64,000 nucleotides of DNA from a virus (IMGVR_UViG_3300010965_000427:32001-96000), one strand, 5' to 3'; shown: positions 1 through 64,000, counted from the first letter of the stretch. The notes: a model not told the origin generated them from the sequence alone. A program made the numbers and translations.

Positions 1-1
1 T

Positions 2-955
2 CTCGATACCTCGGCTGGAACCGATTTTGGGTACATGTTTACTGGTTGTTCTAAAGCCGTTAGTTTTCCTAAATTGGATACTTCAGAAGGAACAAATTTC
101 TATAAAATGTTTGCTGGTTGTTTTTTAGCTATTAGCTTCCCAGAACTAAATACATCAAAAGGAAAAAATTTTAGTTTGATGTTTGGCGATTGTTATGAGG
201 CTACCAGCTTTCCCTATCTTGACACTTCGTTTGGAGAAAACTTTTCAGGGATGTTTTATAAATGTTCTAAGGCCACAGTTTTTCCATGGCTAGATACACT
301 ATATGGAAAAAATTTTAGCGAAATGTATTTCGGCTGTTACAGAGCAATTAGCTTTCCGGATATAGAAACTCCATTTGGTACAAATTTTAAAAGAATGTTT
401 CACAAATGTTCTGGCGCGCCCAGCTTTCCAAAAATAGACACCTCAGAAGGAGAAAATTTTAAAGAAATGTTTACTGGTTGTTTTTTAGCTATTAGCTTCC
501 CAGAACTAAATACGTCAAAAGGGAAAAACTTTTACGGGATGTTTAATGGCTGCTCTAAAGCCACCAGTTTCCCAAAACTAAATACCTCAGCTGGGACTAA
601 TTTTGCTAGAATGTTCCACGGCTGCTCTCAAGCAACCGGCTTTCCAAAAATAGACACCTCAGAAGGAGAAAATTTTAAAGGAATGTTTAACGGTTGTTAT
701 GGCGCTATTAGCTTCCCAGAACTAGATACTTCAAAAGGAAAAGACTTTAGCTGGATGTTTAATGGTTGTTTTAGGGTTACCAGTTTCCCAAAATTAAATA
801 CCCCAGAGGGCATTAATTTTTATCAGATGTTTGGCGGTTGTTCGGGGGCCAACAGCTTCCCAGAACTAAATACGTCATCCGGAAAAAGACTTAATAAAAT
901 GTTTCCTGGATGCAAAAAAATGCAAAAAGATGAAAACAAACATTTAAAAAAATAA
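2..955 (+). CDS. DUF285/BspA-like 24-aa repeat protein, 5'-truncated by the window edge
   Basis: 13 copies of MFxGC..A.SFP.L(D/N)TS.G.NF. The frame is open to the window start (LDTSAGTDFGY precedes the M at 35). Confidence 0.8.
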   Translation, partial: LDTSAGTDFGYMFTGCSKAVSFPKLDTSEGTNFYKMFAGCFLAISFPELNTSKGKNFSLMFGDCYEATSFPYLDTSFGENFSGMFYKCSKATVFPWLDTLYGKNFSEMYFGCYRAISFPDIETPFGTNFKRMFHKCSGAPSFPKIDTSEGENFKEMFTGCFLAISFPELNTSKGKNFYGMFNGCSKATSFPKLNTSAGTNFARMFHGCSQATGFPKIDTSEGENFKGMFNGCYGAISFPELDTSKGKDFSWMFNGCFRVTSFPKLNTPEGINFYQMFGGCSGANSFPELNTSSGKRLNKMFPGCKKMQKDENKHLKK

Positions 956-1031
956 CCAACGCAAAAAATAAAAAATAAACTGCTAAAGTTGCTATAACTG
1001 AAGTGGTTTATTTTTTATTAAAAAATAATCT

Positions 1032-1046
1032 CATATACTTAATTTG
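1032..1046 (+). promoter_or_regulatory. Putative phage early promoter motif CATATACTTAATTTG
   Basis: One of 8 similar 15-mers upstream of + strand accessory genes; reminiscent of the phiKZ early TATATTAC motif. Confidence 0.55.
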
Positions 1047-1098
1047 ATTCTATCTCATCGTGTCGGCGGGGTCACTAACGAGCTAACTGGAATTTAAC

Positions 1099-2208
1099 AT
1101 GACAGAATTATTCGTAGGCATTTGTTCCCCGACAACCGCCATTAACACATTAACATTTATAGCAGACGGAGATTGCTTTGTCAAATGGGGAGATGGAACA
1201 ACTGAATATATTAATAAATGGGATTTAGCAGCTCATACCTACTCTGATCTAGTCCATAAAGTAGTAGAAATTTCCCCTCGGCCAGGATCTTCAATAACCA
1301 GTTTAGATTTTAAAACTAATCAAAGAAACAATATTTGTTTTTTCGCAATAAGCGTAAATTGTAAAAATTTAAAAGTGTTAAAATTTATTCCGTATGAATT
1401 AGTTACCGTGTCTATATTAGAAAATAAAATTAGTGATTTCTCTAGAATGTTTAGTGACTGTAAATACAGTATAAATATCTTAGAATTAAACACATCGCAT
1501 GGAACAGATTTTAAAAGAATGTTTAATGGATGCCGTGCGCATATTTCGATTCCAAAAATGAACACTTCAAAAGGAGTTGATTTTTCGCACATGTTTGGAA
1601 ATTGTAGAAAATTCACTAGCTTTCCGGAACTAGATACGTCATCTGGGATAAACTTTACAGGAATGTTTTATAATTGCAATGAAGCCGTTTGTTTTCCTAA
1701 TTTAAATACCTCAAAAGGCTTGGATTTTTCATGGATGTTTTATGGGTGCCGTAAAGTTTCTAGTTTTCCTCCTATGAACACTTCTTCTGGAGACGATTTC
1801 TCGGGGATGTTTTACGATTGTTCTGGAGCAGTTAGCTTTCCAGATTTGGATACTTCGTTAGGAAAAGATTTTTCATCAATGTTTTATAATTGCTACGGTG
1901 CTTCTAAATTTCCTAAATTAAATACTTTATTGGGAGAATTATTTTTCACAATGTTTAAAAACTGCTATAATGCTACTGAATTTCCAGCACTTAACACATC
2001 AAAAGGTTTAGATTTTTCAGGAATGTTTTGTAACTGTTATGCCGCTTGCGTTTTTCCTGAAATGGACACTTCAAAAGGTTTAGACTTTTCTGAAATGTTT
2101 TGCGGTTGTAATAAAGCAGTTACATTTCCTAAATTAATAATTTCAGATGAAGCTCACACTTCTGGAATGTTTGAAGGATGTAATAAAACTAGCTCCAATA
2201 AAATATAG
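1099..2208 (+). CDS. DUF285/BspA-like repeat protein with N-terminal WGDG (PKD-like) domain
   Basis: VKWGDGTTE...AAHTYS N-domain followed by 11 MFxxC 24-aa repeats; paralog of 8157..9191. Confidence 0.8.
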   Translation: MTELFVGICSPTTAINTLTFIADGDCFVKWGDGTTEYINKWDLAAHTYSDLVHKVVEISPRPGSSITSLDFKTNQRNNICFFAISVNCKNLKVLKFIPYELVTVSILENKISDFSRMFSDCKYSINILELNTSHGTDFKRMFNGCRAHISIPKMNTSKGVDFSHMFGNCRKFTSFPELDTSSGINFTGMFYNCNEAVCFPNLNTSKGLDFSWMFYGCRKVSSFPPMNTSSGDDFSGMFYDCSGAVSFPDLDTSLGKDFSSMFYNCYGASKFPKLNTLLGELFFTMFKNCYNATEFPALNTSKGLDFSGMFCNCYAACVFPEMDTSKGLDFSEMFCGCNKAVTFPKLIISDEAHTSGMFEGCNKTSSNKI

Positions 2209-2279
2209 TTCTATTAAAACCCACATAACTCACTTCTCTATAAACCAAAATTCAACAACAAAACTTTCCGGGGAATAAA

Positions 2280-3005
2280 ATGAAAACGACACTAAACCAA
2301 AGCCAATTAAATGCATTAATTGAAAAAGCTTCACAAATGCATGAGCCAATATATTTTGTTGACATTATAATGGACGGCCTGTCTTTTGAAGCATTTAGAA
2401 AATTTAATGAATTTTTTGAACACGCTAATTCTATCGTAAATAAATATCAAAATCCAATATTAATTTCGATAATATTTATCAACTGCGAAATTAAAAATAT
2501 GGATTTGTCAAATTTATATTTTAATTCGTTGTCTGTTAATAATGTTTTATTCAAAAATGTTAATTTTTCAGACTCCGTAATATCATTGGGATCTTTTACA
2601 AACGCCACTTTCGATGGATGTAAATTTTGCAAAACATTTTTTTACATGACAAGCATTAGGCATTCAGTAATAGCCGATAGTTTATTAGAACATTTAAAAA
2701 CAGAAATGTTTAAGATAATATATTCAGCCATACACCACACAACATTAAACCACATTGTAACAATGCATGTTGATTTTTCTTGCACTATTTTGACGATGTG
2801 TTCCTTTAGCCAAAGCATATTCCAATATTCGTATTTAACAAATGCGTGTTTTCAAAACTGCTCTTTAGGTAAAGATTCTTTTTTAGATAGCGATTTAAAT
2901 GCAGCTTCTTTTTATAAAACAACCTACGAGGGTGTTAATAAAGAATCGACGGACGATCCAAATGCTCTTATACAGGACACAACCAGTATAGGCTATCAAG
3001 GTTAG
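2280..3005 (+). CDS. Pentapeptide-repeat protein
   Basis: 5-residue periodicity (NVLFK NVNFS; SFTNA TFDGC KF; SYLTN ACFQN CSL). Confidence 0.7.
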   Translation: MKTTLNQSQLNALIEKASQMHEPIYFVDIIMDGLSFEAFRKFNEFFEHANSIVNKYQNPILISIIFINCEIKNMDLSNLYFNSLSVNNVLFKNVNFSDSVISLGSFTNATFDGCKFCKTFFYMTSIRHSVIADSLLEHLKTEMFKIIYSAIHHTTLNHIVTMHVDFSCTILTMCSFSQSIFQYSYLTNACFQNCSLGKDSFLDSDLNAASFYKTTYEGVNKESTDDPNALIQDTTSIGYQG

Positions 3006-3028
3006 TTGAGCCGTTTATTTGCTAATTG

Positions 3029-3069
3029 ATGGAGCCATTAAAAGGCTCCATTAAAACTTTCTTTTTTTT
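3029..3069 (+). terminator. Intrinsic terminator
   Basis: ATGGAGCC/GGCTCCAT stem followed by a T-tract. Confidence 0.6.
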
Positions 3070-3173
3070 TAAGAACAAAGCGTTATAACATAAATCATTT
3101 GGATAAGTGATTTTAAAAAATGCATTAATGCTTACTTTATTTTTATTTTTTTTAGAAAACCGAGGAATAAGTA

Positions 3174-4340
3174 ATGCCATTGCTTCTTACGCGTTATCCA
3201 TTAGACCCAACAGGATTAAGCAATAATAATAGAGTTAATAATGAGATACACACCACAACTAATCGCCAAATTAGAGCTATTGCCCCAACATATGGAGCAT
3301 TTTTTACAACTTCGGTAAGCGTTGTAGATGCTACCACAAATGCAACTCTTACAAAAAATACAGACTATATTACAACAGAGCTTTTACAGGAAGCTACGTT
3401 GCGCTATGGAAAGGAACTCTGTTTATTAATATTAATAATTAATCCATCAGTTAGCCAAAATATCAGGATTAGTTACAATGTATTAGGCGGGGCATATCAA
3501 AATTTATCGCAAGAAATTCAACTTCTATATGAAAATATTTTAAATGATGGAAGACCAGTCAATTGGAACGATATTCAAAATAAACCATATGAATTCCCTC
3601 CTTCCTTGCATAATCATTTGCTAGCTGACGTAGTTGGCTTTGAGCCTTTAGTAACTGCGTTAGAAAGAATTAGAAATGCCATTATCCTCAGTGACGTTCC
3701 AGCTTTTGAAGCCATTATTGATTGGACATCCAGTCAGTTAGATTTTTTCAGACAGCATATTATAAATTATACTAACCCACATCGGGTTAATCTTGGCCAA
3801 CTTGGGCACACCGTTGCGACAATGGAGGAATTGGTCGCTGGGGTGTCAACAACAGCATTTATAACCCCAAGTATTTTAGTTCCTTATTTAATGTCGATTT
3901 TATCAAGAGGGCTTTACCAACTTACAAGCCCAGTTTCTGTTGTAGAAGGAGCTTCGGCAGTTTTTGTTATTAATACAACAAATGTTTTGAACGGGGCAAT
4001 AGTATATTGGTCTGTTGTAGATGTTCAAACTAGCCCTTTAGATTTTGTAGCCACAAGCGGTTTTGTAGCAATACAAAGTTCTACTGCTACTTTTTCAGTA
4101 TCGGTTAGGTCTGATACAATTTTAGAAACAGATGAAATATTTAGAATACAGCTTCGTAAAGAAGATGCTGCTGGTGAAATACTGGCATTATCCACTCCTG
4201 TGGTTGTAATAAACTATACTCCTCCAATATTTATTTCTTACGATTGGTTTACTTTACTTTTATTGGATACTTCTTTAATAAGTTCAGCAATTACAGTCGA
4301 GCCGGATGTATATTTCTTTGCTGGATCATTGGAACTTTAA
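3174..4340 (+). CDS. Virion tail-fibre-type protein: phiKZ-like N-terminal attachment domain plus Calx-beta-like domain
   Basis: YPLDPTG...N.V.NE.H N-domain shared with the 38-47 kb proteins; HIINYTNPHRV motif; VVEGASAVF...SDTILETDEIFRIQL Calx-beta-like segment. Confidence 0.65.
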   Translation: MPLLLTRYPLDPTGLSNNNRVNNEIHTTTNRQIRAIAPTYGAFFTTSVSVVDATTNATLTKNTDYITTELLQEATLRYGKELCLLILIINPSVSQNIRISYNVLGGAYQNLSQEIQLLYENILNDGRPVNWNDIQNKPYEFPPSLHNHLLADVVGFEPLVTALERIRNAIILSDVPAFEAIIDWTSSQLDFFRQHIINYTNPHRVNLGQLGHTVATMEELVAGVSTTAFITPSILVPYLMSILSRGLYQLTSPVSVVEGASAVFVINTTNVLNGAIVYWSVVDVQTSPLDFVATSGFVAIQSSTATFSVSVRSDTILETDEIFRIQLRKEDAAGEILALSTPVVVINYTPPIFISYDWFTLLLLDTSLISSAITVEPDVYFFAGSLEL

Positions 4341-4393
4341 TCTTTATTTGTAAGTAACTTTTTTACTTTTTCAAATCTGCTGAGAGCTTTAAG

Positions 4394-6346
4394 ATGCCAA
4401 GAACTTTACACTCCCCAGAATACAATGTAGTGTCTCGAAGCGTGGTGGATATCGCCAGAGGAGGGACAAATGCAGAAACAAGCGACGCGGCAAAACACTC
4501 CCTTCGAGTTTTAGGAAGGCGGTCTCGCGATATTCCGTTTGGGTACGGGTCTCTTAATAGTTTAATACAATTAAAAGAAGAACAAATTCCGGCCAATTTA
4601 AATCAATTTATAAACATAAAAGGACCTTTAACGTCGGCGGCTGGAGCCCAAACAACTCACACTATAACAAATTTTGATATTGGAACGCTATATTTATTTT
4701 CAACAATATCTGGAACTATTACACATACGGAAGAAGTAATTACCTATACAGCCCCCTCCCTTCCAGGGGTAGCCGGCTTTTATATTAATGAAAAACCCTT
4801 TTACGTAACCGTAACTGGGGACGGAGTTGTGCAGCCGGCGATTACGTCGCCTTATGATAAAGCTACAAAACAATACAAATCGGTAGTTATTACAAGCAGT
4901 GCTTTTGTTTGCAACAGCACAATAACAGATTCGCATTTGTCATCGACATGGCAGCTTTCTGACACTCCAACATTCGATGTAATTAGGCAAAATAGCACTA
5001 GAAGTACCACAAATAAAACAACATGGACTGTTGTCAATTTAACAGAAAATACGACTTACTATGTTCGAGTTCTGCATACTGGAAATATAAACGGGGACAG
5101 CTTATGGAGCGGGGTGCGTTCTTTTACTACAAAATCAGGCTATTACCCACAAGTAGAAACATTTGAAATCGCTTCCGAAGCACTTCAAGCGAATGACCAA
5201 TTTGGGACATCGGTGGCTTTAAATGGGGTAGGAACATTATTTGCTGGCAGTGCTCCCACGGCAAACGATAGTTTTGGAATACCTTGCGGCGTTGTTTATA
5301 CATATTGGTTAAGTCACGGCACAACATGGGTTGGCTCAGACAGCTTAAAGCCATCTTCCCCAGCTATTGATCAACTATTTGGTTTTAGTATATCAATAAG
5401 TAATGATGGAAATACACTTGTAATTGGATCGCCAGGCCATAATGCAAATACTGGCGCTGTGTATATATTTACTCGTGCAAATAATGTTTGGACTCAATCG
5501 GTCATCTTATTAGCAAACGATTCTTCCCCTGGGGATATGTTTGGATATTCAGTGGAAATTTGTGGAAACGGAGCTACCATCGCAGTTGGTTCTATAAACG
5601 ATAGCAATCTTAATGGGACAAATTCAGGAGCGGTTTATATATTTTCATTTTCAGGCACAGCTTGGACTCAGCAAGCAAAGATATTAGCTATTTCAGCGGG
5701 AGACGGCTGGGCGTTTGGTACAAATGTAGCGCTAAGTTATGACGGAAATACTCTTGCCGCAAGCTATCCAAAGAAAACAATCAATGCCGTTGTTAATCGC
5801 GGGGCAGTGTCTATATATACACGTTATCAAGCAACGTGGACAGCAAATAGAGACGTTATTGATTCTGGTGGGGTAGCAAATGATTATTTTGGTAGCTCAT
5901 TAGCAATAAGCAGCACTGGAAATATTTTATTTGTTGGTAGCGGGTTGGCAGACACAACTCACGGAATAAATTCAGGCGTAGTTAGAGTCTATACCTTAAA
6001 TGGAGCCGATTGGGTATTTCAGGCCCAGTTACTTGGTGCAGATACAAGAACTGGGGATAATTTTGGAACATCAATTTCGTGTAATAACGACGGCTCTATT
6101 GTAATGATTGGAGCGCCATCAGCTGCAAATGTTTCTAGAAGAAATGCTGGGGCTAGCTATATTTTTACACAAGATGGAAATGTTTGGTCAGAAAGACCAA
6201 AGCTATTAGCCAATGATTCGACCGCCTATTCTTTCTTTGGCAATGCATTAAAATTATCGGCTGACGGAAATATGGCCGTCATATGTTCCTTTAGGCACCC
6301 ATTTAGCTATATTGATAATGCTGGAGCAGCATACATATTTAATTAA
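4394..6346 (+). CDS. Tail adhesin with FN3-like domain and FG-GAP beta-propeller
   Basis: GGTNA fibre motif; HLSSTWQLSD...YYVRV FN3-like unit; about 7 FG.SV.IS.DG...GS/AP...GAVYIF blades. Confidence 0.75.
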   Translation: MPRTLHSPEYNVVSRSVVDIARGGTNAETSDAAKHSLRVLGRRSRDIPFGYGSLNSLIQLKEEQIPANLNQFINIKGPLTSAAGAQTTHTITNFDIGTLYLFSTISGTITHTEEVITYTAPSLPGVAGFYINEKPFYVTVTGDGVVQPAITSPYDKATKQYKSVVITSSAFVCNSTITDSHLSSTWQLSDTPTFDVIRQNSTRSTTNKTTWTVVNLTENTTYYVRVLHTGNINGDSLWSGVRSFTTKSGYYPQVETFEIASEALQANDQFGTSVALNGVGTLFAGSAPTANDSFGIPCGVVYTYWLSHGTTWVGSDSLKPSSPAIDQLFGFSISISNDGNTLVIGSPGHNANTGAVYIFTRANNVWTQSVILLANDSSPGDMFGYSVEICGNGATIAVGSINDSNLNGTNSGAVYIFSFSGTAWTQQAKILAISAGDGWAFGTNVALSYDGNTLAASYPKKTINAVVNRGAVSIYTRYQATWTANRDVIDSGGVANDYFGSSLAISSTGNILFVGSGLADTTHGINSGVVRVYTLNGADWVFQAQLLGADTRTGDNFGTSISCNNDGSIVMIGAPSAANVSRRNAGASYIFTQDGNVWSERPKLLANDSTAYSFFGNALKLSADGNMAVICSFRHPFSYIDNAGAAYIFN

Positions 6347-6375
6347 ATAACAAAAACTTCTCAGGATTAAAAGAC

Positions 6376-6729
6376 ATGGTTTTAAAAATCAGAAACGTTA
6401 GGCCCCGCAATCTTTACTACATCTTAAGTTGGGTTGTGATAATAGGTCTATTGCTGCTGTCGGACCCAGATTCTGGCATTATACAAAATCTTCCAATTGG
6501 CGCGTCGACAATTGCCATCCTTATGTCGGTGCTAGTGGCAACACTGGTTGTTTCAATATTAAGCGCATCGAGACATATGCTGCTTGATTATGACATAGCA
6601 GAATTTTCAAGTCTATTAAAAAAAGCATGTGAAACCCCCCAAGGGGCTGGCTTAGCTTCAGTTGCTGTCGCTATCATGACGCTATCGATTGCCATTGCCC
6701 TTGTTGGAGGGCTATTCATTCTTAAATAA
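6376..6729 (+). CDS. Putative holin (three predicted TM helices)
   Basis: Three hydrophobic segments; immediately upstream of the transglycosylase. Confidence 0.55.
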   Translation: MVLKIRNVRPRNLYYILSWVVIIGLLLLSDPDSGIIQNLPIGASTIAILMSVLVATLVVSILSASRHMLLDYDIAEFSSLLKKACETPQGAGLASVAVAIMTLSIAIALVGGLFILK

Positions 6730-6752
6730 AAAAACCCAGAGAGGAAAAAACT

Positions 6753-7514
6753 ATGAACAAAAATACCGTATTCCTTTTAATTAGCTTATTTATTTTTCCG
6801 TCTATATCGATATCCAAACCAATCGATCCTAAAGTTTATATTCCTAAAAATGCATCTCAATACATGCCTTTGGTTATTAATGAAACTTCAATTCATTTTA
6901 AAGAATTACCAATACCTTGGTATATTCCGTCATTAATAGAGCACGAAAGTTGTGTCAGCTTAACTCATTCAAAATGCTGGAATCCAAAATCCAGATTAAG
7001 AACCGCCAGAGAAGAAGGAGGCGGGCTTGGTCAATTAACCAGAGCATTTAATAAAAATGGATCAATTAGATTCGATTCATTAAGTGATATGCGTCGTAAA
7101 CATATAACCGAATTAAAGGAACTTACTTGGAGAATACTTTATTCAAGACCGGATTTACAAGTTCGGGCAATATTGTTAATGTCTAGAGACAACTATAGAC
7201 AACTGTATGCGGTGGTAGATTCTAGAGAGCGCTTAGCGATGGCCGATGCTGCTTATAATGGCGGTCTCGGCGGCTTAAATAAAGAAAGACGAGCATGCAA
7301 ATTGAGGGCCAATTGTAATCAAAATAAATGGTTTGGAAATGTAGAAAAAGTTTGTTTAAAAAGCAAAAGAATTTTATACGGTAATAGAAATGCATGCGAT
7401 ATCAATAGAAATCATGTTAGAGAAGTATTAAATTTGAGACTTATAAAATACAAAGCGTTTTATGTAAAAAAACCAATTATAAAAAAACCTACTAAAATTA
7501 TTGGACGAAAGTAA
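6753..7514 (+). CDS. Lytic transglycosylase (SLT-like) endolysin with N-terminal signal-like segment
   Basis: LIEHESC (catalytic ES), GGGLGQLT and AAYNGG motifs; hydrophobic N-terminus. Confidence 0.8.
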   Translation: MNKNTVFLLISLFIFPSISISKPIDPKVYIPKNASQYMPLVINETSIHFKELPIPWYIPSLIEHESCVSLTHSKCWNPKSRLRTAREEGGGLGQLTRAFNKNGSIRFDSLSDMRRKHITELKELTWRILYSRPDLQVRAILLMSRDNYRQLYAVVDSRERLAMADAAYNGGLGGLNKERRACKLRANCNQNKWFGNVEKVCLKSKRILYGNRNACDINRNHVREVLNLRLIKYKAFYVKKPIIKKPTKIIGRK

Positions 7515-7521
7515 TATTTGA

Positions 7522-7573
7522 ATTTAGCTAGATAGAGCCATACGGCTCTATCTAGCTAAATAACCTATTTTTT
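7522..7573 (+). terminator. Long-stem terminator
   Basis: Perfect 18-bp stem 7522-7539/7544-7561 with ATAC loop and a downstream T-run. Confidence 0.7.
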
Positions 7574-7581
7574 TACAATTA

Positions 7582-7626
7582 TATATAATAAATAAGACAT
7601 AACCTTACTACAATAGTAAGAGTGTC
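7582..7626 (+). promoter_or_regulatory. Promoter-like 15-mer plus conserved 31-nt leader hairpin (copy 1)
   Basis: TATATAATAAATAAG running into GACATAACCTTACTACAATAGTAAGAGTGTC (7596-7626). Confidence 0.6.
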
Positions 7627-7655
7627 TGTAATCAAAAAACTAAAGGCGGATAATC

Positions 7656-7997
7656 ATGCAGCCAAAAATCACCCAACCATTTCTTAATTTCCAACCGGCA
7701 TTTTTGTCGTACGACGAAAGAAGGAATATGTTTAAAGTATATATGGATGTAGAAGAAAAAGCTCGTTTTGAATGGCCTCATTTCATAATGACCTCGTCAA
7801 AATGGAGACCGGAAGAGGAAGAAACTACTGGGGCTTGGATGGCAAAATACGAATTGAGAGATAAAAACGATATGAAAATACAAAAATCCGAAATTGAAAA
7901 ATGGCTGCCAGGCAAGGATGTTTTAGTCTTTCAGCCAGTCTTAGCCATTTTTTCAAGTGATAAACCAGATGTTATCTTTAGCTTAGCCCCTCCATAA
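7656..7997 (+). CDS. Hypothetical protein
   Basis: 113-aa ORF with its own promoter-like motif and terminator. Confidence 0.7.
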   Translation: MQPKITQPFLNFQPAFLSYDERRNMFKVYMDVEEKARFEWPHFIMTSSKWRPEEEETTGAWMAKYELRDKNDMKIQKSEIEKWLPGKDVLVFQPVLAIFSSDKPDVIFSLAPP

Positions 7998-8016
7998 GTT
8001 ATGTTCGATTAGATTG

Positions 8017-8075
8017 ATTTAAACACTGTGCGACTAAAGTGAAAACTTTAGTCGCACAGTGTTTAAATTTTTTTT
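8017..8075 (+). terminator. Long-stem terminator with GAAA tetraloop
   Basis: Perfect 24-bp stem 8017-8040/8045-8068 followed by a T-run. Confidence 0.75.
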
Positions 8076-8090
8076 ATTAAAATATAGGCA

Positions 8091-8135
8091 CATATATTTA
8101 ATATGACACAACTTTACTATGGTAGTAAGAATGTC
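8091..8135 (+). promoter_or_regulatory. Promoter-like 15-mer plus conserved 31-nt leader hairpin (copy 2)
   Basis: CATATATTTAATATG running into GACACAACTTTACTATGGTAGTAAGAATGTC (8105-8135). Confidence 0.6.
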
Positions 8136-8156
8136 TTAACCTGTTTGGAATGTATT

Positions 8157-9191
8157 ATGTCAGAATTATTTATTGGCCATTGCGAGCCAACTGCTTTCAA
8201 TAGCACGTTAGCATTCTTAGTCGCCGGAAACTGCATTGTAAATTGGGGCGACGGAGTTACTGAGACTTTCAAAGCAAATACGCTTGCCTATCACGTTTAC
8301 TCTAAATATCAGCCAATAACTGCGCTAATAACTCCGCGGCCTGGTTCTCATTTAACTATTTTAGAATTTAATGCCGAGTATGGCTGCAATGTCTATTTTA
8401 CTAATATAAATGCGCAGTGCGAACATCTAGCGGTATTAAATTTTAATCCTAGTCAGCTAGCTTCTATTTCAATAGGAAAAAATAAAATTAAAGATTTCTC
8501 TGGGATGTTTTATAACTGCTCCAAAGCCGTGAATTTTTTAGAACTATTTGTGTCTGAAGGAATTAACTTTTCTGGAACATTTAGCAATTGTTGTAAAATT
8601 ACCAGTCTCCCACTGCTGGATACTTCCAAGGGAACAAACTTTCAAGGAATGTTTAACGGCTGCTCTGAGATCGCCAATTTCCCAAAAATAAACACTTCAA
8701 AAGGAAAAAATTTTAGAGGAATGTTTAACGGTTGTTCCAAAGCAAAAAGCTTTCCAGAATTAGATACTTCAGTTGGAATGGATTTTAGCTGGATGTTTGG
8801 TAATTGTTCTGGAGCTACCGGTTTTCCAAAGTTAAACACTTCTAATGGAACAAACTTTCAAGGAATGTTTGTAGGCTGTTCTGGGGCCACTAGCTTTCCA
8901 GATTTAAATACTTCTGCTGGCATTTATTTTAAAGGAATGTTTGACGGCTGTTGTAAAGCTGTGGGTTTCCCAGAGTTAAATACTTCAAAAGGAATTGACT
9001 TTACATGGATGTTTGCAGGCTGTTCTGAAGCCACCAGCTTTCCAGATTTAAATACTTCTGCTGGCATTTATTTTAAAGGAATGTTTGGAGGCTGTTTTAG
9101 GGCCGTTAATTTTCCAGAACTAGATATTTCAAAAGGAAAAGACTTTAGAAAAATGTTTTATAACTGTAATATAAAAAAAAGTAAAAAATAA
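8157..9191 (+). CDS. DUF285/BspA-like repeat protein with N-terminal WGDG domain
   Basis: Start moved to ATG 8157 because MSELFIGHC aligns with MTELFVGIC of the 1099 paralog; 10 repeats of 24 aa. Confidence 0.8.
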   Translation: MSELFIGHCEPTAFNSTLAFLVAGNCIVNWGDGVTETFKANTLAYHVYSKYQPITALITPRPGSHLTILEFNAEYGCNVYFTNINAQCEHLAVLNFNPSQLASISIGKNKIKDFSGMFYNCSKAVNFLELFVSEGINFSGTFSNCCKITSLPLLDTSKGTNFQGMFNGCSEIANFPKINTSKGKNFRGMFNGCSKAKSFPELDTSVGMDFSWMFGNCSGATGFPKLNTSNGTNFQGMFVGCSGATSFPDLNTSAGIYFKGMFDGCCKAVGFPELNTSKGIDFTWMFAGCSEATSFPDLNTSAGIYFKGMFGGCFRAVNFPELDISKGKDFRKMFYNCNIKKSKK

Positions 9192-9214
9192 TAGAGCCTA
9201 ATTTATATGGGAAA

Positions 9215-9244
9215 CTTACCATAGGTTATTTTACCTATGGTAAG
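9215..9244. terminator. Intergenic hairpin, probable terminator
   Basis: 12-bp perfect stem CTTACCATAGGT/ACCTATGGTAAG. Confidence 0.55.
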
Positions 9245-9281
9245 AACGAAACTTTTTTAACCCAACGCCGGATATTTTTTT

Positions 9282-10418
9282 ATGAAAAATTACCTCTCTC
9301 TGCTAAATAGCATAGTGTACGACGGAGATACACACGAAGACAGGACAGGCGTAGGACGAAGAAGCCTATTTTCTGCCGAGCTACGATATAATCTTGCGGA
9401 TGGATTTCCACTAGTAACAACTAGAAAAATTCCTATACGTCCTTTTATAGGCGAAATACTTTGGCATTTAACCGGCAGTAAAGACATACGCTTTCTTAAT
9501 GAAAATAAAATAAAAATTTGGGATGAATGGGCAGTTAATAAAAATCATATAAAAGACTTTATTGAAAATGTAATATTAAAAAAATTAATTACAAAAGAAG
9601 AACCAGAATCCGAGTCATTATCACAAATGATGAATATTCAGGCAATGCCGTTTTATGAGCATTTTGGAAATTCAATAGGACCTATATACGGTCCTAATTG
9701 GAGAGCTGCTCCTGGATCTGAATATAATCCCTTTAGAAAAGTCACTCCGCACGAAGACATCGAGAAAAAACGTTTACTAAATTTAAGAGCTGAATACATA
9801 AATTATTTAAAATTTATTAAAAATGATAAAAACAATGCTAGTCCATTAACAGAAGAGGAATTTATCGAACAAAACGTGCAATCAAATATAGACCAAGTGC
9901 AAAATTTATTAAATGGTTTAAAAAAACGTCCATGGTCTTCCAGGCACGTAATTTCATCATGGGTGCCAGAATGCATTCCGGATGAAGAATTGCCTCCTCA
10001 GTATAACGTTATTTTAGGAAAAGGGGCACTGGCTCCTTGTCCAATGACCCAACAATACTTTGTAACTCCTCCAAAAACTCCAAAAGATCTTCCCAGACTT
10101 TCCTTAAAAGTAACTAGCAGGTCGTGCGATTTTGTTCTTGGGGGACCTACCAATATAGCGGAATATTCGTTGTTAGTAAGTATGATTGCTCAAATAGTGA
10201 ATATGGAGCCTTATGAATTTATTTTTTCAATGGGCGATGTGCATATATACACTAATCAAATAGAAACGGCAAAGAAACAGTTAGATAGAGACCCAAAACC
10301 TTTGCCAAAATTAGTATTAAATAAAAATATTATAGACCTCTTTGATTTTACATTTGGCGATATTTCTATTGACGATTATAAATATCATCCGGTATTAAAG
10401 TATCCTATTTCTGTATAA
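9282..10418 (+). CDS. thyA: Thymidylate synthase with insertions
   Basis: DRTGVG, GFPLVTTRK, IWDEWA, GPIYG, ALAPC, RSCD..LG.P.NIAEY, GDVHIY.N motifs. Confidence 0.92.
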   Translation: MKNYLSLLNSIVYDGDTHEDRTGVGRRSLFSAELRYNLADGFPLVTTRKIPIRPFIGEILWHLTGSKDIRFLNENKIKIWDEWAVNKNHIKDFIENVILKKLITKEEPESESLSQMMNIQAMPFYEHFGNSIGPIYGPNWRAAPGSEYNPFRKVTPHEDIEKKRLLNLRAEYINYLKFIKNDKNNASPLTEEEFIEQNVQSNIDQVQNLLNGLKKRPWSSRHVISSWVPECIPDEELPPQYNVILGKGALAPCPMTQQYFVTPPKTPKDLPRLSLKVTSRSCDFVLGGPTNIAEYSLLVSMIAQIVNMEPYEFIFSMGDVHIYTNQIETAKKQLDRDPKPLPKLVLNKNIIDLFDFTFGDISIDDYKYHPVLKYPISV

Positions 10419-10427
10419 AAATAAAAA

Positions 10428-10754
10428 ATGACTAAAAATTATAAAATTATTATAACAAGAGTCGGAACATCATTACCTTATGAATATATTGGAAGACCAA
10501 GCCCTTTAGGTAATCCTTTACCGCTTTCCGAAACCGTTAGCCGTGATTTTTCTTGCGACCAATATGAAGTTTGGTTTGCAAAACAAATTGAAGATAATAA
10601 CGAAATAGTAATAAACGAATTAAAACGATTGCACAAAATAGGAATGAAACAAGGAATTCTTCGCCTTGGCTGTTATTGCTCTCCGAAAAGATGTCACGGA
10701 GATACTATTAAAAAGTATTTAGATGATAATAAAAGTGTATTTGAAATGTTTTAA
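10428..10754 (+). CDS. DUF4326-family protein
   Basis: YIGRPSPLGNP and LGCYCSPKRCHGD signatures. Confidence 0.85.
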   Translation: MTKNYKIIITRVGTSLPYEYIGRPSPLGNPLPLSETVSRDFSCDQYEVWFAKQIEDNNEIVINELKRLHKIGMKQGILRLGCYCSPKRCHGDTIKKYLDDNKSVFEMF

Positions 10755-10779
10755 ATGGCCTTTAACAGAGAAAAACATT

Positions 10780-11355
10780 ATGAAAATTCCTACGTTGTTG
10801 CTTCCGTTAGAACCAAAAGTAATTACTCCATTAAAGTCTATAGCAAAAACAGAAGCAAATGTTGATGGATGTTATATAGTTCCGGTAGGAGGTCTAAATG
10901 TAAAAGGAGCTTCAAATAAATGGTATAAATTAAAAAAATCGTTTCATTTGTTTGATAAAAATGAACAATTTATGAGAAATGTATTTATTGGAAAAGTCTT
11001 TTCAGAAATGGATGGGCCAAGCCTAGATAAAAAAGAAGATTTTAGTAAACAAGCCGAAAGACTTGTTCTAATGGAACCAAATAATGTATGCGGGATGATA
11101 AAGGATGTGTCTTTAGTAGATATTCAAGGAAGCGTAATAGAAAACGAAGATTATGAATGCCCTGTAAGCATAATGGCATCTATTAAGCCGATTGGGCCTC
11201 ATGCAAAAATATTAGAAAATGCCATTCAACACGAGACATCAATTAATTACGGATTTGCTTTAAGAGGAATTATGCTTGTAGATTCCATTTCAAATGGAGA
11301 CAATTTAAGTATTGATATTTGTTCTGTTATAACATTTGATTTAGTGCGATGTTAA
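10780..11355 (+). CDS. Peptidase S80 (phiKZ gp175-like prohead protease) homolog, apparently lacking catalytic residues
   Basis: YIVPVGGLN, FMR...G.V.SE..., IKPIGP and GFALRG blocks follow the S80 pattern. Likely start is ATG 10780. Confidence 0.6.
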   Translation: MKIPTLLLPLEPKVITPLKSIAKTEANVDGCYIVPVGGLNVKGASNKWYKLKKSFHLFDKNEQFMRNVFIGKVFSEMDGPSLDKKEDFSKQAERLVLMEPNNVCGMIKDVSLVDIQGSVIENEDYECPVSIMASIKPIGPHAKILENAIQHETSINYGFALRGIMLVDSISNGDNLSIDICSVITFDLVRC

Positions 11356-11361
11356 TGGGCC

Positions 11362-11721
11362 ATGATTAATTTAAGGCAGACAATTATTGTTCAATGGGCT
11401 ATATCGAAACTTTCCAAATTAGGTATTTTTAATAGTTATAAAGATGTAAATAATTTTGATGATTATAAAACTAGAAAAACCAATAAACCAGTTTCTTTAT
11501 GCCCTGTTTTATTTTTTAAGACTAATCAAGACTCTGGTTTTTTTGAAGTTGAGCGAGTTTCCCATACAAAACGTAACCGTGTGGTATATTATGTAAGGCA
11601 TGTTAAAAGTAAACGACTGTTTACTATTCAAAAAGAATGGTTTGAATTAATATTCACAGAAGCAAAAATTGAAAAAACTCCTATTGAATTTATGAACCAA
11701 TTAAACGCTTTTAAAAAATAA
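11362..11721 (+). CDS. Hypothetical protein
   Basis: 119-aa ORF in operon. Confidence 0.65.
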   Translation: MINLRQTIIVQWAISKLSKLGIFNSYKDVNNFDDYKTRKTNKPVSLCPVLFFKTNQDSGFFEVERVSHTKRNRVVYYVRHVKSKRLFTIQKEWFELIFTEAKIEKTPIEFMNQLNAFKK

Positions 11722-12239
11722 TGAAGTCTCATGAATTTACTGATTTGACATTAATAGAAATGCCGAAGGACTGTCCAGACCCAAAGTTTCCAATTTACGT
11801 CACTACTGATAAATGGGTGCTTTGTTTTGGAGGAAGTTTAGCTACTAAAATTAATAATAAACTTTCTATAGTTTTACATAAATGTGTACATGAAAATAAT
11901 TCTTGGTTTAATGTAGCATTAACTCATGAATTAGGGCATCTTTTATCAAACCATAATTTGGTAGAAACTAATCCTAAAATATTTAATTTTAAAGAGGAAT
12001 TTCAGGCCGATTTATGTTCATTCTTATTTGTAGTTTTAATATCCAAATCTAAAATCTCGGCTAAGATTTTAATAATTAAATATCTTTCAATTGGGCATTA
12101 TATTTCATTTTTAAATATTTATAATGTTTTAAGAAAAAAAAATAACGTATTAATTTGCAGTCTTATAATGATGAAACTATTGACGTTATATATTGTATCA
12201 ATTGTAGCAAGAGCAATAAATATTATTAAAGCTAAATGA
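11721..12239 (+). CDS. Putative zinc metallopeptidase (HExxH; ImmA/IrrE- or M48-like)
   Basis: ALTHELGHLL and a downstream EEFQAD motif; hydrophobic C-terminus. Confidence 0.6.
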   Translation: MKSHEFTDLTLIEMPKDCPDPKFPIYVTTDKWVLCFGGSLATKINNKLSIVLHKCVHENNSWFNVALTHELGHLLSNHNLVETNPKIFNFKEEFQADLCSFLFVVLISKSKISAKILIIKYLSIGHYISFLNIYNVLRKKNNVLICSLIMMKLLTLYIVSIVARAINIIKAK

Positions 12240-12248
12240 TTAATTGTC

Positions 12249-12282
12249 TTTACTCAGCTTAGCCTGCGCTAAGCTGAGTAAA
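12249..12282. terminator. Bidirectional terminator between convergent genes
   Basis: Perfect 15-bp stem TTTACTCAGCTTAGC/GCTAAGCTGAGTAAA. Confidence 0.7.
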
Positions 12283-12319
12283 AACATCTGATTTTTTTTA
12301 AAACTATAATTACATCTCT

Positions 12320-13849
12320 TTAAATGAATGAAAATAACTCTGAACTTGTTCCTGCTAATTTAGTAGGTAATTTTGAAAACCCGCTATCCTCTTGGTCAAC
12401 GTCGTCTGGTATTGGCATTTTTCCAGGAAATTTTAATAGAAAATATTTATCAACATTAGGAAGTATTGTTGGTAGTCTGTGTTTTCCTCTTTGCACAGAC
12501 AAATATGTTTCGTCTTTTACTTTAACTAAATGAATGTGCATCTCTAAATCTATTTCTTGGCACAGTTGTTTAGAACCAGCCCAGTATCCTTTCTCAGCTA
12601 CTTCTTTAACAAATTGATCTTGCGGCATTCCGTTTCTTACTAAAGTTTTAGTGTCAGTTGATAATTGATGCGGTGTAATTAGTGTGATCTTTTTAGGCCC
12701 GCAAAATACACGCAGTCTTCTGAACATCTCTCTTAGATCTGTTCCTATTGGACCGCTAGAAGCACACCCAGTCGTGGGAACCATTCCAAGGTAATCCAAC
12801 ATAAGCAACTGAACTTCGTAACCATTAGCTTCCAACTCAATTATTTTATTACAAATATTTTTATAAGACCAAGCAAAAGGATCTACCCTCATCATCTTAA
12901 TATGAAAACCGTTAACTTGCAGTCTTCTTTTAATATATTCGCTCATTGTTTGAACGCTAATTCCTGTCAAATCAATTTCTTCTTTAGTTTCCTCAAAATA
13001 AAGTAGTTGATATAGAAACTGTAGATTTTCAGCCAAATCGTCTTCAAAAGAAATACGAAGTAAAAGAGGTTTTTTTGTTATATCAAATAAATACGGATTG
13101 TTATGTAGTGCGATTTGTTTAAAAATAGACAAAGTAAAGCCTGTTTTATAATTATGCTGCTGAGCGCCAATTGTGCAAAACTCTCCTCTTCTAAAACCTC
13201 CTTGAAGCATTCTGTTTAATCTTTGCCACCCAGTGGACAAAATGCCGTGGCCATTTGCATTATCTCTAATAGTTTTAAAAACAGCTTGCGTTTGGCCTTC
13301 GTCGCCGATATCTACGTCTGATATAACACCGGTATCTTTTGTTGTGGCTGTATTTTGCAAAGGTTCTAATTGACCAATAACTTCGCTTATAAATAATCCA
13401 ATATCTTTTATCGAATCTCTATTTACCCTAAATCTATAGGAAGCTTTATTTAATATTTCACTTATTTTTTCTTCTTTAAAATGAGTGGTAATTGATCGTC
13501 TTAAATTAATAATTGTTCTTTTTAGTTGAGCTTCCGTAAGAATTGGCTCGACGCCTTGGCGTATTGCTTCTAGTAATTTATTATCTTCATCTACATTTAC
13601 TTGAATTTGTTGTAAAAAGCCGCTAATATCATATTCATAGTCAATTGGATTATTACACATATCCATGACAGTTTGTTTTAATGCTAACAGTCTTTCTCTG
13701 TCTGTATGTAAACCTATTCCTATATCAGATATTTTAACAGAATCCATTGCAGTGCGAACTAAGTCCACACTATTTTCGGTATGCTGGTCTAGTTGGCTTT
13801 CCCGATACAGCAGAGAGATACTTTTCACTAGTAAAAGATTTGGCTTCAT
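12320..13849 (-). CDS. DnaB-like replicative helicase (phiKZ gp118-like)
   Basis: TGWQRLNRMLQGGFRRGE, variant Walker A GAQQHNYKT, LLMLDYL, TPHQLS, QRGKHR; divergent from the capsid block as in phiKZ. Confidence 0.88.
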   Translation of the reverse strand: MKPNLLLVKSISLLYRESQLDQHTENSVDLVRTAMDSVKISDIGIGLHTDRERLLALKQTVMDMCNNPIDYEYDISGFLQQIQVNVDEDNKLLEAIRQGVEPILTEAQLKRTIINLRRSITTHFKEEKISEILNKASYRFRVNRDSIKDIGLFISEVIGQLEPLQNTATTKDTGVISDVDIGDEGQTQAVFKTIRDNANGHGILSTGWQRLNRMLQGGFRRGEFCTIGAQQHNYKTGFTLSIFKQIALHNNPYLFDITKKPLLLRISFEDDLAENLQFLYQLLYFEETKEEIDLTGISVQTMSEYIKRRLQVNGFHIKMMRVDPFAWSYKNICNKIIELEANGYEVQLLMLDYLGMVPTTGCASSGPIGTDLREMFRRLRVFCGPKKITLITPHQLSTDTKTLVRNGMPQDQFVKEVAEKGYWAGSKQLCQEIDLEMHIHLVKVKDETYLSVQRGKHRLPTILPNVDKYFLLKFPGKMPIPDDVDQEDSGFSKLPTKLAGTSSELFSFI

Positions 13850-13996
13850 TTTTTTCTTTTCTTAAATTAATTAGGTCATTGTTTTCCATAGTATCGTAGT
13901 CTACTTTTTTTCTTAAATAGCTGCAATTAAAAAGCAAATGGTATGGCAATTCTAACACGTAATAGCTAATCCGACTAAAACTGGAAATTAACTGCA

Positions 13997-14662
13997 ATGT
14001 TAAGAATTGAAGATAGCAGCCCTCTATACGTATTAGATAATGTAAATGCTCCAATTACATCAAATCAAACATATTTAAAAAAGGATGTAATCATTGTACC
14101 AGAATGGATTTTCAGATGTCTTATTAGAAATAAACTAAATTATATGGACTTATTCGATTATAGTCGTTTATCGGCTGTTTTAGCTACTTCTGATATTTTA
14201 GAATTAGTGGCTACAAATATACTGCTAACCAAACTCTTATTTTCCACTTTGCCTTTTGCTAATAATAAAAACAATATTGACTTAATTGAGCCTCCGATGA
14301 GTTTGGCACTAGTTGAGGAATGGCAACAAAGTTTTTCTTTTCAAAAATCTGGGCTAGGTTCTATTATATACAATTACGATTATTTAAAATCTTATGAAAA
14401 CTCAATTAAAACAAAATTAACTTCTGAAAAAATAGAAAATTTTTCTTTAGAAACAGATTTAAAATCGTGTTATTCAATACACACTGGTCCTGACAAAACA
14501 GTTTTTATGCTAGTAAAACCAGGAATTATTGAAAGACATCAAAATATAGATTTTTTAAAAATACTATGCGAATCGCTATTAACTGAATTTTATCGTTTAT
14601 ATCCAATGCATGTGTGCTCAACTGTTAATAATATTTTTTCTAAGTACGTTAGTCTGCTTTAA
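13997..14662 (+). CDS. Conserved jumbo-phage protein upstream of the capsid gene
   Basis: 221-aa ORF located between helicase and major capsid protein. Confidence 0.6.
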   Translation: MLRIEDSSPLYVLDNVNAPITSNQTYLKKDVIIVPEWIFRCLIRNKLNYMDLFDYSRLSAVLATSDILELVATNILLTKLLFSTLPFANNKNNIDLIEPPMSLALVEEWQQSFSFQKSGLGSIIYNYDYLKSYENSIKTKLTSEKIENFSLETDLKSCYSIHTGPDKTVFMLVKPGIIERHQNIDFLKILCESLLTEFYRLYPMHVCSTVNNIFSKYVSLL

Positions 14663-14701
14663 AAAAAGCATCTTTTCTACGTTTGACACCAGGGCCTAAA
14701 A

Positions 14702-16918
14702 ATGAACACAATATTCACAAAAAATTCCCGTCGCAGCCTGGCCCCTTCGCCGACCGACAAGAACGTGGAGCTCTATAGCTCCGTGGTAAACGGAAACAAT
14801 TCCTTCGGGAGTTCAAAGTTGACGCGTGTAGCGTTAGCAATGGAAGGCATGAATGACAGCGATTACGGCCTGCTAACCAGTTCGGCTTCCGAGCTTTCTA
14901 TCGCGATTGAGTCGTGTATTGAACAACTCGGTTTAACAAAGTGCACCATTCAGCCCCAAATCGACGCCGCCGTAGTAGCCGGCATGATCGCAGGTGATCC
15001 GCAAGCATTTTTCAGATTCGAGCCTAAGCCGCTTGGCGTGGCGACAGAATCCATGGCCATCATGGCCCAAACGGCATTTGATGCCGTTGAACGGCGAATG
15101 ATTTCGACGGAAGCGTACGACGAACGGGACAACAAAAACACAGTTGTCTATTCGATTGAATACAATATGCAATCCGCCCGCCAAGACGAATTTGGCGAAG
15201 CCTGGTTCCCGACGATTGTCATTACGCCGGACCAAGTCGGGTTCGACGTAACTGTCCGAATTCTGTCCGTGATGAACGATTTCAAGCGAAGCATCACCGG
15301 CGAAATTGATAACTTTGACCGTAAAAATCTCATTCGAGCGATTGCCGACCCCACCATTCTGAAGAACGACGGCACACGAGTAATACCAGTTGCTCGCGCT
15401 CAGGCCGCCTCGAAGTTCGTCAGGCCGACCATTATTCCAGTTCGAACAATTTTACACGAAGGCGAATCGATTGTCACAGCTCCTTTGGCATTCGGCCAAA
15501 CATTCAGCCTGCTTGGCATTTCCCAGACCGACACGCTTCTGGCAAATGGCGCAATGGACCTCACCGACACACTCGATACCGGGTCGGTGCTGGAAAACAT
15601 CTATGTTCGAGTTGGCGGGGTCGTTGGCGGCCCCACCCCGCGAATTGGTGATGTTTTAAAATTCAATGTGACCAATCTTCCGTTAAGCAATTTTACAAAT
15701 GCAATTCAAGGCAGCTATCGTTTGATGCTGCTGAATTTCCAAACAAGCAGTATGCTGATAAATAAGAATACAAAAAATAACGACGGCAGCGCATTGATCG
15801 ACCTTATTTCCGTTGTCACCAACGACCTGATTGTCCGGCTGGCTATCAATGTCACCGGGTCTATCAACATCGAGACTGCGGAAACGGTTCTGTATGGCAA
15901 TCCAATTAGCGTGGCGTCCGTCCAAAATGCTGCTGGAGAGCTTCTGGACTTAACCCAAGAACCGGCAGCATCACTGGTTTCTTTATTCGCGAACGGCGAG
16001 CCCATCGGTTATGACCTGAAGGCTTATCGCACCAACATGAACCGTCGTCAGCGCGGCCAGCTGATCAATACGACGCAATACACTCAGCGCTACCCGGTGA
16101 CTCTGCGCAGCCCGATTACGGCAATTCATCCTGTCAACACAGACGGCCAAACCGATACATCGGATCTGGCAAGCCTGATAACCGCCACTCGGATTCGGAC
16201 GTCAAATGCAAGCGTTGGTGCGTTGATCGCTCAAGCGACCGCCCTGGGCGAATATGTTGACGCACGAGATTCGGCCGGCGTCGGCCCGGATGTCATAGGC
16301 GTCGGCCGGTTCTATGTGAAGCCTACGTTCTTCTATGAATCCGTAGACGTTCTGGCTCAAATCAATTCGGTAAAGACTTCTGAAAGAATTGCAGACATCC
16401 AGGCTGTTTTGGTAAACAAGCTTCGAGACTATGCCTACAAGATGTATCGCGATTCCGAGTACAAGGCAGCGGCAGACGCCTTGGCCGGCGGCCTTGCTCC
16501 TACGCCGGTTGTGCTGATCGGAACCGACCCAATCATTGCTCGTTATTTGTGCGTCTCCGGCGATCTGCGAACTCTCGGGGCCTCTGAGTTTGACGTGCGA
16601 ATCGTCCATACTCTGGATAACCGTGTAAAGGGAAAGATATTTATTTCATTTAGTGTCTTCGATGAGACACGAAATACCACCATTAATCCTTTGAATTTTG
16701 GCAATATGGCGTGGTCTCCTGAAATCACGGTTGTTCTGCCTATTTCCCGCGATGGCCAAATTTCTCGAGAACTGGCTGTCCAGCCACGTTTCTCCCACGT
16801 AGTCAATCTCCCGGTGATGACAGTCCTTTCCGTCGTCGGTATTTCCGATACGCTGGACAAGATCCCGCTCACAATCGCCACGTCAATCGTTGCTCCGATA
16901 CATACTGTTACACCATAG
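14702..16918 (+). CDS. Major capsid protein (phiKZ gp120-like)
   Basis: 738 aa; ARQDEFGEAWFPTIVITPDQ, RTNMNRRQRG and VQPRFSH blocks; S/A-x-E propeptide cleavage motifs (ISTE/AYDE); strong terminator downstream. Confidence 0.9.
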   Translation: MNTIFTKNSRRSLAPSPTDKNVELYSSVVNGNNSFGSSKLTRVALAMEGMNDSDYGLLTSSASELSIAIESCIEQLGLTKCTIQPQIDAAVVAGMIAGDPQAFFRFEPKPLGVATESMAIMAQTAFDAVERRMISTEAYDERDNKNTVVYSIEYNMQSARQDEFGEAWFPTIVITPDQVGFDVTVRILSVMNDFKRSITGEIDNFDRKNLIRAIADPTILKNDGTRVIPVARAQAASKFVRPTIIPVRTILHEGESIVTAPLAFGQTFSLLGISQTDTLLANGAMDLTDTLDTGSVLENIYVRVGGVVGGPTPRIGDVLKFNVTNLPLSNFTNAIQGSYRLMLLNFQTSSMLINKNTKNNDGSALIDLISVVTNDLIVRLAINVTGSINIETAETVLYGNPISVASVQNAAGELLDLTQEPAASLVSLFANGEPIGYDLKAYRTNMNRRQRGQLINTTQYTQRYPVTLRSPITAIHPVNTDGQTDTSDLASLITATRIRTSNASVGALIAQATALGEYVDARDSAGVGPDVIGVGRFYVKPTFFYESVDVLAQINSVKTSERIADIQAVLVNKLRDYAYKMYRDSEYKAAADALAGGLAPTPVVLIGTDPIIARYLCVSGDLRTLGASEFDVRIVHTLDNRVKGKIFISFSVFDETRNTTINPLNFGNMAWSPEITVVLPISRDGQISRELAVQPRFSHVVNLPVMTVLSVVGISDTLDKIPLTIATSIVAPIHTVTP

Positions 16919-16950
16919 ACCTCTCACTACTGAATCTGTAGGTTAGGTCT

Positions 16951-17008
16951 CCTCCCGCCAGACCAGTTTAGGCTGGTCTGGCGGGAGGCGTATTTTTTTT
17001 TGTTTTTT
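16951..17008 (+). terminator. Strong terminator after the capsid gene
   Basis: 16-bp GC-rich stem 16951-16966/16973-16988 followed by a long T-tract. Confidence 0.85.
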
Positions 17009-17048
17009 TACAATAAAATTAAATAAAGCCTATATAAAAAAATAGTCG

Positions 17049-17089
17049 CATATACTTCATATGCTGTTTGGTTTAGTTTGTAAACCAAA
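17049..17089 (+). promoter_or_regulatory. Promoter-like 15-mer followed by a short hairpin
   Basis: CATATACTTCATATG, then TTTGGTTTA/TAAACCAAA. Confidence 0.55.
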
Positions 17090-17118
17090 TTACAAATAAC
17101 AAATAAAGGTAAAAACCA

Positions 17119-17682
17119 ATGACTTTTAATGCTATTAACGAAGACTCTTCCAGTTGGGAAATTATTGCTGAAATTTCCACTGGAACAGCTTTATCTTTTT
17201 TAAAAAACGAAACCCAACTAGAAGCTCCATTTGGAGTTTCTAAAGAAAAATTGAATGAGTCTATATTAGAAGAAAAATGGAAAAATAATCACAGAATTTA
17301 TATGAGATGCGACGCTATTGCAAATACATCCTTTCAAATAAGTATGTTAAAAACCCAATTAGCAATATATCTATGCAAAAAAAGTAAAGATAAATTAATA
17401 GTAGAAAGGCCGTTTATTTTAATTGAAGGTTTGGTTTATTTTGGAGAAGCCAGACTTAGAGGATCAGATGGTTTTGAGTTATTGCTGGCATTTCCGGAAG
17501 GTTATTTTTCATGCAAAGAACCTCCAGGGCAAAGAAAATATAGTATGCTCGGCTATGCTTCTGGAGTAATGGGCCAAGGATTAAAATTTAACCCATTGCT
17601 TAAATTGTGTGAAGAATGGGAATTCCTTGCCGACGATCAACCGATTGCATCAATGCCAGATAGACCGGTAATCTTGCTATAA
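17119..17682 (+). CDS. Hypothetical protein; C-terminal half paralogous to 19656..19931
   Basis: Shared P.GYF...G.M.QG...NP.L.L.E.W.F...IL motif. Confidence 0.7.
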   Translation: MTFNAINEDSSSWEIIAEISTGTALSFLKNETQLEAPFGVSKEKLNESILEEKWKNNHRIYMRCDAIANTSFQISMLKTQLAIYLCKKSKDKLIVERPFILIEGLVYFGEARLRGSDGFELLLAFPEGYFSCKEPPGQRKYSMLGYASGVMGQGLKFNPLLKLCEEWEFLADDQPIASMPDRPVILL

Positions 17683-17764
17683 ATTCATGTGGTTGCGTGG
17701 TTATAAAGCTAAGTTGTTATTTGTAACCACGTAATCGCATGAATCAAAAAGAGATCTGCAAAAA

Positions 17765-18268
17765 ATGATAGAAACAGAACATCAATTTCGCGTCATTACC
17801 GAAACTCCAGAACCTTATAAAACATTACAAAAATTATCGGAAAACCCAAACTTTACTTATCATTTAACAGACATGCTTTTCTTTGTTGGTTTTTGCGTGG
17901 TGCCTCCTATTTATATATTCTTTTGTGAAAATACGGCTGAACAATTATTATTTCTAAATTCATTAGGTTTTAATATTTATAATAATGATTTAGAATTTAA
18001 TGATAAAATGCCAATGCAAGATAGTTTAACAAAATACATTTATGTTCACAACGAATCAAAAATAGCAATAGAAGTAGTAACAAATATAGATATAAAAAAG
18101 AAAGCACAATTATCGTTATTAAATAAAATTCGTTTAGAAGAAAGAACTAGAGCAGTAAAAATTAAAACAATGTTTTTAACTTATAATCAATTGCAAAAAC
18201 AAAAAGAATGGAATAAAACGATTCAAGAAGAGCGGAACAAAGCAATGGCTGAAAAAAGAAAAAAATGA
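17765..18268 (+). CDS. Hypothetical protein, paralog family with 18265 and 20027
   Basis: YHLTD...IFF...E...FL..LGF...IYVH.ES...IDIKKKA pattern. Confidence 0.65.
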   Translation: MIETEHQFRVITETPEPYKTLQKLSENPNFTYHLTDMLFFVGFCVVPPIYIFFCENTAEQLLFLNSLGFNIYNNDLEFNDKMPMQDSLTKYIYVHNESKIAIEVVTNIDIKKKAQLSLLNKIRLEERTRAVKIKTMFLTYNQLQKQKEWNKTIQEERNKAMAEKRKK

Positions 18269-18762
18269 TTAACCTAGAAAGTTTTACACCAACTTTAAAT
18301 TTAGAACCGCTAAATACACTAATAAAACTTATTTCTAATAACGATTATGTTTATTTCTTAACAGATTCTAGATATATCGAATCTAAATTTTGTAGAAAAA
18401 TTCAAAACTCTATTTCCCACGAATGGATATTTTTTGCAGATTATTCTTTAGAACATGTAGAATTTTTAAAGAATATTGGTTTTTATTTATACGAGGATGG
18501 AACATTTATACACACAGATTCAGATATTTTAACACATTCCATTTATGGCCATGATGATTCAAACGTTTACATCCAACTTGTAATTGATATTGAATTAAAA
18601 AAAGCGGCGTTAGATTTAATTGTAGAAAATATTATTGCAGAGCAATCCAATATTTCACACCCTTTGCAGAACGCATTTATAAACTCCGATGATGTATTAA
18701 TGAGAGAAGCTTGGAATTGTGCAATAAGAACTTGTAGAAAAATTAATAATGAGAATGCATAA
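18265..18762 (+). CDS. Hypothetical protein, possibly a degenerate nucleotidyltransferase fold
   Basis: YFLTDSRY...HEWIFF resembles LTGSR...DxD. Confidence 0.6.
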   Translation: MINLESFTPTLNLEPLNTLIKLISNNDYVYFLTDSRYIESKFCRKIQNSISHEWIFFADYSLEHVEFLKNIGFYLYEDGTFIHTDSDILTHSIYGHDDSNVYIQLVIDIELKKAALDLIVENIIAEQSNISHPLQNAFINSDDVLMREAWNCAIRTCRKINNENA

Positions 18763-19315
18763 TTTGTTTTACATTATTTATAAAAAACTTTTTAGAATTA
18801 AATCACACATTGAAATAATTGAAGAAGATAATTCAAATTTGATCCGCTTTGGGGATCTTTATCAAGGAGATTGGTTTTATAAAAATAGACATTTTTGCCA
18901 AGTTGTTACCAGAACCAAACAATGTTACAGTGTATTAAATCCCAATTCCGCTTTATTTAGTAGAACTGGTAAAATCTCATTAGACAGTTTCAATTATAAA
19001 GATCTGGTCGTTCCAATTAAGTGCAAATATAGCTTTACAACTAACAATCTTTTATCAACTAATAAATCAGATTTTTCAGAATTTTTAACGGAATTTTATA
19101 TGCCGTCATTATTTGAATGTTTAAATAACAATCAACCATTCTGGCACTGCCGTCTTAAATGTTTCGGAATCGTAGTCCCTTATAAAAGAAACCCAGTTAA
19201 TTACTCAATGCCCAATTCTTTATTAATCTTTTCAGATGATTCTTTGCGCACAGAAACAATGCGCGCTTGTGAAGCTGTTGTTCCTATTAACAAAGTAATA
19301 GTTAAAAAACTTTAA
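18749..19315 (+). CDS. Hypothetical protein with an apparent internal duplication
   Basis: Two halves with similar pattern: FGDLYQGDWF...NPNSAL...DLVVPI and FECLNNNQPF...MPNSLL...EAVVPI. Confidence 0.6.
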   Translation: MRMHNLFYIIYKKLFRIKSHIEIIEEDNSNLIRFGDLYQGDWFYKNRHFCQVVTRTKQCYSVLNPNSALFSRTGKISLDSFNYKDLVVPIKCKYSFTTNNLLSTNKSDFSEFLTEFYMPSLFECLNNNQPFWHCRLKCFGIVVPYKRNPVNYSMPNSLLIFSDDSLRTETMRACEAVVPINKVIVKKL

Positions 19316-19602
19316 TGAAAGATTTTAAACATAAAGTTTTAATGGAAAACCCTGAGCAAACTTTAAAAATAATATTAGAATTGTGTGAAGATAATAATTT
19401 TGGCCAAATGCACTATTATGTTCCATTAAAAACAGTTACATTAGATGGCGTAGAAATTATTGTTGACGAAGACGACCCAAAAGGTCGGTTTTATTTAATA
19501 GAATCGATGAATGAAAATGACACTGGCCATCATTATAATGATACTTTTGAAGTAATTGCTCACATTTTAAGATTGAAAAATAAAATAATTACATATACAT
19601 AA
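19315..19602 (+). CDS. Hypothetical acidic protein
   Basis: 95-aa ORF, translationally coupled (TAATG). Confidence 0.65.
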   Translation: MKDFKHKVLMENPEQTLKIILELCEDNNFGQMHYYVPLKTVTLDGVEIIVDEDDPKGRFYLIESMNENDTGHHYNDTFEVIAHILRLKNKIITYT

Positions 19603-19636
19603 AGCGACATAGCCTTATCATAACGGTAAGAGTGTC
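19592..19636 (+). promoter_or_regulatory. Promoter-like 15-mer plus conserved 31-nt leader hairpin (copy 3)
   Basis: CATATACATAAAGCG running into GACATAGCCTTATCATAACGGTAAGAGTGTC (19606-19636). Confidence 0.6.
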
Positions 19637-19655
19637 TTATTCTAACTGGAAATAA

Positions 19656-19931
19656 ATGATGCTGTTATATGACGATATGATCTACGTCGGCGCCCTGGTC
19701 ATTGCTGGCTCCCCGGAAATTGCCGCATTGGTGGCTCTTCCTGTCGGATATTTTCGCGAATTCAACATTAATGAAAAAGAGAGCAAGATGAGGGCCGAAT
19801 ACTACTTCCAAGGAGCAATGGATCAAGGAATGATCCATAACCCAGTTCTCAGGCTATTTGAATCGTGGGATTTTATTCCTGAAGATTGGCATTTCTCAGA
19901 CTTGTCAAACAAAACCACCATTCTCATCTAA
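19656..19931 (+). CDS. Hypothetical protein, paralog of the C-terminal domain of 17119..17682
   Basis: Visible alignment over about 85 aa. Confidence 0.7.
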   Translation: MMLLYDDMIYVGALVIAGSPEIAALVALPVGYFREFNINEKESKMRAEYYFQGAMDQGMIHNPVLRLFESWDFIPEDWHFSDLSNKTTILI

Positions 19932-19980
19932 CCGCCATTCTCATCTAACAAAAAATCATAATAAAAAAATCAATCGATAA

Positions 19981-20012
19981 GCTAGCGGTTTTGCCGCTAG
20001 CAGTTTTTTTTT
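19981..20012 (+). terminator. Intrinsic terminator
   Basis: GCTAGCGG/CCGCTAGC stem plus a T-run. Confidence 0.75.
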
Positions 20013-20026
20013 AAAAAGGTTAACCT

Positions 20027-20554
20027 ATGCCTATTAAAAATTTAAATGCTAAACAGAAAAAAATGCTAGATGAACATCAACTGACCATCGCAGGAAACGA
20101 CGATTTTTTGTCCCGTCGCGATCTTCCTCTTACTAAAATACGCCAATTAAATAATCTTAAATTTATTTTCTCAACAACTAACAACTATTATTTTAATAAA
20201 AAAATAAAAATAGCAAAATGGGAATTCTTTTCCCAAAATTTAAGTGAAACGGAAAGATATTTACAATCAATAGGTTATATTACAGTATATAATGAAAACG
20301 AAGTTGATTCAAATATTACTACTATTATGAAGCATAGTTCTAATGTAATTGTGTATTTGTCGTCCGATTATTGGCTAAGAGTTAGAGCTCAGCTATACTT
20401 ATCAAATTTAATAAAAAGAAAACAATTAGATGTAAATGTTTTTGAAGATTCTGAAAAAACAAAATGCATTTGGGAAAACGCGCTAGATCACGCTTGGAGC
20501 AAAAGAGTTAATGAGTCTTTTCTACGTACTCGAAGATTTTTAAAACGCCAGTAA
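20027..20554 (+). CDS. Hypothetical protein, paralog family with 17765 and 18265
   Basis: WEFFSQ...ERYLQSIGY...TIMKHSSNV...RAQ...IWE.A pattern. Confidence 0.6.
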   Translation: MPIKNLNAKQKKMLDEHQLTIAGNDDFLSRRDLPLTKIRQLNNLKFIFSTTNNYYFNKKIKIAKWEFFSQNLSETERYLQSIGYITVYNENEVDSNITTIMKHSSNVIVYLSSDYWLRVRAQLYLSNLIKRKQLDVNVFEDSEKTKCIWENALDHAWSKRVNESFLRTRRFLKRQ

Positions 20555-20564
20555 TTTTATTAAT

Positions 20565-20618
20565 GGTTTACTCCTACGCAGCATTTTGCGTAGGAGTAAA
20601 CCGTTGCTGTATTTTTTT
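20565..20618 (+). terminator. Long-stem terminator
   Basis: 16-bp perfect stem 20565-20580/20587-20602 with a T-run downstream. Confidence 0.7.
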
Positions 20619-20625
20619 ATACTCA

Positions 20626-20640
20626 TATATACTAAATATG
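20626..20640 (+). promoter_or_regulatory. Promoter-like 15-mer TATATACTAAATATG
   Basis: Matches the 8-copy motif; upstream of the RNAP-subunit operon. Confidence 0.55.
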
Positions 20641-20681
20641 TAGTTAATAATATAAGTTTTAAGTCTTGATGGAAAAAATCA

Positions 20682-21878
20682 GTGCCTAAGCAAGTTACTT
20701 ATTTACACGCACTTTCAATTCCCTCCACAATAGATCTTAGAGAAGCTGTCGATAAGGATGTAAATGGAATTATTAAAAGAGTTTCATATATAAACTATTC
20801 GCCCCATTGCATTTATGTTCTTGAACGATCTGGTTTGGTTTTTTCTGTAAAAAATGTACCAAATCGATTTAGCACTCAGTTTATAATTAGATGTGAATAC
20901 ACAATACCGTTTACTATATTTGAAGAACTTGCTCCGTTATTTTCAAAGGAAATAAATAAAGAAACGCATCCAGATCTGTTTTCATTAAAAGAGTTATTTT
21001 TTAAACATTGTGAAAATTCAACAAATAAATATAAAAGCCTCAGATTAGTTGTAGACACCGTTATTGAACATAATGACTTAAAAACAGCTGACATTCTTTA
21101 TATTTATAATCAAGATATAGTTATATCAAATGAACAATTAACAAATAATATTAGCCATCCTTTTAATGGATACGATAAATTAAAAGAACGATACCAAGAA
21201 ATTTCTAAAACAACCGGAACACATTTCTCAATTGAAATAATTGATAACGAAGAATTATTAGGAGAGCGTTATTTTTACGTAGCTGACAGGCTTTTTAAAG
21301 TCATTCCATTTAAAGATAAAACTCGCACATCTGGAATTTATTTTATTATTAGTGATTTTACTAGAGCAGAGCCCAGAATAGATATAAAGCAATATGAAAT
21401 ATCGGAAGCCGAAACTGTTTTAGGTTTGTATAAAACAAAAGAAATTGCCCTGTCATCTGGAGATTTAAAACTAGCTCGTCAAGAAGAAATTGCTCGATTA
21501 ATGCATGAAAGTTCTGTAAATAAAATAGAAATAAACAAACTAGAAAGTAAACATTCGCTTGAATTAGAAAGAATTAAAATAGAAAAAGATAAAGCCGATA
21601 ACATTCGAAAAGCAACCATTCTTGAACTTGAATCAGAAATTGCTCAAAAAGAAATCGAAAATAAATTACTAGAAGCTGCTAATGAAAGGGAAAAAAGAAA
21701 TTACGAAAAGGAAAGCCAATTGTTTAAATTTGCTCATGAGCAAAGACGAACAATAGAAGACGAATACTACAGTCAAAAAATGCATAAAAGAAAAGACCTA
21801 TCGGAATTAATAAAAACAATTGGAGTAATTGCTGTTGGTGTAATTAGCATAGCAGCCATAGTGCTAAAAGCAAAGTAA
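20682..21878 (+). CDS. Conserved jumbo-phage protein with coiled coil and C-terminal hydrophobic anchor (phiKZ gp122-like position)
   Basis: GTG start; charged coiled coil; TIGVIAVGVISIAAIVL tail; upstream of an RNAP subunit. Confidence 0.6.
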   Translation: MPKQVTYLHALSIPSTIDLREAVDKDVNGIIKRVSYINYSPHCIYVLERSGLVFSVKNVPNRFSTQFIIRCEYTIPFTIFEELAPLFSKEINKETHPDLFSLKELFFKHCENSTNKYKSLRLVVDTVIEHNDLKTADILYIYNQDIVISNEQLTNNISHPFNGYDKLKERYQEISKTTGTHFSIEIIDNEELLGERYFYVADRLFKVIPFKDKTRTSGIYFIISDFTRAEPRIDIKQYEISEAETVLGLYKTKEIALSSGDLKLARQEEIARLMHESSVNKIEINKLESKHSLELERIKIEKDKADNIRKATILELESEIAQKEIENKLLEAANEREKRNYEKESQLFKFAHEQRRTIEDEYYSQKMHKRKDLSELIKTIGVIAVGVISIAAIVLKAK

Positions 21879-22013
21879 ATATGGTTATAAAAATATAAAA
21901 GTTATGTAAAAAATAAATAAGGGCATTAATTAATTGGCTCATTCATTGCTTTTTTGTTTATCTTTGTAAACAAAAAATGCATTAGTTTAAATGTTGGCGC
22001 AGGAGAACGATTA

Positions 22014-23636
22014 ATGCACCGATTGTTTAAAAAACTATTAGATAAAGAAGGCCCCGCGTCAAATCCGATTATTGGAAATGGAATATCGGTTGTATATATT
22101 AAGGAAGCCATGCGCTACATAGACAGTGTATTTAGAAGCGCAAGAACCAGTTTGCCTGAAGGTCTGGAATATATAGGTTGTGAAAGGTGCACCCCTCAAG
22201 AAGAATACGATGAAATAACTAGAGCAAAAAATAATAATAAAAGAATTTTTGACTTAGCTAAATCTTATTTATTTGTAGTAAAATACTTCTTTCGTTTTGA
22301 AGGTATAGATTTACCACCTAGGTATTTATATCTTCCGTATGTTTTAGATGGAGGAATAATTTATTTAGGAGGCTCTTGTTATAGGGTCTCGCCAGTAATT
22401 TCTGAAACAATATCGCCGACTTCAAAAACAGTATTTATTCGATTATTGCGAGACAAAATGATTTTTGAAAGAATATTTCATAATTTCATAATTGATAATA
22501 AAAGAGAAACCAATCACGTTGTTTGGTCAAAAATTCATAAAAAAAAAGTAACTACTCAAAGAGTAAGTTCAACAACTAGAGCAAAAACATGCAATGTCCA
22601 TTATTTATTGGGCAAATATGGATTTTCTGAAATGTTTAGAAGGTTTGTTAATTTCATTCCAATCGTTGGAGAAGAAGAAATTAACATAGAAACCTATCCT
22701 CCTTCAAAATGGATAATATGTCGTTCCACAGAAGTAAAACCAATCGGGTATTTATCTCAGTTTTATACTCCATGTAAAATTAGATTAGCAATACCAAAAG
22801 AGCTTTGGTCGGCCGATGTAAAAAATCTTGTTGCTGGGTTTTATTATGTTGCGGATAATTTTCCAAATAGAATTAGAATAGAATATTTAGAAAATACTAG
22901 CCTATGGATGATTTTGCTAGGGCATATTATTTTTAGCGGGGTTTATGGAGAAGGAAAACTTTACGAGCAAATAGCGGAACACTATCGTTCAATAGACGAA
23001 TGCATTGATACAATAGTAGTTACTAAATTTAAAGAAGCTGGTTTTAAAATAGAAAATTTTTACGATCTGTTATTTTTAATATTGCAACAATTTGATGACT
23101 GGACTGTTAATTCAACAGAAAGCAACAAATTAATGTATAATAAAACTTTAGAAGTATTGTACTATGTTCTTTTTAATGTGACGTCTACTATTTTTAATGC
23201 AATTTTTATTCTTAATAAACAATCGCTAAAAAAGAAACTAGTGGCAAAAGAAATAATTCGTGCACTAAATAAACACCTTACAATAGGAGTCATACACGGA
23301 ATTAGAGAAGCAAATTTGGCTGTTTCGAATGTATCGTATTCCGGAGATAATAAATACATAAAAATTGCATCAGCGGCTGTGCCACAGCATAATTTAACTA
23401 CAGCCACACGAGGAAAAAAAACAAGAATAACAATAGATTCAACAAAAAGAATAAATATGTCGCTTGTAATTGGCGGCTCAGTTCTTTATCTTAGCAAATC
23501 AAATCCATCTCCAGCTGTTCATCTCAATCTATTTGCTGAAGTAGATCTAAAAACAGCTAGAATCATTGAACCAGAAAAGTTTAAACAGATTTGCTTAGAT
23601 ACGGATAACCGGCTAAAAGGACTTACTTCAAATTAA
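22014..23636 (+). CDS. Non-virion RNA polymerase beta-like subunit (phiKZ gp123-like)
   Basis: LEYIGCERCTPQEEY, RYLYLPYV..GG...LGG..Y.VSPV, FIRLLRDK and HYLLGKYG blocks; AGGAG RBS before ATG 22014. Confidence 0.8.
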   Translation: MHRLFKKLLDKEGPASNPIIGNGISVVYIKEAMRYIDSVFRSARTSLPEGLEYIGCERCTPQEEYDEITRAKNNNKRIFDLAKSYLFVVKYFFRFEGIDLPPRYLYLPYVLDGGIIYLGGSCYRVSPVISETISPTSKTVFIRLLRDKMIFERIFHNFIIDNKRETNHVVWSKIHKKKVTTQRVSSTTRAKTCNVHYLLGKYGFSEMFRRFVNFIPIVGEEEINIETYPPSKWIICRSTEVKPIGYLSQFYTPCKIRLAIPKELWSADVKNLVAGFYYVADNFPNRIRIEYLENTSLWMILLGHIIFSGVYGEGKLYEQIAEHYRSIDECIDTIVVTKFKEAGFKIENFYDLLFLILQQFDDWTVNSTESNKLMYNKTLEVLYYVLFNVTSTIFNAIFILNKQSLKKKLVAKEIIRALNKHLTIGVIHGIREANLAVSNVSYSGDNKYIKIASAAVPQHNLTTATRGKKTRITIDSTKRINMSLVIGGSVLYLSKSNPSPAVHLNLFAEVDLKTARIIEPEKFKQICLDTDNRLKGLTSN

Positions 23637-23648
23637 AACACAGGAACC

Positions 23649-25910
23649 ATGATGTTACCATATCGCTTGGATATGATTGGAACGCCGTTGGTAGCTTACC
23701 CAGCTACCAGCCCGCCTTGTATGCCACAAGTAGCAATAAACCCGCTAGTGGCTCCGTTTTTGGCTTTTATTTCAGCAACTGTAGCAAACGTAGCCGCTAC
23801 AGAATCTTCAAAAAATCCTATTCGCACATTTTACTACAACGAACTATCGCGCCAAAATTGGAATAATGAATCTTTTTCTGAAGCTGTAGAACTCACAGCT
23901 GGAATTTGTTTTATAAATATTTTTAAGAAAACATTTATTTCTCCAGAAGCATCCATTCCTATTTACGCATCTAATGCACTTGGATATTTAACATCCAAAA
24001 GAATTGCTCTATATCCAGAATTAAAGCAACATTGTTCACCATCAATGCTAACCGATGCTGGAAATGCAATTATTAATCTAAAAAACACAGAAGGAGAAAT
24101 TGCTCAACTAAATTATCAGTTTAATCAATCTGCAAAGAATAATCAAAATGCATATATAAATAATCAGCACGGCTATCTACAGCAGCAAGGCTGGCCCCCA
24201 CAGGGCTATCCACAGCAGCAAGGCTGGCCCCCACAGGGCTATCCACAGCAGCAAGGCTGGTCCCCACAGGGCTATCCACAGCAGCAAGGCTGGTCTCCAC
24301 AGGGCTATCCACAGCAGCAAGGCTGGCCCCCACAGGGCTATCCACAGCAGCAAGGCTGGTCTCCACAGGGCTATCCACAGCAGCAAGGCTGGTCTCCACA
24401 GGGTTATCCACAGCAGCAAGGCTGGTCCCAGCAAGAATCGTACTATCGGCAAAACACAAATTCCGGATCTATGCCGAACCATCCTTCAGAACCAATGGCT
24501 GGCCAAAGATTCCAAACAAATAACGCCTTGCTTTCTCCAGGGCTTACTCCTGGTTTTAATCCAAAAACTGTTCAAAATAATCAACAAAACCCACAAATCA
24601 ATCCTATACAACAAACTTCGTTTTTTAAACCAAATAAACCACAAGACCAAATTTTTAATACAATAGAAACCGCTGTTTCAAATTCGCCAAACATTGCCAC
24701 TTCTACCACAGAAGTATTGGCTATAAACAACTGGTTGCCATCTGAAAAACAATGGTATTTAAGTTCTTACGATGTCAGAACTAAAAACGAAAAATTTATT
24801 AAAATTGGCAATACCGTTATTCAAATAATTACTGATAAAGAGGAACCTGAAGTGGACAGAAGCCAACATACAATTGTTATTGGGAATTATGAATTTACAA
24901 GAAAAAAAATACCTTTGAAAGATGAAGAATCTGAAATTGTTACAAGTTTTGATGCCTCTAAATTTCAACCCAACATAAAAGAAGATGCAATGAACGAATT
25001 TCCAGAAGCAGAAGTAATCTTTGATACTGATGTAACAGAATCATTTTATGCTGAACAAGCAGAATTTGAAGCAATTGTTGAATTTAGAGGCTATCTATCG
25101 GTTGCAAATATAGACGCCTATGTGACACACGTCAATGTTTTAAATCCAGCGGTTACAATAGCCGATTATAGCAAGGTTCTTAAATCCATTTCTTCAAAAT
25201 TAAACTTTGTAGATGCTGCAAAACAAATTAAACAAAACATTATTTCAGCTAAAGATCTTTCTGAAAGAAGACCTGAAAATTTTCAAAACGCTATAGAAAT
25301 AGCAACCTTAATGGAAAAAACTAATATATTTTTAACGGAAGTAATTAATAGTTTCCTGCATAATAATATATCTTTAAGCGCATTAACGATCGATAGTTTT
25401 TGCGAAGACGTAGCAGACCTCGAGTCATATCTGCTAAGCAAATATGGGGCAACATTTATCGAAGCCTACAGACGATTTGAAAGAGAAACGTTTAATAAAT
25501 TATTAATTACAGAAACACCTTATCTAGACCTAAGAAATTTATTGTTTAATAAAAATGAAACTGCTGAATCTGATGCGGCTGTTGATCCAGATGCAGAAGA
25601 ACTTGCCAAAATAGAAAATATTGAACTTGAACGCAATGTCAATACATTTGTAACCTTCTTTCCAATCAAACATTCTTTTGTAATTGTTAACTTATTAAGT
25701 TCAGATTTAGATCGCTGGGTTCAAAGAGAAGCCAGACTAATCGAAGAAAGAGAATGCCCAAAATTGCATTCGGTAGTAAAACAATTTTATGAAAATAAAC
25801 AAAATAGAGAATTAAGCACATCGTACGATACGTTAATAACTTTAGATAATAAGAAATACAAAATCTATTACGGCCATCTCGGAATCAATGCGTATCTCGT
25901 AAGCTGTTAA
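23649..25910 (+). CDS. Conserved jumbo-phage protein with a Q/G/P/Y/W-rich low-complexity insert
   Basis: 753-aa ORF directly after the RNAP subunit; contains an 11-aa tandem repeat. Confidence 0.7.
24180..24428 (+). repeat. 33-nt coding tandem repeat, 7 full copies plus 1 partial
   Basis: Unit CAGCAGCAAGGCTGG(C/T)C(C/T)CCACAGGGCTATCCA encodes QQQGW(P/S)PQGYP. Confidence 0.97.
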
Positions 25911-25927
25911 AGAAGCAGCCAGTGGCT

Positions 25928-25957
25928 TTAAAGAGACTGGATATCCAGTCTCTTTAA
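25928..25957. repeat. Perfect 30-bp palindrome with no spacer
   Basis: TTAAAGAGACTGGATATCCAGTCTCTTTAA. Confidence 0.9.
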
Positions 25958-25985
25958 TTAAAAACCCCCAGGAGAATTTCAAAAA

Positions 25986-26402
25986 ATGATTGAAAATGTT
26001 GAAAATGAAAAACCAGTATCGAAAAGCGTGCCGTTAACTCCTCTTGAATTATTTGACCGATTTTTTGACATCGAACTTTGTTCAGCTACTCAATTTCCAT
26101 ATGAAGTTATTAAATTAATTTGCTCAGGAGTAAAAAATGAAAAAATTCATTTTGTAAATAACTTAAAAACTGGGCAATATTGTTTCTTAAATGAAGACGA
26201 AAATCCTTGTCTATTTATTAAAGATTCAGTTCAAAGAGGTCTGTTTATTAGAATTCCGTCGTCCGACGATTCTCCAGATAAAATTTTAATGTACTATTAT
26301 TCTCCAAATAAAGTAATATCGGTATATCCCACAATAAAAGCTATGGCAGAAATTTTGGGCGCGCTCTGTCTATGTGAACAAGAAGTTATGATTAAAGAAT
26401 AA
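25986..26402 (+). CDS. Hypothetical protein
   Basis: 138-aa ORF with an AGGAG RBS. Confidence 0.7.
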   Translation: MIENVENEKPVSKSVPLTPLELFDRFFDIELCSATQFPYEVIKLICSGVKNEKIHFVNNLKTGQYCFLNEDENPCLFIKDSVQRGLFIRIPSSDDSPDKILMYYYSPNKVISVYPTIKAMAEILGALCLCEQEVMIKE

Positions 26403-26429
26403 ATCTATTTTTTGCTAATCGAAATACGC

Positions 26430-26479
26430 ACATTAGACGACTACCTAACCAGTAGTCGTCTAATGTAACTTTTTTTTTT
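26430..26479. terminator. Bidirectional terminator between convergent genes
   Basis: 15-bp perfect stem 26430-26444/26452-26466 with a T-run. Confidence 0.75.
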
Positions 26480-26494
26480 AAAATAATTTACTAT

Positions 26495-29203
26495 TTATTT
26501 TTTTTCAGAACTATTTGGTTCTTTATTTTTTTCTTGATCTTTTTCAGGTGTTTCGGATTCTTCCTTAGACGCCTCTGGCTCCTCTTCAGGCATCTCCGGC
26601 TCTTCCTCAGGAACCTCTGGCTCCTCTTCCATATTGAAATTGTCTTCTTCAGTTCCGTCATTTTCAGAAGGACTTTCAGAACCTGGCTCCGTTCCAAGCC
26701 TTTCTAAATCAGTATTAGCAGCTTGCTCTGCTGGTTTTAAACTTTTAATAAATTCAATAGAGCTTAAAACAACCCCTTCGTTATGTTCTTTCATTATTTC
26801 ATATAAATTAATAGTGGCTTTCCCATTTTCATCTGGAGTGACTATATCTGAAAGTTCTAACATAAACCCATTGTCGGCTTGCCATCTTCTTAAAAAGAAC
26901 GCCTTAAATGTATTTTTAATAGCATCTATATTAGATCCTAATTCACCAATTAATTCGGTAGTCATGAAATCAGAGTTTAACCATGCGTCTATTGTTTTTT
27001 CTAATGTTTCCGCATATTCATCGTATGCTTCTATTTGGCTTTTTATAGTAGTTACATCTGGTTTTGGCAAAGACAAATCTACGTTATCAACAAATTTATC
27101 GTACATATATAAATAATAACTATCTTCGTTTTCTTTAAATAATTCTTTTTCTTCATCTGTTGCTGTTCTATCTAGTAAGCCTGTATTGCTTTTCATTAAG
27201 TCAATTATTTTATTTCTTATAATGGAGTCATTACGTGCTATTATTTGTGTGAAATTTGTTAATTGAGGAGTAAATTCATCTTGAATGATGGTTACTCTTT
27301 TTGATAATAAAACATTATTTGCTAATACAGTTGTTGCAAAATCAGCTTGGAATCCTGAATCTACAGTTTCTGGAGTTAGCCCAATAGCCATTAGCATCTG
27401 CTTTCTTAATAATTCGTCCAGATCGCTGTCTGGAACTGTATGCTGCATATTTCTTGTTTCAAATTCAAACTTAGTTTGTGGTAAAGCAGGATGCCCTTCG
27501 AACGTTAATTCTAACCCTGCTCTCTGCACCCAATCTACTAAATCTACGGGGGCGTTAATTCCTAATGGAAAATATTGTTGACGCATTTTTGTAAGTTCAT
27601 GCATAGCAATTTCAATTGTTCTTTGAGGATCTGGATCGCTCGGATCTAAAATCATATTAACATGTGTTAACGCAATAGAATTTTTTGTTAATGCCATAAC
27701 CTTGGCAAATAGCAATATCCCTCTGAGACTAGTTAATATTTTTAAATCATCTAATAATGTTTTACCTATTCCGCTATCGTGGTATTTTAATGCAAAATAA
27801 GTTACTAATTCTGACGGAACATAAATCATTCTTGTATATTGGTTTGCTAATGCTCTGGCTAACATTATTCGATACAGTTCATTATTTTGGCCAATTTCCG
27901 TTTTTCTTCCATATGCGCCATTTTTTAATCTTTGAATTAAGTCAGACTCAATAATACTTGCATAAATTTGAGTGGCCTGAGGTATAGTAAGACTTAAATT
28001 ATCTTTTCCTGCTAAGTTTCTTTTTGCTCTTTGTAATAAGAACGTGGATAGTTCTCCTCTTGGATTTCCAAGCTGGAGTTGAATGTCTCCTAAATATTTT
28101 TTATTAGTAAGATGAGATACTGGATTTCCTTCTTCGTCAATAATTACAAAATATCCTACATGCTCTCTTTTATTTCCAGGTACACAAACAGGAATTACGG
28201 ATTCTGAAGGAAATTTTAAAACTAATGGACGCCCGATCGATTTACGTTTTGTTTGCCCGCTATTTGGAACGCTGACTAATGGCACTGCTTGGTTGGGTGG
28301 ACTTTTGTATAGCAGTTTTTCTATTTTACTAGCTGATAATGACTCAGTCGAAATTCTTCTTGGCGATATTACTGATCTTACTTTATTTTTTGCATTCGTT
28401 GTAATAAGTTCCGGAAGTTTTAAAAAGTGGTAATTATCGGAGACTTCTATCATAAAACTAGGAAGCCTCGTAACTTCTCCATTATTAATTTCACAAATAC
28501 AAGGAGCGATTGGGTCTCTTTGTGCAGTATAAAAATTTCTTTCAAACGATTCTAATCCAATTTTAGCATTAGAAGGTTTTTTAGTTTGAAAACTTTCTCC
28601 CAGTATTCCTAAAGAAACGGCTTCTCCAGCAGGAGACACAATCGATCCTAAAGATTCTACGGAAATAGTTCTAGACCCATTAATAAGTTCGTCAACTGCA
28701 TTTTCTGGCAATACAGCAAACACATATGAGCCAGTTTCAAAAAGTATTTCTCTTAATATTTGTGGAAGAAGTTTAGTAACAGTATAGGCTGTATCACATT
28801 GATTTTTAAATTCTTTTAACAAGGTGGAAGTAAGCTCGCTGCAAAAAACAGGGCTCTTCATTTTATATAAAATTTCTGATGTTACCATATCTTTTGGTGA
28901 CAATATAGAACTTACAAGAATTTGAGCAGCTAATTCTAAATCTGGAAATAACTGCTGAGCATTGCGAGAATCTTCGATGTTGCTTTGAATTTTTTCACTT
29001 AACGAAGTAAATGACGATTCGCTAAGATTGTAATAGGAATTGGGGTTATTTATATCTGTTTTTCTCGGATCTTTATTTACTACCAATTTGCTAATAATGG
29101 CCGCCAGCTCTGGTTTTCCATTAATAATTCCAATAGCTGGATATTTTTTCTTTGAATTAACTAGACGCACAATTTCGTCAATTGAGCTTTCTTTAGTGGG
29201 CAT
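26495..29203 (-). CDS. Probable portal protein (phiKZ gp129-like)
   Basis: 902 aa; QLFPDLELAAQILVSSILSPKDM and PSESVIPV..PG....HVGYF blocks; S/G-x-E processing motifs (ISVES, IGLES, ISTES); acidic tail. Confidence 0.7.
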   Translation of the reverse strand: MPTKESSIDEIVRLVNSKKKYPAIGIINGKPELAAIISKLVVNKDPRKTDINNPNSYYNLSESSFTSLSEKIQSNIEDSRNAQQLFPDLELAAQILVSSILSPKDMVTSEILYKMKSPVFCSELTSTLLKEFKNQCDTAYTVTKLLPQILREILFETGSYVFAVLPENAVDELINGSRTISVESLGSIVSPAGEAVSLGILGESFQTKKPSNAKIGLESFERNFYTAQRDPIAPCICEINNGEVTRLPSFMIEVSDNYHFLKLPELITTNAKNKVRSVISPRRISTESLSASKIEKLLYKSPPNQAVPLVSVPNSGQTKRKSIGRPLVLKFPSESVIPVCVPGNKREHVGYFVIIDEEGNPVSHLTNKKYLGDIQLQLGNPRGELSTFLLQRAKRNLAGKDNLSLTIPQATQIYASIIESDLIQRLKNGAYGRKTEIGQNNELYRIMLARALANQYTRMIYVPSELVTYFALKYHDSGIGKTLLDDLKILTSLRGILLFAKVMALTKNSIALTHVNMILDPSDPDPQRTIEIAMHELTKMRQQYFPLGINAPVDLVDWVQRAGLELTFEGHPALPQTKFEFETRNMQHTVPDSDLDELLRKQMLMAIGLTPETVDSGFQADFATTVLANNVLLSKRVTIIQDEFTPQLTNFTQIIARNDSIIRNKIIDLMKSNTGLLDRTATDEEKELFKENEDSYYLYMYDKFVDNVDLSLPKPDVTTIKSQIEAYDEYAETLEKTIDAWLNSDFMTTELIGELGSNIDAIKNTFKAFFLRRWQADNGFMLELSDIVTPDENGKATINLYEIMKEHNEGVVLSSIEFIKSLKPAEQAANTDLERLGTEPGSESPSENDGTEEDNFNMEEEPEVPEEEPEMPEEEPEASKEESETPEKDQEKNKEPNSSEKK

Positions 29204-29246
29204 GAGGTATCTCTGTGTTAAAAACGATTATTTTAAGGGATTTTAA

Positions 29247-31436
29247 ATGAGCAGTGATTCAACCCGGCTCTATTTAAAAGAATGTTTTATGCTTTGTAAA
29301 ACATTGAAAATAAAATCTGAAGATTCAATTAAAAAAATTAATGACGATCTGATTCTTCGTTACGGGCAAAATAGCGTTGATATTTATAGAAAAGAAACAT
29401 GGAAATACTATCTGAATAGCTGTGGGCAATATCATGCAACTGATTTAGTAATGACAGTCAGTTCGTTAGACACATTAGAGGAAATAAGGTTTACTAGAGA
29501 AGTATTGAATTTACACCCCACAACATTTTTAAACTACCAATATGGAACAACCTATTATAACGGACTGCTGACAAAATATCCAGAGCAAGAACAATTAATT
29601 CTTGGAATTCTTTATCCGGCAATAATGAATGAAGCGATTGCTGCTAAAGACGGAGCAATATTAGCCTATGATATCAGATATATAGAGCCACAAGAAACTA
29701 CCTTACTAAATGAACTCGAAGGCTGGATTCAGGCTTTTTTAAAACGATGGCATGTAAGGGCTTTTGGGTTAAGCGATACTTTATATCCTACATCCCAACA
29801 CGCAATAATGTATTTGCAATTAATTCCCACTCTTTTAAATCTTAGACTTAAACGCTGTAAAACGTCAGAAGCCCATACATTTCACATCTCATCTTATTTA
29901 GCTAGCCACGGTTATTTAGATAAATACATTGACTACCTTACATTAAAACAAAAACTATTTCTATATAAAAATATAGCTTATATTGAAAGACATCCTGGAA
30001 ATGCCGATACTTTTAATTGGCTAATTCAAAAATTACTTACTGACAGATACATCCCAATAGCAGATTATTCAATTAAGTTTATAGATGAATTTACAGACAC
30101 TGGAGAACCAAGTTATCATTTTCTAAAGAATCCAATAAATACAGAATACAATACAACAGATAAAGATATTTATACTTTAAATGAAATTTTTATAAAAGAG
30201 CAAAATTTAGTAAAAGGGAATAAGGACTATTCAGACGCTAATGGATTATTAATTAATGCCACGATACAAGAATCTCCAAGTAGCGTTATTAAAACAAAAC
30301 TATTAGAGTCAAGCATTGCTGATTACGGAAATTCAGAACCAATGTCTATTGATTCTATTTTGCTAAATCATTGGGGTTTTTATGCATCCAAAGAACTATA
30401 TACCGCTCCAGTTTATTTTTTAAATCCAAAAACAAACGAAACACATGTTTTATTTGCAGATGCGGCTTTTAATTATTTACTTTATTTTTTATTATGCTCC
30501 AGAGGCGTTGTTCCACTGCGCATCCCAGATTTTTTTGCAAATCGTGTTCGACGAATTGCAAAACCAACAGCGCAGACAATGATGCAAGTTGTAGATAGAA
30601 ACTCAATTCGTAATACATTATTAGCTAATTGGCTTTTATCTCAACAACCTAATTCTTCATTAATGCAGTCCACTAGTAGTTTTTTTACATTTTGCAATGC
30701 AATTCACGAAGCCGGTTTAAAAGAATGGTATTTGATATCTAATGTGCATGATTACATAGAACGCGGTTTTTCAGATAATATGATAAATACACTATATGCA
30801 GATGGAAAAGCCACATTAGAGGATGCCGGAACACTCTACTCCGATTGGTTTGTTGCACATAATATTATTCCAGTAGAATATACCAGAGAAGAAGCAACTT
30901 TAGCTTATCAAAGACTTTTTATCGCAGCCACTGGCTATGAATTAGATGAAACAAAAACACTAGCATCTATTCAAAAAGCAGGAATAGATATTTTAACACA
31001 ATTGAGTAGTTACTCTATTCAATTTGTAAAATCAATAAATAAAACACCTTATATATCTATTAATTGGCCAGCTATTCGGGCTGGAAAATTAACAGCAATG
31101 CAATACGGATACGCATTTATTCCTAGTGTTATAGATGTTCTTTTTTCTTTATTTTCTAGCAGGAGGCTGTTAGAAATTGAGATTACTCCGTTTGTTTCAA
31201 CAATATCGGTCAGTGGCAGTCAATCATGTCAAATTAATATTTCTACAGACGCATATGTGGTTGAACACATCGTGCCAGAATTATATGTAAATATTGTTTT
31301 TCAAGCTCCTGTTATCTCATTTGAATACAATGGATTAGATTTAGATATTTTTTCAAAATATGGAGGAATTGGTTTTGAGGGCTACGAGGCTTTAACAGAA
31401 GCTCAAAAATTATCTATTGTTGATATTTACCATTAG
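29247..31436 (+). CDS. Virion structural protein (phiKZ gp128-like)
   Basis: WKYYLN..G.YH..D..M.V.SLDT.EEI.F and CKT.EAH.FHI..YL.SH blocks; divergent from the portal gene. Confidence 0.65.
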   Translation: MSSDSTRLYLKECFMLCKTLKIKSEDSIKKINDDLILRYGQNSVDIYRKETWKYYLNSCGQYHATDLVMTVSSLDTLEEIRFTREVLNLHPTTFLNYQYGTTYYNGLLTKYPEQEQLILGILYPAIMNEAIAAKDGAILAYDIRYIEPQETTLLNELEGWIQAFLKRWHVRAFGLSDTLYPTSQHAIMYLQLIPTLLNLRLKRCKTSEAHTFHISSYLASHGYLDKYIDYLTLKQKLFLYKNIAYIERHPGNADTFNWLIQKLLTDRYIPIADYSIKFIDEFTDTGEPSYHFLKNPINTEYNTTDKDIYTLNEIFIKEQNLVKGNKDYSDANGLLINATIQESPSSVIKTKLLESSIADYGNSEPMSIDSILLNHWGFYASKELYTAPVYFLNPKTNETHVLFADAAFNYLLYFLLCSRGVVPLRIPDFFANRVRRIAKPTAQTMMQVVDRNSIRNTLLANWLLSQQPNSSLMQSTSSFFTFCNAIHEAGLKEWYLISNVHDYIERGFSDNMINTLYADGKATLEDAGTLYSDWFVAHNIIPVEYTREEATLAYQRLFIAATGYELDETKTLASIQKAGIDILTQLSSYSIQFVKSINKTPYISINWPAIRAGKLTAMQYGYAFIPSVIDVLFSLFSSRRLLEIEITPFVSTISVSGSQSCQINISTDAYVVEHIVPELYVNIVFQAPVISFEYNGLDLDIFSKYGGIGFEGYEALTEAQKLSIVDIYH

Positions 31437-31459
31437 TTTTTCAACTCAGGAATAAAGAG

Positions 31460-32311
31460 ATGCAGTCTACTGTTAGAACAGTTTATGGAGCGTATCTTCA
31501 AACGTGCCATTATTTAAAGGTGCCGTTTACAGTAGTAAACCACACTACATTAAATGAAAAGCTCAACATTTTTTCAGACCTAGTTCTTGCGCAAGGCGAA
31601 GTTCCATCCACAGCCTATTTTTGCATAGGAAACGGTGGGCACAGGGCCGCTATAGGGGCAGACGGAGTTGCGCTAATAGAAGTTGTGCAACATACTCCGC
31701 GACATGCAGGATTGTATAATCAATTGCCTTTTGTATTAAGGAGGCCCGCCAATGATCTTACACAAGCAGAAAGAGCAAAATATAGATTAAGGCGCATAGA
31801 ATATCATGACTCAGTTCAATACGTTGCATATTATGCTCGCGTACTTGACTTGACTTCTTCAATACCACAAATGGAACATGTGACAATTATAGATGGAGTA
31901 AAGGAAACTACTCCGTTTATTCCTACCACCTCAGATCTCAACCCAGTGCCTCCGGCAATTCCAAATACAGGAGCCGTAGTTGTAACAGGGGATTATTTAT
32001 TCTGTAGCGCCAGAATACCAATGATATTAAATAGCCAGGATGTAACTGAATTTTTAAATGTAGCAAATATCATTTACGGTTCTGAAAATTATGCAACAAT
32101 CAGCGAAATTGCTTTATGCTCTGGCATTGATCGTATAGTATCCGGTATATTTAATGGCGTCACAGCTACATATACGGACGCCATTGCCGTGCAAATAGTT
32201 AACTTTATTTCTGCATTCTATTCAATGCCATTCAATAACGAAGGATTAAGTATTCACACCAGCGTGGGATCTGTTGAGCCGCTATTATCGACTGTCCCAG
32301 TCATCCAATAA
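31460..32311 (+). CDS. Virion structural protein (phiKZ-like)
   Basis: TTLNEK, YFCIGNGGH, LPFVLR...NDL and ISEIALCSG.D blocks typical of phiKZ-like virion proteins. Confidence 0.65.
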   Translation: MQSTVRTVYGAYLQTCHYLKVPFTVVNHTTLNEKLNIFSDLVLAQGEVPSTAYFCIGNGGHRAAIGADGVALIEVVQHTPRHAGLYNQLPFVLRRPANDLTQAERAKYRLRRIEYHDSVQYVAYYARVLDLTSSIPQMEHVTIIDGVKETTPFIPTTSDLNPVPPAIPNTGAVVVTGDYLFCSARIPMILNSQDVTEFLNVANIIYGSENYATISEIALCSGIDRIVSGIFNGVTATYTDAIAVQIVNFISAFYSMPFNNEGLSIHTSVGSVEPLLSTVPVIQ

Positions 32312-32317
32312 GCACGA

Positions 32318-32905
32318 ATGCTTAGATTTCCACAAAAGGGCTCGACTTCTGTTTGTTTTTGCGGAATTGATCCAGGAACTAACTATCTTGGATTTTCTGT
32401 ATTTACATTCGAAGTCGTTTCCCTTTCAATTTTATCAATAGACGCAGTTACATTTGAATCTGAAAAACTTGTTAAAGGGTATAGTAATATTTTTGAATCC
32501 CATTCTGAACGCACTGCCAAAATCATTGCACAAAAAGACAATCTTGTTTCACAATTTCGTTTTAATAAACCAGCTTTTGTTTGCTGTGAGAGCCCTTTCT
32601 ATAATAGATTAAGGCCAAGTGCTTACGGGCCATTGGTGGAAATGATATTTGCAATTAAAACAGCGTGCATTGAGTATGATAAAACAATGCCATTTTACTT
32701 ATATGACCCATCAAGCATTAAAAAAACAATTGGAGCTAATGCCATTGGCGATAAAAAAAATGTATATAATGCGCTTTGTAAACATGAAGAAATTTTAGCA
32801 AAATTAAAGCATCCGATCGACAAATACGACGAACATTCAATTGATTCCATTGCAATTGCATATTCTCATTTTTGTTATTTAAAATCTTCGTTTTTTTTGT
32901 TATGA
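32318..32905 (+). CDS. ruvC: RuvC-like Holliday junction resolvase
   Basis: GIDPGT..LG, CESPF, P..IKK.IG and DEHSIDSIAIA acidic motifs. Confidence 0.85.
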   Translation: MLRFPQKGSTSVCFCGIDPGTNYLGFSVFTFEVVSLSILSIDAVTFESEKLVKGYSNIFESHSERTAKIIAQKDNLVSQFRFNKPAFVCCESPFYNRLRPSAYGPLVEMIFAIKTACIEYDKTMPFYLYDPSSIKKTIGANAIGDKKNVYNALCKHEEILAKLKHPIDKYDEHSIDSIAIAYSHFCYLKSSFFLL

Positions 32906-32922
32906 GTAGAAGGGCTTTTTAA

Positions 32923-33483
32923 ATGGAAACTATACTGGGCATTCCAAAATCTTTACTGGCCGTTTTTCGATTCTTTTTTTCACATCGTTTTTTAGTTTCT
33001 AGATACAATGCTATTCTTGTGTCGTTAGTTATTTTATTTCTCATTTTTGTTTCTGTAAGAACAGCAATAAATTTTTATACAAAAGATAACATAGTAGAAG
33101 CAGATGCTGTTACTCAAAACTCCATTTTTATAAAAGGATTAAATGAAGGGTTATTTACCAACGATAATAGTTTAATATATACCAATCTTAGTAAGAATGA
33201 ACCATTACTTCCTATAGTTATTGCTTTTGAGAACCGACATGAAGTTCCGTGTTCTGTTAAAAGCATAGATAAAAAATCAAAAAAAATTACTCATGCCGTA
33301 AAAAAATACAAAAAGATTTATAAAAAGAATCACTATGTAAAAAAGCTATCGAAAAAACCTAATAAATATTTAGCTCAAAAAACTAAATATAAAAAAGCAA
33401 TCAAAATAACAGGTAAATCGTGCTTTAAAGAAAAATCAAAAACAAATTGTTGGAAAACGACTAACTTTTTAAATAATAGTTAA
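32923..33483 (+). CDS. Membrane-anchored protein with Lys-rich C-terminus
   Basis: One TM helix (AILVSLVILFLIFVSV) and a very basic tail. Confidence 0.6.
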   Translation: METILGIPKSLLAVFRFFFSHRFLVSRYNAILVSLVILFLIFVSVRTAINFYTKDNIVEADAVTQNSIFIKGLNEGLFTNDNSLIYTNLSKNEPLLPIVIAFENRHEVPCSVKSIDKKSKKITHAVKKYKKIYKKNHYVKKLSKKPNKYLAQKTKYKKAIKITGKSCFKEKSKTNCWKTTNFLNNS

Positions 33484-33669
33484 GCAAAATAGATTAGTAG
33501 ATTAAGCTTTAATATGCCACTATAAGCCCTCAGCGCCTTATAGAGGGCGTTTCGTGTCTTAGCTGGCGTCATCTTAACCCTAAACTAAACGGGCTTGCAA
33601 AGCCGTTATTTTACAAATAATAAAATCAGGTTTTAAAAAAACGAATGCAACTAAAAGAGATCTATAAGA

Positions 33670-34326
33670 ATGTCTGAAAAAGCAACTGAAACCGAAATTG
33701 AGATTTATTCAAGAATTACCAATTTTAAAGGATTAATGCAAGCTGACAAAAAAGAAACGCACATACAAGCAAATTTTCGTTTTTCTGAAACTGCTTCTTT
33801 AAGAGTTAGAAAGACAATAAACGGAAATGAAACAATTTACGAAGAGACAATTAAAATAGATAAACCAATTGCTAATACTGCATCTTCTAAAGAAGAAACT
33901 ACAATACTAATATCTCAACTTTTTTTCGATGAATTTTTACAAGGAACGGAACACTATATGCATAAAGACAGGTACATTTTTATTTCTAAAGATCAAGCTT
34001 TAACATTAGAATTAAATGAAAAAACAATCACCATAGTTGTTCCGGAAGTTATATATGAATGCGATGTATTTATAAAAGACGGCGGCGGTTACTACGATTG
34101 GTGTAAAATAGATGTAGAAATTGATAATTTACTGGACTATTTGGGAGAATACCATGATGGTCTTGATATAAAAAAAATAATTGTAAAAGTAAAACAATTG
34201 CCATTTAAGCCAATCGATTCATTTGTAAAGACGTCAGCTACCGATGAACAAAAGACTTTTCTAGATAAACTCTATACAGATTACTTTATAAAAAAAACTT
34301 CAGATTTTAAAAGAGATATAACATGA
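33670..34326 (+). CDS. CYTH-like (triphosphate tunnel) protein
   Basis: N-terminal ETEIEI, LRVRK, ETIK, HKDRY, YECDVF and KIDVEI strands. Confidence 0.6.
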   Translation: MSEKATETEIEIYSRITNFKGLMQADKKETHIQANFRFSETASLRVRKTINGNETIYEETIKIDKPIANTASSKEETTILISQLFFDEFLQGTEHYMHKDRYIFISKDQALTLELNEKTITIVVPEVIYECDVFIKDGGGYYDWCKIDVEIDNLLDYLGEYHDGLDIKKIIVKVKQLPFKPIDSFVKTSATDEQKTFLDKLYTDYFIKKTSDFKRDIT

Positions 34327-34700
34327 GGCTTGCGTTTTTTTATAATTTTGCAAAATCCACAATAAATGAAATTTGTTCTAATAGAATTCGTAAAATAGAT
34401 GTTAGTGAGTTGCAAGCGTCTCTTTTAGAGTCATTTGATAGCTTATCCGCCGAAGATAAACTAGAATTAATAACAAAAATTGTATCTGCCGACACCGACG
34501 ATGCAATTTTAAAAACAGAAAATAAACTACAACTTATCAGACTTAAAATATGGGTAATAAAAGCTTTATTTTTATCAATTTTGATAGTTATTTTATTAAT
34601 CACAATAGTATTTATTTTCTTTGATGTATCTAATACCGATTCAAAAATCGCCAGCTTCCTTTTTCAAGTAAAAAATATGTTTCACTTTATTTTTTCATAG
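34323..34700 (+). CDS. Membrane protein
   Basis: Long hydrophobic helix near the C-terminus. Confidence 0.6.
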   Translation: MRLAFFYNFAKSTINEICSNRIRKIDVSELQASLLESFDSLSAEDKLELITKIVSADTDDAILKTENKLQLIRLKIWVIKALFLSILIVILLITIVFIFFDVSNTDSKIASFLFQVKNMFHFIFS

Positions 34701-34725
34701 GTCTTTAACAATTTGGCTAACAGCA

Positions 34726-34759
34726 TTAGTTGCTGCCGAGCATGCTCGGCAGCAACTAA
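34726..34759. terminator. Perfect 34-bp palindrome between convergent genes, probable bidirectional terminator
   Basis: TTAGTTGCTGCCGAGCATGCTCGGCAGCAACTAA. Confidence 0.7.
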
Positions 34760-34793
34760 CTGACTTTTATGTTTTTTTATTAACTAAATCTAT

Positions 34794-35417
34794 TTATGAC
34801 GAAACAGATTCGCCTGGCCAAATAGGCGTGGGCCACTCTTTCTTAATTGAATTCCAATCTGAGGAAATAGTTTTTTCACCAGATTCAACAGCCGCCATGT
34901 ATACTTCAAATGCTAGCCATGTGGAGTCTCGTAAATTACGGCAGTATTTTCCTTCGGCTGCATACTTTGGAACTTCTGAATTTCCAAAATCGCAGGCGCT
35001 TTTAAAATTGCTATAACCTCTGGTTGCAGCAAAAATATTTAAATCATTTTCAATTTGATTCGGAATTAATTCTTTAATCTTATTAATAAGTTCCGGAGAA
35101 GGCTGGGGATTTTGTGTTGGAGATATCAATGTAGGTAAATTTAGTTCATCTGTTTTTTCAGCAGGTAGCCGTGCTAATAGCTGATTTAAATCGTAAGCAT
35201 TAACTGTATATGTAACGTGTATGCTCTGTCTATCTATTGAAATGGATCGATGTTCTTCTAAATAGCTGAATTCATCAACAGTTGGCTTAACCCCAAATAA
35301 ACAAGGTGTATAAAAATCATATGGATGCCCTCTGTTTTCAATATGCAGGGCGTATACTGGATATTCAATAATCCGGTCATCTTCAATTCGACCATAAACC
35401 TTTAAATTGTCTAACAT
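34794..35417 (-). CDS. Tail-fibre assembly/chaperone-like protein
   Basis: FAATRGY.N..SAC...S...KY..EG.....LRD.TW...P...WP C-terminal domain, typical of genes downstream of tail fibres. Confidence 0.55.
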   Translation of the reverse strand: MLDNLKVYGRIEDDRIIEYPVYALHIENRGHPYDFYTPCLFGVKPTVDEFSYLEEHRSISIDRQSIHVTYTVNAYDLNQLLARLPAEKTDELNLPTLISPTQNPQPSPELINKIKELIPNQIENDLNIFAATRGYSNFKSACDFGNSEVPKYAAEGKYCRNLRDSTWLAFEVYMAAVESGEKTISSDWNSIKKEWPTPIWPGESVSS

Positions 35418-35511
35418 GAAAAACTGCCCTTAAAAACTGTGGAAAACCGTTTGTTTATATGTAGTAAAATAATTTACAATGGTTATTATTTCCTTATTTT
35501 AATAGTAGGTA

Positions 35512-37617
35512 TTACCCGTATACCCAAGCGTGGCCATAGAGATTTAAAGGAGTCATCGCAGCTCCAGCATTATAAAGTTGCGAAGGCCCGCCGATTATCA
35601 GAGTTTCTCCATTAGCTGAAACTCCTATAGAAGTGCCAACGGCGGAGTTTATCACCGCTTGAGACGGAATTAACGTCGTGTTATATACCCAAGCAGAATC
35701 TATTTTTGTAAATACATACACAGCTCCTGACTCCCTGCCTTTGCCTCCGGAAACAAGATCGTCGTGCAATTGTGAGCCAATGAATAATGAATTTGAATCG
35801 GCAGTCATAGCTAATGAACTACCAAAGTGTTCATTTGACGAAACATTGGTAACTTCTGGAGCCATTATTTTGGCTACTTGTGGCCAAGTTACAGTCTGCC
35901 CAGAGACGGTTCTCCTGAAAACATAAACAGCCCCGCCCCTAGTCCATGTTCTTCCTGGATTTGTTTTTTGAGCTAAAATGGCTCCAACATATAACTCAGT
36001 TCCGTCTTCGTTAAATAACAACGAATAACCAAAATTATCTCCTACCAAGGCGTCAGAAGCAAATACAGGACCAGCTTCAAGAGTGACCGCGGTTCCATTA
36101 AATGCGTAAATATAAACAGAACCTGTGTCCATTCCTTTAGCGGTATTTGCTAGTCTTTTACTAGATGCAATTACTGTTACGTCAGAATTACAAGCAACTT
36201 CCCATCCAAACAAATCGCTCGCTGCCGCATTTGGAGTTGGTATATAAACAACAGCCTGCCATACACTTCCCCCTGGTGCTCTGGTAAAAATATGCGTAGA
36301 CCCGCCGTCTAATACAGTTGTATCATGGCCTTGAGCCCCAACTATTAAAGTATTTCCGTCATTGGATAATTTTATTCCTCTGCCAAACCAGTCGTATGTA
36401 TTTGGAGCCGGCATCGAAATCATTGATTGCTTTACCCAAATAGCTCCAGGAGTTGTTCCTGTAGCTGTAAATATATAAACGGCTCCATTATTCAAATTTC
36501 CTGGCGGTAATTTATGCCCAGGGGCAGACGCGGCTAATGTTGTGCCATCGGCATTTAACGAAACTTTATATCCAAACCATTCAACTGCGATTCCAGGAGT
36601 CGCTACTTCTATATTAGCAGTAAGTATTTGTTCTAAGTCCCATGTGCCAAGCCCATTTTTTCTATATAAATAAACTTTGCCAGCTTGAGCAATTTTTCTT
36701 GTAGTTGTGGTCACTACAAATGCGCCCATGTAAGGGGCCCCGATTGCAATTACCCGCCCGTCCCTACTGATGCTGACTGACCATCCAAACCAATCTCCCA
36801 ATGTCGCCGGATTGAGAGGAGGAAGAACCGGGTTGGTTAACATGGCTTTATTAACCACTGGCAAATAAGAAGATCTTGTTTTAAATGTGCTTATTATGCT
36901 CCATGCGGAATCGCCCATTGTATTTCCAGTGTGGCGAACTCGAACATAGTAATTTGTATTTGGCACTAAACCAGATACACTCCATGTAGTTTTATTTGCA
37001 ACTGAATGACTTAATTGGGAGATTATGGTTGTAAATAATGGATCTGTTGCAAGATCCCACGAGGAATCTTTATGTGTATCCCCAGGCCCTCCAGTTGTGG
37101 CAAACGCTGAAGAAGTTATGCTAACTGTTGAATTTAAATTAGTAGCATCGTTAATTGGAGACGTAATTGTTGGAGAAACAATTCCCCCGCCAGTTATTTG
37201 AATGCTGTATCTTTTGTTATTTACAATAAAAACGCCTGTGCCTGCCGATCCAGGAGCTGTATAACTGATTGTATCTCCATTTCTAGAAATAACTCCATTT
37301 AAACAAGACACAGTATATACTTTAGACATGCTAAAGTTGGTAATTTTGTAAGAACCAGTTGCTGAAGCAATAAGCGTTCTTGGCCCAGATATTGACAAAG
37401 TCAATTCAATGAGATGGCTAGGTATATATGCCAAAGGAATTATATTGTTAGTTATTGGTATTGGTCCGTCTTCGGTTCCTTTTTCCTCAATTGAAACCGC
37501 TCCAAAGTTTGCAATAGCCCCAGCAATAGTGGTTGCAGATGTTCCACCAAGGGCAATTGGTAAAATGGATGGAGTTAATTCGTTATCTATACTTGGTCCA
37601 ATTACAGTGTTTGGCAT
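35512..37617 (-). CDS. Tail adhesin with FN3-like domain and FG-GAP beta-propeller
   Basis: Paralog of 4394..6346 (GGTSA, GP......ITNF, HKDSSWDLATD, FG.SV.IS.DG...GAP blades). Confidence 0.75.
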   Translation of the reverse strand: MPNTVIGPSIDNELTPSILPIALGGTSATTIAGAIANFGAVSIEEKGTEDGPIPITNNIIPLAYIPSHLIELTLSISGPRTLIASATGSYKITNFSMSKVYTVSCLNGVISRNGDTISYTAPGSAGTGVFIVNNKRYSIQITGGGIVSPTITSPINDATNLNSTVSITSSAFATTGGPGDTHKDSSWDLATDPLFTTIISQLSHSVANKTTWSVSGLVPNTNYYVRVRHTGNTMGDSAWSIISTFKTRSSYLPVVNKAMLTNPVLPPLNPATLGDWFGWSVSISRDGRVIAIGAPYMGAFVVTTTTRKIAQAGKVYLYRKNGLGTWDLEQILTANIEVATPGIAVEWFGYKVSLNADGTTLAASAPGHKLPPGNLNNGAVYIFTATGTTPGAIWVKQSMISMPAPNTYDWFGRGIKLSNDGNTLIVGAQGHDTTVLDGGSTHIFTRAPGGSVWQAVVYIPTPNAAASDLFGWEVACNSDVTVIASSKRLANTAKGMDTGSVYIYAFNGTAVTLEAGPVFASDALVGDNFGYSLLFNEDGTELYVGAILAQKTNPGRTWTRGGAVYVFRRTVSGQTVTWPQVAKIMAPEVTNVSSNEHFGSSLAMTADSNSLFIGSQLHDDLVSGGKGRESGAVYVFTKIDSAWVYNTTLIPSQAVINSAVGTSIGVSANGETLIIGGPSQLYNAGAAMTPLNLYGHAWVYG

Positions 37618-37628
37618 GATCTAATTCC

Positions 37629-37952
37629 TTATAAATTTTTACAAATTCCGTTAACCCTTACAGCGACGCTAGCGCTGGAGGATCTGATCGATATTATTTC
37701 TCCTGGAGAACCAATTAGCGCAGTTCTTTCATATGTTCCTCCGTTTGCAGGTATTTTACATCCGTACTCTATATAGTCGGCCGGCTCTGGTGCCGAAACG
37801 GGAGACATTGTGAGAAAGAAATCGGCTTCTTCAGCGCCTTCATTAACGGCTAATATATTGAAAGTAGCATATTGAACTGTTGCTGGAATTGTATACACCG
37901 GCACAAGCGAGCCAGCAGATGACATAACCTTAGCAAAGAGACCGTCGGGCAT
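37629..37952 (-). CDS. Small beta-rich tail-associated protein
   Basis: VYTIPA...N...IEY...IPANG..ERT.L....GE.I...V.V.G pattern; likely ATG start at 37952. Confidence 0.55.
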   Translation of the reverse strand: MPDGLFAKVMSSAGSLVPVYTIPATVQYATFNILAVNEGAEEADFFLTMSPVSAPEPADYIEYGCKIPANGGTYERTALIGSPGEIISIRSSSASVAVRVNGICKNL

Positions 37953-38016
37953 GTTTATCACCAAAAGACTAGAGTAAACTTAGTTGAGATTTTGTTATAA
38001 ATTTTGAGAACTAAAA

Positions 38017-41000
38017 TTATTTAAAAATATGGACAACGCCACAATTTGTTTCTGACTGCGCTGCGTAATCAGAAGCAATGCCTATGGCTAAAGTTGATCC
38101 GTCTTCGGAAAGATAATCGCTATATTGATTTTCAGAATAATTTAAAAAATTAGCTGTTAATAAGCGTTTAAAAGACCATGAATTATTTTTAAACACATAC
38201 ACTTTTGCTGACGTAGAATTGTTTTTTATAATAACTACATTTCCGGCTGAATTTATTCTTGCTATATCAGATCCTGGAAAAACGGCTTCTTGTTCCCAAG
38301 TTGTTCCAGATGCTCTATAAATATATGTTTCATAAGAGATTCCGTTATATTTTGAAGCAATAAATAAATTTCCATTGCTATTAAAACCTAGCGGGATAAA
38401 AACGTCTCCAATTTGGTCTGTGGGAGAATTTAAAAAAGAATGAAAAGCCCAATTAGCTCCTGTTAATTTGTAAAAGTATATTCTACCAATTCCAAACGGA
38501 ACGTGTGTAGAGGTTGCTAATGTAATTCCGTCTTTACTAATTTTTGTAGATATTCCAAAAAAGTTATGAGCTACTGGATTTTGGGCACTAATTTGCCCTT
38601 GCTGGGCCCAAGTTCCATTAGTGTTTTTATAAATAATGATAAAACCGCTATCTTCTATTCCAAGAACATCTGCTCCAGGAATTCCTATAATAATAGTCAA
38701 TCCATCTTCTAATATCGATAAAGAAACTTTCGAACTGTAATTTCCCAAATTTGAAGAAAGCTCAATTCTAGCTTGTTTTGACCATGAATTGGATGCTTTT
38801 ACAAATACATGTAATAAATGAGGTTCAGCAGTAATAACGGCTAAGGTTAAACCGTTCCCGCTTAATGCAATGCATTCCCCAAATCTGTCATAAGTTGAAA
38901 AAGTCTCTTCATTAAACTCTATACGAGCCTCATTTATCCAAGAATGTTGATTTTCTGTTATGAAGATGTGAACACACCCAGACAATTTACCATTAGTATT
39001 TAAATCCATAGGAGAACCAATTGCTATAGTTTGTTTATTGCTACTAAATGAAATGCTGTCCCCAAATAATTGCCCGGCTATTGGGTTAGTTGGTTGGATA
39101 ATGGCAATTTCTTGCATTGGATAAATTTCAGTTGCAGTAGCAAAAGAAACAACGTTGCTCCATGGGCTATCCCCGCTTGTTTCTCCAGTGTACTTAACTC
39201 TAATATAGTAGACATGAGAAAGCAATAAATTAGCCACCGGCCATGTTGTTTTATTTATAGTGCTATTTTCACTAAAATCTACAAGAGTCATAAAATCAAC
39301 ACTTGTGGATAGTTGCCAAGTCGAGCTTCTATGAGTATCTGTTTTTTGGACAGTATCAAAAACAGAACTGGTAATTGTTAAAGATTTTGGAAAATCAATT
39401 GATCCATTAACTGGATAATTAATTGTTGGTTTAATAACAGATCTTTCCTCTTCTGTGAATAAAATAGCGTTACTCCATTCGCTTTCATCGTAAGATATTC
39501 CAAAATATTTTACACGTAAGTAATAAACCTGTTTAGATACAAGATCCGTTATCACCCATGTTGTTTTATTACTTTGGCTATTATCTATTCTTTGAAATAT
39601 ATTTTGAAAATTCTGATCAGTAGCTAATTCCCATGTAGAAGAAAAATGAGCGTCCCCGCCATCGTTAGTGGAAAACGCAGAAGACTGGCAAGTTATTGTT
39701 TTTGGCTGAGATACTGAATTATTTAAAGGGTTTAAAATAGAAGGAGCTAAAATGTGGCTGCCTGTTATTGAAAATTGAGCAATATCGCTCCAATCGCTAT
39801 AAACTAAATCTAATGATTTATATCTAACTCTTAAAAAATAATCAGCATTTTTAAGAAGAGAATCTATTGGCCATCTGTTTTTATTTATAATATCATCAGG
39901 ATTATTTATAATTAAAGTTAAAAAATCTGGATCTGTGGAAAGTTGCCAATCTGAACTAAGGTGGGTTCCGTCGGCATTATTTATTGAAAAATTTGATGCC
40001 AAAACAATTAAACTTTGTGGCTGATTAGTTGCTCCGTATAACGGAAATATTATAGTTGGTTTATTAACTATTATTGGAATTTCTAATGTAGTAACAGAAG
40101 CTGCAATGCTCCAATTGCTTAATCTGCCAGAGACTGCCCTATAACAAACTCTAGCGTAATAAACAGTGAGGCCACGTTGGTTTGAAAATGCAATGCTTGT
40201 TAAAAAATCTCTATTATTTAATACTTCGTGAGTAATATGACTAAAATTTATATCGGTTGATAATTGCCAATTTGAACTATAATGACTATCAACGCAGTTG
40301 GTAGTTTCAAAAATTGAACTTGTTAAAGTTATTTCTGATATTCCATTGCTAATAGAACTTACACACGATGTAATAGTAGGAACGTTTACAAAAGGAACAC
40401 GTCCAGATACAATTGACGAAGCTTGCCGGTATGTAATTAATTTTGGAGTTGGTAAACCGGCCTCTATTTCATTTGGTGTTGCTACGCTGTAGCCTAATGA
40501 CTCAAGAGTAACTCGATGAGGGTTATTCGGAAATTCTAAATGAGGCGTATTAGTAGGTATTGTATTTCTTAAAGGAAAATCATTAGCCATTGAATTTATT
40601 TTATTGACTAAATCTAGCTCTCTAAATCTTGCTTGTTCATTTTCGTTACGAATTATTTCTGGAAACAGTGGCAATGACTCAAACAGCCCATCCCATAATG
40701 TTAATTTTGCATTTAATCTACGAGAATTTATTTTTTCTAAAGCAGCATTCCTATATGTGGTCCATGTTCCACCAACACTTCTATATTGAATAAATAAAGT
40801 TCCTTGTAATAGACAAGATACCATGGAGCACGCTCCATATAGCAATTTTCCGGAAGACTCACTTCCGTCAAGATAGTATAAACTAAGTACAAAGTCAGTT
40901 CCTTCTTGCAAAATTTTTTGCACTGGACCGACACTAAGCTTTAGTATAAAATCATCAACAAAAAATGGAGCATAAATTGGCATTACTACAACGCCACGTT

Positions 41001-41094
41001 GATTAATTGACGGAGTTAAAATAAATTCTTCATTTGTTATTAAATTTGCAGGGTTTACTCCATAAGGGTCAAACGGTAATAATAATTCTGGCAT
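38017..41094 (-). CDS. Tail adhesin: N-terminal attachment domain, 4 FN3-like repeats, FG-GAP propeller
   Basis: Start re-called to MPELLLPFDPYG (GGAG RBS); four H.SS.W(Q/E)L.T units. Confidence 0.75.
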   Translation of the reverse strand: MPELLLPFDPYGVNPANLITNEEFILTPSINQRGVVVMPIYAPFFVDDFILKLSVGPVQKILQEGTDFVLSLYYLDGSESSGKLLYGACSMVSCLLQGTLFIQYRSVGGTWTTYRNAALEKINSRRLNAKLTLWDGLFESLPLFPEIIRNENEQARFRELDLVNKINSMANDFPLRNTIPTNTPHLEFPNNPHRVTLESLGYSVATPNEIEAGLPTPKLITYRQASSIVSGRVPFVNVPTITSCVSSISNGISEITLTSSIFETTNCVDSHYSSNWQLSTDINFSHITHEVLNNRDFLTSIAFSNQRGLTVYYARVCYRAVSGRLSNWSIAASVTTLEIPIIVNKPTIIFPLYGATNQPQSLIVLASNFSINNADGTHLSSDWQLSTDPDFLTLIINNPDDIINKNRWPIDSLLKNADYFLRVRYKSLDLVYSDWSDIAQFSITGSHILAPSILNPLNNSVSQPKTITCQSSAFSTNDGGDAHFSSTWELATDQNFQNIFQRIDNSQSNKTTWVITDLVSKQVYYLRVKYFGISYDESEWSNAILFTEEERSVIKPTINYPVNGSIDFPKSLTITSSVFDTVQKTDTHRSSTWQLSTSVDFMTLVDFSENSTINKTTWPVANLLLSHVYYIRVKYTGETSGDSPWSNVVSFATATEIYPMQEIAIIQPTNPIAGQLFGDSISFSSNKQTIAIGSPMDLNTNGKLSGCVHIFITENQHSWINEARIEFNEETFSTYDRFGECIALSGNGLTLAVITAEPHLLHVFVKASNSWSKQARIELSSNLGNYSSKVSLSILEDGLTIIIGIPGADVLGIEDSGFIIIYKNTNGTWAQQGQISAQNPVAHNFFGISTKISKDGITLATSTHVPFGIGRIYFYKLTGANWAFHSFLNSPTDQIGDVFIPLGFNSNGNLFIASKYNGISYETYIYRASGTTWEQEAVFPGSDIARINSAGNVVIIKNNSTSAKVYVFKNNSWSFKRLLTANFLNYSENQYSDYLSEDGSTLAIGIASDYAAQSETNCGVVHIFK

Positions 41095-41095
41095 T

Positions 41096-44000
41096 TTATA
41101 CTCCAAGTTTAAAATCAAAACTAAATGTATAAATAATGTATTCAAAGTCATTAGGCGTAGCATACTGGTTTTTATGATTTCCTATATATAAATGAGTTCC
41201 ATTTGAATTTATAGCCATTTTTTCACCAATTTCTTCATAAGCAAGTTTGTTTCCCGGTGTGTTAAGTTTTTGCTTAAGTTCCCAAACGTCGTTTACTTTA
41301 GTAAATATGTTAATACTATTGCCATCGTGAAGACGTCTAAGCACTATTTTGGTGCCATTGTCGTCCATTAGTATTCTTGGAGTAAGTGTGTATGCATTTA
41401 AAATGTACTCGTCATGTAAAATAATTCTTTGTTTTTCAACCCAAACATTATTTACAATGCCGTAAATGCATAAAGTTTCATTTTTAGAAAAAAACCCTGC
41501 AAGCACAGAGCCGTTTTTATTTAAGGCGAATGAAGCACCAACGGCAGTTTCTTGATTTAAAGGTTCGTTGTTAAAAAATTCAGATAAATTTATTACGCAA
41601 ATTTTTTTCCAAACTCCACTTATTTTTCGAAAACAATGCAGATTTTTTAAAGTGCTGGCAAATAGCTGGTCTCCTTCGTGACTTATTTTAACAAAAAATG
41701 GACCATGGTAGAAAGAAGTTGTTCCATTAATGTGTTCGATATAGCTATTATTTTCGTATTCGAGATGTAAAAGCGCTTCTTGCTGCCAAATTCCTCCTAC
41801 AAAGGCAAAAATATAAACTGCTCGTTTTTCATAGTAGCCGTAGAGCGTGACTAAATTGTAAAGGTCTGGAACTCTATCTATGGCCGCTCCTACAGCAATT
41901 CTGCTTGCGTGGCCGTCGATAGATAATGATCGGCCAAAAGAAGTAAACCGTCTTTTTTTAGAAATTATAACTCCATTGGAATAAGTAAAATTATAACTAT
42001 TTTCATCTTCTAATGGTTCTAAAATTGAATGTAATTCCCAATTTAAATTATTTCTAACATATACTGTAGGTTTTAAGGAATCGGGAATTATATATTGTTC
42101 TTCGTCGTTATCTAATATATCAACACAACTTACAAGCACTGAACAATAATCGTTTGTAGCTATTTGGTCAGGTAAAGATCCGTCATATTTAAAAATGGTA
42201 TTTGAATTTATTACTGTTCTAACAAAGGGATAAGAAAATCTTTCATCCACATCGCTGTTTTGTGAATATAAATCAGTGCTGCCCACTATTAGATGGCTTT
42301 CGTCTTTACTTAATAAAAAATTAGATTTATATGCCACTTCTTCGCACAGTGCGTCGCTTATAGATATTTCCCGCATAAAATTAACAAAAGCAGGGCTCCA
42401 TTCACTATCCCCATAGTTTTCTCCGGTATACTTTACATATATATAGTAGTATTGCCCTGGCTCTAAATCGTAAAAAGTAACGGTTGTTAAAGGTTCTTCT
42501 AAACAAACCACTTCATTACTAACTATTGGATTAGTTGTCATAATAGCAATTTGCCATGTTGACTTTATAAATACATCCGGCGAATTAGTATTAATGCTAA
42601 AAGGGGTAGCCGCACAAGTAATAGACATCGATCCTTCGCTATATGAAGAATTATACGATAAAATCTCAGGAGTATTAACAGACGAGGTTAAATCCTCGTA
42701 TGAGTCACAGCATAACCATTGAGTTTTTCCACTTAGACTTCCCTTTTGCCTGACTCTAAAATACAATTCGCAATTGGACGGTAAATCGTTGGCAACGCAT
42801 TCAGTAATAGCTGACAGTTCCGATGCATTTTTGCTTATTGATAAAAACCCAGGATCAATAGAAACTTGCCAGTCGCTTATTTCACAAACATCTCCTTCTT
42901 CCTGAGGGATAAATATAGGAAGGTTAAATTTAATTATTCTGGAGGGAAGTAAAATGCTGTTTGCTAAAATTAAAAAATTTCTAACAGTGAACGACACAGG
43001 AGTGCTCCACTCGCTACTTCCAAATTGCTCGCCTGTATACAAAACGCGAACATAATATTTCTGATTAGAAAGCAGCCCCGATAATTCCCAAGTTATTTTT
43101 TGAATTGCGTTATTTGTAGTTGAAGCAACTATTAAAGAAAATTGTTCATCGTAGGCTAGTTGCCATGTTGAATATACATGCAAATCCGTTGCATTATTCA
43201 TAATAAAATTTGACGATGAAATAATAATCGTTTCTGGCTGATCTACCGATTCTGTTATAGGGAAGACTATTATAGGAGTATTTATATTTTGAACTAAACA
43301 ATTAAAAACTACAGTGTCGCTCCATTCGCTAACAATTAATAGCTCCCCGATGTATCTTACACGTAGATAATACCTATTTCCATATATTAGTTCTGCCGGT
43401 TGCCATTGTGTTTTGTTAACAACATCATTTAAACTTTGTTCGATTATTGTTAAGAAATTCTCATCAGACGACAATTGCCAACTTGATGAATAATGAGCTC
43501 CAAAACCCAAATTTGTTTCAAAATTTGAAGAACTAGCTGAAAGGTTAACCGGTTGCCCTTCTGAATTATTTAAAGGGTTTAAAATTATGGGTTTTAATAT
43601 AATTGTTCCAGCTACATCTATGACTGACTGTGTTCCAAATAGTGTTAATAATTGTGCATGTGTAACAAATGATGCCGGGCCAGAATGATTTTGCAAATCG
43701 GCTTCGGTAGCAACCCTGAAGCCTAATAATTCCAATGTTGTGCCATGGGGGTCTGATGGAGCTGTTAAATGCTCGACTATTAATTTCTCACTAGGACGAT
43801 TAGCGATTACTGTGGAAAGGGATATAATTGAACTAACTACTTCATTTTGCCCTTTTAAATAAGCTGGGTCTCCTTCGCCAGGACCCGTTGGAAAACACAA
43901 TGGATTTGGAATAAGTATATCGTATAATGTAATTTCTGGATTATACGACACCATGCTAAAGTGATTAAGAACATGTTGCCTAGTATCGGCCCATGCTCCT

Positions 44001-44323
44001 CCAAATGTTTGATATGTTAAAGTAATAACGCCATTTGTATCTAATCTGTCAAGTATAATTCCGCCATTAACTTGTAAATTTGTTTCTAGCGAGCCTCCTT
44101 TGAAAGGCAATGCAAGTAAATAATCCGTTCCTAATGTTAATCTCCTAGTAACATTGTTTAATGTAAAGTTAATAATGAAACTGGATGCAAAAAATGGAGA
44201 ATAATTTGGAATTATAAAAAACAAATTGCTCTTTATTGTTTCATCTACTCTATGAACTTCTTCTATGATTAAATTTGCAGGAGAGCTTCCTGTTGGATCG
44301 TATTCAAACGTAGGAGCAGTCAT
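41096..44323 (-). CDS. Tail adhesin: attachment domain, 4 FN3-like repeats, divergent beta-propeller
   Basis: FEYDPTG N-domain; FN3-like units; degenerate FG-GAP blades. Confidence 0.7.
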   Translation of the reverse strand: MTAPTFEYDPTGSSPANLIIEEVHRVDETIKSNLFFIIPNYSPFFASSFIINFTLNNVTRRLTLGTDYLLALPFKGGSLETNLQVNGGIILDRLDTNGVITLTYQTFGGAWADTRQHVLNHFSMVSYNPEITLYDILIPNPLCFPTGPGEGDPAYLKGQNEVVSSIISLSTVIANRPSEKLIVEHLTAPSDPHGTTLELLGFRVATEADLQNHSGPASFVTHAQLLTLFGTQSVIDVAGTIILKPIILNPLNNSEGQPVNLSASSSNFETNLGFGAHYSSSWQLSSDENFLTIIEQSLNDVVNKTQWQPAELIYGNRYYLRVRYIGELLIVSEWSDTVVFNCLVQNINTPIIVFPITESVDQPETIIISSSNFIMNNATDLHVYSTWQLAYDEQFSLIVASTTNNAIQKITWELSGLLSNQKYYVRVLYTGEQFGSSEWSTPVSFTVRNFLILANSILLPSRIIKFNLPIFIPQEEGDVCEISDWQVSIDPGFLSISKNASELSAITECVANDLPSNCELYFRVRQKGSLSGKTQWLCCDSYEDLTSSVNTPEILSYNSSYSEGSMSITCAATPFSINTNSPDVFIKSTWQIAIMTTNPIVSNEVVCLEEPLTTVTFYDLEPGQYYYIYVKYTGENYGDSEWSPAFVNFMREISISDALCEEVAYKSNFLLSKDESHLIVGSTDLYSQNSDVDERFSYPFVRTVINSNTIFKYDGSLPDQIATNDYCSVLVSCVDILDNDEEQYIIPDSLKPTVYVRNNLNWELHSILEPLEDENSYNFTYSNGVIISKKRRFTSFGRSLSIDGHASRIAVGAAIDRVPDLYNLVTLYGYYEKRAVYIFAFVGGIWQQEALLHLEYENNSYIEHINGTTSFYHGPFFVKISHEGDQLFASTLKNLHCFRKISGVWKKICVINLSEFFNNEPLNQETAVGASFALNKNGSVLAGFFSKNETLCIYGIVNNVWVEKQRIILHDEYILNAYTLTPRILMDDNGTKIVLRRLHDGNSINIFTKVNDVWELKQKLNTPGNKLAYEEIGEKMAINSNGTHLYIGNHKNQYATPNDFEYIIYTFSFDFKLGV

Positions 44324-44478
44324 AAAAAACCCATTTAAAGTCTGGTTGCTTTAGCCATTAAGAGAAGAAAAGAACGCGATAGTTTTTTTTAAATAAATTA
44401 ATTAGCAAAGCCCCCTATAGGAGGCTAAAGCTAATTAGCGCAAATGTTTCTTATGTTTAAATTTTTAAGTTTTATTTT

Positions 44479-47400
44479 TTAAAACATTAGTTGATCGAAA
44501 ATGTAAGCCGATCCAACAGCGAGTGTATTTTCATATGTTTCACGAGCACCTATTACTACAAAAGATCCATCGTAAGATAGTTGTGCCGAGTTAGCAAAAT
44601 GAGCATATCCATTTGAATTTCCTGGAACTAAACTGCCTTTTTCGTTCCATGAATTTCCTGTTCTTGTAAAAACAAAAGCATCTCCGACTTGTGTTCCTCT
44701 GGAATTAGTATCGTAACAAGCCCCAATGACTGCAACTTGCCCAACCTGGTCAATAGTCACAACTGATCCAGCATAGGATTTTACTCCAATGGTATCAGGA
44801 ATTAGTTTCTGTTGCAGAGTCCAGTCGTTTCCGGAATTAATAAAAATATAAGCTGCGCCAGCTTCTGATCCTTTTGCATTTGTATTTTTTGGCGCCCCAA
44901 TTAAAGCAAATAGTCCGTTTTTTGATAAAGCTACAGACGATCCAAACCAGTCATACGAAGCTCCGTCGCTAGCAATTAATTTTTTTTCTTGACTCCATGT
45001 CGATTGAGTTTTTCTAAATATATATGCGCTCCCACAATCAGACCCTCTTTCATTATTGTCTAACTTGGCACCAATAAGAATTAAGTTTCCATCAGAAGAC
45101 ATTGAAATAGAATTTCCAAAGCGGTCTGTAGATGCTTTGTCGCTTGCTAAAAGCTTAGCCTCTTGAGACCAAGATAGCCCTGAATTTATAAAAACGTAAA
45201 CGGCTCCGTGAGAAGTTATTGATGGATTGTTTGTGTCATAATAGTTAATAGAGCTTACTGCCAGCGTATTTCCATCAGAAGACATTGCTAATGAATAACC
45301 AAAATTATCATTATTCCAAATATTTTCAGAAATAAGTTTAACTTGCTGAGACCATACGTTATTTATTTGTTTAAATATGTATACGGCTCCTGAATTTGCT
45401 CCTGAACTATTATCATTACTATAACTTCCAATTGCAACTACGCTTCCGTCTCCACTCATTGCTACGGAAAATCCAAAACAATCTAATGTTATTCCGTCGC
45501 TTGCTATTAGCTTGGCTTGTTCACTCCAAGTGCTTCCATCTTTTTTGAATATATACGCTGCGCCTACATTTAGTTTTCCGCTGTTTGAATTGGAATAGGC
45601 TCCCATTATCATAAAAATTCCATCATCGCTTATTGCGATTGGAGAACCAAATGAAATGCTACTGCCACTATAATTAGATGCAAAACAGTCATAGCCGCAC
45701 CAATCTGACGCCACAAGTTTAAGCACTTCGTTTTTTGGGTATGTCTGCTGCATTGTAGTAAATAATATTGGAACAGACCATTCGCTTGTTCCTCTTATTG
45801 CTCCTGTATGGCAAACTCTAATATAGTATGTTGTATTAAAAAGTAATCCGCTAATTGGCCAGGATGTAAGATTTACCGTATTGTATAAACTCTGTGATAT
45901 AATGGTAGAAAAAGAAGGGTCGTTAGATAATTGCCAATTTGACGATAAATGTGTGTCTGTTCCGTAATTCACACCAAATGCGCTGCTATCGGCTATCAGG
46001 ATAACAGGTTGCTTAATAGCTTCGTTAACTGGGAATGCAGTGGTGGGTTTTTCTACATGAATTGTTAATACTGTAAAGGAAACTACATTGCTCCATTGGC
46101 TATCTCCGTATAAATTGGATGTGTGTTTTACTCTAACAAAATAAGTTTGCCCAGAAACTAAATTAGCAAAATCTAATTGAGTTTTATTTATTTGATTGTC
46201 AATGCTTTGTTGCGTTACACTTGAAAAGTTTTCATCTGTCGACACTTGCCAGCTAGACGATATATGTTCATCGATGCCATAATTTAAAGACATCTCAGAA
46301 CTGATCATTGCAGTGTTTGGATAAACATTATTTTGTAGATTTGTTGGATTTAAAATAATAGGCTGATTAACGGATATGCTTATTCCCGAAAATGCCACTA
46401 GATAGCTCCAGTCGCTTTTTCCATGATTCTGACTTTTGTAACGAACACGAACGTAGTAAGTTCTTCCTGGTTGTACTTCATTTATAGTCCAAGTTATTTT
46501 ATTAACAACATCCGCAACACTTTCTTGTGTTATATTTAGGAAATTTATATCGGTTGCAACTTGCCAATCTGTAGACTCATGTTTATCAGATCCGTATGAC
46601 ATTATTAGTCTTGAACTAGATACTTGAAGCGGGGCTTCATGACTAGCCGATTCATTTGCCGGATAAAATATAAATGGTCTATTTACCTGAATAATTAGTT
46701 CTGAAACAGTTAAAGTTAAACTCCATAAACTGTTTCCATGGCTATGGCCTTTATGCATAACCCTAACATAATAAATTTCGCCAGGAGTAAGATTGCTAAC
46801 AGACCATTCTGTTTTATTAACAGTATCATTCAAAGTTTGCTGAACAATATTAGTGAAAGAACTATCTGTGGATAATTGCCAGCTTGAAGATAAATGAGTG
46901 TCGACTTCGCTAATTGTAGAAAATGCGCTACTGTTAAAATTCATATAAGTCGAAGAAGAAACGATTGGTGAATTTGGAACAACAATTATTGGAGTTTTTA
47001 TCTTGATTTGATTTAAACCATAGCCGTGCCCACCAACGCCACTTAGTATTAAGTATGCTCCGTCTAGAGTTAAAATTCCGTCATTGATCTGACCAGACAT
47101 AATGTCTTCAATTAAACATGGAAAATAGCCAATAGATTGAATAGTTAATTGGTGTGGATTTTGTAAATTTCCTAAATGACGATCAATATCGCGATTAGTA
47201 GCAGTTTGAGCTATTATATTTTTAAAATTTTCTATGCTATCAATAAGTCTATCTTGTCCGTAAAATGCACCAGCGTCTTGCTGATGTCTGGTCGAAGGAA
47301 AGCAGTTGGGAATATTAAAAATGGTTTCCCAAGTAATAGTTCTGTTATTATAAATGGCTTCAGCAAATGTTCTTAATATAAAAGCCCTATTGTAAGACCA

Positions 47401-47727
47401 AGGCCCTCCGAGTGTTTGGTAATTAATAGATATTGTTCCTATATACCCTGGATTGATTAAAGAAATAGCTCCATACAAATATTGATTTGCAGCCCGAGAT
47501 GCGCCGATAAAAGGCACCGCCATCGAATAATCTATTCCGCGTATTAACTGCCTAGTTTCTTGCCCTGCTAAAAAATTAATTGTTAAAGAATTCGCAAAAA
47601 ACGGAGTGAATATAGGAACAATAAATTGATAATGGCGATCATTGACAGCAGTTATTGTATGGAGTTCGTTTACAATGGCGTTTGTCTCTAATAGACCAGT
47701 TAAATCAAGTGGGTACGTAATTAACAT
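44479..47727 (-). CDS. Tail adhesin: attachment domain, 4 FN3-like repeats, FG-GAP propeller
   Basis: YPLDLTG N-domain; four H.S..WQ..(T/N)D units; canonical W.EQAKLIASDG...FG.SVA.S.DG blades; start at ATG 47727. Confidence 0.78.
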   Translation of the reverse strand: MLITYPLDLTGLLETNAIVNELHTITAVNDRHYQFIVPIFTPFFANSLTINFLAGQETRQLIRGIDYSMAVPFIGASRAANQYLYGAISLINPGYIGTISINYQTLGGPWSYNRAFILRTFAEAIYNNRTITWETIFNIPNCFPSTRHQQDAGAFYGQDRLIDSIENFKNIIAQTATNRDIDRHLGNLQNPHQLTIQSIGYFPCLIEDIMSGQINDGILTLDGAYLILSGVGGHGYGLNQIKIKTPIIVVPNSPIVSSSTYMNFNSSAFSTISEVDTHLSSSWQLSTDSSFTNIVQQTLNDTVNKTEWSVSNLTPGEIYYVRVMHKGHSHGNSLWSLTLTVSELIIQVNRPFIFYPANESASHEAPLQVSSSRLIMSYGSDKHESTDWQVATDINFLNITQESVADVVNKITWTINEVQPGRTYYVRVRYKSQNHGKSDWSYLVAFSGISISVNQPIILNPTNLQNNVYPNTAMISSEMSLNYGIDEHISSSWQVSTDENFSSVTQQSIDNQINKTQLDFANLVSGQTYFVRVKHTSNLYGDSQWSNVVSFTVLTIHVEKPTTAFPVNEAIKQPVILIADSSAFGVNYGTDTHLSSNWQLSNDPSFSTIISQSLYNTVNLTSWPISGLLFNTTYYIRVCHTGAIRGTSEWSVPILFTTMQQTYPKNEVLKLVASDWCGYDCFASNYSGSSISFGSPIAISDDGIFMIMGAYSNSNSGKLNVGAAYIFKKDGSTWSEQAKLIASDGITLDCFGFSVAMSGDGSVVAIGSYSNDNSSGANSGAVYIFKQINNVWSQQVKLISENIWNNDNFGYSLAMSSDGNTLAVSSINYYDTNNPSITSHGAVYVFINSGLSWSQEAKLLASDKASTDRFGNSISMSSDGNLILIGAKLDNNERGSDCGSAYIFRKTQSTWSQEKKLIASDGASYDWFGSSVALSKNGLFALIGAPKNTNAKGSEAGAAYIFINSGNDWTLQQKLIPDTIGVKSYAGSVVTIDQVGQVAVIGACYDTNSRGTQVGDAFVFTRTGNSWNEKGSLVPGNSNGYAHFANSAQLSYDGSFVVIGARETYENTLAVGSAYIFDQLMF

Positions 47728-47816
47728 TGTTGAAACCTCCAAACATTAAGTTAATTTAGTTTTCTAGTCTCAAAAGATCTAGTTTGTTTTAAAAAGCAAT
47801 CAAAAGGAAATCAGCT

Positions 47817-49064
47817 ATGTATGTTTACGTTGGTGCAACTTGCCTTGGAAGATCCACAGGATCTCAATGGAGTTTAGTAGATTTAAGGCAAATGGAAATG
47901 AGGGACATATTTAATAAATTTCGCAGTTGTTTTTTAGAACTTTCAAATCCTGTTTTACCAAATAATGTTTACGTTGATGCATGGCAATTTAAAGACGAAG
48001 CCTCTTATTCTCAAAGAACATTAACTCAATTTTTAATAGATGTTGGTAACAGAACCCTTGCCACAGTTCCTTCGTTACCGTCCTCAAGAATTTCCTATGC
48101 TAGATACTCAGATGCTATAAGGGCGGGATACAAAATTAATCCAACCACAATAGGAAATCCAGAAGAAGATATAACAGTAAATAGCCCAGATTTAAAAATT
48201 ACAAAAGTTTTTCCAGAAACAGATTTAAGATTAATTCATACACACTGTTTAATTACAGTTAATGGTTATTATCATCAGACGGACGCTAATGTGACAGGCA
48301 CTGCTGCATATGTTTTAAAAGGAGCTGAATCTATGCGAAAATGCAGAATGAATCAATTAGGCATTTTGAGTTTTTTAGATATTGGCCGAGTTTCAAAGGT
48401 GCAAATTACTAATAACTTAATCAATGGGTTGCCGTCTGACAATGGTTTAAAAAATCGAGCTTATTTAACATTAAATCAGGACACAACTAATAAAACAGTG
48501 CTATTATCATTAGGAGGATATTTAATATTTCAAGAAGCAAATGTTTTCTGGCAGTCTGGGGCTAATGTATTTACATTAAATTTACAAGCGATGCCTTATA
48601 TTGAACGTTTTTATGAATCTAATCTTTATTTAGATTTTAGTGCATTGGGGTTAACTATTAATGCTGAGGACCCCAGTCATTTAATCCTTTCTGAATTTTT
48701 AAGTGATGCGATAATTAAAAAATTCCTTACACTTCCCCAAACATTTTTTATAGTTATAGACACTCCTTCATTAATTACTAACAAATATTTTTTACATCAA
48801 GCTAATATGCCAGGTATGTTAACAGCTTACCAAGAACCAGTTCATCCATTGATTGTAAATTATGGAAAAGTTGCTGATTATTGGAGAACAAAAGAAGACG
48901 GATTTTGGTCAATTACTGTTACAGACGATTATTTTAGAAATTTTGTACTATCTTTTCAAAATAAGTTATACACTCCAAATTTAACAAACAAACTAATACC
49001 TGGAAAAAGATATTTTCAAAGCAGAGGTCATTTTTTAGAAATAGGAGCATATGACCAAATTTAA
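47817..49064 (+). CDS. Virion structural (baseplate-region) protein
   Basis: CLITVNGYYH.TD, GILSF..IG and LSLGGYL blocks seen in phiKZ-like virion proteins; convergent with the spike gene. Confidence 0.6.
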   Translation: MYVYVGATCLGRSTGSQWSLVDLRQMEMRDIFNKFRSCFLELSNPVLPNNVYVDAWQFKDEASYSQRTLTQFLIDVGNRTLATVPSLPSSRISYARYSDAIRAGYKINPTTIGNPEEDITVNSPDLKITKVFPETDLRLIHTHCLITVNGYYHQTDANVTGTAAYVLKGAESMRKCRMNQLGILSFLDIGRVSKVQITNNLINGLPSDNGLKNRAYLTLNQDTTNKTVLLSLGGYLIFQEANVFWQSGANVFTLNLQAMPYIERFYESNLYLDFSALGLTINAEDPSHLILSEFLSDAIIKKFLTLPQTFFIVIDTPSLITNKYFLHQANMPGMLTAYQEPVHPLIVNYGKVADYWRTKEDGFWSITVTDDYFRNFVLSFQNKLYTPNLTNKLIPGKRYFQSRGHFLEIGAYDQI

Positions 49065-49069
49065 ATTAA

Positions 49070-50059
49070 TTAAGGAACTGGCCTTGGATTGGTTTCTGTT
49101 ATTGTTTCTGCTACGATGTCTTTTGCTTTTAATCCATTGCCAACCTCAAGGCTATTGTCTATTTTAAAACCAGAAGGAGTTGTAGACATTCCTGGCATCG
49201 TCATTGGCCCAGTTACTGTCATTCCATTTTGCATATTTGTAACTCCCTGAACAGTGGCTGTGCTCTGCAAGGTAGTTGCTCCTTTAACATTTATAGTGTT
49301 GTCTAATGTAGCCGCGCCCTTGACGCCAACGGTATCGTCCATGGTTACGGCCCCTTTAACGGCAGCCTTTGCCTCCATTTTAACATCTCCTTTTGTTGTA
49401 GATCTATTGCTTATATTAACATCTGGAGCCGTGAGATTAATTGATTTAATAGCAGTTAAAGATATTGTTCCTTCCTTGCTATCGAGTTTAAATATATTTC
49501 CAACATCATCTTTCATTTCAATATAACCTTCTTTGGTATCAATTTTAACATCGTAAGAATAAGGCTCTTCGTCTGATCTAGATGTATGAATTTTAATATG
49601 TTTATCGTGCGTGCTAATTTCTGCCCAATACGAAGACTCCTTATCCCACTCTTCTAATGGTTTTTTCTTATCCCCACACATAAAGCATACGGTTTCTAAA
49701 CGCCTTATTCCTGGCTCGTTAAAAATAGGGGTCCAAAAATACTCATCATTATCCCCGTATTTAAATATCATCACTGTTTCATTAGCGCAGCAATCCGGGG
49801 CGGTGCCTCGGTTGCTGCCGCCTAATGGAATCCATTTTGCTGTGATAGTGGCCTTCCCTTCGGTGGAAGACGATGACGTGGCGCCAGAGCTGTCGGGAAG
49901 AGAATTAGAAAAAGATAATTTATAATCATTAATTGGGCCGTGCGTTAATGGAAGATCTTCAACCGGAAAAACTATTAATTCAGTGCTCGTTCGTTCCTTA
50001 TCTTTAGCTACTATTCCTAGCGAATAGAATCTAAAGCTACTGGTATCGTTTTTTACCAT
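49070..50059 (-). CDS. Baseplate central spike (gp5/GpV-like; phiKZ gp164-like)
   Basis: YSLGIVAKDK, AKWIP..SNR.TAPD...NE.V OB-fold-like region, then V.G..T beta-helix repeats. Confidence 0.7.
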   Translation of the reverse strand: MVKNDTSSFRFYSLGIVAKDKERTSTELIVFPVEDLPLTHGPINDYKLSFSNSLPDSSGATSSSSTEGKATITAKWIPLGGSNRGTAPDCCANETVMIFKYGDNDEYFWTPIFNEPGIRRLETVCFMCGDKKKPLEEWDKESSYWAEISTHDKHIKIHTSRSDEEPYSYDVKIDTKEGYIEMKDDVGNIFKLDSKEGTISLTAIKSINLTAPDVNISNRSTTKGDVKMEAKAAVKGAVTMDDTVGVKGAATLDNTINVKGATTLQSTATVQGVTNMQNGMTVTGPMTMPGMSTTPSGFKIDNSLEVGNGLKAKDIVAETITETNPRPVP

Positions 50060-50102
50060 ACGTTTCTCAGAACAACTTGATTGTTAAAAGAGGGTTTTAA
50101 TC

Positions 50103-50747
50103 GTGAATGAATATCAACGTGTTTTTTTGCATTATTTAATAAACATTGGCGTGTTAAAGTTTGGTGACTTTCAACTCAAATCTGGAAGGCAAAGCCCTTA
50201 TTTTATTAACACTGGATTATTTAATACTGGATTACGTTTAATGCATTTAGCTGGAGCATACGTTAATTGCATATTAAATAATAATATTAATTTTGATGTA
50301 CTATATGGACCGGCTTATAAAGGAATCCCATTAGTATCTGCGATTAGCATGATGTTTTTAATTAAACATGAAAGAGAAGTTCCTTATGCATTTAATAGAA
50401 AAGAATACGAAGATCGTAAAAAAAATGAAGTAATAATTGGACACCCGCTATATGGAAATGTATTAATTATTGATGATGTGATAACAGCCGGGACTTCAAT
50501 AAAGCAATCAGAAAAAATTATTACGGATAACGGAGCAAAACCTATAGGGGCCGTAACTATGCTAGATAGACAAGAGGTTGGGACTGCTAATGTTTCAGCA
50601 ACTGAAGAAATAGAACATTTACTTAATATCCAAGTATTTTCTATTGTAACATTTCAGCAACTGGTAGATTGCTTAGATGAATTCACAATGGATAAAAATA
50701 TAATAAAATCAATGACAGATTATAGAAATATGTATGGAGTAAAATAA
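50103..50747 (+). CDS. pyrE: Orotate phosphoribosyltransferase homolog with altered catalytic loop
   Basis: LKFGDFQLKSGRQSPYF, GPAYKGIP, PRPP-binding VLIIDDVITAGTS and LDRQE motifs. Confidence 0.9.
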   Translation: MNEYQRVFLHYLINIGVLKFGDFQLKSGRQSPYFINTGLFNTGLRLMHLAGAYVNCILNNNINFDVLYGPAYKGIPLVSAISMMFLIKHEREVPYAFNRKEYEDRKKNEVIIGHPLYGNVLIIDDVITAGTSIKQSEKIITDNGAKPIGAVTMLDRQEVGTANVSATEEIEHLLNIQVFSIVTFQQLVDCLDEFTMDKNIIKSMTDYRNMYGVK

Positions 50748-50776
50748 AAAGTATATATTCCAATACTAAACAACTA

Positions 50777-50791
50777 CATATACTCAATATA
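50777..50791 (+). promoter_or_regulatory. Promoter-like 15-mer CATATACTCAATATA
   Basis: Matches the 8-copy motif. Confidence 0.5.
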
Positions 50792-50815
50792 ATATAACCT
50801 AAAGGTAAATCTGGC

Positions 50816-51088
50816 ATGAATGGATCAGAATCTTCTCCTGCTGATGAATATGAAATAATGACTGCTATTTCGACTCTAAATGAGAACGCAACCGAAGAAA
50901 GAATTAACGAATTTTTAAATACCATTTCAAATTCTAGAGTTTCATATATCTTAACCGTTTTGGAAATGAGAGGTTTTATAAAATCTAATTTTGAAAGAAA
51001 TGTTAAAAAGCCAATTTTTGAAATAACAGATCTTGGAAGGTCATCTCTAGACTTTATAAAAAACCTATTTTTCAATAATAAATATTAA
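50816..51088 (+). CDS. Winged-helix DNA-binding protein
   Basis: VSYILTVLEMRGFIK...FEITDLGR, a MarR/PadR-like wing. Confidence 0.6.
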   Translation: MNGSESSPADEYEIMTAISTLNENATEERINEFLNTISNSRVSYILTVLEMRGFIKSNFERNVKKPIFEITDLGRSSLDFIKNLFFNNKY

Positions 51089-51119
51089 ACAATTTTAAAA
51101 CATTATTTGGAGCTAAAAA

Positions 51120-51425
51120 ATGAATGAAAATAAAACGCTGTTTGTAATGACAAACAGCGAAGGCTTGGGAACTGCGTCGTTTCCAAAATACAAAGGGCTA
51201 CGGGTTATTCACACCCATTACTCTATCGATGTACATTTAGACAACGCAGCGTTATTTATTGATGCAAAAAATGGTCTATGTAGATATAATTCCGACATTT
51301 CTCCACGCGCATTGGGATATGACGAAAATAGCGAAAAATGGGAAGACCGCGGGTCTGACGAATTAAGAAAAATGGCAAGGGAAGCTCGGGCATCCGAAAT
51401 GGAGATAGTGGATTATAAAGAATAA
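51120..51425 (+). CDS. Hypothetical protein
   Basis: 101-aa ORF with GGAG RBS. Confidence 0.65.
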   Translation: MNENKTLFVMTNSEGLGTASFPKYKGLRVIHTHYSIDVHLDNAALFIDAKNGLCRYNSDISPRALGYDENSEKWEDRGSDELRKMAREARASEMEIVDYKE

Positions 51426-51443
51426 CCTCTGCCAGAAAATCTA

Positions 51444-51483
51444 TATTAGTTAATGCATTTAGTAATTAATGCATTAACTAATA
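51444..51483. other. AT-rich intergenic inverted repeat
   Basis: 16-bp arms TATTAGTTAATGCATT/AATGCATTAACTAATA. Confidence 0.7.
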
Positions 51484-51519
51484 AAACCTAAACGAATCTA
51501 AACTAAAAAAGGCAACTCA

Positions 51520-51810
51520 ATGAACGATTCTACTTCCAGAAACAGCGATCTATCGAAAACTCAACTGACAGCTTTAAAAATAATTTCAGAATTAGGGGAT
51601 AATGCATATGGAGTAACAGTCCAAGAAAAACTTTTTTTGAAAACAGGAATAGAGCATTCGACAGGAGAAGTCTATGTATTATTGCGCAGCCTCGAAGATC
51701 AGGAATTAACTGCATCGGCTCTTGGAGACGCTACAGAAGAACGCGGCGGAAAAAGAAAGCGTTTATACAAGTTGACAGAGAAAGGGGAAAATGAAATAAA
51801 AGACTGTTAA
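51520..51810 (+). CDS. PadR-family transcriptional regulator
   Basis: AYGVTV...S.GEVYVLL..LE....ERGGKRKRLYKLTEKG. Confidence 0.85.
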   Translation: MNDSTSRNSDLSKTQLTALKIISELGDNAYGVTVQEKLFLKTGIEHSTGEVYVLLRSLEDQELTASALGDATEERGGKRKRLYKLTEKGENEIKDC

Positions 51811-51869
51811 AAAATTTTAAAATAAGTTAAAAACTCGTCAAATCTAAAACAATCTAAAGGCAAAACAAA

Positions 51870-52154
51870 ATGAAAAGTCAAAACATTTCCATTGATGATA
51901 ACAAAATCAATTTTAATACACCAGTAATAAATGTTTATTTTAACGGAATAAGTATTGTAGCCGAATGGAATGAGCTTGATTTAAAAACAGTGCTATCAAA
52001 ATCTTCTATGGAAGACAGGATCTTAGCACGTAAAAACCAAAGATTAAATACTGAAACAGAAGAACAAGCGTTACGACTAATTAAAGTGTATGAAAAAACT
52101 CATCCAGAACAAGCAGAAATCACCATTGTTAACAAAAAAATACATAACTTATAA
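51870..52154 (+). CDS. Hypothetical protein
   Basis: 94-aa ORF. Confidence 0.6.
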   Translation: MKSQNISIDDNKINFNTPVINVYFNGISIVAEWNELDLKTVLSKSSMEDRILARKNQRLNTETEEQALRLIKVYEKTHPEQAEITIVNKKIHNL

Positions 52155-52173
52155 TAAATAAAGAAATATTACA

Positions 52174-52464
52174 ATGCTATTTATAACAGACAGACTAGAT
52201 TCTTTAAACTACCGGAAGTGTAAACGTCTAGTAGATATTACAAAAATAGAAGCACAGTGCTTTGTTGCAAATGCCTTGGTTTTTTACCCACATGTAAAAG
52301 ATTATGACGTTGCTAGACTTTTTACAGATGAACTTGGAGTTGAAATATTAACAAACACAATTGATGTTAATGTTACTGATGTTGATGCAATTTTAATTGG
52401 AACAATAAATCCTGAAAATTGCGAAGTGTCTTGGAGATACGCCAACCATACAAGAACAAGTTGA
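52174..52464 (+). CDS. Hypothetical protein
   Basis: 96-aa ORF. Confidence 0.6.
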   Translation: MLFITDRLDSLNYRKCKRLVDITKIEAQCFVANALVFYPHVKDYDVARLFTDELGVEILTNTIDVNVTDVDAILIGTINPENCEVSWRYANHTRTS

Positions 52465-52501
52465 AAAAAATATGTAAAATTAATCTAAAATAAAATCACT
52501 A

Positions 52502-52551
52502 TTTATCTACCCTAGCCCAAGTAGGCTAGGGTAGATAAAGAATTTTTTTTT
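52502..52551 (+). terminator. Long-stem terminator
   Basis: 16-bp perfect stem 52502-52517/52524-52539 plus a T-run. Confidence 0.8.
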
Positions 52552-52602
52552 AGTTTTTCGTTTGATTTATTGACTAGCGACTCTTTTACATATAGGTATT
52601 TC

Positions 52603-55092
52603 ATGCACTATTGTTCGATAGAGCTCTTTAAGTATAAAAGATTTTCATTAAACGGAATAAATCGTTTTAAGGCAACATTTACTCAAAGACTCCAGCTTAT
52701 ATTAGGAAGCAATGGTAGTGGAAAAACGTCGTTACTTAGAGAATTAACGGCCCTTCCAGCCAGCCAAGTCGATTATTATAAAGACGGTTATAAGAAAATC
52801 TCCATTATAAGCAATGAGCAACAGTTTGATTTAATGTCTGATTTTGGTAAAACAAAACCTCATAGTTTTAAAATTAACGGCGAAGAAAAAAACGACGGAG
52901 GAACAGCAGCTATACAAAAAGAGTTAGTATGGCAATATTTTAAAATAACTTCAGAAATACACGAGCTTTTATTGGGCTCTGTAAAATTTCATTCAATGGG
53001 CCCAGCTGAGCGTGGAAAATGGTTTTCTAAAATTTCTAAAACGGATTATCAATATGCAATTGGTGTTTATCAAAAATTAAAAGAAAAACACCGAGATGTG
53101 ATTGGAGGAGTTAAGCTTACGTCGTCCAGAATAGTCCAAGAAAATAAGTCTTTATTGACTGCCGAAAAGGAAGAGATTATTAAACAAGAAATCATTGAAT
53201 TAAAATCACACATCGATTCTTTACTTCAATTAAAATCGCCTTTAGCTTATGAAGTCCCAAAGCATAAAGAGGCTATAGGTCTTATCGATGAGAAATTAAA
53301 ACAAGACACAGCCTTCCTATATGAATCAATTCGTAAACTTCGTATATATATGCCTTTTACATCTTATAAACAAATTGAAGAAGCAATTATTCATAGCCGA
53401 GCCACCGCTCAAGCATTGTCAAAAACAATTCAAACATTATCTGAGGAGATTGAATCTGAGCAACATCTTCTTTCTTTACTCACAAAAACAAATCTTACTA
53501 GCATATCGGAATTAGAACAGCAAAAGAAAAAATTATCAGATTGTATTTTTTTAGCTGAAAAAAAACGAAAATATGATTTTAAATTCAATAATTGCGAAAC
53601 AGCTTTTCAGGCTTTTGAAGCAGTAAACGAATCCCTTATAACTATATTTACTACGTTGCCACAAAATACAGATCGCCGTTATTGTAGAAAAAAATACGAA
53701 GAAGAACAAGCAAATTTACAAAAATTACAATTGCAAAAAGAATTGCTATATAAAACACATCTTGAATTACTTCATCAGAAAGCTATGCTAGATGACGATT
53801 TTAAAAACCATCCCATTTCTTGCCCAAAATGCAAACATCAATGGCATAAAGCTTATACTCCGTTGCGATATTCTAACATAGTTGAAAATATTAAACATCA
53901 TTCGGAAATGTCTGAAAATATTGAAGATCAAATAAAAGAAACAATTCAATGCATTGAAGAAAATAGACAATATTCAACGACTTATAAGACATGGATTGAA
54001 ATTAAACAAAATTGGGTTATTTTAAAACCCTTGTGGGACTCAATAGACGAAACTGGTTTATTATTACAAAATCCAAAAGCACTGATTCAATATCTTTTAG
54101 ACGTAGAAATTGATTTTGAAATACTAATAGAAATACATCATCTAACAACGCAATATCAAGAGCTTATTCAATTATTTAATAAATTGAAAAAAGACGAAGA
54201 AACATCAATTAATCAATTAACAGAAAAATTTTTAAAAGATCAGGAAAAACTGCACACACTGACCTGCGAGTTAAATATAACAAATAAAAAAACAGACGTA
54301 TATGAAATAGACAAAAAACAATGGATTGTTATAGAAAACTTAACTTCCAATTTAGAAAATCTTCTTAAAGAACGTCACGGCCTTACAGAAAAAATAAAGC
54401 TAGCGCTAAATAAACAAGCTGTTAATGAAATGCTTCAATTTGCTTATATTGCTTTATCCAAAAGAGAGCAGCAATTATCCGAGATTATAGTTCAACAAGG
54501 AATTATAATTGATCTAAAAAAACAATTAGAAACTTATGAAAAAAAACAAATTATTTATTTTGACTTATTATCAGAGCTATCCCCGACGGATGGCCTTATT
54601 GCCCGTGGCTTATTAGGTTTTATAAATCACGTAATTGATCAAATGAATGAACTTATTAAAAAAGTTTGGTTTTATCCGCTTACAATAATGCACTGTAAAT
54701 ATAATGAAATTGATGGAATAGATTTGGATTATAAATTTCCAGTGTGCGTTAATGACGGCAGCATTACTCCCGATATAAATAAAACATCCTCGGCTATGCG
54801 GGAAATTATTGATTTGGCTTTTAAAGTGGTTTGTATGAATTATTTAAATATATCTAATACTCCCCTCTATCTAGACGAATTTGCGGCAATGATGGACGAT
54901 GCTCATAGAACATCTGCTTTTAAGATGATAGGGGAGCTGGCAGCATCTAGCGAGTTTTCTCAAATTTTTGTGGTAAGTCATTATCAACATCTTTACGGCA
55001 GTTTAGCAAATGCCCAAATAACTGTGTTATGCGATGCTAATATTCAGTTGCAAGACACAGCCGTTTTTAATAAACACGTTGAAATTGATTAA
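52603..55092 (+). CDS. sbcC: SbcC/Rad50-like SMC ATPase (phiKZ gp165-like)
   Basis: Walker A GSNGSGKTS, coiled coils, CPKC zinc hook, TSSAMRE signature, LYLDEF Walker B, VVSH; ATG 52603. Confidence 0.88.
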   Translation: MHYCSIELFKYKRFSLNGINRFKATFTQRLQLILGSNGSGKTSLLRELTALPASQVDYYKDGYKKISIISNEQQFDLMSDFGKTKPHSFKINGEEKNDGGTAAIQKELVWQYFKITSEIHELLLGSVKFHSMGPAERGKWFSKISKTDYQYAIGVYQKLKEKHRDVIGGVKLTSSRIVQENKSLLTAEKEEIIKQEIIELKSHIDSLLQLKSPLAYEVPKHKEAIGLIDEKLKQDTAFLYESIRKLRIYMPFTSYKQIEEAIIHSRATAQALSKTIQTLSEEIESEQHLLSLLTKTNLTSISELEQQKKKLSDCIFLAEKKRKYDFKFNNCETAFQAFEAVNESLITIFTTLPQNTDRRYCRKKYEEEQANLQKLQLQKELLYKTHLELLHQKAMLDDDFKNHPISCPKCKHQWHKAYTPLRYSNIVENIKHHSEMSENIEDQIKETIQCIEENRQYSTTYKTWIEIKQNWVILKPLWDSIDETGLLLQNPKALIQYLLDVEIDFEILIEIHHLTTQYQELIQLFNKLKKDEETSINQLTEKFLKDQEKLHTLTCELNITNKKTDVYEIDKKQWIVIENLTSNLENLLKERHGLTEKIKLALNKQAVNEMLQFAYIALSKREQQLSEIIVQQGIIIDLKKQLETYEKKQIIYFDLLSELSPTDGLIARGLLGFINHVIDQMNELIKKVWFYPLTIMHCKYNEIDGIDLDYKFPVCVNDGSITPDINKTSSAMREIIDLAFKVVCMNYLNISNTPLYLDEFAAMMDDAHRTSAFKMIGELAASSEFSQIFVVSHYQHLYGSLANAQITVLCDANIQLQDTAVFNKHVEID

Positions 55093-55106
55093 AAAATTAA
55101 GAGTTA

Positions 55107-55139
55107 CATATATTTAATATAGTTCTTTAAATGGAACTA
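55107..55139 (+). promoter_or_regulatory. Promoter-like 15-mer followed by a short hairpin
   Basis: CATATATTTAATATA, then TAGTTC/GAACTA. Confidence 0.55.
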
Positions 55140-55174
55140 AATCTTTTTCTTTTAACTGCCTAAATAGGTGCACA

Positions 55175-55702
55175 ATGGCTATTGCAAATAAATCCGGATT
55201 AGTTTCTTTTAATCAATTTCAAGTTTGTGAAAATGGCGAAATATTAAAAAGAATGGAGGAAAATGAAGTAATTTTTGAAAAAGCTTCGAATATTGCGGAA
55301 AGATCTATCGTCTCTTCAATGGATAATCCAGTTTTTATTGGAAACCCGTTTATTTATTGCAGGCCATTAATGGCAAACGTGCCTTCTGTTTATTTTGTAG
55401 CTGAAATTCCGGGCGTTTGTTTAGATTCTAAACTTCACGATATTGATTTTACATCAAGTGCATCATTAATTTTTGAAATTAAAATTGACTACAGATTAAT
55501 TACAGTGCACATTTCATCGTTTATATATAAAAAACAAATAATTGTATTTACAATGCCTAAAGAGTGTTTAGATATAATTTCCAATTTAGACATAATTCAA
55601 TCAAATCATGGAATCCAGCAAGAACCTCAAATATGGGAAACATTGCAAAAAATATTTAATACATTAGCATTCTTGAAAAACGATGCGCTAACCATGTCAT
55701 AA
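55175..55702 (+). CDS. Hypothetical protein
   Basis: 175-aa ORF with its own promoter-like motif and terminator. Confidence 0.65.
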   Translation: MAIANKSGLVSFNQFQVCENGEILKRMEENEVIFEKASNIAERSIVSSMDNPVFIGNPFIYCRPLMANVPSVYFVAEIPGVCLDSKLHDIDFTSSASLIFEIKIDYRLITVHISSFIYKKQIIVFTMPKECLDIISNLDIIQSNHGIQQEPQIWETLQKIFNTLAFLKNDALTMS

Positions 55703-55732
55703 TGGCTCAATAGTTAAAAACGCTAGCTTTAT

Positions 55733-55770
55733 GATTTTGCCCAATAGCTTTATGGCTATTGGGCAAAATC
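55733..55770. terminator. Bidirectional terminator
   Basis: 16-bp perfect stem between convergent genes. Confidence 0.75.
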
Positions 55771-55802
55771 TGCTTTTTTAAATTTTTTAATTATAGCTCA
55801 CA

Positions 55803-56420
55803 TTACATTTCGCCCAAATGGCCAATGATAAAATTTTCTAGTTCTGTTAATTTAGACTGTAGATGTTGATTAGTAATTTGCAATTGTCGGTATTTTAAAG
55901 CAATCGAATATTGATCTGTTATTCTAGAGTTCCTAGCTGTAATTAAAGCCTGGTGTTCTTCTTGAGTAAGTAATTGTTCTTTTGAAACAACTACCTCTTT
56001 AATAACTGGCCTTATCCCTAAGTGCTTATAAACTACTTCAGATATATCCTGAGTGACCGCTGTGAGATTTGTGGTAACAGCGTGAGATCCTATGCTTACC
56101 CCTAATACGTTTGCTGTATAAATCACTCCATCTGCCGACGGAGACCCAATAATGTAATTAGTTGGAACGTAAAGCCACTGCCCAACTTCACTTTGCAAAG
56201 AAGCAATTAATTGATTGGCCGAAATAGCTGTATTAAAATCAGATTGTGTTAATTGGTTTTTTAAATATACAGAAGCTAAAGGGTCTTGATCTGAATCCAG
56301 CCATTCATTAATTGTTCTTAAAGCTTGAATTGTATATATTACAGTGCTAGTTTGAAATGGAGTTATTAGTTGAAACCTACCTTTCATTCCAACAGTTAAA
56401 ACGGCAGTTATACTTGGCAT
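55803..56420 (-). CDS. Conserved phiKZ-like virion-associated protein
   Basis: G.KG.F.L..PF...YT..A.R and YVP..YI pattern; C-terminal coiled coil. Confidence 0.55.
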   Translation of the reverse strand: MPSITAVLTVGMKGRFQLITPFQTSTVIYTIQALRTINEWLDSDQDPLASVYLKNQLTQSDFNTAISANQLIASLQSEVGQWLYVPTNYIIGSPSADGVIYTANVLGVSIGSHAVTTNLTAVTQDISEVVYKHLGIRPVIKEVVVSKEQLLTQEEHQALITARNSRITDQYSIALKYRQLQITNQHLQSKLTELENFIIGHLGEM

Positions 56421-56433
56421 AATTTTGCTCTAT

Positions 56434-57726
56434 TTAAACGCTGGTGACTTCAAATTTTGCCAACATAATATAACTTATGTTATCAAAAACGCACGACACG
56501 TATACTTTATTATCTCTAATCACTCTGCGAAACTGAGTGGGTAAATTTCCTAAAGGAGTCAATTGTTCAGAACTAATTATTAATTGCTCTATCAAAATAA
56601 GCCACTCTCTGGTTTTTTGCGTCATTCTATTAAAGTCTAATGAAGTAGATGGAATTGGAATATAGTCAGGAAATAAAGTGCGAAAAACAGTGTTTCCTGT
56701 GGTATTATTTAATCCATTAATTATAATAATGCAAAGCGCTTTATAATCAAATGGAATAATTGTCATATTATTCTGTATAAATAAATCGTTATAAAAGTCT
56801 ACTTTGTCTTTAGCAAACGTGGTGTATTCGACCGGATCAATTAAAGACGAATAAATTCCTCCTTGAGTTGTAAGATTCGGAATAGCGTATTTATCCCATC
56901 TGGGTAGTAAAACAAATTCATTTCTTTTAAAAATATCTGGAAATATAGCTTCCCATTCAGAAACTGTGTGAGTTGAATTTTGAAGAATGTATTGTACTAA
57001 AAAGTCTCTAATGGTATCAAAATCGTCCCCGGCTATCCCGTATATTAGAAAAAACCAATTTGTTGTTATTGGCACTTGGCCCGCTGGTTTATATTCAAAT
57101 GTCATTGTTCTAAGAATTGTTTCCGGAATATCCTGCCTAGCTTCTTGAGATAAATCTATCATCTGAATTAAAGTTCTTTCAGATAATTTTTGAATAACTA
57201 ATTGACGAGACAAAAAGAAATCGTCCAATCTAGCTAATGGAGTAATTGGAGTTATCGAATACTCATCGTACCATGTTTCAAAAGATGCGTTGGAATACCA
57301 AAGTTTTACTAATGTAGAAGTCGTTGAAATGTTCGTCCAAGAAATCCATTCAGGCAACCACAGCGTTCCGTCTGTTACAAAAGTGCCAAGTTCTATTGTA
57401 GATATTTGTGTTGGAAATGTGTTTAATAGCATAGCAATAACGGCATTCTTATCGTAAGGTGCTAAATTGCTTTGTGTATAAGCAATGCATGCTTTTGTTA
57501 CAAGAATGCATTGAAGTATAAGGCTTGCAGAAGCGACTGTGGCGCCAGAAGGACTAGCGCTTTTAAAAGCATTTATCGTAAAGCCCGGATGATTGTCGTT
57601 AGTATATATTCCAAGCTCCTTTGTATATGTTCTAGATATAGGAGAAAGTTCTCCTAAGGGAGCAACAACTGATACTTCATTTCTGATTAATGACGAAATA
57701 GTTAAAAAACCTTTTAAAGAATTCAT
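56434..57726 (-). CDS. Virion structural protein (phiKZ-like)
   Basis: LKGF, GELSP.S.TY, WE.IFPDIFK..EF...PRW and S.DFNRM...T blocks. Confidence 0.65.
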   Translation of the reverse strand: MNSLKGFLTISSLIRNEVSVVAPLGELSPISRTYTKELGIYTNDNHPGFTINAFKSASPSGATVASASLILQCILVTKACIAYTQSNLAPYDKNAVIAMLLNTFPTQISTIELGTFVTDGTLWLPEWISWTNISTTSTLVKLWYSNASFETWYDEYSITPITPLARLDDFFLSRQLVIQKLSERTLIQMIDLSQEARQDIPETILRTMTFEYKPAGQVPITTNWFFLIYGIAGDDFDTIRDFLVQYILQNSTHTVSEWEAIFPDIFKRNEFVLLPRWDKYAIPNLTTQGGIYSSLIDPVEYTTFAKDKVDFYNDLFIQNNMTIIPFDYKALCIIIINGLNNTTGNTVFRTLFPDYIPIPSTSLDFNRMTQKTREWLILIEQLIISSEQLTPLGNLPTQFRRVIRDNKVYVSCVFDNISYIMLAKFEVTSV

Positions 57727-57782
57727 TTTTTCACAACTCCAAGCGGAAGCTTACAACAAACGACTGAAACGCGAGATTAACA

Positions 57783-58100
57783 ATGTGGCGTGGTCTTTTT
57801 TCACTTATATCGTTTTTACAAGAAGTATTTAATGAAAGAAAAGAAGAAAGAAGTTTTAATCACGAATCCTTCAATATATATCGTTTTATTTTTTATTTAA
57901 TTTTTGCTATTTTAATAATAACAAATGTTTCTAGCATTTTTATTCTTAATCGCTTAACAAATAAATACATTTCTATTGAACTTCTATACGATAAGCTCAT
58001 GCATTCTTGTTTAAAAGACAATGAATTAATTGAAAGACACAATCAATTAAATGACCAAGATTTAACAACAGGCATAGTGCCAGGCAATCCTAGAAAATAA
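57783..58100 (+). CDS. Small membrane protein
   Basis: Single TM helix followed by an amphipathic segment. Confidence 0.55.
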   Translation: MWRGLFSLISFLQEVFNERKEERSFNHESFNIYRFIFYLIFAILIITNVSSIFILNRLTNKYISIELLYDKLMHSCLKDNELIERHNQLNDQDLTTGIVPGNPRK

Positions 58101-58155
58101 AAAATGAATATTCTAATTTTCTAGACACGATAATAAAAAGCCAGGAGTTTTCAGT

Positions 58156-59634
58156 ATGACACATTCGGCTATTATTTACACAGACGGGGGCGCGCGCCCA
58201 AATCCTGGTTTTGCAGGCTGGGGGGCGCATGGTTATTTATATATAAATGAAAAATCACAAGCTGTTAAAATAAATGGACATCAGTTAACAACAACAGGCT
58301 ATAAATTAATAAAAGATGTTTTAAATAACGAAGATCCACTAACCGTCACTGATTATTTTGACTTTTTTGGTTCTCTGTTAGTAGAAACAACAAATAATGC
58401 TGCTGAGATATTAGCTTTTATAGAAACGCTCAATCGCCTATTAACCGTAGAAGAAATAATAGATAACATTATTATTTATACAGATAGCGATTATGTTAAA
58501 AAAGGAATCAAAATAGGATTGCCAATATGGAATAAAAGAAATTGGATAAAAAGCGATGGTAACCCGGTGGCAAACAGCAACCATTGGAAACAACTTGAGT
58601 CTATATTAAATATATACAAAGAAAGAAATATTCCAATAGATGTCCATTGGGTAAAAGGACATAATTCTAATTTTGGAAATCAAACAGCAGATCTTCTTGC
58701 TACCATTGCAATATCTTATTCTAAAGATAAAATTTTATTTCAAAATTTTGCAATAACTACAGCAAAAAATTATTGGAAAAAAGTAATAATAAAACATCCT
58801 TTTATTACCCACAGAAGACTTTATTTTAATAGCCTTTTCGAATACCATAAACCTGGTCAATATTTTTTGGCAGATCCTGGAGATAGCAAAGATTCTTCAA
58901 TTGGGCGAAGAATGCCAGATACAGCATATTCTTTAATTAGATTGGCTGAACCAGACACCATTATTGAAACTGTGCTTGAGCATCAAGCCGTTGTATCAAA
59001 AAATATTAATTCAATATTAATGCTCCGTATAGACAAACTATACAGACCAGATATTTATTCTTATTTAGATAAATATAAAGGGCAGGCATTAACGCTTAAT
59101 AGTTCGTCCGGCATTAGTTTAAACTTTGTGGACAATACATCTATAACTGTAGAACAAAATCCCCCTGGTTTATGCCTAAGGGCAATTGAACATTCAGCGC
59201 TATTAGAAGAATTATTAGAATGTTTTTTGATTGATAACGGACAGCCTTCTTCTGCACGCACTTCTATAAAAAATCAAACATATCACGATATAACAAACTA
59301 CTTTTATTCAATTAATACTGCCGATGTAAAAGAAACAGCTAATAAAAAATATTTATTAAAGCCAGAAATAACTACAGCAATTAAAAACATATCTGTCGCC
59401 ATTACAATAAATATTTCAAAAGAGCATATTTTGCTTAATTCAAACATTTCTTTATTATTTGGAATAGACATTCCTTCTAGAAATTCATTAAAAAAAATAG
59501 AAGATTTAAATCCGCAGATTTTTATTATGACATGGCAAGAAAGTGATAACAGTTTTCGTTATTGTAGCATTATTGTAATAAAAGATGCAATCGGTATATG
59601 GTCAAACTTCTTTTCTAATCAGGTGTTTTTCTAA
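58156..59634 (+). CDS. rnhA: Ribonuclease HI with C-terminal extension (phiKZ gp155-like)
   Basis: IYTDGGARPNPG, TTNNAAEI, IYTDSDY and WVKGH..N.GNQTADLLA catalytic motifs. Confidence 0.9.
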   Translation: MTHSAIIYTDGGARPNPGFAGWGAHGYLYINEKSQAVKINGHQLTTTGYKLIKDVLNNEDPLTVTDYFDFFGSLLVETTNNAAEILAFIETLNRLLTVEEIIDNIIIYTDSDYVKKGIKIGLPIWNKRNWIKSDGNPVANSNHWKQLESILNIYKERNIPIDVHWVKGHNSNFGNQTADLLATIAISYSKDKILFQNFAITTAKNYWKKVIIKHPFITHRRLYFNSLFEYHKPGQYFLADPGDSKDSSIGRRMPDTAYSLIRLAEPDTIIETVLEHQAVVSKNINSILMLRIDKLYRPDIYSYLDKYKGQALTLNSSSGISLNFVDNTSITVEQNPPGLCLRAIEHSALLEELLECFLIDNGQPSSARTSIKNQTYHDITNYFYSINTADVKETANKKYLLKPEITTAIKNISVAITINISKEHILLNSNISLLFGIDIPSRNSLKKIEDLNPQIFIMTWQESDNSFRYCSIIVIKDAIGIWSNFFSNQVFF

Positions 59635-59665
59635 GTGAAAAGTATTAAAAGACTAGAGAAAATAA

Positions 59666-60064
59666 ATGCCATCGCTTCTTAGTTTAATAGAAAGATATAT
59701 ACAAAAAGGGCTTAAAATTCTGTTACCAATTAAAATTCGAAGAATGATTGTATTATCGTCTATAACAGCTTTAATCGAACAAAAGCCTCCCACTTATGAG
59801 ATTACAGAACAACTTAATAGAATATTAAATTTATGTAACAATCCAAAAGCGATTGAATTTCCAATGATAATAAAAAGCATAATTTGGAAAAAAGCAATGG
59901 AAAAAAATTCGGCTAAATTAAATAATTTAAAAACCAGCAGCACTAATGAATTAATTACTTTCTTTTTGGAAAATATTCCAGAATATTTAATTTATGGAGA
60001 ACCCAGCGATATAAAAGAAGATTTTATAAAATTATTTAATGTTATTCATTGTTCTTCTAAATAA
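59666..60064 (+). CDS. Hypothetical protein
   Basis: 132-aa ORF following RNase H. Confidence 0.6.
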   Translation: MPSLLSLIERYIQKGLKILLPIKIRRMIVLSSITALIEQKPPTYEITEQLNRILNLCNNPKAIEFPMIIKSIIWKKAMEKNSAKLNNLKTSSTNELITFFLENIPEYLIYGEPSDIKEDFIKLFNVIHCSSK

Positions 60065-60088
60065 ATTATGCAATATAGGTCTAATATT

Positions 60089-60124
60089 TGATATGCACTA
60101 GGCAAACTGGCCTAGTGCATATCA
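60089..60124. terminator. Bidirectional terminator
   Basis: 15-bp perfect stem between convergent genes. Confidence 0.7.
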
Positions 60125-60149
60125 GAAATTAATCTTAATTTTTAAACTA

Positions 60150-61112
60150 CTAAATATTAATTATTGTTTCTGCTAAACGCATAATTGAATTAGTAAAAAC
60201 TAAAGTATCAAAATAAACCATTGCGGTAAGTTCTACGTGCCTACCAACTTCTCTAGCCCCGGTCGATATATCCTTTGCCGTTTCTGGAGATATGTTTAAT
60301 TTATTAGATTTTGCAGAATCGACAAACATGTCCAATAAATCAGAAAATGCTTTTACTTCGTCTTTGATTTTTTCTAATTCATTTTTTGTCTGAACGGCTT
60401 GCAATTTTGTAGCATTTTCAAATAAAGGAGTTAAATCGCTTAATCTTCCTATTACTGATTTAAAATTTGTTTTACTTATATTTGTTGACTTTGGGAAGTA
60501 AGGCTTTAGTGTACTTACAATATGCAAATTATCTTTTTCTAATTTTTTAAATATTGAGCTGTTGTCTTTTACAGAAATGCTTTCTCCTTTATTTGTAACT
60601 AATGTAGATAGCATTGTGTGATAAAATGGAAATAGTTCAATTCTGGACTCCCTGATTTTTGTGGAAATATAGATAAGGTCACTGGAATAGTCCAAAAAAG
60701 CCCCTTTAAAACTTTCCGGTTGAGAAATAAGCAACGGCATTAAATTTAAATAGCCTAACGAATTTGCTTTTTTTATAGCAGATTTATAAATTTTTAATAA
60801 ACCTTCAGAGTTATTTTCTGCTAAAAGATGACCAATTAACTGAAGTTTTGTATTAAAAAATTCTTTTAATTTAGGAGCACTATTAATAAATATGGAAGCT
60901 GCATTGGAAATAAAACCAGATTCAAGTGCGTATCTTTTAATAGACGGATCAATAGTTGTATAACGGCTTATTGCATGTTCGTTTCTAAAAAATGAAAAAT
61001 TGTTATTTAAGCCAAAGTGAGAATTATTTATTTCGAGTTCTAAATCATTATCGCGTTTATCTATTTCTTCTATAGAAATTTCTCCAAAACCCTTCCAATT
61101 TAAATTACGCAT
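60150..61112 (-). CDS. Probable head (processed) virion protein
   Basis: A-x-E processing motif YALES; located between RNase H and UvsX as in phiKZ. Confidence 0.5.
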   Translation of the reverse strand: MRNLNWKGFGEISIEEIDKRDNDLELEINNSHFGLNNNFSFFRNEHAISRYTTIDPSIKRYALESGFISNAASIFINSAPKLKEFFNTKLQLIGHLLAENNSEGLLKIYKSAIKKANSLGYLNLMPLLISQPESFKGAFLDYSSDLIYISTKIRESRIELFPFYHTMLSTLVTNKGESISVKDNSSIFKKLEKDNLHIVSTLKPYFPKSTNISKTNFKSVIGRLSDLTPLFENATKLQAVQTKNELEKIKDEVKAFSDLLDMFVDSAKSNKLNISPETAKDISTGAREVGRHVELTAMVYFDTLVFTNSIMRLAETIINI

Positions 61113-61207
61113 GGCGTTAAAACCTTCCTATTAAAAAAAACAACACAAAGATATAATATAGCCTAAGGAGACCTAACTTACTTTTCACTCTGAAAATTGA
61201 GAAAACA

Positions 61208-62686
61208 ATGCTTTTAAGACCAGAATTTAGACCTTCGCCAAGTGTAAAAATTTTAATAAACATAGGAAGTTTGTTAGATATTCCTACTGGCTCATATCTA
61301 AAAGGAAAATATGGAGAAAGCATTTTAAATGGAGGGCTAGGCAGCATGACGGCCATTGTAGGAATAGGTAATAATTTTAAAAGCACTCTCTTACACTATA
61401 TGATGTTAAGTGCTGCTTCCAGAATACAATATTCTCACGAAACATCGATGTCAACTTACGATACAGAAATAAATATACACGAAGATCATTTAAGAAAGTT
61501 TATCAAAAGATTCCCAATTTTTTCAGAAATTGACATTATAGAAACAGGGCAGTGGATTATTACTGATAAAACAATATACTTAGCGAATGAATGGTTTGAG
61601 ATTTTGAAAAAGTTTTTAAAGTCTAAACAAGAACATTCAAAAAGTTTATTACTAAATAGTCCGTTTCTTGAAAGAGATAGAAAAACACTTATGCCGATTC
61701 TTGTTCCTACATTTAGTGAAGTTGATTCGTTGACTGAATTTGAAACATCCGATGTTGCTAAGATTAGAGACGATAACGAATTGGGAGATTCCGGAGCAAA
61801 CACAGTCCACATGAGGCAAGGACTGGCCAAGATGCGTTTTCTTATGGAGATACCGGCTCTTATTGGAAGCACAAATCATTTTGTTTTAATGACAGCGCAT
61901 ATTGGAAAAGATATACAAATGGCGTCTGGGCCGTTTTCTCCTCCAGCTACTAAGGTTTTACAATATTTAAAAAATGGAGATAAAATTAAGGGAGTTAGTG
62001 GAAAATTTGGTTATCTATTATCGTCATGTTGGCACGCCTATAACTCAACGGCTCTCATTAACCAAAGCACCAAGGGCCCGGAATATCCACGAAATCCTAC
62101 CGATAATATGCCGGGGGACACAGATCTTAATCTAGTTAGTTGCCGCCAATTAAGAAGTAAGTCCGGGCCGTCCGGTTGTGTTTTGGAAATTGTCGTTTCA
62201 CAAAGCGAAGGTGTCCTTCCAGAATTAACTGAATTTCATTATATAAAATCTCAAGAACGTTTTGGAATTTCAGGAACACAGCAACATTATTCTTTAGATT
62301 TGTTGCCAGATGAAAAACTGTCTCGCACTACTATTCGTTCAAAGATTGACGCAAATCCTTTACTTAGACGTGCTTTAAATATTACTTCTGAATTATGTCA
62401 AATACATCAATTATGGAGGCACATGGACCCAAAATTTTTATGCACTCCAAAAGAACTTTATGATAACCTTTTAAAACAAGGCTACGACTGGACTACATTA
62501 TTAAATACAAGAGGCTGGTGGAGTTTAGAAAATGATAAAAATCCAATTCCGTTTTTAAGCACTATGGATTTGCTTAGGATGGCTTCAAAAACCCGTGAAT
62601 TAACAATAGAGGATAGTTCTTATTTTCCATATTGGATGAATGAAGATAAATCGTTAAAAGAACCTTGGGCTAGTCAAAATAAATAA
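61208..62686 (+). CDS. uvsX: UvsX/RecA-like recombinase (phiKZ gp152-like)
   Basis: LDIPTG, variant Walker A GIGNNFKST, YDTE, VDSL, MTAHIG and RSKSGPSG motifs. Confidence 0.85.
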   Translation: MLLRPEFRPSPSVKILINIGSLLDIPTGSYLKGKYGESILNGGLGSMTAIVGIGNNFKSTLLHYMMLSAASRIQYSHETSMSTYDTEINIHEDHLRKFIKRFPIFSEIDIIETGQWIITDKTIYLANEWFEILKKFLKSKQEHSKSLLLNSPFLERDRKTLMPILVPTFSEVDSLTEFETSDVAKIRDDNELGDSGANTVHMRQGLAKMRFLMEIPALIGSTNHFVLMTAHIGKDIQMASGPFSPPATKVLQYLKNGDKIKGVSGKFGYLLSSCWHAYNSTALINQSTKGPEYPRNPTDNMPGDTDLNLVSCRQLRSKSGPSGCVLEIVVSQSEGVLPELTEFHYIKSQERFGISGTQQHYSLDLLPDEKLSRTTIRSKIDANPLLRRALNITSELCQIHQLWRHMDPKFLCTPKELYDNLLKQGYDWTTLLNTRGWWSLENDKNPIPFLSTMDLLRMASKTRELTIEDSSYFPYWMNEDKSLKEPWASQNK

Positions 62687-62719
62687 TTTGTTTCTTTTTT
62701 GCGTTGTTTGAGAAGTATT

Positions 62720-63043
62720 ATGGATACTGGCGAAGACCTTAATCTAGTAGAAGCTGTGTTAATGTTACTAAAGTCTGCTGGGTTATCTGATCAAAAAATT
62801 TATATTTATAGTAGTAATCGAGAACTAATTACAATCTATAATTCAACATCTGAAATTCAAAGAAGATTTCTAAATAGATTTTGGGATCTTCAATTGTTAT
62901 CTTCAAGATCAAATTCATCAAATGAAAGATTTGCATTAATTCCAGACGGAACAATATCGGACTGGTTGCGTAATTTTGAAACAGCAGTTCTTCCTTTTAT
63001 CATAACAAACAATTTACCTATTTTAATAGGGAATAAAGTCTAA
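62720..63043 (+). CDS. Hypothetical protein
   Basis: ORF between UvsX and the RNAP subunit; ATG at 62720 is the more likely start. Confidence 0.55.
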   Translation: MDTGEDLNLVEAVLMLLKSAGLSDQKIYIYSSNRELITIYNSTSEIQRRFLNRFWDLQLLSSRSNSSNERFALIPDGTISDWLRNFETAVLPFIITNNLPILIGNKV

Positions 63044-63732
63044 TGAATGCTCCGCAAAAAAACAATCAGCGAGAAATTACACAAAATTATATTATAGAAA
63101 TGCTTGATAGATTAGCACCAGGAGGCCCGACTTCAGGCATTTATAAAGATTTTTTTAGTAAAATGGACGATTTTGAATTTGATAGCTATATGACAAAAAT
63201 CAAAAATGAAGAAATAAGATTAATTTTCTATGCTCCAAATTTTGCTAAGCCGGCTCTTTCAGTTAAAAGAAATATTGAAATTGCAAAAACATTAGGGCAT
63301 TCATTTTTCCAAAGATTGTGGATAAAAGGAAATTCGGAAGTTCCCACTTATTTAACGCCAGTTCCATATTTAATTGTTGAGCTACCTCTTAGAAGAGCAT
63401 CGCAGATGCTTGTAAAAAAAATGAAGCTTCCTCAAGACAGCAATACAGTAGATACATTAACTGGCCAAGTTACTGGGCCATCAAAGGGAACTAGAGTTTC
63501 ATTTGAAGAAATGCGATTAATGGCCGCCATGGGGCTTGATAATTCCACTGTAGAATTTATGAAATATAGAGGGGGCGATATAAAAGGGGGCCAAGCACTT
63601 AACGCAATGATTACTAAGTATGGAAACGCAAGATTAGAAACTTTAAAACACTATGCCTCTGGAGTAGAGAGCACAAAAACATTTTCAACATTTTTAAAAG
63701 CAATGCACCTTTCGTCTACTCTTAAATTTTAA
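63043..63732 (+). CDS. Virion RNA polymerase subunit, C-terminal beta fragment (phiKZ gp149-like)
   Basis: D.LTGQVTGPSKG.RVS..E and E..K.RGGD..G correspond to the beta C-terminal region; position after UvsX. Confidence 0.8.
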   Translation: MNAPQKNNQREITQNYIIEMLDRLAPGGPTSGIYKDFFSKMDDFEFDSYMTKIKNEEIRLIFYAPNFAKPALSVKRNIEIAKTLGHSFFQRLWIKGNSEVPTYLTPVPYLIVELPLRRASQMLVKKMKLPQDSNTVDTLTGQVTGPSKGTRVSFEEMRLMAAMGLDNSTVEFMKYRGGDIKGGQALNAMITKYGNARLETLKHYASGVESTKTFSTFLKAMHLSSTLKF

Positions 63733-63735
63733 AAA

Positions 63736-64000
63736 ATGGAAACGCCCGTATATTCAACTTTATTCGTTGAGTTAGATGCTTTGCTCGATACGCGTTTAGC
63801 AATATTAACGTCTTTTGGCGAAGAAGCATTAAAGTTTAATTTAACAAAAAACTATTTCTCAAGAAAACACGATTTTTTTATTGGGATTAATCAAGAAGAG
63901 TATAAAATAAAATATTTGAATAGAGATAAATCAATTTTGAAAAATTCTTTATCTACTGAGTTAAGAAATGTTATTAATCAATTTATTCAAAAAACATTAT
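63736..64000 (+). CDS. Conserved phiKZ-like protein, 3'-truncated by the window edge
   Basis: Open frame METPVYSTLFVELDALLDTRLAIL... to the window end; absent from the supplied ORF track. Confidence 0.7.
   Translation, partial: METPVYSTLFVELDALLDTRLAILTSFGEEALKFNLTKNYFSRKHDFFIGINQEEYKIKYLNRDKSILKNSLSTELRNVINQFIQKTL

Follow-up and report, generated by a model that had tools for sequence, protein, structure and literature searches.

Why should three unrelated genes of a giant phage each be preceded by the same 31-nt hairpin, set directly behind the same promoter-like motif? The question arises from a 64-kb stretch of DNA (here called the window), whose source is a freshwater giant phage that is uncultured and forms a nucleus. 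A preliminary description of the window reported the three elements and proposed that they form a 5'-terminal RNA motif of early transcripts, possibly spread as an expression cassette. On the analysis reported here we favor, with moderate confidence, a 5'-terminal leader hairpin that belongs to a portable terminator-promoter-leader cassette and protects or marks early mRNAs.

Results

Distribution of the hairpin

The three 31-mers were verified, with their letters and positions, on the plus strand of the window (Table 1). Their GACA-N23-TGTC frame is seen three times in the window against 0.42 expected, a number that none of 100 shuffles reached, and a degenerate family pattern gave three matches in the window where 0.00 were expected. 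Further copies came to light when whole contigs were scanned: the 121.7-kb contig containing the window holds nine, eight recovered by the pattern and one extra by a model search, and a second contig, G002, also holds nine (eight by pattern and one more by model). G002 seems to adjoin the window's contig, and one locus is common to the two, so that the nine and nine copies amount to 17 loci in ~188 kb. Throughout, 18 sites refers to contig copies, 17 to distinct loci, and 14 to distinct hairpin sequences. All hairpin copies, in both contigs, lie on the same strand.

Table 1. Promoters, leader hairpins, genes, and terminator-like hairpins, in window coordinates
Feature	Position	Strand	Description
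Promoter of the class with shared leader tail, no family hairpin	1024..1098	+	19.3 bits; predicted +1 at 1046
DUF285 paralog behind the preceding site	1099-2208		
Terminator-like hairpin with T-run, upstream of c4	7522..7561	+	18 pairs, T-rich tail, -31.5 kcal/mol
c4 promoter	7574..7595	+	22-nt PWM window, ATATATA core, 17.7 bits
c4 leader hairpin	7596..7626	+	5-bp outer stem, AAC/A internal loop, 7-bp inner stem, 3-nt loop; -9.1 kcal/mol, z -3.94, 49.8 bits
c4 leader tail	7627..7655	+	Weak ribosome-binding site AAGG
c4 gene	7656..7997	+	113-aa ORFan, single-gene unit, no family
Terminator-like hairpin with T-run, closes c4 unit and precedes c5	8019..8066	+	20 pairs, -41.9 kcal/mol
c5 promoter	8083..8104	+	23.6 bits
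c5 leader hairpin	8105..8135	+	C-A for U-G at fifth outer pair, U-G at first inner pair; -4.6 kcal/mol, z -0.65 (weak alone), 44.1 bits
c5 gene	8157..9191	+	344-aa DUF285 repeat protein, phrog_22899, PF03382 5.2e-19
Hairpin-less promoter of the same class	17041..17062	+	18.5 bits; leader has a different 9-bp hairpin, z -3.57
c6 promoter	19584..19605	+	20.2 bits
c6 leader hairpin	19606..19636	+	U-G wobble, A-C mismatch beside loop; -8.1 kcal/mol, z -2.68, 44.7 bits
c6 gene	19656..19931	+	91-aa ORFan, no family
Terminator-like hairpin with T-run, closes c6 unit	19981..20001	+	
Hairpin-less promoter of the same class	55099..55120	+	19.7 bits; leader z -3.23

Covariation and strand

Using the 14 distinct sequences, we found pairing in 92.3% of 168 cells (12 pairs), compared with 30 to 51% when the partners were slid, and two-sided changes at 8 of the 12 pairs (15 cells). 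The observed pairing, the both-side changes, and the covariation score were each matched by 0 of 500 shuffles, which ignore the kinship of the copies. Many copies are recent duplicates, and conservation is thus partly a product of shared descent or gene conversion; one identical hairpin sequence is common to three loci (four contig copies). Such identity, the nearly identical cassettes described below, the tandem paralog arrays that carry the hairpin, and a DUF285 paralog without it (window 1099) would suit a functionless passenger of the promoter cassette, spread by duplication and gene conversion and still paired because its copies are young. We consider this improbable, since a neutral relic would lose its pairing, whereas divergent copies (genome 20730; G002 11418, 64575, 10757, and 12054) have changed 4 to 9 stem positions and are still paired through two-sided changes despite diverged flanks. 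Judged by these patterns of substitution, the hairpin is a real, selected structure.

The comparison also revises the fold. The outer stem had been called invariant; family-wide it covaries, from A-U to G-C, from G-C to A-U, and from C-G to U-A. What was described as a 4x2 internal loop is better read as a 3x1 loop in which AAC faces A and whose closing pair is U-G, U-A, or C-A, and the apical loop is indeed free, with columns 16 to 18 varying across the family. Columns A6, T10, T11, A24, and A26 do not vary, and A7 reaches at least 90% conservation; A6, A26, and A7 are unpaired, and the lower inner stem is conserved in sequence. Comparison by eye with the consensus of two known motifs, the K-turn and the UAA/GAN loop, led us to reject both: no tandem G-A pairs follow the bulge, and position 25 covaries with position 9 as a Watson-Crick pair. 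The copies have a G+C content of 0.23 to 0.45. Their fold energies are weak (-4.6 to -9.1 kcal/mol), and two of seven copies (z -0.65 and -1.45) are no more stable than their shuffles. Within 95-nt contexts, the hairpin forms a separate domain in 14 of 17 cases, with other folds winning in the remaining 3.

Eighteen of the 168 cells are G-U wobbles, which become mismatches if read on the opposite strand, and the model scored the reverse strand at no more than 22.5 bits, versus 28.7 to 49.8 bits for the copies. Its covariation and wobble pairs favor a structure read as sense-strand RNA, as had been proposed. These data also bear on a double-stranded DNA operator, that is, an inverted repeat bound by a dimeric phage factor, for example of the PadR-like or FUR-like winged-helix type, which would shut the units off. 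The element is palindromic and at +1 to +31 would occupy the classic roadblock position, and the phage encodes PadR-like small proteins (window 51520-51810; L064 17597-18025) and a FUR-like protein. However, the half-sites are not conserved in sequence and co-change on both sides, the wobble pairs keep an RNA helix while breaking DNA symmetry, and both the 3x1 loop and the far lower model score on the opposite strand mark the element as strand-asymmetric; we therefore regard an operator of this kind as very improbable. A PadR-type operator, compared by its consensus, was rejected, as order and spacing do not fit.

A promoter class of the phage

The hairpin had been placed at the last G of a promoter-like 15-mer; in 18 of 18 sites its first base is the first base past a 22-nt motif. 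The matrix for this motif has 40 matches against 2.7 expected (maximum 6), on one strand only, and the following base is a purine in all 40 (G in 31, A in 9). The promoter geometry consists of an AT-rich block reaching to -7, then six bases, and then the purine. From this geometry and the purine at +1, we infer that the transcript starts at hairpin base 1. Of the proposed 5'-terminal motif, what stands is its fixed position at a +1 that is itself predicted, within a promoter class specific to the phage. A sigma-70 scan returned 55 sites against 55.2 expected, and in none of them does a -35 partner accompany the conserved ATATA box.

By analogy, these promoters most likely serve the virion RNA polymerase of a phiKZ-like nucleus-forming jumbo phage as its early promoters, and the "early" timing of the transcripts would follow that analogy. 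In passages of the AR9 study, the mapped early promoter runs from an AT-rich 13-mer through 6N to G(+1), the same geometry as here (PMC5312081), and over-represented motifs centered near -10 mark early promoters in these phages, according to passages of PMC7598289. As far as the passages cited go, the early promoters of AR9 and phiKZ share with the present class an over-represented AT-rich motif near -10 (PMC5312081, PMC7598289, PMC8244752) and a placement, all on one strand, before small genes of unknown function, but the motif letters are not the same. A conserved leader hairpin is not described in the passages of PMC5312081, PMC7598289, PMC8244752, and PMC11512511 used here. The suggested phage-nucleus context is supported by an encoded nuclear-shell protein; one predicted promoter of the class lies 42 nt ahead of a 155-aa ORF immediately upstream of the nuclear-shell gene.

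The preliminary description assigned the hairpin to a subset of transcripts, and only 18 of the 40 predicted promoter sites have it. Taken together, the 22 hairpin-less leaders show no significant structure (P = 0.07; 9 of 22 with z of -1.5 or lower), so that a general need for 5' structure in the promoter class is not supported. A degenerate fourth copy had been suspected at about 1045-1074. The promoter and the shared leader tail are present there; the hairpin is absent, with no match by either model and a fold no better than that of shuffles (z +1.29). At the 55099..55120 site, the leader begins with a second, small hairpin type that is common to one G002 site.

Leader architecture and downstream genes

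The cassette is ~95 nt long. It usually opens with the terminator that ends the preceding unit, followed by A/T-rich DNA and the 22-nt promoter. The hairpin then occupies +1 to +31, and an 11-nt spacer separates it from a strong GGAG ribosome-binding site, itself ~6 to 7 nt before the start codon. GGAG lies 42 to 44 nt from the first base of the hairpin in 13 of 17 leaders; at that spacing it is found for only 29 of 188 ORFs. The three window copies end 29, 21, and 19 nt before the start codon (the ATG at 8157 for the 8105 copy), close to the ~20 to 30 nt first reported. Terminator-like hairpins lie upstream of 14 of the 18 sites and differ in sequence; in the window, such hairpins are at 7522, 8019, and 19981 (Table 1). 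Near-identity of the cassette before unrelated genes was borne out: cassettes heading unrelated genes are 88 to 99% identical over 87 to 107 nt, while the contigs that carry these near-identical cassettes otherwise have only one similar stretch, of 434 nt at 70%.

The hairpin might in principle end transcription rather than lead a message. Such an attenuator, or source of a short leader RNA, would stop just past the hairpin and release a small RNA of ~35 to 40 nt, much like the eight 5'UTR-derived sRNAs that passages of PMC11512511 attribute to premature termination in the related jumbo phage 201phi2-1; a partly U-rich stretch does follow the hairpin in some copies. Yet the stem is AU-rich and interrupted, neither the conserved hairpin nor its tail has a T-run, and the terminator scan passes over all three window copies while finding the real terminators beside them. 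With a strong ribosome site and a gene at fixed distance downstream as well, attenuation seems to us highly improbable.

The cassette-headed units are short, often single-gene, and encode ORFans and repeat-protein paralogs. That the downstream genes are unrelated holds for the three window copies (by blastp) but not family-wide, where several are paralogs: DUF285 repeat proteins lie behind the 8105 copy and behind two copies outside the window, and in G002 hairpins precede four tandem paralogs. Except for the DUF285 paralogs and one below-threshold DUF4318 row, the downstream proteins belong to no family. Elsewhere in the window, a 3-kb gene-free stretch at 38000-41000 was dismissed as an artifact of crude ORF calling; the region holds a 1054-codon open frame.

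The conserved parts of the leader also lend themselves to a reading that we hold possible but doubtful, in which the hairpin serves chiefly as an operator or address tag recognized by its sequence. A dedicated RNA-binding protein, of phage or host, would read the AAC/A loop and the lower inner stem and switch the translation or decay of this subset of early messages on or off, or sort it, with 5' protection being secondary. The invariant A6 and A26 and nearly invariant A7, all unpaired, next to a variable apical loop, the restricted closing pair, the fixed spacing to the ribosome site, and the confinement to a subset of promoters all point this way, whereas the conservation may in part reflect recent duplication, and no RNA-binding family (RegA, RegB, Cas6, KH, or S1 type) was found with Pfam in 147 proteins, mostly ORFans from an incomplete genome. 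Hairpins read by proteins, such as lambda nut boxB and the coat-protein operators of RNA phages, have conserved unpaired bases and covarying stems; in these two the apical loop or a bulge is read, whereas the present element leaves its apical loop free and conserves an asymmetric internal loop. The rne 5'UTR hairpin, which has an internal loop (PMC3997798), belongs to the same protein-read kind. Antitermination is unlikely where a hairpin heads a single-gene unit closed by its own terminator.

Occurrence in other sequences

No Rfam family matched in the 64-kb window. At E values up to 5 in the region 7560-8180, neither hairpin as such was matched; the rows came mostly from the terminator hairpin at 8016-8067, and two long sub-threshold rows, for Srn266 and NrrF, begin there and extend across 8105-8135. 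The family pattern matched three times in a viral-contig collection, all in G002, and gave 0 matches in both a metagenome-contig and a genome-contig collection. A promoter-fused pattern matched 44 loci, but the model gave a score to just three, all in G002, and the remaining 41 are thus chance matches. A megablast search of 5 kb against phage records gave no match. The closest other phage compared, G001, has a major head protein 56% identical, is represented by 144 kb (about half complete, 45.7% G+C), and carries different repeated motifs; no such element was found in it, with neither model giving better than E 1.5. Short matches of about 82% to 7575-7614 in two of four DNA runs give a hint of relatives. 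Apparent joints among contigs of the four runs were rejected as cross-matches between paralogs. Among the collections searched, the element is found in one lineage.

Discussion

The preliminary description was borne out on structure, place, subset, and cassette; transcript start and early timing are predictions. Under the favored reading, that of a protecting or marking leader hairpin, the transcript would be base-paired from its first nucleotide, and its 5' end would thereby be hidden from 5'-end-dependent decay of the pyrophosphohydrolase, RNase E, or RNase J type, with the strong ribosome site just 3' of the hairpin driving high expression. According to passages of PMC3997798, 5' stem-loops, alone or together with ribosome binding, are established stabilizers, as in ompA, papA, and aprE. 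Counting against pure protection is the conserved internal loop, which a purely protective hairpin does not need; together with the lower inner stem, whose sequence is kept, this AAC/A loop suggests that the hairpin is also read by a protein. Both the stabilizing effect and any reader are what we infer from these features. Nothing specific speaks for the idea of an export tag: every mRNA of such a phage has to exit the compartment, and the hairpin is on a subset only.

The closest known kinds are the PeSL cassettes of T4-type phages and 5' stabilizer stem-loops. PeSL cassettes (RB49/phi1, PST, nt-1), in passages of PMC2839356 and PMC4122927, are likewise short, composite, and multicopy, lie upstream of ORFans, and are composed of an AT-rich stretch, an early promoter, a stem-loop, and a Shine-Dalgarno sequence; as described there, near-identical cassettes precede unrelated genes and join terminator and promoter in one intergenic unit. 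Their promoters are of the host sigma-70 type in those accounts, whereas the motif here is phage-specific and the phage encodes its own polymerases. Their stem-loop, a G/C-rich terminator, is found ahead of or inside the promoter or immediately before the start (passages of PMC2839356 and PMC4122927). In contrast, the present hairpin is predicted to be transcribed from +1 and is AU-rich, with a conserved internal loop and no U-run, and the terminators are distinct elements whose sequences differ. Among 5'-terminal stabilizer stem-loops is the T7 gene 10 leader. The bacterial examples ompA, papA, and aprE resemble the present element in having a stem from the first transcribed base (predicted here) with a strong ribosome-binding site next to it, a layout known to impede 5'-end-dependent decay, but in the passages of PMC3997798 they are single-gene elements without a conserved internal loop, unlike this multicopy family with conserved unpaired bases.

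We give only tentative credence to an address tag by which a dedicated factor would recognize the AAC/A loop and select a subset of virion-polymerase transcripts for a separate fate. If true, the tagged messages may enjoy privileged or timed translation, undergo programmed shut-off, or be handled at the early vesicle or the nuclear shell, and the tag would define a post-transcriptional early-gene regulon of a kind not described so far for jumbo phages.

What is known of gene control in nucleus-forming jumbo phages concerns promoters almost exclusively. Here, a compact RNA structure backed by covariation separates the messages of one promoter class into two sets, and this points to a layer of post-transcriptional control. 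The cassette also flags the sites at which accessory ORFans are kept and duplicated by the phage and is a candidate portable expression part, and the 31-nt hairpin provides a defined object for asking how early messages are protected, timed, or selected.

The leader hairpin occurs in more than three copies

All three 31-nt elements of the preliminary description were present on the plus strand of the window with the letters and coordinates claimed, and each ended about 20 to 30 nt before a start codon, as had been stated (see table). Within the window, the GACA-N23-TGTC frame occurred exactly three times (0.42 expected) and a degenerate family pattern also three times (0.00 expected). A pattern scan of the entire source contig (G000, a 121,727-bp single virus contig of 34% G+C, of which the window is bases 32001 to 96000) yielded eight copies, and a covariance model built on these eight recovered a ninth, divergent copy (29.8 bits). 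The viral_contigs collection held three pattern matches, all in a second virus contig (G002, a 66.6-kb record), where model searches found nine copies, every one on the minus strand; the metagenome_contigs and genome_contigs collections gave 0 matches to the family pattern. These scans, of a kind that the preliminary description had proposed for the full genome and for related jumbo phages, confirm the element and extend it beyond three copies. The hairpin matches no Rfam family.

PHROG and Pfam matches in G000 indicate a distant phiKZ-like jumbo phage that encodes a 738-aa major head protein (phrog_3231), split RNA-polymerase beta-type subunits (phrog_3233, 2986), and an internal head protein and protease of phiKZ type. 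Among named phages, the closest major-head match was Burkholderia phage FLC9 (46.5%), and the DNA runs containing the stretch are labelled freshwater metagenomes. The phage also encodes PadR-like and FUR-like small winged-helix proteins, possible candidate transcription regulators, as well as several large FG-GAP repeat proteins and phrog_2163-type N-terminal virion/tail-fibre paralogs, a probable expanded set of receptor-binding proteins.

Apart from their overlapping ends, G002 and G000 are similar in DNA only at hairpin cassettes and in one 434-nt stretch (70% identity); they have no orthologs in common, and protein matches are only paralog-level (22 to 37%). Reverse-complemented, the final 126 nt of G002 match the terminal 127 nt of G000 at 99.2%, an overlap that includes a unique upstream terminator hairpin. 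Gene contents are complementary, with the nuclear-shell protein (phrog_4795), tail sheath, terminase, DNA polymerase and further polymerase subunits on G002 and the major head protein on G000. The two contigs seem to be neighbouring parts of a single phage, or to come from two phages that are nearly identical, and the jumbo-phage genome assembly looks to have broken at the repeated cassette. Because the two contigs overlap at their ends, the hairpins count as 17 loci in about 188 kb.

In the nearest other phage compared (G001; 144 kb, 45.7% G+C, head protein 56% identical to that of G000), the hairpin-model search gave nothing better than E 1.5, and the repeated motifs differ from those of G000 and G002. 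In G001, seven intergenic sites carry a perfect ~40-nt palindromic hairpin, and a ~30-nt motif precedes AT-rich boxes at about nine sites; the two probably serve as terminators and early promoters of that phage.

Coordinates of the hairpin elements and other features (window coordinates unless a contig is named; L numbers are sub-stretches of the contigs, each with its own coordinates)
Feature	Coordinates	Strand	Remarks
31-nt element	7596-7626	+	read in window; gene start 29 nt past its end
31-nt element	8105-8135	+	read in window; gene start 21 nt past its end
31-nt element	19606-19636	+	read in window; gene start 19 nt past its end
31-nt element, ninth G000 copy	G000 20730-20760		divergent
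Terminator-like hairpin	7522-7561		terminator scan
Terminator-like hairpin	8019-8066		terminator scan
Terminator-like hairpin	19981-20001		terminator scan
DUF285 paralogs	35-955, 1099-2208, 8157-9191; L003 782-2224		344-590 aa, about 50% identical, internal repeats
Tandem array of four paralogous genes	G002 9615-12084 (L063)	-	165-170 aa; each with own promoter-hairpin cassette
144-aa gene	G000 30341-30775		promoter without hairpin
Second hairpin type	55121-55138; G002 about 65772	G002 site -	
Unrelated 5'-proximal hairpins (examples)	17063; G002 63445, 38807		hairpin-less sites
Overlapping contig ends	G002 66476-66601 (L066); G000 121601-121727 (L005)		
PadR-like and FUR-like proteins	51520-51810; L064 17597-18025, 7172-7783		
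FG-GAP repeat proteins	4394-6346, 35512-37617; L065 9540-11468; L066 632-1756		
phrog_2163-type paralogs	3174-4340, 41096-44323, 44479-47742		
G001 repeats (~40-nt palindromic hairpin, ~30-nt motif)	G001 (L067-L074), e.g. 1531, 41253, 94622		

Covariation points to a structure in sense-strand RNA

The fold tested had an outer stem of 5 bp and an inner stem of 7 bp, separated by an internal loop of three bases opposite one, with a 3-nt apical loop. Across 14 distinct sequences from both contigs (168 cells), 92.3% of cells were paired, against 30 to 51% when partners were slid by 1 to 3 columns. Two-sided changes occurred in 8 of 12 pairs (15 cells), and 0 of 500 shuffles equalled the real alignment in pairing, two-sided changes or covariation score, in a control that takes no account of relatedness, three loci having one identical hairpin sequence. 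G000 alone, with seven distinct sequences and no power, gave one covarying pair, not above shuffles; the covariation signal comes from divergent copies, in which A-U became G-C, G-C became A-U and C-G became U-A in the outer stem, and C-G became U-A, A-U became G-C and U-A became C-G in the inner stem. The covariation supports the RNA structure originally proposed. G-U wobbles fill 18 cells that would be mismatched on the opposite strand, and model scores were at most 22.5 bits on the reverse strand against 28.7 to 49.8 forward, which argues that the structure belongs to sense-strand RNA. A DNA operator is accordingly a very improbable explanation, since the two-sided changes, the wobbles and the asymmetry of the element all speak against it.

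Individual copies folded at -4.6 to -9.1 kcal/mol, with z ≤ -2 in five of seven and the other two no better than shuffles, and of 17 contexts of 95 nt, 14 left the hairpin folded as an independent domain. Unpaired A6 and A26 were invariant and A7 nearly so, the apical loop (columns 16 to 18) varied, and the pair closing the internal loop was U-G (8), U-A (3) or C-A (3), never G-C. This conserved internal loop suggests that some factor may also read the hairpin. That it is an operator or tag for a dedicated protein is a tentative alternative, against which stands the lack of a recognisable RNA-binding family in 147 Pfam-scanned proteins, mostly ORFans from an incomplete genome.

The hairpin abuts a promoter-like motif

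At 18 of 18 sites, the 22-nt motif abutted the first base of the hairpin with no gap, which bears out the fixed 5' position described earlier. A weight matrix for this motif gave 40 matches of at least 12 bits in 188,328 nt, 19 on the plus strand of G000, 21 on the minus strand of G002 and 0 on the opposite strands (first-order Markov null: mean 2.7, maximum 6). Judged against crudely called ORFs, 38 of these 40 matches were intergenic, and most preceded a co-oriented ORF by 17 to 114 nt. Six bases separate the conserved AT block, which ends at -7, from a purine in 40 of 40 cases (G 31, A 9), the same geometry as the experimentally mapped early promoters of the AR9 virion polymerase (AT-rich 13-mer, 6N, G at +1; passages of PMC5312081). 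Over-represented AT-rich motifs near -10 are described as early promoters in every profiled jumbo phage (excerpts of PMC7598289), and those of phiKZ have an extended -10 box with a T-rich upstream part (parts of PMC8244752). A host-type sigma-70 scan showed no excess over chance and did not single out the hairpin-promoter sites. One hairpin-less promoter lies 42 nt upstream of a 155-aa ORF directly followed by the nuclear-shell gene, as expected of an early class. It is a well-motivated inference that the predicted transcript start lies at hairpin base 1 and that these promoters are early.

The hairpin was present at 18 of the 40 promoter sites (17 loci) and absent at 22, so that it marks only a subset of the class, as first suggested. 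As a set, the hairpin-less leaders were not significantly structured (p 0.07, n=22), and nine of them had some hairpin (z ≤ -1.5). Two hairpin-less sites have in common a second small hairpin type, a 6-bp stem beginning at the predicted +1; unrelated 5'-proximal hairpins were seen at others. The supposed fourth copy was rejected, the promoter and leader tail before the DUF285 paralog at 1099 containing no hairpin.

The cassette precedes unrelated genes

A strong terminator-like hairpin with a T-run, differing in sequence between sites, lies upstream of 14 of the 18 sites, and flanking terminators make the units at 7596 and 19606 single-gene units. The leader hairpin has no U-run and is absent from the terminator-scan list, both of which make it most unlikely to be an attenuator or sRNA source. 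Of 17 leaders, 13 have GGAG at +42 to +44, ten of them at +43; with ribosome-site spacing GGAG occurs in only 29 of the 188 ORFs of G000 and G002, concentrated in promoter cassettes, and most genes there have weak, A/G-rich ribosome-binding sites.

DUF285 (BspA-type repeat) paralogs follow three hairpin copies, and a fourth paralog has none. The tandem genes of G002 are distantly paralogous to a 144-aa gene of G000. The remaining downstream proteins are unrelated ORFans of 91 to 188 aa with no significant Pfam or PHROG family (DUF4318 was below threshold in one). Cassettes 88 to 99% identical over 87 to 107 nt precede unrelated genes, in keeping with the portable cassette postulated before; that the hairpin is a mere passenger of cassette duplication we consider improbable.

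A possible role in 5'-end protection

Among described systems, the PeSL cassette of T4-type phages (PMC2839356, PMC4122927) comes closest, likewise repeating a terminator, promoter and ribosome site ahead of ORFans. Its promoter is of another type, and its stem-loop differs in place, composition and role; the element is therefore not a PeSL. The passages searched in PMC8244752, PMC11512511, PMC5312081 and PMC7598289 describe no conserved leader hairpin after jumbo-phage early promoters, and none of the papers returned by a full-text literature search reports one.

The reading given in the preliminary description is partly supported, with export, timing and function putative only. We somewhat favor a 5'-terminal leader hairpin that gives end protection. 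Its arrangement matches that of the ompA, papA and aprE leaders, established stabilisers (sections of PMC3997798). Pairing from the first base of the mRNA would hide its 5' end from 5'-end-dependent decay, which, combined with a strong ribosome site, would give robust expression of accessory early genes.
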